Source of the DNA: an uncultured Campylobacteraceae bacterium
Lineage (GTDB): Bacteria > Campylobacterota > Campylobacteria > Campylobacterales > JALSKU01
Assembly: GCA_964566455.1 (NCBI GenBank)
Contig: CAZMKH010000001.1
Span: forward strand, 2,469 to 35,291
Direction of reading: 5' to 3'
Length of the DNA: 32,823 nt
Made by a program: the position numbers and the translations under genes. The notes under the pieces were generated by a model that saw nothing but the letters and a program-made list of their open reading frames with translations, was not told where the DNA came from and ran no database searches. This document shows, piece by piece, positions 1-32,823 of this stretch (position 1 is the stretch's first letter; each line of letters begins with the position of its first letter).

Positions 1-857
1 TTTTTAATTTCATTTAAAAAATAGTTACCCAAAGCTTCGGCTGCAGCAGATTTGTCTCTGTGCGCCCCCATGATAGGCTCATCTATGATATCATCTATCA
101 AGCCCAACTCTTTTAAATCTTCTGCGGTTATTTTCATAGCTTTTGTAGCTTGTTCCTGTTTTGAGGGGTCATTCCACAATATTGCCGCACACCCTTCAGG
201 AGAAATAACAGAAAATACCGAATATCTCATCATAGCAAGCCTGTCAGCAACACCGACTGCCAAAGCACCGCCGCTTCCACCTTCTCCTATGACAACAGAG
301 ATAGAAGGTGTGTTTAATCTGCTAAGCTCCAAAAGATTTCTGGCGATTGCTTCGCTTTGACCTCTCTCTTCGGCACCGATTCCCGGAAATGCACCGGGAG
401 TATCAACCAAAAAAAGTATAGGAAGCCCAAATTTTTCAGCCATTTTGGCAACTCTCAAAGCTTTTCTGTAGCCTTCAGGGTTAGGCATGCCAAAGTTTCT
501 TTTGAGTTTATACCTTGTTCCTCTTCCTTTTTGTTCGCCTATAACTACAACTTTTTCATCACCTATAAATCCGACAAAACAAACAATTGCAGGATCATCT
601 CTAAAAGCCCTGTCACCGTGAATCTCATAATAATCTTTTAAAAGTGCTCTTACATAGTCAAGTGCATAAGGGCGATCAGGATGTCTTGCAAGTTGCAGTT
701 TTTGATAGTCGCTTAGATTTTTGTATGTTTTTGAAACCTCTTTCTCCAACTCTTTTTGAAGAATTTTGACTGCTTCTGTATCATTTTTTATCTTAGCACT
801 TGTTATATCATCATCAAGTTGCTTTATTTTGCTTTCAAAATCTAAGTAAGTTGCCAC
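1..857 (-). CDS. accA: Acetyl-CoA carboxylase carboxyltransferase alpha subunit (3-prime end beyond window)
   Basis: Absent from the ORF track because it runs off the window edge. Minus-strand translation from GTG (857-855) reads (M)[104 protein letters not shown]. These are classic AccA motifs and closely resemble Campylobacter AccA as I recall it. An in-frame TAG at 863-861 (also the fabF stop) fixes GTG as the first possible start. Confidence 0.9.
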
Positions 858-860
858 TCT

Positions 861-2096
861 CTACTCTTCGTAATTTTTAAAAATCAAAACCCCGTTGGTT
901 CCGCCAAAACCAAAAGAGTTACTCATTACAACTTTCAAATCATACTTTCTTGCCTTGTTTGGAACATAGTCAAGGTCACAGTCAGGATCCGGAGTTTCAT
1001 AGTTTATCGTTGGAGGTATTATACCATCTCTTACAGCCATCAAAGAGATAACAGCCTCTGTTGCACCGGCAGCTCCCAGGCAGTGTCCTATTTGGCCTTT
1101 TGTTGAACTTACCAACGGAACATCATCTTTAAAAACACTCTTTATAGCCATAGTTTCATACCAGTCATTATATTTCGTGCTGGTACCATGAGCATTTACA
1201 TAATCAACCTTTGGATAACCTGCCATCTCAAGAGCTGCTTTCATAGCTCTTGCGGCACCCTCACCTTCAGGAGCGGGGGTTGTTATGTGGTTGGCATCAC
1301 CGCTCTCACCAAAACCTATAAGCTCGGCATATATTCTGGCTCCTCTTGCTTTGGCTGCTTCCAAAGACTCAAGTACCAACGCACCCGCACCCTCACCTAT
1401 AACAAAACCGTCTCTATCTTTATCAAAAGGTCTTGAAGCATGTTTTGGATCATCGTTTCTGGTGGAGAGTGCTTTCATGGCGGCAAATCCACCTACTCCT
1501 ATCTCGCATATTGCAGCTTCAGCTCCAACTACAAGCATTCTGTCAGCTCCACCAAGCATTATAGTCTTGGCTGCTTCGCTGACTGCATGGGTACTTGCAG
1601 CACATGCTGTAACTGAAGATAGATTCGGACCTTTAAGTTTATGTTCGATGGATACAAAACCGCCAAGCATATTAACCAAAGCTGAAGGTATAAAAAACGG
1701 GGATATTCTTCTTGGTCCTCTTTCATGTGCAGTGATAGCATTTTTTTCTATATTTGTAAGCCCACCGATACCTGAAGCGGCACTGATACCAAATCTTTCA
1801 CTGTTATACTCTTTAAAACCGGCATCATCCATAGCCTCTTTGGCGGCTTTTAAACCAAGCTGTATAAATCTGTCAGCTTTTTTTACATCTTTTGGATTCA
1901 TAACTGTTTTAGGGTCAAAGTCGGTAATCTCACCGGCAATCTTTACAGAGTGTTTTTCTGTATCAAACAAACTAATTCTTTTAATACCACATTCTCCATT
2001 TACAATGGCCTTAAAAGAACTCTCTTTATCCAACCCTACCGAATTTATCATCCCTAATCCAGTTACAACAACTCTTTTCAAAAAATACCCCTTCAT
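861..2096 (-). CDS. fabF: 3-oxoacyl-[ACP] synthase II (KAS II)
   Basis: The 411-aa ORF carries KRVVVTGLG, the active-site region SVTACAAS, NAHGTSTKYND and GHCLGAAGATEA, ending FGFGGTNG. The annotated ATG at 2096 has no Shine-Dalgarno. A TTG at 2081 is preceded by AAGGGG and would give the typical MKRVVVTGLG N-terminus, so the true start may be 2081. Confidence 0.95.
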   Translation of the reverse strand: MKGYFLKRVVVTGLGMINSVGLDKESSFKAIVNGECGIKRISLFDTEKHSVKIAGEITDFDPKTVMNPKDVKKADRFIQLGLKAAKEAMDDAGFKEYNSERFGISAASGIGGLTNIEKNAITAHERGPRRISPFFIPSALVNMLGGFVSIEHKLKGPNLSSVTACAASTHAVSEAAKTIMLGGADRMLVVGAEAAICEIGVGGFAAMKALSTRNDDPKHASRPFDKDRDGFVIGEGAGALVLESLEAAKARGARIYAELIGFGESGDANHITTPAPEGEGAARAMKAALEMAGYPKVDYVNAHGTSTKYNDWYETMAIKSVFKDDVPLVSSTKGQIGHCLGAAGATEAVISLMAVRDGIIPPTINYETPDPDCDLDYVPNKARKYDLKVVMSNSFGFGGTNGVLIFKNYEE

Positions 2097-2103
2097 TTAA
2101 TTT

Positions 2104-2136
2104 ATACCGCATCCGTCAATACAACAGATGCGGTAT
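2104..2136 (-). promoter_or_regulatory. Perfect 10-bp inverted repeat (stem-loop) in the acpP-fabF intergenic region
   Basis: ATACCGCATC (2104-2113) and GATGCGGTAT (2127-2136) are separated by a 13-nt loop. On the minus strand the stem is not followed by a U-run. A partial terminator, attenuator or RNA-processing site between acpP and fabF is therefore more plausible than a strong intrinsic terminator. Confidence 0.35.
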
Positions 2137-2147
2137 TTATAAAATTT

Positions 2148-2378
2148 TTATTTATTGTTTTCTATATATTTTATAGCATCACCAACTGTTACGATAGATT
2201 CTGCATCACTGTCAGGAATTTCTATATCAAACTTCTCTTCAAGTGCCATTACAAGCTCAACAACATCAAGTGAATCTGCTCCCAAATCTTCAACAAATTT
2301 AGAATCTTCTTTTACTTCATCAGGGTTTACATTAAGCTGCTCTACAACAACCTCTTTAACCTCATCAATTAACGCCAT
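2148..2378 (-). CDS. acpP: Acyl carrier protein
   Basis: [44 protein letters not shown] contains the DSLD phosphopantetheine attachment motif. The ATG at 2378 is preceded by AAGGAG at good spacing. The TTG at 2393 in the track is probably spurious. Confidence 0.95.
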
Positions 2379-2439
2379 TATATTCTCCTTCAAAAAATTT
2401 GTAACATTCTATCAAAAAAAAGATTAAATTACAAAATAT

Positions 2440-3183
2440 TTACATTAACATCCCGCCGTTTACCCTTAATGTTTCTCCTGTTATATACGCCGCACTGTCA
2501 CTTAGCAAAAATGCTACAGCCTCAGCTACATCTTTAGGCTCTCCAAACTTTTTAAGAGGGATTTTGTCTATATAACTCTGCTTTATCTCATCGCTTAGTT
2601 TATCGGTCATATCAGTTGCAATAAATCCGGGAGTTACTGCATTGAACCTGATGCCTCTGCTTGCACCTTCCAGCGCAAAGCTTTTTGTCATAGCAATCAG
2701 TCCGCCTTTTGATGCACTGTAGTTTACCTGTCCGGCATTGCCGCTTTCTCCTACTATGGAAGAGATATTTACAATTGAGCCAAATCTTTTTTTATTCATC
2801 AGCTTCAAAGCTTCTCTGCATCCTACAAAGGCTGAAGTTAGATTGGCTTCAATAACTTTTGAAAACTCTTCGGTTTTCATTCTGATAGCAAGTTTGTCCA
2901 GGGTGATACCTGCATTATTGACAAGATAAGAAAGCTCCCCGTCACTGTCAACTATCACCTTGATACCCTCTTTAAAAGCATCTTCATCAGTTATGTCAAA
3001 CTTGACAACAGCGGCACTTCCTCCGTTTGAAACAATTTCGTCCATCAATTCATCAGCCGGATTTGGGTCACTTCTGTAATTTATCCATACTTTTAGGCCA
3101 TAACCTGCCAAAACTAAAGCTATGTCTCTGCCTATACCTCTACTGGCACCCGTAACAAGTACATTTTTTCCACTAAATTTCAT
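2440..3183 (-). CDS. fabG: 3-oxoacyl-[ACP] reductase (SDR family)
   Basis: The 247-aa ORF has TGASRGIGR (cofactor-binding glycine motif), NNAG and the catalytic YSASK motif. It sits in a fabG-acpP-fabF-accA cluster. The RBS AGGGAG lies upstream of the ATG. Confidence 0.95.
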   Translation of the reverse strand: MKFSGKNVLVTGASRGIGRDIALVLAGYGLKVWINYRSDPNPADELMDEIVSNGGSAAVVKFDITDEDAFKEGIKVIVDSDGELSYLVNNAGITLDKLAIRMKTEEFSKVIEANLTSAFVGCREALKLMNKKRFGSIVNISSIVGESGNAGQVNYSASKGGLIAMTKSFALEGASRGIRFNAVTPGFIATDMTDKLSDEIKQSYIDKIPLKKFGEPKDVAEAVAFLLSDSAAYITGETLRVNGGMLM

Positions 3184-3197
3184 AAAACTCCCTTCAT

Positions 3198-3295
3198 TCG
3201 TAACTCGTAACTCGTGATTAGTGATTAGTGATTAGGGTTTCTAAATCCTAAATCCTAAATCCTAAATCCTAAAACCTAAAACCTAAAACCTATTT
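3198..3295. repeat. Phase-locked array of 14 heptanucleotide units (four related tandem 7-mers)
   Basis: Read directly, all in one 7-nt register: TCGTAAC x2, TCGTGAT, TAGTGAT x2, TAGGGTT, TCTAAAT, CCTAAAT x3, CCTAAAA x3, CCTATTT. The array fills the gap between the gpmI stop (3295) and the fabG start (3183). Confidence 0.9.
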
Positions 3296-4785
3296 TAAAA
3301 CAGCGGTTCATCCATCTCTTTTGGAATTTGCAGTCCCATAAGCTTTAAAACCGTTGGGGCTATATTACTTAAGCCTCCGTTTTTTATCTTTTTTACATCT
3401 TTGTCCACTACAAAACAAAAAACATCTAAAGTTGTATGGTTTGTTAAAATATTTCCATTTTTATCTTTCATCATTTCCACATTTCCATGGTCACTTGTCA
3501 ACACAATAGAGTACTCTTTCTCTTTTGACTTTTCTAAAATTCTTCCTATTTCGTTATCAACCGCTTCGACTGCTTTTATGCCTGCTTCATAAACTCCTGT
3601 ATGGCCTACCATATCACCATTGGCAAAATTGACCACTATAAAGTCATACTCTTCATCCATCGCTTTTAGCACGGCATTGCCTACTTTATGCGCACTCATT
3701 CTGGGATGCATATCATATGTTGGAACTTTCGGGCTTGGCACTAACACTCTAGTCTCATTCACCAAAGGCTCTTCAACGCCTCCGTTAAAAAAGAAAGTAA
3801 CATGAGCATATTTTTCTGTTTCAGCAGTATGAAATTGGTTCAAATCATTTTCGGCTATCACTTCGCCCAGGATATTTTTCGGTTTTTCACTTTTAAAAAG
3901 TATGGGAAACGGATACTCTTTGTCATACTCTGTCATGGTTGCAGCATTTACTTTGACATACTTTTCCCTATCAAACTCTTCAAATTTTTCAAAACCTATG
4001 GCTTTTGCAATCTCTCTCATCCTGTCGTTTCTAAAATTGGTAAAAATTACTCCGTCATTCTCTTTTAAACCTTCATACCACTTACAGGCAACAGGCTCTA
4101 TAAATTCATCGGTTATATTTTTTTGGTATGACTCTTTAATATACTCTTCACAGGAGAGCTTTGTTTTTGGTTTTGCCAAAACTATCGCATCATAACCTTT
4201 TTTTACCCTGTCCCATCTATTGTCTCTGTCCATTGTATAGTATCTACCTGAAATGGTAGCTATCTTGATATCGTTATCACAGATATCTTCCAACTCTTTT
4301 AGATAGTTGATACTTGATCTAGGATCAACATCTCTACCGTCGGTTATCATATGGATATATACTTTTTTCCCTCTGCTTTTAGCTATTTTGGCAAGCGCTA
4401 CAGTATGCTTTATGTGAGAATGTACTCCTCCATCACTGATGAGTCCTATCAAATGAATATCACCGCTTTTTTGTAAAATATCATTTAAAACAGGGTTTTT
4501 TTCGATAGAGCCATCCTCAATGGCTTTTGAAATCTTTACAAGATTTTGATACAAAACTCTACCGCTTCCTATGGTCATATGCCCAACTTCACTGTTGCCC
4601 ATCTGACCTTCGGGCAAACCTACCGCAAGTCCTGAAGTTTTAACCAAAGAGTATGGAGTATTTTCAAAGAGATAATTGTATGTCGGTTTTATCGCTTCGC
4701 AAAAAGCATTGTATTTGCAGGAGTTGTTAAAACCGATACCATCGGTTATAATAAGAACAACTTTTTTATATTTATTTTTATTCAC
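3295..4785 (-). CDS. gpmI: 2,3-bisphosphoglycerate-independent phosphoglycerate mutase
   Basis: The 496-aa ORF has VVLIITDGIG, NSEVGHMTIGSGR, LISDGGVHSH, ITDGRDV, NFANGDMVGHTG and LTSDHGN, the metal-binding and catalytic motifs of iPGM. Confidence 0.93.
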   Translation of the reverse strand: MNKNKYKKVVLIITDGIGFNNSCKYNAFCEAIKPTYNYLFENTPYSLVKTSGLAVGLPEGQMGNSEVGHMTIGSGRVLYQNLVKISKAIEDGSIEKNPVLNDILQKSGDIHLIGLISDGGVHSHIKHTVALAKIAKSRGKKVYIHMITDGRDVDPRSSINYLKELEDICDNDIKIATISGRYYTMDRDNRWDRVKKGYDAIVLAKPKTKLSCEEYIKESYQKNITDEFIEPVACKWYEGLKENDGVIFTNFRNDRMREIAKAIGFEKFEEFDREKYVKVNAATMTEYDKEYPFPILFKSEKPKNILGEVIAENDLNQFHTAETEKYAHVTFFFNGGVEEPLVNETRVLVPSPKVPTYDMHPRMSAHKVGNAVLKAMDEEYDFIVVNFANGDMVGHTGVYEAGIKAVEAVDNEIGRILEKSKEKEYSIVLTSDHGNVEMMKDKNGNILTNHTTLDVFCFVVDKDVKKIKNGGLSNIAPTVLKLMGLQIPKEMDEPLF

Positions 4786-4866
4786 TTTTGCTGCCTTAAA
4801 CTGTTTTATAGAGATATTTTACTATAATATCCCTTTTAATGTACTTATCTTCTTTAGGATTTATTA

Positions 4867-5931
4867 ATGCTTTATTTAATTTATGAATATCTACATATCA
4901 ATCTTTTTCATTATATTACACTAAGAGCCGGTATAGCTTTTTTTATAGGTTTTATTTTAACGCTTTACATGATGCCCAAGTTTATAAAATGGGCGGCTTC
5001 CCAAAAACTCAATCAGCCTATTTTTGACTTGGCCCCCGGAACTCATCAAAAAAAGGGAGGCACTCCTACAATGGGTGGAGTTGTATTTACCGCTTCGACA
5101 CTTTTTGCGACACTGCTTACAGTCAAGCTTACAAATATATATGCCATTATAGGGATACTTACCATACTCTTTTTTTCACTCATCGGAGCAAAGGATGACA
5201 TATCAAAGATAGTAGGCAAAACAAATGACTCGGGGCTAAAGCCAAAAACAAAATTTGCTTTACAAATTCTTTTTTCTTTTATCATATCTTTGATGCTCTA
5301 TTTATTAACCAACCTCAATCACAGCCTTTATATACCTTTTTACAAATATCCGCTTTTTGATATGTCTGTTTTTGCGATAGCTTTTTGGATGCTTGTTATG
5401 ATTTCTACAAGCAATGCCGTAAACCTGACTGACGGTTTGGACGGACTTGCAACAGTACCGTCTGTATTTAGCTTTTTAAGTCTTGGTGTTTTTGTTTATA
5501 TAAGCGGTAATGCGATTCTTAGCAGTCACTTTTTACTCCCAAAAGTCAGTGGTGTGGGTGAAGTATCTATCATTGCGGCAGCTTTTGTAGGCTCGTTAAT
5601 TGGTTTTTTATGGTACAACTGTCACCCTGCGGAAATTTTTATGGGTGATAGCGGAAGTCTTAGTATCGGTGCTTTTATGGGGTATATGGCAATCATTTCT
5701 AAAAATGAGATACTGCTTATCATCATAGGTTTTATTTTCGTACTTGAAACACTTTCAGTGATTCTTCAAGTAGGGAGTTTTAAAACCAGAAAAAAAAGAA
5801 TTTTTCATATGGCACCTTTACATCACCATTTTGAGATACACGGTTGGGCTGAAAGCAAGATAATAGTTAGGTTTTGGATAATTGCGCTCATTGCCAATAT
5901 AATTGCACTTATAACTATAAAAATAAGGTAA
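4867..5931 (+). CDS. mraY: Phospho-N-acetylmuramoyl-pentapeptide transferase
   Basis: The 354-aa polytopic membrane ORF has [33 protein letters not shown] and APLHHHFE motifs. Confidence 0.95.
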
Positions 5932-5934
5932 GAA

Positions 5935-7134
5935 ATGACAGAAATTTCACTTTTTGGATATGGAAAAACCACCAAAGCCATAGTCGACAGGATAAAGAAT
6001 TGTAAAATTTTTGATGACAGTGTTGAAAAAACTATACAAAAAGATGGACATACTATATATCCTTCATATATGTTCGATCCCGAAAAAAGCTCACTTGAGA
6101 TACCAAGCCCAGGTATTCCCCCATATAACAAAATGATAAAAAAAGCTAAAAATCTTGTAAGTGATTATGACTTTTTTTTGGGAAATAAAAACAACAGCCT
6201 TTCTATCTGGGTAAGCGGAACAAACGGTAAAACAACAACTACAAAAATGCTGGGACATCTTTTGAAAGATAAAGGAGGAGTTACAGGAGGAAATGTAGGT
6301 ACGCCTCTGGCAGACTTAAAAGAAAGTGATATTTACATACTTGAGACCAGTTCATACACTTTGCACTACACAAACATAGCAAAACCGAACATTTATCTGC
6401 TTTTACCTCTTAGTGATGATCATATAAGCTGGCATGGAAGTTTTGAAGAGTATAAAAATGCCAAACTAAAACCTCTGAAATTTTTAAAAGAGGGAGAAGT
6501 CATTATCTTGCCAAAAGAGTATGAAAATACTGAAACGAACGGATACAAGATAAGCTACAAAGACGGAAAAGATTTGGCACAGTTTTTTGATATAGATTTA
6601 AAAAAAGTAAATTTCAAAGAGCCTTTTTTGCTGGATGCAGTTATGGCTCTTGGAATTACAAAGATACTTTTTGACGAAATTGATTATGACAAGATAAACT
6701 CATTCAAGATAGACCCTCACAGACTCGAAGAGATAAAAGACAGTAAAAACAGACTTTGGGTAAATGACTCTAAAGGAACAAATATCCATGCAACTTTGCA
6801 TGCCATACAAAGATACAAAGATAAAAAGATTTATCTTATTCTCGGCGGTGATGATAAAGGAGCTGATATGTCATCACTTTTTAAAGAGCTTAAGGAGTTA
6901 AATGTCATCATTTATGCAACAGGAAGCAATAAAGAGAAGATAGCCGACTTATCAAAAGAGATAAAAAAAGAAATCATAAAATTTGACAATCTAAAAGATA
7001 TCATTCATGATATTGATAATTTTTTGCAAACAAATGAGGTAGCTCTGCTCTCACCTGCCGCTTCAAGCTTGGATGAATACCCCTCTTATAAAGTCAGAGG
7101 TGAGCTTTTTAAAAAATTAGTTTATGAGTTATAG
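5935..7134 (+). CDS. murD: UDP-N-acetylmuramoylalanine--D-glutamate ligase
   Basis: The 399-aa ORF lies immediately after mraY. It has the Mur ligase P-loop GTNGKTTT, plus DSKGTN and LLSPAASSLDEY near the C-terminus. Confidence 0.88.
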   Translation: MTEISLFGYGKTTKAIVDRIKNCKIFDDSVEKTIQKDGHTIYPSYMFDPEKSSLEIPSPGIPPYNKMIKKAKNLVSDYDFFLGNKNNSLSIWVSGTNGKTTTTKMLGHLLKDKGGVTGGNVGTPLADLKESDIYILETSSYTLHYTNIAKPNIYLLLPLSDDHISWHGSFEEYKNAKLKPLKFLKEGEVIILPKEYENTETNGYKISYKDGKDLAQFFDIDLKKVNFKEPFLLDAVMALGITKILFDEIDYDKINSFKIDPHRLEEIKDSKNRLWVNDSKGTNIHATLHAIQRYKDKKIYLILGGDDKGADMSSLFKELKELNVIIYATGSNKEKIADLSKEIKKEIIKFDNLKDIIHDIDNFLQTNEVALLSPAASSLDEYPSYKVRGELFKKLVYEL

Positions 7135-7164
7135 GATTTTAAGTTATTTTTTAAAACTTTTAGC

Positions 7165-7170
7165 TATAAT
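7165..7170 (+). promoter_or_regulatory. Candidate -10 box (TATAAT) for the tRNA-Phe gene
   Basis: TAGCTATAAT lies 17 nt upstream of the mature tRNA 5-prime end in a T-rich context. There is no clear -35, which is usual for this phylum. The call rests on sequence pattern only. Confidence 0.3.
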
Positions 7171-7186
7171 TTCATTTCCATAATTT

Positions 7187-7262
7187 GGCCAGATAGCTCA
7201 GTCGGTAGAGCAGGTGACTGAAAATCACCGTGTCGGCGGTTCGATTCCGTCTCTGGCCACCA
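7187..7262 (+). tRNA. tRNA-Phe (anticodon GAA), CCA encoded
   Basis: The cloverleaf was folded by hand. Acceptor stem GGCCAGA/TCTGGCC, D stem GCTC/GAGC, anticodon stem GGTGA/TCACC with loop CTGAAAA (GAA), T arm GGCGG-TTCGATT-CCGTC, discriminator A, then CCA. Total 76 nt. Confidence 0.97.
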
Positions 7263-7367
7263 CCCATCCATTCAATATTACTTAAAATTTTTCTATTTCC
7301 CCCCACTAAAACTTAATTTAAACCAAAAAAGAGTAGAATTTTACAAAATATTCTACAAAGTGAAATT

Positions 7368-8753
7368 ATGGTAAGAAATAGAATCACAGAAGAGACTGCT
7401 TTATTTGCAAGTGTGGCAAAATGGTTATTTTATTCGACTATCATAGGATTGGTTGTTGGTGCCGGTGTTTCACTCTTTTTAAAAATAATAGAGTATTTTA
7501 TTGACAGGCAGGGACTCTTACCTTTTCACTACTATTTTTTACTGCCTTTTGCACTTTTAAGCTCAGTTTATCTTGTCAAAAAATTTGCCCCTGATGCCGA
7601 AGGACACGGAACAGAAAAAGTCATACAGGCAATTCATGAAAAAAACGGAAAAATTGATGTTGCAGTAATTCCGGTAAAAGTTTTGGCAACTATCATCACC
7701 ATAGCTGCAGGGGGCTCAGTAGGTAAAGAAGGACCCAGTGCCCAGATAGGTGCGGGTGTCGCCTCACTGTTTGCCTCTTTTTTAAAATTTAGCGATGAAG
7801 ACAGAAAGGCTATCGTCATTTGCGGTATCAGTGCGGGTTTTGCCGCAGTTTTCGGTACTCCGATAGCAGGAGCGGTATTTGGTGTGGAAGTTTTGATAGT
7901 GGGCTCTATTTTATACAGCGTGCTTTTGCCATCATTTATAGCGGGTTTTGCAGCTTATCTGGTATCTCAGACTATGGGAACTCCATATATTGAATTTCAT
8001 TTTAATTTTTTTCCAAAATATGGACTTGATGAATTGCTTTTTGCAAAAGTCGTCATTGCAGGTATCTTATTTGGTCTAATATCTGATCTTACCATTACAA
8101 TTGTTCATGCTATAGGACACTGGGTAAAAAAAGAGCTTGTAATGGGGTATGTAAAAAAAACCTTTATAGGTGGTTTTTTTCTTATAGGGCTTGCTTTGAT
8201 GTTTGGCGATCAATATCTCGGTCTTGGAATGCAACAAATCGCAAACAGCATAAACAACCCCACAGGAGGCGGGGTTCATTGGTATGACTTTTTTTTAAAA
8301 ATTATCTTTACTGGTCTCAGCCTTGGTTTTGGAGGAAGCGGAGGAGTTATAACACCTCTGTTTTTTATAGGCTCTACCAGTGGAAATGCCATAGGACATC
8401 TTTTAAACGGCAATATACAGTTTTTTGCCGCCATAGGACTTGTCAGTATCATCGCAGGAGCAGCCAATACTCCCATAGCAGCAGCCATTATGGCACTGGA
8501 GCTTTTTGGCATCCAGTCAGCTCACTATGCGGCAATATCAGGCATCATTTCATATCTTATAACAGGACACAGAAGTATATACCCATCTCAAATACTTGCT
8601 TTTAAAAAGTCTCAATTTTTAGAAGTACCTACGGGTCACGATATGGAGCATACACGAGTAGAAGGTACCAAGTCGGTAACTCTGAACAAACTTAGAGAAA
8701 GATGGCAAAAAAACAAGGGACTAAAAGAGACTCCAAAAGAGCCTAAAGAGTAA
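7368..8753 (+). CDS. ClC family (voltage-gated chloride channel / H+-anion antiporter type) membrane protein
   Basis: The 461-aa polytopic ORF has GKEGPSAQIG (the GxEGP gating-glutamate motif). GHGTEKV occupies the position of the GSGIPE motif and GGVITPLFFIG the position of GxFxP. Confidence 0.85.
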   Translation: MVRNRITEETALFASVAKWLFYSTIIGLVVGAGVSLFLKIIEYFIDRQGLLPFHYYFLLPFALLSSVYLVKKFAPDAEGHGTEKVIQAIHEKNGKIDVAVIPVKVLATIITIAAGGSVGKEGPSAQIGAGVASLFASFLKFSDEDRKAIVICGISAGFAAVFGTPIAGAVFGVEVLIVGSILYSVLLPSFIAGFAAYLVSQTMGTPYIEFHFNFFPKYGLDELLFAKVVIAGILFGLISDLTITIVHAIGHWVKKELVMGYVKKTFIGGFFLIGLALMFGDQYLGLGMQQIANSINNPTGGGVHWYDFFLKIIFTGLSLGFGGSGGVITPLFFIGSTSGNAIGHLLNGNIQFFAAIGLVSIIAGAANTPIAAAIMALELFGIQSAHYAAISGIISYLITGHRSIYPSQILAFKKSQFLEVPTGHDMEHTRVEGTKSVTLNKLRERWQKNKGLKETPKEPKE

Positions 8754-9381
8754 TAGCGTTTCTTATCTCTTTGTAATTTGGAAATATTTTAGCCACTTCT
8801 TCCCAAAATAGGTGGGAATGGTTTTTGTGCTTTATGTGAGCCAATTCATGGACAATCACATAGTCTATCTCATTAAACGTCAACTTTGCAAGCATTGTAT
8901 TGAAAGTCAAAATATCCTTATAAGAGCAGCTGCCCAGTCTTCTTTTCATTTTTCTGAATTTTATCTCTTTTGGAAACAGTGACATTTTTTGACTGTAATA
9001 TTCAACTCTTAGAGCAATATACTGCTCTAACTCTTTTTTGTAAAATCTTTCTACAGCTTTTTGTGGATTTAAATGAAGTTTGCTGTGATAAAGTATAGTT
9101 TTACCGTCAAAGCTTATACTTTCTTTTTTACCTGTTGCGTTCAAAAGTGTATACTTTTGACCATAGAAATATACATGACCTTCATTTTTATAGAGATTGT
9201 CTTTTTTTGACTTCAAGGCATTTTTTGCTTTGGCTTTTTCTATCCACTCTTTTTTATCCTCCAAAACCTTTAAAGCCTCTTTTTCCATCTTTTTTGAACT
9301 GGTCAATATGACATTGTTATCTTTGTCTACTTTGATATATATATGTTTGATGTTTGGTTTAATGATATGGATATATTTCAT
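8743..9381 (-). CDS. YgjP-like (DUF45 / M48-type) zinc metallohydrolase
   Basis: The 212-aa ORF has a C-terminal HELAHIKHKNHSHLFW (HExxH followed by a distal His), as in the YgjP/SprT-like family. Its 3-prime end overlaps the convergent ClC gene by 11 nt. Confidence 0.75.
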   Translation of the reverse strand: MKYIHIIKPNIKHIYIKVDKDNNVILTSSKKMEKEALKVLEDKKEWIEKAKAKNALKSKKDNLYKNEGHVYFYGQKYTLLNATGKKESISFDGKTILYHSKLHLNPQKAVERFYKKELEQYIALRVEYYSQKMSLFPKEIKFRKMKRRLGSCSYKDILTFNTMLAKLTFNEIDYVIVHELAHIKHKNHSHLFWEEVAKIFPNYKEIRNAITL

Positions 9382-9437
9382 AAAATTTACTTTTTTTAGT
9401 ATAATTATACCATTACCGCTGAAAAAGGAGCTACATT

Positions 9438-10265
9438 ATGGCTGAAAAAGAAAAAAAGAAAAATAACAAAGTACAGATTTGGGTAAAAAAAGAGACTCTT
9501 GAATATGAAGAAGAACTTAGAAAGCTTCAAATTGAACTGCTCAAATTTCAAAATCATGTCAAAGACAAAGGTTTAAAATATCTTTTGATATTCGAAGGAA
9601 GGGATGCTGCAGGAAAAGGTGGTACCATAAAAAGAGTAACAGAACATCTCAATCCAAGGGGTGCAAGAGTAGTAGCTCTTGAAAAGCCAAACGAAAAAGA
9701 AAAAACCCAGTGGTATTTTCAAAGATATGTAGAGCATTTGCCAAGTGCAGGTGAAATAGTACTCTTTGACAGAAGCTGGTACAACAGAGCCATGGTAGAG
9801 CCTGTTATGGGATTTTGTACCGAAAGAGAGCATCACAAGTTTTTAAAAGATGCGCCCGATTTTGAAAGAATGATAGTAGAAAGCGGAACAAAAATATTTA
9901 AGTTTTATTTTTCCGTCTCAAAAGAGGAACAGGCTAGGAGATTTAAAGCAAGAGAAACAGACCCTTTAAAACAGTATAAATTTTCTCCTGTTGACAGAGA
10001 GTCTCAAAAACTTTGGGATGAATACACTTTGGCAAAATTTATGATGCTAAGCTCCACCCATACCGAATACGCCCCCTGGACTATAGTAAAAAGCAATAAC
10101 AAGAAAAAAGCCAGACTCAATTGCATAAAACATATCTTGAATTTTGTGGATTATCCTGATAAAATTGCACCCGAAGAAATCGAAGTAGACAGAGATATCA
10201 TCGTCTATGGCAGAGATGAAGCTATCAGAATGGAAAAAAGTTTCAAATTTAAAAGTGAAGCATAA
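9438..10265 (+). CDS. ppk2: Polyphosphate kinase 2 (single-domain PPK2)
   Basis: The 275-aa ORF has the Walker A-like FEGRDAAGKGGTIKR, plus FDRSWYNR and YAPWTIVKSNNKKKARLN, typical of PPK2. A strong RBS AAGGAG is present. Confidence 0.88.
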   Translation: MAEKEKKKNNKVQIWVKKETLEYEEELRKLQIELLKFQNHVKDKGLKYLLIFEGRDAAGKGGTIKRVTEHLNPRGARVVALEKPNEKEKTQWYFQRYVEHLPSAGEIVLFDRSWYNRAMVEPVMGFCTEREHHKFLKDAPDFERMIVESGTKIFKFYFSVSKEEQARRFKARETDPLKQYKFSPVDRESQKLWDEYTLAKFMMLSSTHTEYAPWTIVKSNNKKKARLNCIKHILNFVDYPDKIAPEEIEVDRDIIVYGRDEAIRMEKSFKFKSEA

Positions 10266-10276
10266 GGAGGGTAAAA

Positions 10277-10711
10277 ATGAGTGACAAGATAAAAATAGTT
10301 TGTCCAAACTGTCATAAAGTAAATGCAATTCCGGCAAATAAAGAGATACATAAAGCAAATTGCGGAAATTGTGGACATTCACTGCTTGATACTCATCCCG
10401 TGTCGTTGGATGAAAGCACTTTTTCCAAACATATCAACGGTAGTGATATACCTGTAGTGGTTGACTTTTGGGCCGAGTGGTGTGGACCATGCAAAATGAT
10501 GGCGCCAAATTTTGAAGCAGCAGCTTCGCACTTTCCTCTAAAAGCACAATTTGCCAAAGTAAATACCGAACATTATCCCGCACTTTCAGCACAATTTGGC
10601 ATAAGAGGCATTCCAACTATCATTATCTTTAAAAACGGTTCTGAAGTACACAGAGTTTCAGGTGCGTTGGATCAAAATTCCATTGTAAATTTAGTAAGTA
10701 ACTTTGTTTAA
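10277..10711 (+). CDS. trxC: Thioredoxin 2 with N-terminal zinc finger
   Basis: The 144-aa ORF has CPNCHKVN...CGNCGH (two CxxC pairs) followed by the thioredoxin active site WAEWCGPCK. RBS AAGGAGG. Confidence 0.9.
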   Translation: MSDKIKIVCPNCHKVNAIPANKEIHKANCGNCGHSLLDTHPVSLDESTFSKHINGSDIPVVVDFWAEWCGPCKMMAPNFEAAASHFPLKAQFAKVNTEHYPALSAQFGIRGIPTIIIFKNGSEVHRVSGALDQNSIVNLVSNFV

Positions 10712-12011
10712 AACAAAAACTATTCGGTACATATTTTTATATGTACCGATTTTCATTTTTTTATTCGGCTGTACTACAAAAAATATAACAAATCCCGTAA
10801 AAACAGATACGATTGAGCTACAAACTCTCATATCGGCAAACCCTTTGACGCATATAAAAGCCGACTATGATATATTTTGGGGTCATTTTTACACTCCGTG
10901 GAGTTTGCAGGATTTTGATATAGATAAGAGTGATGCTTCATGGGCAAACAGAGTTTTTTTATCCGGCAAGTTTTATGCGGAAAACAAACTCCTTTGGAAA
11001 AAAAGTGAGATAAAAAATATCATCAAGCAAACAAATTTCCAGGATTTTATGCAAAGACCTTTTTATGCTATCACCACATCAAATGTACAGTTAAGAAACC
11101 TGCCCACCAACAAACCTTTCATGAAAAATCCAAAACTTGACGGAGAGGGTTTTGTATTTGATTATCTGCAAAACACAAGACTTCATATCAATACCCCGCT
11201 TTTTGTATCTCATGCAAATATGGACGGCTCATGGGCTTTTGTCAAAAATCCCTCCTCTTACGGCTGGATACCTGTGCAAAATATTTATAAAATATCGAAA
11301 AAAGAGTTAAAAAAGTGGGAAAATTACCCTAAAATAGTTATCACAAAAGATAAAATGCCCATATATGATACTTCACAAAATTTTCTTCATTATGCAAAAA
11401 TCGGAGCTTTATTTCCTGTTGTAAAAATTGAAAAAGATTTTTACAAAAGTTTTATATATGACCGTTTGGCAGGAAAAATTTATGTGGAAATACCAAAAGA
11501 TTTTGCCTCTTTGTTTCCTTTGAAATTTACCAAAAAAAATATCTTTAAAATCACAAAGCAACTCTTACATGAAAAATACGGTTGGGGAGGCTTCTTGGGC
11601 AATAGAGACTGCTCGGCTTTAACTCAAGACTACTTTAGAGTATTTGGTATCTGGATACCAAGAAATTCGTCTTTTCAAAACAGAGCAAAAAACAGCATAT
11701 CACTAAAAGATAAAACTCCGGCCCAAAAAGAGAAAATTATCCAAAAACTTGGCATACCTTTTATAAGTCTTTTGCATTTAAAGGGTCATATTATGTTATA
11801 TATGGGCAAATACAACGCTAAAGCCTATGTACTGCACAATCTATGGGGTATACATACAAAAAATGACCGTAGATACTTTATAGGAAGAGCCATACTTTCC
11901 AACTTGTATCTTGGAGAGCAACTTCCAAATCTTGAAAAAAATTCTCTTCTTATAGACAGAGTTGATAATTTGATACTATATCCTGACGGCATATCTACTG
12001 ATGGCTTTTAG
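10704..12011 (+). CDS. Lipoprotein with SH3-like region and C-terminal NlpC/P60 (C40) cell-wall peptidase domain
   Basis: The 435-aa ORF has a signal peptide ending in the lipobox LFGC. The C-terminus has DCSALTQDYF (catalytic Cys context) and KGHIMLYMG (catalytic His context). Only a TTG start (10704) precedes the signal peptide. The ORF overlaps the trxC stop. Confidence 0.72.
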   Translation: MFKTKTIRYIFLYVPIFIFLFGCTTKNITNPVKTDTIELQTLISANPLTHIKADYDIFWGHFYTPWSLQDFDIDKSDASWANRVFLSGKFYAENKLLWKKSEIKNIIKQTNFQDFMQRPFYAITTSNVQLRNLPTNKPFMKNPKLDGEGFVFDYLQNTRLHINTPLFVSHANMDGSWAFVKNPSSYGWIPVQNIYKISKKELKKWENYPKIVITKDKMPIYDTSQNFLHYAKIGALFPVVKIEKDFYKSFIYDRLAGKIYVEIPKDFASLFPLKFTKKNIFKITKQLLHEKYGWGGFLGNRDCSALTQDYFRVFGIWIPRNSSFQNRAKNSISLKDKTPAQKEKIIQKLGIPFISLLHLKGHIMLYMGKYNAKAYVLHNLWGIHTKNDRRYFIGRAILSNLYLGEQLPNLEKNSLLIDRVDNLILYPDGISTDGF

Positions 12012-13164
12012 CTATTTTTAATATCAAATACCCCACCAAACCTGAGAGAAAAGAGCCGAGTAGTATGGCAAGCTTGTCAGCATAATGATATATCTGAGTA
12101 TCATTATATGCCAACGAATCCACAAAAAGACTCATGGTAAAACCTATACCCGTAAGTACGGCAACCCCGTAAAGCTGAAACCAACTACTGCCTTTTGGCA
12201 AACTTGCCCATCCAAGCTTGATAGCTACATAACTAAATCCGAAAACTCCTGCTTGTTTTCCTACAAAAAGTCCAAGCATTATACCCATAGGGACGGTATC
12301 TATCATATCTTTTAAGGATATACCTTTCAAGCTGACTCCCGCATTTACAAAAGCAAAAAGCGGGAGTATCAAAAATGCAACCCAATAGTGCAAATCATGC
12401 TCCATCTCTTTTGCAATGGAAAATTTACGACCCTCTTTGTCTGTAGAGTTTAAAGGTATAAAAAAAGCAAGAGCCACACCGGCCAAAGTAGCATGAACTC
12501 CGGACTTCAAAACACTAACCCAAAGAACTATACCTACCAAAATATATGCTGCTTTTTTCACAACTCCGACTCTGTTCATAACAAACAAAACAACAAGAGA
12601 AATAGAAGCAACAGCGATAGATACGGTTGATAAATCAGTGGTATAAAAAAGAGCTATAATGATGATGGCACCAAGGTCATCTATGATAGCCAAAGCCATC
12701 AAAAAAAGTTTCAATGATACCGGTACTCTGTTTCCAAGCAGCGAGAGAATACCAAGTGCAAAAGCTATATCGGTAGCAGTCGGTATCGCCCACCCTTTCA
12801 TAGCGAAAGATTCACTTTGATTTATGAGTATAAATACAACTGCAGGCATTATCATACCGCCCAGTGCAGCGATACCGGGCAGTGCAACTTGCTTGATAGA
12901 TGAAAGCTGACCTTCCAAAACTTCTCTTTTGACTTCCAAGCCTATCAAAAAGAAAAAAACAGCCATTAATCCGTCATTTACCCACAAAAGAAGCGGCTTT
13001 GCTATCTGCAGGCTTCCAAAACGAATCTCAACATGAGTATGAAGAAAATGGTTATACAAATCTGATAAACCACTGTTTTCAAGAATAAGTGCAGCTATAG
13101 TTACGATGATAAGCACTATGCCGGCAGTTGACTCTTTTTTGATAAATCCCTCTATCATATTCAT
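11995..13164 (-). CDS. nhaA: Na+/H+ antiporter NhaA
   Basis: The 389-aa polytopic ORF has WVNDGLMAVFFFLIGLEVKRE, PTATDIAFALG and LAIIDDLGAIIIIALFYT (the DD motif), all characteristic of NhaA. Its 3-prime end overlaps the convergent NlpC/P60 gene by 17 nt. Confidence 0.93.
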   Translation of the reverse strand: MNMIEGFIKKESTAGIVLIIVTIAALILENSGLSDLYNHFLHTHVEIRFGSLQIAKPLLLWVNDGLMAVFFFLIGLEVKREVLEGQLSSIKQVALPGIAALGGMIMPAVVFILINQSESFAMKGWAIPTATDIAFALGILSLLGNRVPVSLKLFLMALAIIDDLGAIIIIALFYTTDLSTVSIAVASISLVVLFVMNRVGVVKKAAYILVGIVLWVSVLKSGVHATLAGVALAFFIPLNSTDKEGRKFSIAKEMEHDLHYWVAFLILPLFAFVNAGVSLKGISLKDMIDTVPMGIMLGLFVGKQAGVFGFSYVAIKLGWASLPKGSSWFQLYGVAVLTGIGFTMSLFVDSLAYNDTQIYHYADKLAILLGSFLSGLVGYLILKIAKSHQ

Positions 13165-13212
13165 CTTTAAACTCCAAGTTTTTTATCTATTTTAACATAA
13201 AAATAGACAATA

Positions 13213-14175
13213 TCAAAAGCTTTTTGAGATATTTATACCTATCTGTTTTCTGTCATATTGATACATCAGTATATTTGATGAATTTGTAGTATATGAAGCA
13301 TTAAGTGAAAGTGTTGCTTTTATCTTATTTATAAAATATGATAAACTTCCGCTGTAGCTTCTTGATATGTCTCTTCTGCTTTTTCCATAAGCCTGCTCAA
13401 CTCCTTTATAATTTACTCTGCTTGCGCTGAAGCCGACATTGGCATTTAGATTTTGACTAAATGCCTTATAATAATTTAGGTTAACTCCTCTGGCATAGTT
13501 TCCATAAGTTTCGGTTTTTGAACTCTCTTCGCCATAATACCCGCCGATACTGACAAAACTAGAGCGGTCCAAAAGTATTCTGCTTGACGGTGAAAAGGTT
13601 ATACTGTGACTTTTTCTGTCGCTGTTTTTATAATATTTTTTACTTTGATAACTTACTGAAAGATTGAATGATACTTTATTGTTGTATCGATAATTTACCT
13701 GTGGGGCTGCACCGATACTTGTCGAGTAGTATTTTTTATCATGTCCGATGATAAGGATATTTCCTATCAACGGCAACGAGTAGGTAAATCTTCCTTTTTT
13801 TGTTATCAGGGCAGTTGAGAGTGATATGTTTTTACTATCAAGTGCATCAAGTTTGTTATAGTCTATTACATTTATATCAAAGCTGTTTTGCCAGGCAAGT
13901 TTATTTAGCTGCTTGATATAGTTAAAGCCAAAAGAGTATCTAAGCGCAGTATCCGAACTCTCTTTTGCATCCTGCGAAAGAGTGAAAGGAAGATTGTACA
14001 TTAGTATGGTATCTGTATCAGGTCCTGCATTTGCATTGCTGTCGTACATCCAACCTGCTGCAACTCTTATGCTCCAAAGCTTTGGAATACCCTTGTCTAT
14101 TGTAGCCAAAAACATATCTATATTGTCTCCGACTTTCTTGGGAGGGTGGGAAGCTTTTACTATAATTTTTTTCAA
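13213..14175 (-). pseudogene. Outer-membrane beta-barrel-like ORF lacking a signal peptide, possibly a 5-prime truncated remnant (DUF560/Slam-barrel-like; family uncertain)
   Basis: The 320-aa ORF has alternating amphipathic beta-strand-like segments rich in Y/S/N/G and a C-terminal ...INISKSF (terminal Phe typical of OMPs). The only start at the ORF head is TTG, and an in-frame stop lies four codons upstream (14188-14190). Neither the N-terminus MKKIIVKASHPPKK nor any internal Met is followed by a signal peptide, so the protein could not be exported as written. Confidence 0.45.
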
Positions 14176-14302
14176 ACAAAAGTGACATTATAATAATTTT
14201 TTTATTACATAAATATTAATTCATCGTAAAATATGAAATAAAATATTGATTTTTATCATATTTAGTCAATAAACAGTTGTAAAAATGCTGTATTAAATAA
14301 TA

Positions 14303-14311
14303 TGTTATAAT
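14303..14311 (+). promoter_or_regulatory. Candidate extended -10 promoter (TGtTATAAT) for the alginate-type operon
   Basis: TGTTATAAT at 14303-14311 lies 31 nt upstream of the lyase ATG, inside a 167-bp very AT-rich gap. The RBS AAGGGTG lies just before the ATG. The call rests on sequence pattern only. Confidence 0.35.
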
Positions 14312-14342
14312 ATTCCTAAAAAATGGTTATTAAAAGGGTGAA

Positions 14343-15053
14343 ATGAAACGACTTGTATTTTTTATTTTTGCATCACTTCTTTTTGCTCATGATGCGCCGT
14401 ATTCCATCGAAAAATTTCAAGATATCTTAAATGCATCAAAGTTGCAGGCTCCAAAAAGCAGCTTTGATGCACTCTACAGTGTAAAATATGGTAATTTTGC
14501 AGACTATTCCAATAAGTACTTTTATCTGCAAGATGGCAAATATATGGTCTTTTTTATGTGTGGCAAAAAGCACAGAAGTGAGCTTCGTATGAAAAAGGAG
14601 TGGAAAACAGATACAAAAACAAGTATCAGCCTTCATGCAAGAGTAAAGCTTTTTCCTCTTAATGCCAAAAGAGAGTTTACATTTTTACAAATCCATGCTG
14701 ACTCCAATCTTAAAAACTCCATCAACAAACCGCTTCTTAGGATAGTATGGAAAAAAACATATCATCATCTCAAGTCTCATATATGGGCAGTCATAAGAAT
14801 AAGCGCAGACATCAATGAGCAAAATTATGAAAAAATTGACCTGGGGTTGATGCCGGATAAATTTTTTGATGTAAAAATAACCGTAAAAGATAACAAATTA
14901 AGTATAAAAGTCGATAATGATTATAAAGTTTCCGGCTTTGATATTTCATACTGGAAAAGATATTACAACTACTTTAAAGCCGGAGTTTATCTGCAGGATG
15001 ACGGCTGTGCAAAAGTATTGTTTGACAAACTTGATACAAAAGGATTGAAGTGA
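14343..15053 (+). CDS. Secreted polysaccharide lyase family 7 (alginate lyase) protein
   Basis: The 236-aa ORF has a signal peptide MKRLVFFIFASLLFA. The three PL7 signature blocks are present: RSELRM (14574-14591), FLQIH (QIH at 14688-14696) and YFKAGVYLQ (14970-). Confidence 0.85.
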   Translation: MKRLVFFIFASLLFAHDAPYSIEKFQDILNASKLQAPKSSFDALYSVKYGNFADYSNKYFYLQDGKYMVFFMCGKKHRSELRMKKEWKTDTKTSISLHARVKLFPLNAKREFTFLQIHADSNLKNSINKPLLRIVWKKTYHHLKSHIWAVIRISADINEQNYEKIDLGLMPDKFFDVKITVKDNKLSIKVDNDYKVSGFDISYWKRYYNYFKAGVYLQDDGCAKVLFDKLDTKGLK

Positions 15054-16363
15054 ATATTTCCGTAGTAGGATTGGGATATGTGGGTGCTGTTTGCTCTGCT
15101 TGTTTTGCAAACGAAGGACACAATGTCACAGGGATGGATATAGACAGAGTAAAAGTTGATATGATAAATGACGGCAAAGCTCCCATAATTGAAAAAGATT
15201 TGGATAAATATATATCAAAAAATGTAAAAGAAAATAGACTTAGAGCCACAACCGACTTAAAAGAAGCTGTTGATAACAGCGATATCACCATCATATCGGT
15301 AGGCACTCCTTCAAAGCCAAACGGTGATATTGATTTAACGTATATAAAAGAAGCTGCAAAAGCTATAGGAGAAAAAATAAAACAAAAAGATGCTTTTCAC
15401 ATAGTTTCGATGCGAAGCACAGTCCTTCCAGGAACCGGCAAAAATGTTGTCATTCCTGTTATAGAAGAAGTTTCAGGCAAAAAAGAAGGTATAGATTTTG
15501 GATATGTTTCAAATCCGGAATTTTTACGTGAAAGTTCTGCAATATATGACTTTTACAATCCTCCCAAAACCGTCGTAGGAACCGATGATGAAAAAAGTGC
15601 ATCAGTTTTTAAAGAGCTTTACACTTTTTTAAAAGCTCCATATTTTGAAACAGATATTGAAGTAGCTGAAATGATAAAATATGCGGACAATTCATGGCAT
15701 GCGGTAAAAGTTACATTTGCCAACGAGATTGGCTTGATATGTAAAAGAGTTGGCATTGATGCTCACAAGGTTATGGATATTTTCTGCGCGGATAGGAAGC
15801 TTAACATTTCATCATACTATTTAAAACCGGGGTTTGCTTTTGGCGGGTCATGCCTTCCAAAAGATGTAAAAGCCATAACCTACAAAGCAAAATCATTGGA
15901 TGAAAACACACAACTTCTAAATTCTTTAATACCAAGCAACCGATATCAAATCGAGAGAGTTTTTTATCATTTTATAAAGCCTCTTAAAAAAAGAAAGGTA
16001 GGGATTTTGGGGATTAGCTTCAAAGCAGATACAGATGACTTGAGAGAATCTCCCGTTTTAGAACTTACTGAAATCCTCATAGGAAAAGGATATGAAGTCA
16101 AAATATATGACAAAAATATATCGCTCGCCAAAGAAAAAGGAGCCAATAAACTTTTACTTGAAAATGAGCTTCCCCATATCAATGCAAGATTGGAAAATGA
16201 TTTAAACCGGGTTGTTGACAATAGCGAAATACTAATCATTGGAAACAGTGATGACAAATTTAAATATATTGACTTTTTGTCATATAAAGATAAAACTTTT
16301 ATAGACTTAATGCGTATCAATTCCGATATATCACATGATAATTATACAGGGATAGCATGGTAG
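15050..16363 (+). CDS. algD: GDP-mannose 6-dehydrogenase
   Basis: The 437-aa ORF has (M)NISVVGLGYVGAVCSACFANEGHNVTGMDI (Rossmann fold, close to the AlgD N-terminus as recalled), the catalytic-Cys region FGGSCLPKDV, and GISFKADTDDLRESP. The GTG start overlaps the lyase TGA stop (GTGA). Confidence 0.9.
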   Translation: MNISVVGLGYVGAVCSACFANEGHNVTGMDIDRVKVDMINDGKAPIIEKDLDKYISKNVKENRLRATTDLKEAVDNSDITIISVGTPSKPNGDIDLTYIKEAAKAIGEKIKQKDAFHIVSMRSTVLPGTGKNVVIPVIEEVSGKKEGIDFGYVSNPEFLRESSAIYDFYNPPKTVVGTDDEKSASVFKELYTFLKAPYFETDIEVAEMIKYADNSWHAVKVTFANEIGLICKRVGIDAHKVMDIFCADRKLNISSYYLKPGFAFGGSCLPKDVKAITYKAKSLDENTQLLNSLIPSNRYQIERVFYHFIKPLKKRKVGILGISFKADTDDLRESPVLELTEILIGKGYEVKIYDKNISLAKEKGANKLLLENELPHINARLENDLNRVVDNSEILIIGNSDDKFKYIDFLSYKDKTFIDLMRINSDISHDNYTGIAW

Positions 16364-17880
16364 ACTTTTGGTTTTTTCTTATATACACCTTGGCTTTGAC
16401 AGCAATGGGATTTTCTCTGCCTTCAATATATTTTGACCCTTATCAAAAAAAGCTTATATTTGTGCTTGGACTGGTTGGGATATGGAGGTACAGCTGGTTT
16501 TTTATAAATATTATCAGAGCTACAATCTACAAAAAGGTTGTTTTTAAAAAAATAAGAAAAATAGAGGAGTCCCACAAAGACGAAATAGACCCTGAACATG
16601 TTTTTTTACTTCTTACGACATTTCGTATCGGTACGGATGTTACCATCAGAGTTTACAGGGCTGTTATCGAAGAAGCGATCAGATGCGGGTATAATGTAAC
16701 GATTATTGCTTCCATTGTTGAAATGTCAGAAGAGAGGTTGATTAGAAAAATTTTTTTACAGCATAAGCCGCCGCCTCGCGTTCGCCTTACTATCTCAAGG
16801 ATAAAAGGTACAGGAAAAAGAGACGGTCTTTCCATAGGATTTAGAGTTGTAGCCAATGCTTCCGGTATTAATTTGGAAAAAAGTGTTGTTGCCGTTATAG
16901 ACGGAGACTCTATACTTGGAGAGGACTTGATAAGAAAATGCTCAAGACTTTTTGGTATGAATGAAAATCTTGGAGCACTTACAACTGACGAGGATGCTAT
17001 CTTAGCCGGAGATGACTTTCCTCACAATGTATATAGACAATGGTATAAACTCCGTTTCGCTCAGCGTAATATCTCTATGAGTTCTATGGCTCTTTCCAAT
17101 CGTGTTTTAACACTTACCGGAAGAATGTCTATGATAAGAGCAAATATAGTTGCTTCAAAAGATTTTATTGAAACTGTACAAAATGATCATGTAAATCACC
17201 CTATACTCGGTAAGTTTAAGTTTTTAACAGGTGATGACAAGTCAAGTTGGTTTGATGTGGTCAAGGAGGGATGGGATATGCTCTATATCCCCGATGTAGT
17301 TGTTTATACAGTTGAAGAAATCCCTGACAAAAACTATTTTAAAGGCTCCATTGCTTTAATGCACAGATGGTTTGGTAATCAATACAGAACCAACACAAGA
17401 GCACTTAAGCTTTCTCCAAAGACATTTAACTGGTATCCGTGGTATGGACTGATAGATCAAAGAGTAACAATGTGGACCGCTCCTTATGGGCTTTTTATCG
17501 CATTGTTTGGCTCTTTAAACTGGGGTATAGAAATCTTTTATGCATATATATGGTGGGTACTTTTCAGCAGACTCATCATGACATATGCATACAGGCTTTC
17601 AAGAGAAGAGATATTGCCCTCATGGCCGTTTTTCTTATATTACAATCAAATAGTCGGCTCTTTTGTTAAAATATATATTTGGAACCATTTGTACAAACAG
17701 TCATGGACAAGACAGAAAACAAAACTTAAAACAGAAGACAGATTTATTCAATGGTATAGGAAAACTGCCGGCGATACATTAACAATAGTTAAACTTTTAT
17801 TTTTTATTATTGTTGTAAATGTCTTAGTCCAAAACATTACATTTGATGAAATATGGTCATTTTTTGATATTATCATCTAA
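16357..17880 (+). CDS. alg8: Alginate polymerase glycosyltransferase (GT2), Alg8 homologue
   Basis: The 507-aa ORF has blocks that match P. aeruginosa Alg8 as I recall it. These are GIWRYSW, DPEHVFLLLTTFRI, VVAVIDGDSIL, WYKLRFAQRNISMSSMALSNRVLTLTGRMS, FLTGDDKSSWF and LYYNQIVGSFVKIYIWNHLYKQSWTRQKTKL. It overlaps the algD stop by 7 nt. Confidence 0.92.
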   Translation: MVDFWFFLIYTLALTAMGFSLPSIYFDPYQKKLIFVLGLVGIWRYSWFFINIIRATIYKKVVFKKIRKIEESHKDEIDPEHVFLLLTTFRIGTDVTIRVYRAVIEEAIRCGYNVTIIASIVEMSEERLIRKIFLQHKPPPRVRLTISRIKGTGKRDGLSIGFRVVANASGINLEKSVVAVIDGDSILGEDLIRKCSRLFGMNENLGALTTDEDAILAGDDFPHNVYRQWYKLRFAQRNISMSSMALSNRVLTLTGRMSMIRANIVASKDFIETVQNDHVNHPILGKFKFLTGDDKSSWFDVVKEGWDMLYIPDVVVYTVEEIPDKNYFKGSIALMHRWFGNQYRTNTRALKLSPKTFNWYPWYGLIDQRVTMWTAPYGLFIALFGSLNWGIEIFYAYIWWVLFSRLIMTYAYRLSREEILPSWPFFLYYNQIVGSFVKIYIWNHLYKQSWTRQKTKLKTEDRFIQWYRKTAGDTLTIVKLLFFIIVVNVLVQNITFDEIWSFFDIII

Positions 17881-17886
17881 AAAGGA

Positions 17887-19035
17887 ATGAGTATGCCTGA
17901 AAAAATAGAACCTATCGACAATACTGAAGAAAAATTTTCTCCACAGATTGTACATGAAGCAGAAATAACACGCCAAAATGCCAGATTTAAAATCCCTGCA
18001 AAGATGGAAATAGATGGAAAAATATACAAACTAAGAGATTGGTCTTTGACAGGATGTTCTGTCATTGACTTGCCTGAAGAATATATCAAAAAGCATACAA
18101 CCGCTAAAATGATTTTCAAATTTGACCAGTTTGAAACAATAATCGACAATTTAAAAATAGAGTGCTTATATAAAAAAGAAAATTATATAGGGTGTCGCTT
18201 TACAGACCTTACACCACAACAAATGGCAATACTCAATCAAGTCATAACTGCCTATATAAATGGTGATATCATTACGCAGGATGACATCATAACCGCTGTT
18301 ACCAAAATTCAAATGTATCCTAAAAAGAAAAAAATAGATGAAGTCGAAAAAAAGAAAGCAAAATTGATACTTTTTCTTATTTTTGCAACTCTTGCGATTA
18401 TAATAATATTTTTATCATATATTCTATACAAAAAAGTATTTATTGTAGAGAGTGTCAATGGATATGTTGATAGCAATATAACTACTTTACGTTCACCCTA
18501 TTCCTCTTTTATAAAATTTCAAAAAGATTATAAAACTGATCAAAATATTTCAAATGGTGAAACTGTAGCTGTAGCATATCTTGTTGGAGGAGGCATAAGC
18601 CGTATTGTCTCTCCGGTTGGCGGCAAGATATTTAAGATTTATTCAAAAAACAACGAATTTATCAATACAGGCGAGCCAATATTGTCCATAATTGACTTGA
18701 ATGCAACTCAATATATCCATGCAACATTTTACTCCAAAGAGACCAAAAAAATTAAAACAGGCTATATTGTTAAAATAATTTTTAATTCAAATATCTATTA
18801 CGGAAAAATTGTCAAAGTCCTTTATCCTGAAGATATAAGCATAATAAAAAGCAAACCTAACGGCAATATTTACACTAATCCGAGAAACTTTATCGATGTC
18901 ATCATTATACCGCTGCAAAAAATTGATAAAAAATATATCGGGAGCAGTGTATATGTAAAACTGGATACTTTTATAAACAAACTTGGATTTATCAATGAGA
19001 AAAATACTAATAATTTCTTTACTGCTGTTTTTTGA
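17887..19035 (+). CDS. alg44: Alginate co-polymerase with PilZ (c-di-GMP receptor), TM helix and periplasmic membrane-fusion-like domain, Alg44 homologue
   Basis: The 382-aa ORF starts HEAEITRQNARFKIPA (RxxxR) and has DWSLTG (D/NxSxxG), which together form a complete PilZ signature. A TM segment LILFLIFATLAIIIIFLSYILY follows. The C-terminus has the lipoyl/HlyD-like VGGKIFKIYSKNNEFINTGEPILSI. The second ATG at 17893 is better spaced from AAGGA. Confidence 0.88.
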   Translation: MSMPEKIEPIDNTEEKFSPQIVHEAEITRQNARFKIPAKMEIDGKIYKLRDWSLTGCSVIDLPEEYIKKHTTAKMIFKFDQFETIIDNLKIECLYKKENYIGCRFTDLTPQQMAILNQVITAYINGDIITQDDIITAVTKIQMYPKKKKIDEVEKKKAKLILFLIFATLAIIIIFLSYILYKKVFIVESVNGYVDSNITTLRSPYSSFIKFQKDYKTDQNISNGETVAVAYLVGGGISRIVSPVGGKIFKIYSKNNEFINTGEPILSIIDLNATQYIHATFYSKETKKIKTGYIVKIIFNSNIYYGKIVKVLYPEDISIIKSKPNGNIYTNPRNFIDVIIIPLQKIDKKYIGSSVYVKLDTFINKLGFINEKNTNNFFTAVF

Positions 19036-21622
19036 TTTTGCTTTTGCAAAAAACAGTTGCTACTCTATCAAAACAGAAGCAGGTTTGTTTACACCCATAT
19101 ATCCTTACAATATATTTTCACAAAGAACATGCAAATTGATAGAACTTCCTTTAAAGTTTTTTGGAAATGAAGCTTTTATAGGATGTTATAAAACAAAAAA
19201 AGAGGTATATAAAAGATATAATTTTTTAAAAAGAGTGGTTTTTCATTTTAAAAATGAAAAAATTGTAAAAATTACTCCTGTGCAATATACAAATTTTATT
19301 ATTTTTCCATATTTTACAAAAAGTACTCAAAAAAAACTAACAAAATACAAAAAAGAGTTTTTATCAAAATTGGATAATTTAACACCGAAAAAACTTGTTA
19401 AAAAAATTCCAAAGTACTTTTACGGAAACGGCATAGAGGTAAAAAATATTGACAGTATATCTTTGCTTCCCATACCTAATATATTTGCTTATTATAAGTA
19501 TTATAAAAAGCATCATTTGTCAAAAAAAATGATAATTTTATATAACGGTATTTATTCACTAAATGATATACACAAAAAATTTCCAAATATAATCAAAAAA
19601 ATATCTAACAAAATATTCTTGCTAAAAGCACCAATATACATCTCAAAAACAGCATCTTTAGTGATAAAAAATTCAAAAGTTCTGCTTGAAAGCAAACCAA
19701 AACCTGTATTTATACTATATCACGGAAATCTTTATATAAACAATTCAAACTTTATAACTTATGATGCAAAAACAAAAAGTTATGCAAAAAGAGAGAAAAT
19801 CAAAGAAGAGGAAATCTTACTGGTAGGCAAACAAAAGCCTAGACCATATTTTTTGGGACTTTCAAACTCTTATACTCTCTTTTTAAATTCAACTTTCAAA
19901 GGGCTTGGTTTTCATGACGGTGTATCAACTTTTGGAATTTCTCTTGCACAGCTTCCTACTTCCATAATGCATGTCTCTAATATTTTAAATTTTTTAAGAG
20001 CAAAAAAACCAAAAGGCACATATGTCGGAAATGAAATATATGATTCTATGATGGGTTTTTACTGTGCAAATGCAAAAAATGTAAATATAGTGGGAAATTA
20101 TATGCATGATAATGTAGTTTACAACATTGACCCGCATGATTATTCAAAAAATATTTTAATTGCAAGAAATCTTTTAAGCAATGCTCGTCATGCTCATGGT
20201 GTTATAATTTCAAGAGGAGTTACAAAGACATTCATAGCACAAAATATATCTATCAAGAACCACTCCAACGGCATTATGCTTGATAGAATGTCTCTTGACA
20301 ACACGATTTATGACAACCTTACTTTTGCCAACGGGTATTCCGGCATATCTTTTCAAGAGAGTGACAATAATATCATAGAAAAAAATATAGCAGCATATAA
20401 CTTAATAGATGGAATTATTCTCAGAAACTCGCTTAATGTACTTGTTAAAAATAATAAAATTTTTAAAAACGGAAAAAACGGTATCGAAATTATGAGTAAA
20501 AATATAGATGATACCATTTATCGTGACTTTAAAAGAGACCCTTATCATAAAGCTGCATCTTGTATAATCACCAAAAATAGTATAAAAGATAATTATTTCA
20601 ACCAAATTACCGTTAAAAACAGGGCTGCTATCAAGTTTTACAATAACTATTTCAATAAAAAAAACATTAATTTATTTGGAGATGATTTATCACTCTTTAC
20701 AGATAAAATTATAAATAATGATTACAACTTTAAATTGTATGGAATAGGAAACAGATTTCACGCAGTAAGTATAGACGAGCTTAAAATAAGAGATACTTTT
20801 TATGATATTTTTTCTGATTTGTCATACTATAATGATACCGGCGGTTTGAGTTTGGCAGAAATTTACAGGCTCTTAAATATGTATAACCTAGTAAAAAATG
20901 AGTTAAAAAGAGAATCATCAAATCTGGTTGCAAAAGCTCTTGATGCTTATGCTTTTTATCAATTGAAATCAAGCAAAAACAGAAAAAATGTTATTAAATA
21001 TTTGAGTTACATTATCGAATCAGCCGTTATGCAAAATAAAAGTGCCACCCTATCTGTTAGTGAAATAAAATATGTTTTACCGATAAGTAAAAAAAATATT
21101 CAAGAAGCTTTTAAGATGGCAAGAAACCGAATGAAAAAGGGTGAGATTTTTGACAATGAAGATAAAAAAGGAAAGGTTGCCTGTCAATTTTCAAAATTTT
21201 CAAAAAAAGTTATCAAATCATACATAGATATATTTATGTATAAATATAAAAAGAGCAAAGCAAAAGATATTTTAGAGTATTTTAACATTTTAAACAAAGA
21301 CTTTTCGCTGATGCCTCCAAATATTTTCAAAAAAATGCAAGAGATTTACAAAGAAAAAAACAGTCCCAAAATAAGATATTATCATTTTATCAAATACAAA
21401 CTAAACAAAATGAAACAAGACAGACTGTGCAAAAGATATTTGATAAAAAATAAATATTTTCAAAAAGAAGCCAAAGATATACTAAAAAATGATTTACAAA
21501 AAAATTTTTACAGATACAAACCTCTTTTTGAGCATTATCTGTCACTAATAAACAGGCATAGAAACAAAAAACTTAATTTTGAACAAATCCTAAATATTTT
21601 AAATATACAAGGCAGGAAATGA
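18995..21622 (+). CDS. algG: Periplasmic mannuronan C5-epimerase (AlgG-like right-handed beta-helix) with extra N-terminal module and long C-terminal extension
   Basis: The signal peptide is MRKILIISLLLFFDFAFA from the ATG at 18995; the track start at 18983 is TTG. The central region has VYNIDPHDYSKN (DPHD at 20129-20140), HAHGVIISRGV, NGIMLDRMS, SGISFQESDNN and YRDFKRDPY. These parallel the P. aeruginosa AlgG blocks YGIDPHDRS, KHGIIVSREV, GIVLDRNS, DGITLYESSDN and DRDFKLDPF as recalled. Total length is 875 aa, against about 540 for AlgG. Confidence 0.85.
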   Translation: MRKILIISLLLFFDFAFAKNSCYSIKTEAGLFTPIYPYNIFSQRTCKLIELPLKFFGNEAFIGCYKTKKEVYKRYNFLKRVVFHFKNEKIVKITPVQYTNFIIFPYFTKSTQKKLTKYKKEFLSKLDNLTPKKLVKKIPKYFYGNGIEVKNIDSISLLPIPNIFAYYKYYKKHHLSKKMIILYNGIYSLNDIHKKFPNIIKKISNKIFLLKAPIYISKTASLVIKNSKVLLESKPKPVFILYHGNLYINNSNFITYDAKTKSYAKREKIKEEEILLVGKQKPRPYFLGLSNSYTLFLNSTFKGLGFHDGVSTFGISLAQLPTSIMHVSNILNFLRAKKPKGTYVGNEIYDSMMGFYCANAKNVNIVGNYMHDNVVYNIDPHDYSKNILIARNLLSNARHAHGVIISRGVTKTFIAQNISIKNHSNGIMLDRMSLDNTIYDNLTFANGYSGISFQESDNNIIEKNIAAYNLIDGIILRNSLNVLVKNNKIFKNGKNGIEIMSKNIDDTIYRDFKRDPYHKAASCIITKNSIKDNYFNQITVKNRAAIKFYNNYFNKKNINLFGDDLSLFTDKIINNDYNFKLYGIGNRFHAVSIDELKIRDTFYDIFSDLSYYNDTGGLSLAEIYRLLNMYNLVKNELKRESSNLVAKALDAYAFYQLKSSKNRKNVIKYLSYIIESAVMQNKSATLSVSEIKYVLPISKKNIQEAFKMARNRMKKGEIFDNEDKKGKVACQFSKFSKKVIKSYIDIFMYKYKKSKAKDILEYFNILNKDFSLMPPNIFKKMQEIYKEKNSPKIRYYHFIKYKLNKMKQDRLCKRYLIKNKYFQKEAKDILKNDLQKNFYRYKPLFEHYLSLINRHRNKKLNFEQILNILNIQGRK

Positions 21623-23274
21623 AAAAGGTATTACTGATTTTTTTACTGACAACTTCAGTCCTGTTTGCCAAAACATGTATTATTGCATACAGTGCGATAA
21701 AAATACCTCTTTTTCAAAAAGAAAAATTTCAAACCATATTTAAAGATAAAGCAATAATTGAAAAACAAAAAAAATATGCAGTCTTAAAACTTGGACCTTT
21801 TGATTTTATAAACAACACCAAAACAATGCTCACAAAAGTAAAAAAAGATTATAAAGATGCTTTCATTGTCAACTGCCAAAACAGTTTTCACAAAAAGAAG
21901 AAAAAGATACAATACAATAATTTATCAATGCTGACTCCATGTCGAAAAAATTGTAAAAATTTTTCTTGCAAAGAGTGCAACAACAAGCATTATTCATGGG
22001 AAATCAACAAGTCAACCATAAAAAAGTCTGTCAAGTTAAATATCAAGCCACTTATTGCATTTCCCAAAAAAACAAACTCCTATAAAGAAAACAACGAAAC
22101 AAATAATACCCGTTTAACATCATTTATCCGTTTTTATCTAAATGGAAATTTTACATATATACTTGGTCAACAGCCGATTAATTCAAATCGTCTCAGAGGA
22201 GATTATGAAAATACAAAAGTTGGTTTGCAGTATGGGTATTTTACCGATAACTGGAAATTTTATACTGATGACAGGATAATTTTATACAGAAAACATAAAA
22301 ACCATACAACAAACAGTTCAATTGATTTGGATATCAAAGAGCTTTATTTGCAAAGTTACGGACTTTTTGATAATAGATTAAATGTCTTGATAGGAAGAAA
22401 ACAACTTTTTGATGCAAGGTCGTGGTGGATCGACAAACCAATGGATGTGGCAGGTATTTTTAATCTCCATGACCTTTACCGATATGAAATCTACGCTGGA
22501 GGCAGACTGAACAATTCTACACTTTTTTCAGATGATACATCTCTTGAAACAAATCTAAAACATACAAAATTTATAATGGCACATTTTGATGATGAGTGGT
22601 ATTATCTCAATCATGCAAGCTTTTTTGCTCTTAAAGAAAAAACTGACCTTCATTCAAACAAAAAAGATATGCATTGGTTTGGAGCACGTCTTTTTGGTGA
22701 TAAATATATAGATGAAAAAGACAAAATAAGATACTGGGCCGATACAGGAGTCAACAACGGAGAATATAATAATCAATCAAAAAGAGGTTTTGCCTATGAC
22801 ATAGGGGCAATTTATAAAAAAGATGTAAATTACTCTTTTGGTTTGTCATTTGCTTATGGCTCAAAAGAATACAAACAACCTATATTTGCCGATAACAAAT
22901 CAAATTTTTTACAAAATGATATAAAATTTAGATATTACGGTGAATTTCTAGACCCTGAACTTACAAATATCTCCATTTTGTCTATATATGGCACATATAA
23001 ACCATCCACTGAAAAAACATATATTTTAGCCCTGCACAATTACAGACAAAATTCATTATCAGATATGCTACGTACCACAAGCTATATTATACCTACGAAC
23101 AATATACAAAAAAATATAGGCCAGGAGATAGATTTGCTATACCAGTATCAGCTATCTTTACGATATAAATATAAAATTACTTTTTCATATTTTAAAGGCG
23201 GCAGTGCCTTCAATCAAGTAGCTGAAAAAAAGGATGGATTGTATGCGAAATTCAATTTTACTTACTATTGGTAG
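21619..23274 (+). CDS. algE: Alginate-export outer-membrane beta-barrel (AlgE-like) with N-terminal extra module
   Basis: The 551-aa ORF has a signal peptide MKKVLLIFLLTTSVLFA. Barrel blocks parallel AlgE as recalled: KELYLQSYG...IGRKQLFDARSWWID (AlgE REFWVDYAG...FGRQRLRED..W.D), NFLQNDIKFRYYGEF..LTN (AlgE NFTGTRSRVHRFGEAF..LSN) and IGQEIDLLYQY (AlgE IGQELDLVV). The C-terminus FNFTYYW is aromatic. The ATGA junction overlaps the upstream stop. Confidence 0.82.
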   Translation: MKKVLLIFLLTTSVLFAKTCIIAYSAIKIPLFQKEKFQTIFKDKAIIEKQKKYAVLKLGPFDFINNTKTMLTKVKKDYKDAFIVNCQNSFHKKKKKIQYNNLSMLTPCRKNCKNFSCKECNNKHYSWEINKSTIKKSVKLNIKPLIAFPKKTNSYKENNETNNTRLTSFIRFYLNGNFTYILGQQPINSNRLRGDYENTKVGLQYGYFTDNWKFYTDDRIILYRKHKNHTTNSSIDLDIKELYLQSYGLFDNRLNVLIGRKQLFDARSWWIDKPMDVAGIFNLHDLYRYEIYAGGRLNNSTLFSDDTSLETNLKHTKFIMAHFDDEWYYLNHASFFALKEKTDLHSNKKDMHWFGARLFGDKYIDEKDKIRYWADTGVNNGEYNNQSKRGFAYDIGAIYKKDVNYSFGLSFAYGSKEYKQPIFADNKSNFLQNDIKFRYYGEFLDPELTNISILSIYGTYKPSTEKTYILALHNYRQNSLSDMLRTTSYIIPTNNIQKNIGQEIDLLYQYQLSLRYKYKITFSYFKGGSAFNQVAEKKDGLYAKFNFTYYW

Positions 23275-25519
23275 TATTTTTTTATTATTTGGCTGTGCCA
23301 ATCTCGATGTTGCCAAAAAAGCCTATCAAAAAGGTGACTACAATACCTCCATTTCCATATATAACCAATGGGCAAAAAGAGGTTTTCCAAAGGCCCAGCT
23401 AAAACTGGCCGAGATGGCGAACAGTGGAGTTATCAAAGCTTCACCCAAGTATATCATAAGCAATGCATTGTCAGCTTACAAAAAAGGATATAAAAAAGCA
23501 GCCAATATTATTTTTTACAATTATTACAAAATCGGAAACTTTAAAAAAGCAGGCTACTGGTTTGAAAAAGTAATTTTTGATACCATGGATTTGAAAACCT
23601 GTGAGGCATATTTGGCTTTTTTACAAACTCATATCGATAATTTTAAGTTACAGCAGCGATATTTAAAATCCATAGAAACATATGCGATAAAATCCAATAA
23701 TCCAAAAATACTTTATGCCCTGGGAAAATTTTATGAAGAGGGTATATTTATAAATTTTCAAAAAAGTAAAAAATATTATAAGCTCTCTTATCAAAGCAGT
23801 TTTATGCCTGCAGGCATAAAACTGGGTCTTTTATATATTTACAAATTAAACAAACCCGAAAAAGGTATAGAAATTTTAAAAAAACTTTCCAATCAGGACA
23901 ATGGTACGAGTGCATACAATATTGCATTATATCTCTTAAATCGGATGAATCAAGAGCTACAAAAACTTAACACACCTTGTATATCTTTTAATTTTAAAAC
24001 ACCAAAAGAGTTTTTTGTAAGAAAAATCAAAGCAGAAATTTTTCAAAGAAAATTTCTCAAAAAAAATGTTCTTCCATGGCTTTTGTATGCATACAAAAGA
24101 GGATATATCGCAGGAAAGCTAAAGCTTATCTCTTTGGATACTAAAGCAAAAAATTTTAATAAAAAAAATAACCTCTCAGGTATGAGTCTAAATGAAGCTA
24201 TCAGTTTTCTTGAACAATTAAATCTTTTTAGGGCAAAAATGATTTTAGCAAGTATCTATGAGAATTATCCCAACTTGCATCAATTAACAAGAGCAAAAAT
24301 AATTTACGAAGAGTATGAGAATATAAACAAATTGGATGCCTACTGGCATTTATATCAGTTTTATAAAAGATTTTATCAAAACGGTAAAACAAAAAATTAT
24401 TATCTAAACTATCTTATTTCACATAATTTTGCACCTGCAAAAATAGAAAAAGCATATTTTGATATCTTAAACAAAAAAAATATAGAAAAAAATATGAGTA
24501 TATTAAAATTTTATACTGAACAAAAAAATATCTTAGCTCTTACATATTTAGCTTCCATATATGCCTCAGAAAATAATATAAAAGAAAACAGTCTGGCACT
24601 ACACAAGCTATGCAGGCTGACATCTCCTCTAAATTCATCGCTGGATATGAAAATAGCAAAATTTTATCTCAAAGAAAACAAATTGACAAAAAGTGCTACA
24701 GTATACCAGTACTATGCCAAAGAGTTTCCAAATGCCGCATACTCACTTTCAAAAATCTATAAAACTTTTAATGAATGTAAAAAATATCTATACTGGCTTG
24801 AAACCGCAAAAAACAACGGTCTTAAACAGGCAGAACTTGAGCATGCCAAACTTATTTTAAAAGGTAAAATAGACGGGAATACATCAAAAGCTATCTCAAT
24901 CATAAAACAATATACACTAAATAACGACCCTGTTTCTCTACTGTTTTTGGGCAACATATATAAAAATGGTATAGCAGTCAAATTTGATCCCAAAAAAGCT
25001 GAAAAATACTATAAAAAAGCAATAAAACTGGGATATGACAAAGCGTATATAAATTTGGCCGGATTATATAGAATGTTAAATATCAATGGAGAATATGATA
25101 ATAAAATTTTAAAAATTTATGAAAAGTTAATCGAAAAAACCAATGATGATACTATAAGGCTTGAAATTGCACAGTTTTTATTCAGCAATAAAAAATACAA
25201 AAAAGCTTTAAGATATATCGAACAAAACAGATTGTACCGATATGACAAAGGAAAATATTTGTATTACAAATTAACAGGCAAAAAAATCAACTTTGGGAAA
25301 ATTACAACTACAAGCGATCCAAGATTGATTTTGTTAAATGCAAAATTTTTACAAAACAGGGATAGAAAAAAAGCACTTTATTATGCATTTGTTTCTGCTC
25401 TTTACAATACAAAAGGGAGTAGTGAATTCATTGTGAGACAATTAAAATTTTTCTCTCCAAAAACTGTAAGAAAAATTTATAAACAAGCAAAAGAAGACTT
25501 TAAAAAGGGTAAAAAGTGA
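23243..25519 (+). CDS. algK: Sel1-like/TPR repeat outer-membrane lipoprotein (AlgK-like), enlarged
   Basis: The ATG at 23243 gives MRNSILLTIGSIFLLFGC (lipobox). Many Sel1-type repeats follow, for example AQLKLAEMANSG, LGKFYEEGIFINFQKSKKYYKLS and LGNIYKNGIAVKFDPKKAEKYYKKAIKLGYDKAYINLAGLY. It sits between the porin gene and algA. The AlgK assignment rests on repeat type, lipoprotein signal and operon context, not on a specific motif. Confidence 0.7.
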   Translation: MRNSILLTIGSIFLLFGCANLDVAKKAYQKGDYNTSISIYNQWAKRGFPKAQLKLAEMANSGVIKASPKYIISNALSAYKKGYKKAANIIFYNYYKIGNFKKAGYWFEKVIFDTMDLKTCEAYLAFLQTHIDNFKLQQRYLKSIETYAIKSNNPKILYALGKFYEEGIFINFQKSKKYYKLSYQSSFMPAGIKLGLLYIYKLNKPEKGIEILKKLSNQDNGTSAYNIALYLLNRMNQELQKLNTPCISFNFKTPKEFFVRKIKAEIFQRKFLKKNVLPWLLYAYKRGYIAGKLKLISLDTKAKNFNKKNNLSGMSLNEAISFLEQLNLFRAKMILASIYENYPNLHQLTRAKIIYEEYENINKLDAYWHLYQFYKRFYQNGKTKNYYLNYLISHNFAPAKIEKAYFDILNKKNIEKNMSILKFYTEQKNILALTYLASIYASENNIKENSLALHKLCRLTSPLNSSLDMKIAKFYLKENKLTKSATVYQYYAKEFPNAAYSLSKIYKTFNECKKYLYWLETAKNNGLKQAELEHAKLILKGKIDGNTSKAISIIKQYTLNNDPVSLLFLGNIYKNGIAVKFDPKKAEKYYKKAIKLGYDKAYINLAGLYRMLNINGEYDNKILKIYEKLIEKTNDDTIRLEIAQFLFSNKKYKKALRYIEQNRLYRYDKGKYLYYKLTGKKINFGKITTTSDPRLILLNAKFLQNRDRKKALYYAFVSALYNTKGSSEFIVRQLKFFSPKTVRKIYKQAKEDFKKGKK

Positions 25520-26922
25520 AAAATATTATTTTAAGCGGTGGAAACGGTACAAGACTTTGGCCGGTAAGCAGAGAAAATATGCCAAAACAGTTTCTTAAAA
25601 TGTTTGATGATAAATCTTTATATCAACTTACACTTATACGCAATAAAAACTATTGTGAAGAAAGTATTGTAGTTACAAATGCAAAAAACTTTTTTATTGC
25701 TCAGGACCAGACAGAAGAGTTGGAAGTAGACAAAAAGCCTTTTTTTATAGTTGAGCCGATAGGTAGAAATACAGCTGCAGCTATAGCATTTGGTGCATTT
25801 GCTTCAACTAAAGATGAAATACTTTTCGTAACTCCGTCAGACCATTTAATCAAAAGTGACAAAAACTACGAAGATATGATTTATTTTGGGAAAGAGGCCG
25901 CAAAGGACGGCTATTTGATTACTTTTGGTATAACACCGACAAAACCTGAAACAGGTTATGGATACATAAAGACAAAAACCGGTAAGAAAATAATGGATGT
26001 TTTATCATTTTGTGAAAAACCGTCTTTGGAAAAAGCAAAAAAATATATTGAATTAAATCAAAACAATATGAAAGAAAAATATCTGTGGAACAGTGGAATG
26101 TTTATGTTTAAAGCAGGGATTTATCTTGATGAACTAAAAAAACATTCACCTGATATTTATGAAATGTCAAAAGCGGCATTTGACAATGCGATAAAAAATG
26201 ATTTTTTACGTTTAAAAACAGATGACATGACAAATATACCTGATATTAGTGTAGATTATGCAGTTATGGAAAAAAGCAGAAAAATAAAACTGGTTAAAGC
26301 AGATATCAACTGGAATGATGTGGGAAGCTTTGATTCACTTGATGAAGTATTTGAAAAAGATGAAAACAATAACACTAAAAATAAAAATTTAACTACTTAC
26401 AAATCACATAACAACTTTGTTTTCGGTCGCTACAAAACAATAGCTTTAAATGAAGTAAATAATTTAATTGTCATAGATACTCCATCTGCACTTCTTGTCA
26501 GTAAAAAAGGCAAATCTCAACAAATCAAAGATATAGTAAAAATCCTCAAAGAGAAAAACCCAGAATCAGTTAAATATGGAAGAACTGTTTACAGACCATG
26601 GGGGAAGTATACAAACTTACATACCGATAAACGCTTTAAAGTCAAAACCATAGTGGTAAATCCAGGTAAGCGCCTATCTCTTCAAAAACATCTTCATAGA
26701 AGTGAACATTGGGTTGTAGTAAAAGGAGTAGCACTTGTAAGAATTGATGAAAAAGAGTTTTTGTTAAATGTTAACGAATCCACCTACATACCGATAGGCA
26801 TAAAGCATAGACTGTCAAACCTTGGGCATATCCCTTTGGAAATAGTAGAGGTTCAAGTTGGAGAATATTTGGGAGAAGATGATATAATTCGTTTTGAAGA
26901 TGATTTTGAAAGAGTGCCGTGA
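25516..26922 (+). CDS. algA: Bifunctional mannose-1-phosphate guanylyltransferase / mannose-6-phosphate isomerase (type II PMI)
   Basis: The 468-aa ORF has (M)KNIILSGGNGTRLWPVSRENMPKQF, EPIGRNTAAA, PSDH and PETGYGYI in the N-terminal nucleotidyltransferase domain. The C-terminal cupin has QKHLHRSEHWVVVKG and EVQVGEYLGEDDIIRFEDDF. The GTG start overlaps the upstream TGA (GTGA). Confidence 0.9.
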   Translation: MKNIILSGGNGTRLWPVSRENMPKQFLKMFDDKSLYQLTLIRNKNYCEESIVVTNAKNFFIAQDQTEELEVDKKPFFIVEPIGRNTAAAIAFGAFASTKDEILFVTPSDHLIKSDKNYEDMIYFGKEAAKDGYLITFGITPTKPETGYGYIKTKTGKKIMDVLSFCEKPSLEKAKKYIELNQNNMKEKYLWNSGMFMFKAGIYLDELKKHSPDIYEMSKAAFDNAIKNDFLRLKTDDMTNIPDISVDYAVMEKSRKIKLVKADINWNDVGSFDSLDEVFEKDENNNTKNKNLTTYKSHNNFVFGRYKTIALNEVNNLIVIDTPSALLVSKKGKSQQIKDIVKILKEKNPESVKYGRTVYRPWGKYTNLHTDKRFKVKTIVVNPGKRLSLQKHLHRSEHWVVVKGVALVRIDEKEFLLNVNESTYIPIGIKHRLSNLGHIPLEIVEVQVGEYLGEDDIIRFEDDFERVP

Positions 26923-26987
26923 AATTTAAATTGTATAGAAATGTAAGTAATGAGCATAAAAACATATTCATGCCATACTAACCTCTT

Positions 26988-27878
26988 ATGAAAAATAGTA
27001 AAAATCAAAAACTATCATACATTTATGCTCTTAGTGCTGTACTTCTTTGGTCCAGTGTGGCTACAGCTTTTAAGATTGCTCTTAAGTCATTAAGCCCCTT
27101 GGAATTGCTGTTTTATTCTTCTTTAACGGCATTGGTTTTTCTTGCTTCAATGCTTATCATACAAGGAAAAATATATGAAACTTTCAAATATTTTCAAAAG
27201 CATATCACTCTTATAGTGATACTGGGTTTTATAAATCCCTTTATATATTATCTTACACTTTTTAAAGCTTACGACCTGCTGCCGGCCCAGGAAGCTCAAG
27301 CCATTAACTATACCTGGGCATTGATGCTCTCATATCTAAGTGTCATTTTTTTAAAACAGAGGCTTTCAAGATATGATGTTATAGCCGGTTTTATAGCATA
27401 TTTTGGGGTTCTTGTCATTGCTACCAAAGGAGATATAACTTCACTTCATTTTTCAAACAACCTTGGGCTTTTTTTGGCACTTTTGAGCACGATACTTTGG
27501 TCGTTTTACTGGATATTCAATACCAAGATAAAAGCTGATCCTGTTATCTCTTTATTTAGTAATTTTTTAGTGGGAGTGGTTTTTATATCACTATATTTTG
27601 TTTCAACACAAACTTTTCACATGCCGACTTTAAACGGGGTATTATCCACCATATATATAGGTTTGTTTGAAATGGGCATAACTTTCATACTATGGCTCAA
27701 AGCATTGAAATATAGTGAAAATACAAGCAAAACCGCCAATTTGATATTTTTATCACCTATTTTATCTTTGGTTTTTATCCACTATATAGTGGGCGAAACC
27801 ATAGAGACTTCTACCATTGTAGCTCTAGTGTTTATACTTTCCGGACTCTCTTTGCAAAAACTCAAATCTAAAACCTAA
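26988..27878 (+). CDS. DMT superfamily (EamA-like) transporter
   Basis: The 296-aa ORF has about 10 predicted TM segments arranged as two EamA-like halves (for example LWSSVATAFKIALK and LFEMGITFILWLKALKY). The substrate is unknown. Confidence 0.8.
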   Translation: MKNSKNQKLSYIYALSAVLLWSSVATAFKIALKSLSPLELLFYSSLTALVFLASMLIIQGKIYETFKYFQKHITLIVILGFINPFIYYLTLFKAYDLLPAQEAQAINYTWALMLSYLSVIFLKQRLSRYDVIAGFIAYFGVLVIATKGDITSLHFSNNLGLFLALLSTILWSFYWIFNTKIKADPVISLFSNFLVGVVFISLYFVSTQTFHMPTLNGVLSTIYIGLFEMGITFILWLKALKYSENTSKTANLIFLSPILSLVFIHYIVGETIETSTIVALVFILSGLSLQKLKSKT

Positions 27879-27911
27879 TATGATATAATTCTTCCAAAAA
27901 AAGGTAATTTG

Positions 27912-28130
27912 ATGGATAAAATATTTAAGTGTATAGATGGGTATCTAAAAGATTTGGAAAGTGATATATTAAGTATAGTAAGCGACCAATCCATTCCTCT
28001 AACCAAAAAAAATCAACTTATGGAGCCTATTGCGGACCAAAAAAAGATACTAACCTATACAAAAGAGGCACTTTTAAAGATAAAAAATAAAAAATATGAA
28101 GCCAAATGCGGCATGAGTGAGCTTTCCTAA
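27912..28130 (+). CDS. Small hypothetical protein (72 aa)
   Basis: The ORF follows a TATAAT-like box (27884-27889) and a weak AAAGG RBS. I recognise no motif. Coding status is uncertain. Confidence 0.3.
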   Translation: MDKIFKCIDGYLKDLESDILSIVSDQSIPLTKKNQLMEPIADQKKILTYTKEALLKIKNKKYEAKCGMSELS

Positions 28131-28182
28131 TCAAAATTATGCTATAATTATTTCTTATGATTTTGAGAACGAGGAACAGAGA

Positions 28183-28890
28183 ATGAAACTGACTGAAAAA
28201 GAGATGCTTGTAACTATGCTGGAAATGCAACAAACTTTAAATGATGAAACAAACGGAGAGGGCTGGGAAAGCGGATACAACAAATACGGAAAGATAATAA
28301 GCTGGAAAAGATGTATATATATGGAGTGTGCAGAACTCATTGACAGCTTTGCATGGAAACACTGGAAAAATATAAATGCAGATCCAAACTGGCAAAATAT
28401 CCATATAGAAGTGATAGATATCTGGCATTTTGTTATGAGTCTTGCGCTTGAGCAGTACCACAATCAAAAACTAGGTACCATAAAAGAGATAGCTGATTTT
28501 ATCATGGACAATAAAAGTTTTAAAATGTTTTGTAAAGAACCGGGTAATATAAAAAATGCCGAACAAATGGAAATCATCAATCAAATAGAAAGAATCATAC
28601 ATGTAACTTCAGGAACATACAGTGATACATTTGAGAAAATCATAAGTGAATACTTTACAGTAGCTCATAACTGCGGATTAAATCTTGACTCATTATATAA
28701 AGTATATATCGGTAAAAATGTACTAAACGGCTTCAGACAGGATAACGGATACAAAGAGGGTAGTTATAAAAAAATGTGGGGCGATGTAGAAGATAATGTT
28801 ATTTTAAACAAAATAATGCAAAACAATGCTTCAATAACCCCGAAAGAGTTATACAATTCACTTGAAAAAGAGTATAAAAAGATATCATGA
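28183..28890 (+). CDS. dut: Dimeric (all-alpha) dUTPase family protein
   Basis: MKLTEKEMLVTMLEMQQTLNDETNG..W......ISWKRCIYMECAELIDSFAWKHWKN...IEVIDIWHFVMSL matches the dimeric dUTPase family known from Campylobacter jejuni and trypanosomatids. The ATG at 28183 is preceded by GAGGA. The longer track ORF (28117) adds an implausible N-terminus. Confidence 0.78.
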   Translation: MKLTEKEMLVTMLEMQQTLNDETNGEGWESGYNKYGKIISWKRCIYMECAELIDSFAWKHWKNINADPNWQNIHIEVIDIWHFVMSLALEQYHNQKLGTIKEIADFIMDNKSFKMFCKEPGNIKNAEQMEIINQIERIIHVTSGTYSDTFEKIISEYFTVAHNCGLNLDSLYKVYIGKNVLNGFRQDNGYKEGSYKKMWGDVEDNVILNKIMQNNASITPKELYNSLEKEYKKIS

Positions 28891-29627
28891 ATCTATTGGG
28901 AAGAAGTATAAAGGATTTTTTGACTTTAAGATTTTTGCTTCTTTCAACACTGCCGTTTTTGATCTCTTTTTTGATATTTGGCTCACTCTTTTTATACAGC
29001 GGCAGTGAGTTCATAGACTTTTTAAATAATACCGCAAACGGAAGCAACTTTGCCGATATAGACCCCCAGGCTCATCCGGTAATCAACTATATACTTACTT
29101 TGGCATTTGTAAAATGGGCTCTTGTTACATTTTTTTATCTTTTCGGTACTTTTTTGATGCTTCTTATATCCATCATTATCGGTGTCATAGTTGTAGGATT
29201 TTTTACACCCTATATAGTTAAGATTATTCACAAAAAGTACTATCCAAACTTTCAAAGAGATGAGATAAGCTTTGCAAAAGTTTTATGGATGTATATAAAA
29301 GTATTTTTTATATTTCTGTTTTTATCTTTTGTGGCTATTCCTCTTTTGATAGTGCCGGGAGTCAATCTTTTTATATTCAATATCCCTTTTTACTACCTTT
29401 TTCACAATCTCCTGGTCATAGATGTAGGCTCAAACATAGAAAATGTCCAAAGATTTAAACTTATAACAGAAAAATTCAAAAAAGAGTTTATCAGTGCTAC
29501 CTTTATATCTTATGTACTGTCACTTCTGCCTGTCATAGGACTTTTTTTGCAACCTCTTTTTGTAATATTTCTAACTCATCTGTTTTTTGAAAAATCCAAA
29601 GAAACAACCCTCAATCCCAATTCCTAA
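28887..29627 (+). CDS. Integral membrane protein, EI24/CysZ-like (family tentative)
   Basis: The 246-aa ORF has 4-5 hydrophobic segments and a topology and length resembling CysZ/EI24 proteins. It overlaps the dut stop (ATGA). The family call is weak. Confidence 0.55.
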   Translation: MNLLGRSIKDFLTLRFLLLSTLPFLISFLIFGSLFLYSGSEFIDFLNNTANGSNFADIDPQAHPVINYILTLAFVKWALVTFFYLFGTFLMLLISIIIGVIVVGFFTPYIVKIIHKKYYPNFQRDEISFAKVLWMYIKVFFIFLFLSFVAIPLLIVPGVNLFIFNIPFYYLFHNLLVIDVGSNIENVQRFKLITEKFKKEFISATFISYVLSLLPVIGLFLQPLFVIFLTHLFFEKSKETTLNPNS

Positions 29628-30742
29628 ATCCTTCCTTCCGTAATTCCTTCAAATATTTTAGCACTTAGCTCTATTCTCTCTTTGAAGCTTTTTTTCAAAG
29701 CCCTCTCTTTTTTGGTATGGTCTCCATCACCAAAAGGTCCAAAACCGTCAAGCACAACAGTTCCTGCCGATGCTACAACATTCGCGTCACTTACACCGCC
29801 TCTTTTTTCTGTTTTCAGTTTGACATGACAATAATCTTCAATATTTTTTATAAAATCCTTCTGCTCATGGCTTGGCTGCATTACATCTCTTTGGATACCT
29901 CCGCTTAAGAGTGACTTACTTCCCTTTACATAAGATGTATTTACTATCTCGTCAATTTTTTTTAAAACTCTGTCTCTTTCATTCGTTGAAGTATATCTGG
30001 CTTCAAAGGTAAGTTTTGCGTAAGGAGAAATAGTGTTGGCTCCCACACCTCCTTCTATTTTTCCGACATTGAGCGTTGTACCTTTGTCCAAATCAGTAAG
30101 TTTTATAAGTTCTTGAAGTTTATAACTGGCTTCTAAGTTTGCATCTATGCCAAGAGCATAATTATTGCCGGCATGAGCAGGTTTACCTTTTATATCTATA
30201 AAAAATGTTCCTGCTCCTTTTCTTTGTACTACTACTTCCATATCTCTTCCCGCAGCCTCATAAACAAGGGCATAATCATAATCTTTGGCAACTTTGGCAG
30301 TAACAAACTTGGAATCATTGCTTCCGTCCTCTTCATCACTGACAAGTAAAAAATCAATATTTTCTATCTTGCCGTATTTGAAAAAATGCTCTCTTAATGC
30401 CTCGATGGCGACTATATTTCCGCCTTTCATATCGCAAACTCCGGGACCGTAAACCCACTCTTCATCTTCACTGAAACCTTCAAATGAACCTTCTGGAAAT
30501 ACCGTATCCATGTGTCCTAAAAGCAAAAGTTTTTTTCCCTCTTTTTTGGGCGAAGTAAAAAGTATGTGATTTCCTATATGCTCTCTTTCAAAGATTTTAT
30601 ATTCAAATCCCAAAGGTATCATCTTGGTAATATATATTTCACCGTTTTTATCAACTCCTGCTTTATTGCCGGTATATGAGTTTATTTCAACAAGCTGTTT
30701 TAACTCTTTTAAAAATTTCATCAATCCCTCCTGTATGCTCAC
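29624..30742 (-). CDS. M20 family metallopeptidase (carboxypeptidase G2 / glutamate carboxypeptidase-like)
   Basis: The 372-aa ORF has LLLGHMDTVFP, GPGVCDMKGG, VSDEEDGS and AHAG blocks, with GFGPFGDGDHT near the C-terminus. These are typical M20 di-zinc ligand contexts. Confidence 0.85.
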   Translation of the reverse strand: MSIQEGLMKFLKELKQLVEINSYTGNKAGVDKNGEIYITKMIPLGFEYKIFEREHIGNHILFTSPKKEGKKLLLLGHMDTVFPEGSFEGFSEDEEWVYGPGVCDMKGGNIVAIEALREHFFKYGKIENIDFLLVSDEEDGSNDSKFVTAKVAKDYDYALVYEAAGRDMEVVVQRKGAGTFFIDIKGKPAHAGNNYALGIDANLEASYKLQELIKLTDLDKGTTLNVGKIEGGVGANTISPYAKLTFEARYTSTNERDRVLKKIDEIVNTSYVKGSKSLLSGGIQRDVMQPSHEQKDFIKNIEDYCHVKLKTEKRGGVSDANVVASAGTVVLDGFGPFGDGDHTKKERALKKSFKERIELSAKIFEGITEGRI

Positions 30743-30771
30743 AACTAAGCAGATATTATACTGCTTTTTTG

Positions 30772-30777
30772 TATAAT
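30772..30777 (+). promoter_or_regulatory. Candidate -10 box (TATAAT) for the ATP-grasp gene pair, preceded by a 6-bp inverted repeat
   Basis: AAGCAG-ATATTATA-CTGCTT (30747-30766) is followed by TTTTGTATAAT. This lies 27 nt upstream of the ATG at 30804 and argues against the TTG at 30780 as the start. The inverted repeat could be an operator in the divergent M20/ATP-grasp control region. Confidence 0.3.
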
Positions 30778-30803
30778 AGTTGATTAATTTTCAAGGGAAA
30801 GTC

Positions 30804-31706
30804 ATGAATAAAACCGTAGGTATTTGGATGTATCAAAACGGCGGTGGTGACAAGATAGAGCAGAAACTTGTATCCAAACTAAAAGAGAGAGGCATAGACT
30901 CAAAAACCGGACTAAACCTCAGAAATGCCATAGTCAAGGATGATAAAGTTATTATAGATGACTTAGTGTTGAATGATTTGGACCTCTTTTTTACTTACAA
31001 TGCCGGAGAACAAACCCAGTATCAAGTATATCTCTATAAAACTCTCAACAGAGTCATACCTTTTATCAACTCTTATGAAGCCTTTGAACTTACTGAAGAT
31101 AAATTTCAAACAACATTTACTTTGAAATTAAACAGCATACCCACAACGGAATTTAGACTTTGCCACAGAGATGATGAAAAATTTTTAAGAGAGTTTATAA
31201 AAGAGTGGAAAAGAATGGTCTACAAACCGGTTGACGGTTGGGGAGGAATAGGACTTACCAAAATAGAAAACGAAGCTACTCTGGATGTTTTGATGCCATT
31301 TTTAAATCAGGCGGATTTGAGATTTTTATATCTTGAAAAATTTATTGATTATGACAATACCGACTTTAGAGTAGATATAGTTGACGGTGAATTTATCGCC
31401 TGTTATGGAAGAAAGGCCAGAAAGGGTGACTGGAAAACCAATGTAACAAGCGGAGGAAGTGTATTTTTAAGAGAGGCTGATGACAAACTTATAGAGTTGG
31501 CAAAAAAAGCTGCCAAAGTTACCGGACTGGACATTGCGGGAGTTGATATCATTTACGACAGAGAAAAAGAGGAGTATGTAGTTTTGGAGGTAAACGGCAT
31601 ACCTGCCTTTGCCACACCCGAACAGGAAAAAATGGGACTAAATTTTAATGATAAAAAGATAGATAAGATCGTTGAACTCATAGAAAGAAAAATAAAGGAA
31701 AAATAA
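30804..31706 (+). CDS. ATP-grasp ligase, RimK-like (alpha-L-glutamate ligase family)
   Basis: The 300-aa ORF has YKPVDGWGGIGL, DFRVDIVDGEFIACYGRKARKGDWKTNVTSGG and AGVDIIYD..EYVVLEVNGIPAF. These parallel the RimK blocks DIRCLVVG...R.A.EGDFRSNLHRGG and AGVDIL....LVMEVNASPG as recalled. Confidence 0.85.
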   Translation: MNKTVGIWMYQNGGGDKIEQKLVSKLKERGIDSKTGLNLRNAIVKDDKVIIDDLVLNDLDLFFTYNAGEQTQYQVYLYKTLNRVIPFINSYEAFELTEDKFQTTFTLKLNSIPTTEFRLCHRDDEKFLREFIKEWKRMVYKPVDGWGGIGLTKIENEATLDVLMPFLNQADLRFLYLEKFIDYDNTDFRVDIVDGEFIACYGRKARKGDWKTNVTSGGSVFLREADDKLIELAKKAAKVTGLDIAGVDIIYDREKEEYVVLEVNGIPAFATPEQEKMGLNFNDKKIDKIVELIERKIKEK

Positions 31707-32823
31707 TGGCTAAGAAAAAGTTACCAAAGCTTGGGTTTTTGTATTTGGATTATGTTTTGAGATTTTTTGACCACTCAAATTTCAAAGGGTGGCCGGATAA
31801 AATAGAAACTGTCACATATCACTGGAAAAATGATAAAGACAGATTTATCAAAGAGGTAAAAAAGAAAAAAATTGATGTACTCATAGGAAATATCCCCGCA
31901 ACAGCTTATGAAACTTTCAGGGAAATAGCAAGAGAATTGCCTCATGTTAGATTTATCCCCTCTTTGGATACTCAGTTTTCCAACAAATCAAAAGAGAATG
32001 TTACGAGATTTGCCTGGAAGTATAACCTGCCCATACCAAAAACTTATATATTTTATGACAGAAAAAAGGGGTATGAATTTCTAAAAAAGACAAAATATCC
32101 AAAAATTGTCAAAAGAAGCTACGGTCCTTCAAATTATGGGGGATATTTTGTGCATAAAGTTGACAGTAAAAAAGAGGCTATAAAACTTTTTGATGAAAAA
32201 AAGTATCATCCCATGTACCTACAGGATTTTGTACCTATGGAAGCAGATATCAGAGTTATGCTTATAGGTCATAAACCTGTTTGTGCTTTTTGGAGAAGAC
32301 CACCCAAAGGACACTGGCTGACCAATACAAGTCAAGGCGGAAGTATGGATTATCAGGATGTACCGAAGTCTGTTCTTGATTTGGCTGTCAAAACAAGCAA
32401 AGCTGCCAATGCAGAGTATTGGGCCTGTGATATCGCTTACGGGAAAGACGGCAAAGTTCGCATCTTAGAGTGCGCTACTGCGTTTGCCGCATTTCCATAT
32501 ATCAGAGACTGGATAGGAGAGTATCTTATGTGGAGTTTGAGTGGTGGTAAAATGAGAAAGCCTCATATCCCTATGTTTAACTGGGAAGAGTTAGGCAAAA
32601 TCGACTCCTCACTTCTTAGGACCATGAGACACATAACTTTCGGGGAGTACAGGAAAAGTTTTGACGGTGCATATTTTGGCAAAAAGAAAAAAGTATACGG
32701 CAAAGAGAAGGTTTACATACACAAGCTTGATGAAAAGTATCCTATGCTTGATGTAAAACCGAAAAATTATGAAGAGTGGCCTAGTGAAATATGGAATTTT
32801 CAGGACAAATTTGCACTAAAAAG
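31706..32823 (+). CDS. Second ATP-grasp domain protein (3-prime end beyond window)
   Basis: Absent from the ORF track because no stop lies inside the window. Its ATG overlaps the upstream TAA (TAATG). Translation reads MAKKKLPKLGFLYLD...KYPKIVKRSYGPSNYGGYFV...DIRVMLIGHKPVCAFWRRPPKGHWLTNTSQGGSMDY...YWACDIAYGKDGKVRILECATAF, an ATP-grasp core followed by an unrecognised C-terminal region. Confidence 0.75.
   Translation, partial: MAKKKLPKLGFLYLDYVLRFFDHSNFKGWPDKIETVTYHWKNDKDRFIKEVKKKKIDVLIGNIPATAYETFREIARELPHVRFIPSLDTQFSNKSKENVTRFAWKYNLPIPKTYIFYDRKKGYEFLKKTKYPKIVKRSYGPSNYGGYFVHKVDSKKEAIKLFDEKKYHPMYLQDFVPMEADIRVMLIGHKPVCAFWRRPPKGHWLTNTSQGGSMDYQDVPKSVLDLAVKTSKAANAEYWACDIAYGKDGKVRILECATAFAAFPYIRDWIGEYLMWSLSGGKMRKPHIPMFNWEELGKIDSSLLRTMRHITFGEYRKSFDGAYFGKKKKVYGKEKVYIHKLDEKYPMLDVKPKNYEEWPSEIWNFQDKFALK

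Follow-up and report, generated by a model that had tools for sequence, protein, structure and literature searches.

A probable alginate-type exopolysaccharide operon of already catalogued layout in a hydrothermal-vent Campylobacterales bacterium

Eight co-directional and coupled genes on the + strand (14343-26922) of the 32,823-nucleotide stretch of DNA analysed here, hereafter the window, encode a PL7 lyase, AlgD, Alg8, Alg44, AlgG, AlgE, an AlgK-like protein and AlgA, and we consider it likely that they form a functional synthase-dependent alginate-type exopolysaccharide operon of a 'vent/marine' architecture (PL7, D, 8, 44, G, E, K, A). The operon most likely makes and exports, gated by c-di-GMP, a mannuronate-based polymer that is not acetylated, and does so without AlgX, AlgI, AlgJ and AlgF. 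On gene order, the layout is one already catalogued in 2020 in a related vent bacterium, and the operon is a further example, known from genes alone. The family assignments of the eight products are far beyond chance, and profile, sequence and structure comparisons bore out the eight gene identities proposed in an earlier note on this DNA, placing the 16357-23274 products in the Alg8, Alg44, AlgG and AlgE families. The features are the following:

14303-14311, + strand: candidate extended -10 element TGtTATAAT, 32 nt 5' of the first start codon
14334-14338, + strand: ribosome-binding site AAGGG ahead of the PL7 gene, read from the sequence
14343-15053, + strand: PL7 alginate lyase, 236 aa (Pfam Alginate_lyase2, E = 2e-33)
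15050-16363, + strand: AlgD, GDP-mannose 6-dehydrogenase, 437 aa (1mfz, E = 6e-147, full length)
16357-17880, + strand: Alg8, GT2 mannuronan synthase, 507 aa (Pfam Glyco_tranf_2_3, E = 1e-32)
17887-19035, + strand: Alg44-like co-polymerase, 382 aa (Pfam PilZ, E = 1.7e-4; HlyD_3, E = 8e-9)
18995-21622, + strand: AlgG-like mannuronan C5-epimerase, 875 aa (alternative TTG start at 18983)
19052-19309, + strand: AlgG N-terminal alpha/beta domain, aa 20-105, after the signal peptide
19526-20752, + strand: AlgG beta-helix, aa 178-586, after a helical linker
20792-21619, + strand: AlgG C-terminal all-alpha domain, aa 600-875
21619-23274, + strand: AlgE-like outer-membrane alginate porin, 551 aa (Pfam Alginate_exp, 67 bits vs cut-off 25)
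21673-21873, + strand: AlgE SPOR-like beta-alpha-beta-beta-alpha-beta domain, aa 19-85, after the signal peptide
22117-23271, + strand: AlgE barrel of ~18 strands, aa 167-551, after a disordered Cys-rich linker
23243-25519, + strand: AlgK-like Sel1/TPR outer-membrane lipoprotein, 758 aa (alternative ATG start at 23234)
25516-26922, + strand: AlgA, bifunctional mannose-6-phosphate isomerase / GDP-mannose pyrophosphorylase, 468 aa (TIGR01479)

Rereading the junctions from the sequence confirmed the translational coupling that had been claimed: the PL7 gene and algD share GTGA (overlap of 4 nt), algD and alg8 overlap by 7 nt, alg8 and alg44 are separated by a gap of 6 nt, alg44 and algG overlap by 41 nt with the ATG at 18995 or by 53 nt with the mechanical first start (TTG, 18983), algG and algE meet at ATGA, algE and algK overlap by 32 nt with the ATG at 23243 or by 41 nt with that at 23234, and algK and algA meet at GTGA. 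The starts at 18995 and 23243 are those called on an identical public scaffold (875-aa and 758-aa products). The element at 14303-14311 is a candidate for the operon promoter; the DNA is so AT-rich that a scan for the -10 consensus was uninformative (103 sites vs 74 expected). Catalytic and signature motifs were intact in all operon products and every gene was under purifying selection (dN/dS 0.03-0.12 vs two sister loci), which, together with the tight coupling and the placement of 8/8 products in families by independent methods, argues for an alginate-type operon.

AlgD, which is 51% identical to AlgD of P. putida and carries the catalytic GGSCLPKD, scored 493 bits to the P. aeruginosa GMD (1mfz) vs 258 bits to the best UDP-glucose dehydrogenase. 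By these scores AlgD is clearly of the GDP-mannose and not the UDP-glucose type, which further supports the alginate-type reading. AlgA matched the NCBIfam equivalog TIGR01479 (GMP_PMI; 549 bits vs cut-off 373) as well as Pfam NTP_transferase and MannoseP_isomer. Alg8 showed 44-45% identity over residues 5-491 to Pseudomonas and Azotobacter Alg8 (45% over the full length to that of P. putida), its relatives carry the JGI name 'glycosyltransferase Alg8', and DGD, TGDD and RWFGN are invariant throughout the family; in an NJ tree, its clade was separate from the Pseudomonas/Azotobacter clade. Alg44 has its PilZ domain at the N-terminus, followed by a single transmembrane helix and an HlyD-like domain in the periplasm. 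Its gene was matched by P. putida Alg44 as a tblastn query (E = 3e-15), its top PDB match was 4rt0 (the Alg44 PilZ domain), and the c-di-GMP motifs RQNAR (RxxxR) and DWSLTG (DxSxxG) are present, so that c-di-GMP gating would be expected by analogy with Pseudomonas. The match of the PilZ domain to Pfam was weak, at 22.3 bits just below the cut-off of 22.5, and we counted this against the alginate-type reading.

The PL7 lyase has a signal peptide (MKRLVFFIFASLLFA, followed by HD), is predicted to be periplasmic and probably fills the AlgL role. RSELR, QIH and YFKAGVY are all intact, and the top PDB match was AlyC3 (7c8g, E = 4e-24). The lyase is 60% identical to the PL7 of the Nitratiruptor sp. 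SB155-2 operon, which has Cys80 and Cys232, the residues that Inoue et al. in 2016 reportedly found to be responsible for the heat stability of NitAly. The PL7 of the SB155-2 operon is probably NitAly (J Biol Chem 291:15551), and NitAly is probably the Nitratiruptor orthologue of the lyase described here. NitAly of Nitratiruptor SB155-2 belongs to the PL7 lyases, has a preference for polyM and works best at 70 C (PMC6165035 table; PMC9530828). This preference favours the alginate-type reading and also supports a clearing role for the secreted PL7 lyase, which, like AlgL of Pseudomonas, would remove polymer gone astray in the periplasm.

The AlgG-like protein matched NCBIfam epimerase_AlgG (E = 8e-49) with 167 bits vs an equivalog cut-off of 700, matched PDB 4nk6 (E = 1e-42) and is only ~26% identical to Pseudomonas AlgG. 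Its AF2 model (pLDDT 91.5) matched 4ozy in Foldseek (E = 1e-25, TM 0.92, rmsd 2.1 A), and all of the closest structural neighbours of the fold are mannuronan epimerases. DPHD, described earlier as intact, was located at residue 379 in a conserved block, with D379, P380, H381 and D382 nearly invariant among 48 family members. At the start of the C-terminal domain, ~100 aa matched Sel1/TPR proteins (E = 6e-6), and the fusion of AlgG to a Sel1-like helical domain is possibly new. The low profile score and identity, the large non-catalytic additions, which suggest a structural role, and the polyM preference of NitAly would all fit a pure polymannuronate instead of true alginate, with the AlgG-like protein being only a periplasmic scaffold or chaperone (or a lyase). 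We regard this as rather unlikely, since the DPHD and its surroundings are conserved, the beta-helix superimposes on the AlgG structure and the Pseudomonas polymer is M-rich too.

For AlgE, the top 17 Foldseek matches of the AF2 model (pLDDT 76) were all P. aeruginosa AlgE (E ~1e-19, TM 0.76-0.79), the next family being OccD at 4e-12. Pfam SPOR matched 4/10 N-domains of the AlgE family (best E = 1.2e-6) and was sub-threshold (0.13) on that of the window AlgE; a SPOR-like domain on an AlgE porin is possibly new. The AlgK-like protein has an LFGC lipobox, the GCAN Cys is invariant across its family, and the protein is ~280 aa longer than Pseudomonas AlgK. It scored 32.5 bits with Pfam Sel1, E = 4e-10 with NCBIfam AlgK_TPR_lipo, far under the cut-off, and E = 0.01 with PDB AlgK (3e4b), and aligned with Pseudomonas AlgK in hhalign over 113 columns (93.5% probability, E = 2e-7). 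Its AlgK membership is weak, being based mainly on generic Sel1 similarity, and this too was counted against the alginate-type reading. The extra regions that had been described on three proteins were recovered on AlgG, AlgE and AlgK. Porin and lipoprotein are very divergent, which, with an Alg8 only 45% identical to characterised Alg8 in a clade apart and an operon type known from genes alone, could point to a different acidic polysaccharide (other backbone or linkage) made on an Alg-like chassis, 'alginate' being an annotation borne by homology only. This appears improbable, as the enzymes of precursor supply are specifically of the kind that leads from GDP-mannose to GDP-mannuronate, the dedicated lyase is from an alginate-specific family in which its probable orthologue NitAly cleaves polyM, and the epimerase fold has only mannuronan epimerases as nearest structural relatives.

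An alginate-type operon is the reading we prefer. Searches with P. putida Alg proteins (tblastn) found no AlgX, AlgL (PL5) or AlgI in the window, upholding for these three the claim that five canonical genes are missing, and neither algC, a diguanylate cyclase nor a regulator was found within the window. AlgK of P. aeruginosa relies on AlgX for its stability, and that organism cannot produce alginate unless AlgK and AlgX form a complex (PMC9734138); hence the absence of AlgX was counted against the alginate-type reading, as was that of algC and a diguanylate cyclase from the window, and the description of the operon as 'complete' is unproven.

By homology, AlgA, with a phosphomannomutase encoded elsewhere, would provide GDP-mannose, which AlgD would convert to GDP-mannuronate. 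Alg8 would make beta-1,4-mannuronan at the inner membrane once c-di-GMP binds the Alg44 PilZ domain, and the periplasmic HlyD-like domain of Alg44 may extend towards the export apparatus. The periplasmic AlgG beta-helix, with its DPHD intact, would turn some mannuronate (M) into guluronate (G), and the polymer would exit via the AlgE-type 18-strand porin, whose fold was recovered in the model, capped by the long AlgK-like lipoprotein. Without AlgI, AlgJ, AlgF and AlgX the product should be non-acetylated. We speculate, from fold and profile matches only, that the scaffold roles of AlgX have probably passed to lineage-specific additions, namely the Sel1-like C-terminal domain of AlgG, the extra AlgK repeats and the SPOR-like module of the porin, which would be of a peptidoglycan-binding type.

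G+C falls to 26-30% over alg44-algK vs 35.8% in the flanks, and this, with the lack of a regulator in the window, might indicate a relic, silent or decaying, or else an unexpressed island of recent acquisition. Either is very improbable, since the reading frames overlap and all are intact, dN/dS is low throughout, the flanks carry housekeeping genes and no mobility genes, synteny is maintained in sister genomes and the low G+C tracks K/N/I-rich periplasmic proteins. Marine bacteria that degrade alginate also have PL7 lyases and porins of the Alginate_exp type, and the first gene here is a PL7 lyase, but a polysaccharide-utilisation locus for alginate uptake and degradation is scarcely credible, given that the locus encodes a synthase (Alg8), a co-polymerase (Alg44) and two enzymes of precursor supply (AlgD and AlgA), that profile searches of operon and flanks found no oligo-alginate lyase, DEH reductase or importer, and that brown-algal alginate is an unexpected substrate at deep-sea vents.

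The host, suggested earlier to be epsilonproteobacterial (Campylobacterota), is indeed a hydrothermal-vent Campylobacterales bacterium, the nearest genome being a Campylobacterales vent MAG with a 96% identical Alg8. The order D-8-44-G-E-K with long AlgG and AlgK was also found in Nautiliaceae, Caminibacter, Nitratiruptor, Nitrosophilus, Desulfurobacteriaceae (Aquificota), Methylomarinum and Alteromonadales, and all eight genes are conserved together in cultured Nitratiruptor sp. SB155-2 (34-64% identity) and in a further locus (L081), a spread that supports the alginate-type reading. Bundalovic-Torma et al. (2020, PLoS Comput Biol) described "atypical alginate operons in deep sea dwelling bacteria" (PMC7112194, Table S3), with D-8-44-G-E-K, an 885-aa AlgG and a 762-aa AlgK in SB155-2 (Table S3, S5(iii) Fig) and the same order without a recognised AlgK in Thermovibrio ammonificans (Table S3). 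The proposal of a novel, independently organised machine is not supported, the layout being shared with these two and many other lineages; as a lineage feature the operon belongs to a catalogued type, known from genes alone and not from experimental characterisation. Our literature search found no paper pairing alg8 or alg44 with vent taxa.

Compared with SB155-2, the core order algD-alg8-alg44-algG-algE-algK and the lengths of AlgG (885 vs 875 aa here) and AlgK (762 vs 758 aa here) are alike, the PL7 gene is translationally coupled to the operon in both, no algX, algL, algI, algJ or algF was found at either locus, and 7/7 compared proteins align over about their full length. In contrast, PL7 follows algK in SB155-2, whereas here PL7 is first and algA last in one coupled unit; algA of SB155-2 is found upstream, with AAA_2, FHA-kinase-WD40 and PP2C genes between it and algD, and AlgE has 756 aa vs 551 aa here. 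The host here is of another, uncultured Campylobacterales lineage, with an Alg8 only 57% identical.

In Pseudomonas aeruginosa and Azotobacter vinelandii the canonical order is algD-8-44-K-E-G-X-L-I-J-F-A, and the permutation to G-E-K noted earlier was seen again in the window order algG-algE-algK. Shared with that operon are orthologous AlgD (51%), Alg8 (45%) and AlgA, an Alg44 combining PilZ, a transmembrane helix and an MFP-type periplasmic domain, an AlgG beta-helix with DPHD, an AlgE-type 18-strand porin adjoined by a TPR/Sel1 lipoprotein, and a dedicated periplasmic lyase. Here, however, AlgX and the AlgI/J/F acetylation machinery are lacking, a PL7 lyase stands in place of the PL5 AlgL, AlgG carries an additional ~270-aa Sel1-like C-terminal and ~85-aa N-terminal domain, AlgE an N-terminal SPOR-like domain and Cys-rich linker, and AlgK is the longer protein. 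The alginate-type cluster of Thermovibrio ammonificans HB-1 / Desulfurobacteriaceae (locus L010) differs in its phylum (Aquificota), an Alg8 only 46% identical, an extra gene between algD and alg8, algA on the opposite strand and no PL7 detected in the fetched flank, but shares the D-(x)-8-44-G-E order, an AlgG-like protein of ~870 aa and the deep-sea vent habitat, and its Alg8 groups with those of vent Campylobacterota in the NJ tree.

Eight consecutive ORFs on the + strand were identified within 14343-26922 by mechanical ORF listing, and their order, PL7-D-8-44-G-E-K-A, differs from the canonical D-8-44-K-E-G-X-L-I-J-F-A arrangement of Pseudomonas and Azotobacter. The junctions between the genes, as read from the sequence, are the following.

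PL7/algD: GTGA overlap
algD/alg8: 7-nt overlap
alg8/alg44: 6-nt gap
alg44/algG: 41-nt overlap with ATG 18995; 53 nt with TTG 18983, the mechanical first start
algG/algE: ATGA overlap
algE/algK: 32-nt overlap with ATG 23243; 41 nt with ATG 23234
algK/algA: GTGA overlap

The earlier note had described eight co-directional, overlapping genes with the export genes permuted to G-E-K, and the ORF listing, the junctions and the gene order bear out this description. Its overlap lengths at alg44/algG and algE/algK agree with the 875-aa and 758-aa gene calls on L082 (REYS20-1, SAMN12239312), a public scaffold identical to the window that is taken, going by its name, to originate from a hydrothermal-vent deposit metagenome. 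All operon genes are under strong purifying selection (dN/dS 0.03-0.12, calculated against two sister loci).

Each family call was checked by at least two routes. AlgD matched the GDP-mannose dehydrogenase structure of P. aeruginosa (1mfz) end to end with 493 bits, and the catalytic motif GGSCLPKD is present. The top NCBIfam equivalog-type matches of AlgD were AglM and TuaD, which are UDP-glucose dehydrogenases; however, the best UDP-glucose dehydrogenase scored 258 bits against the 493 bits of the GDP-mannose dehydrogenase structure, and the UDP-glucose dehydrogenase reading was rejected. AlgA exceeded the NCBIfam equivalog cut-off of GMP_PMI (TIGR01479), and both genes for GDP-mannuronate supply, algD and algA (PMI-GMP), are present. 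Alg8 shares 44-45% identity across ~97% of its length with its counterparts in Azotobacter and in dozens of species of Pseudomonas, and its GT2 motifs DGD, TGDD and RWFGN are invariant in the family; no solved structure related to Alg8 was retrieved by PDB sequence search. Alg44 combines PilZ and HlyD_3 (Pfam) with a transmembrane helix and a periplasmic MFP domain. Its best PDB match was the PilZ domain of Alg44 itself, and the RxxxR and DxSxxG motifs are both present; the PilZ domain is predicted to bind c-di-GMP.

The AlgG-like epimerase matched 4nk6 with E = 1e-42, its model (pLDDT 91.5) superposed on 4ozy with a TM of 0.92 and an rmsd of 2.1 A, and the DPHD motif at residue 379 is intact. 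The score was under the NCBIfam equivalog cut-off, and AlgG therefore belongs to a divergent subfamily. According to the model, the extra parts of the protein are a small alpha/beta domain at the N-terminus (aa 20-105) followed by a helical linker and, at the C-terminus, an all-alpha domain of ~270 aa, of which the first ~100 residues match Sel1/TPR proteins (E = 6e-6) and the rest matches nothing. Whole-model Foldseek gave no fold assignment for the C-terminal domain because the AlgG beta-helix dominates, and a lax-threshold Pfam search returned nothing usable for the N- and C-terminal regions of AlgG or for the N-terminal halves of AlgE and AlgK. The window AlgG aligns with that of Nitratiruptor sp. 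SB155-2 over residues 9-875 (38% identity), and 48 long AlgG homologues of the 860-900 aa class align end to end, cultured carriers of a long AlgG being Caminibacter mediatlanticus, C. pacificus, Nitratiruptor sp. SB155-2 and Nitrosophilus labii.

For AlgE, Pfam Alginate_exp scored 67 bits (cut-off 25), and the top 17 matches of the fold search were all AlgE (E ~1e-19), seven orders better than the OprD/Occ porins. The model has ~18 strands and, at the N-terminus, a beta-alpha-beta-beta-alpha-beta domain (pLDDT ~80) followed by a disordered Cys-rich linker. Pfam SPOR (PF05036) matches four of ten family porin N-domains with a best E of 1.2e-6; the N-domain of the window porin itself scored E = 0.13 and 13 bits, under the cut-off of 21, and in the PDB profile search it gave no SPOR match, only spurious matches to LidA. 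The Pfam matches to family members and the predicted topology suggest the idea that the porin N-domain might be SPOR-like. The weakest family call of the eight is the AlgK-like lipoprotein, which carries an LFGC lipobox and Sel1 repeats. It matched NCBIfam AlgK with E = 4e-10 and 39 bits, far under the cut-off of 700, the hhalign probability of 93.5% against Pseudomonas AlgK is confined to a 113-column Sel1 block, and in the PDB search generic Sel1 proteins outscored AlgK. The protein is ~280 aa longer than Pseudomonas AlgK, helical throughout, and 36% identical over residues 20-754 to that of SB155-2, a member of the long AlgK class (~760 aa); we treat it as a candidate AlgK, a lipoprotein that would work like AlgK. 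Profile and sequence checks thus reached the Alg8, Alg44, AlgG and AlgE families for the products of 16357-23274, and the extra regions noticed earlier on three proteins correspond to the N- and C-terminal domains of AlgG, the N-domain and linker of AlgE and the longer AlgK.

The five canonical genes that had been claimed missing were likewise not found within the window: AlgX (SGNH/CBM protein), AlgI and AlgL (PL5) gave no tblastn match with P. putida queries, either here or in 14 related loci, and no window ORF was left unassigned to hold algJ or algF. In the same tblastn, AlgD, Alg8, Alg44, AlgG and AlgE all matched in the window, and every large window ORF was assigned elsewhere than AlgX. 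Where the canonical system has the PL5 lyase AlgL stands a PL7 lyase with a signal peptide (Pfam Alginate_lyase2, E = 2e-33; closest solved relative AlyC3, E = 4e-24), in which the blocks R(S/T)E(L/V)R, Q(I/V)H and YFKAG(V/I)Y are intact, as RSELR at 78, QIH at 116 and YFKAGVY at 210. The PL7 gene lies within the operon in the window and in the related loci L003, L004, L006, L081 and L085. In L085, the locus of Nitratiruptor sp. SB155-2, the 3' end of algK is overlapped by a PL7 gene at AP009178.1 179560-180291, whose 243-aa product is 60% identical to the window PL7 and has cysteines exactly at positions 80 and 232. The heat stability of NitAly, a PL7 alginate lyase of SB155-2, was reportedly attributed by Inoue et al. 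in 2016 to Cys80 and Cys232. It is probable that the PL7 of the SB155-2 operon is NitAly, whose locus tag we take to be NIS_0185, i.e., that NitAly is an orthologue of the window PL7. NitAly (BAF69299.1) has been characterised as a polyM-preferring enzyme with optima at 70 C and pH 6 (PMC6165035, PMC9530828). The polyM preference of this probable orthologue is the sole, indirect support for the predicted product, a polymer of beta-1,4-mannuronate and alpha-L-guluronate.

Among genomes scanned at one per GTDB species, at least 563 relatives of Alg8 were found. The closest among the matches listed were from a Campylobacterales vent MAG (96%), a Gracilibacteria-binned contig (95%) and Nautiliaceae MAGs (58-62%). 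The contig binned as 'Candidatus Gracilibacteria' (L002, JALUWO010000225.1) carries the same operon, its proteins being 84-95% identical to those of the window and of a Campylobacterales MAG, and is for this reason probably mis-binned. When the eight window proteins were mapped onto the fetched loci, the order A-PL7-D-8-44-G-E-K with a long AlgG was observed in Nautiliaceae, D-8-44-G-E-K with a long AlgG also in another Campylobacterales MAG, Methylomarinum and Desulfurobacteriaceae, and D-8-44-G-E-K-A-PL7 in L081; a permuted 44-G-E-K-…-D-x-8 order with the synthase gene last was found in four loci of Pseudoalteromonas/Alteromonadaceae (L009, L011, L013 and L014). In an Alg8 tree (midpoint-rooted NJ, without support values), the G-E-K class lay outside both the Pseudomonas/Azotobacter clade and an alphaproteobacterial/Bdellovibrio-like one. 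A third cluster class, alg8-alg44-x-algG and often algD (L012, L015-L025, L036-L042), occurs in Alphaproteobacteria, Rickettsiales, Micavibrio and Pseudobdellovibrionaceae, which include predatory and obligately host-associated lineages; with the window proteins as queries, AlgE and AlgK were undetected in most of these loci.

Synthase-dependent EPS operons have previously been surveyed in 1733 genomes by Bundalovic-Torma et al. (2020; PMC7112194), who reported 'atypical alginate operons … in deep sea dwelling bacteria' and whose Table S3 gives AlgD-Alg8-Alg44-AlgG (2658 bp)-AlgE-AlgK (2289 bp) with AlgA nearby for Nitratiruptor sp. SB155-2, and D-8-44-G-E and A for Thermovibrio ammonificans. 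The window operon resembles the SB155-2 type in its D-8-44-G-E-K core without X/L/I/J/F, its long AlgG and AlgK and its in-operon PL7, and the seven proteins compared with L085 align over nearly their full length at 34-64% identity. The earlier observation is confirmed and its functional reading is largely right; the layout is neither confined to this genome nor newly recognised, being already contained in PMC7112194. The window operon is a further, very well-preserved and fully coupled example of a computationally catalogued class, to which it contributes domain-level detail, and the system itself is not new; details that may be new are the Sel1-like tail of AlgG, the SPOR-like head of the porin and how widely the class extends across phyla. 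Our literature search found no paper linking alg8/alg44 or alginate with vent taxa, or reporting the polymer. In the SB155-2 locus, algA and algD are separated by a possible regulatory module (477-6019) made up of an AAA_2 ATPase, a protein of 1007 aa with FHA, Ser-Thr kinase and WD40 parts, and a PP2C phosphatase. Its PL7 gene is followed (17904-22658) by genes for proteins of 445 aa, 747 aa (TPR) and 294 aa and by a further GT2, possibly a second EPS module.

To our knowledge, alginate production has been proven experimentally in Pseudomonas and Azotobacter only. Readings of the window operon as a catabolic locus or as a relic were considered and rejected. According to the best-supported reading, a c-di-GMP-gated Alg8/Alg44 synthase would be supplied by AlgA and AlgD, the polymer would be epimerised in the periplasm by AlgG and exported via the AlgK-like protein and AlgE, and the PL7 lyase would clear the periplasm as the counterpart of AlgL in Pseudomonas; the product would be expected to lack O-acetylation. 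The stability of AlgK was previously shown to depend on AlgX, AlgG was not pulled down by AlgK, and the recruitment of AlgG to the secretion complex was stated to be an open question (PMC9734138), on which the Sel1-like domain fused to AlgG bears. Purely as a hypothesis, we infer that the Sel1-like module of AlgG, the longer AlgK and the SPOR-like module of the porin could stand in for the scaffold that depends on AlgX and could fix the pore to the cell wall. We further propose, tentatively and with some doubt, that the D-8-44-G-E-K operons of vent and marine bacteria may encode an AlgX-independent alginate secretion machine, in which the epimerase would be built into the export scaffold by its Sel1-like C-terminal domain and the porin tethered to peptidoglycan by its SPOR-like module, with a non-acetylated, probably heat-tolerant alginate of Campylobacterota and Aquificota chemolithoautotrophs as the product. 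If true, such a machine would offer a natural handle on the AlgG recruitment question left in Pseudomonas. A working system would also mean that secretion can proceed without AlgX and the acetylation machinery, and would provide a compact, possibly thermostable eight-gene set for non-acetylated alginate. If it works in vent chemolithoautotrophs, the polymer would be a widespread biofilm material at hot, metal-rich marine sites; as a polyanionic gel, it could bind metals there and aid attachment.

The flanks of the operon are ordinary chromosomal genes and contain no mobility genes within the window. Upstream lie fabF, fabG, gpmI, mraY, murD, a ClC channel, ygjP, ppk2, trxC, an NlpC/P60 endopeptidase, nhaA and a SlipAM-like barrel, and downstream EamA, dUTPase, cysZ-like, M20 peptidase and rimK-like genes. 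Three of these are specified here.

10704-12011, + strand: NlpC/P60 protein of 435 aa with an NlpC/P60 stabilising N-domain, SH3b1, SH3b2 and an NlpC/P60 catalytic domain
13213-14175, - strand: SlipAM-like (surface lipoprotein assembly modifier) outer-membrane beta-barrel, divergent, upstream of the operon
26923-27878, + strand: EamA-family transporter gene, 65 nt downstream of algA, with no terminator-like site after algA in the terminator scan

The 435-aa product had no NCBIfam match and is probably a peptidoglycan endopeptidase, and the SlipAM-like gene and the operon have a 167-nt intergenic region in common. The EamA gene, which is also the neighbour on the identical scaffold L082 but in other lineages does not belong to the operon, may be co-transcribed with it. 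G+C content is 26-30% over alg44, algG, algE and algK (17887-25519), compared to 35.8% in the flanks and 34-36% in PL7, algD and alg8. This dip, for which composition bias and foreign origin are both possible readings, follows the K/N/I-rich periplasmic proteins. Scanning the window for promoters and terminators was uninformative in this AT-rich DNA; the scan flagged as terminator-like a perfect 12-bp hairpin at 23797-23824 (+), CAGTTTTATGCC TGCA GGCATAAAACTG, which lies within the algK coding region and precedes a T-rich run.
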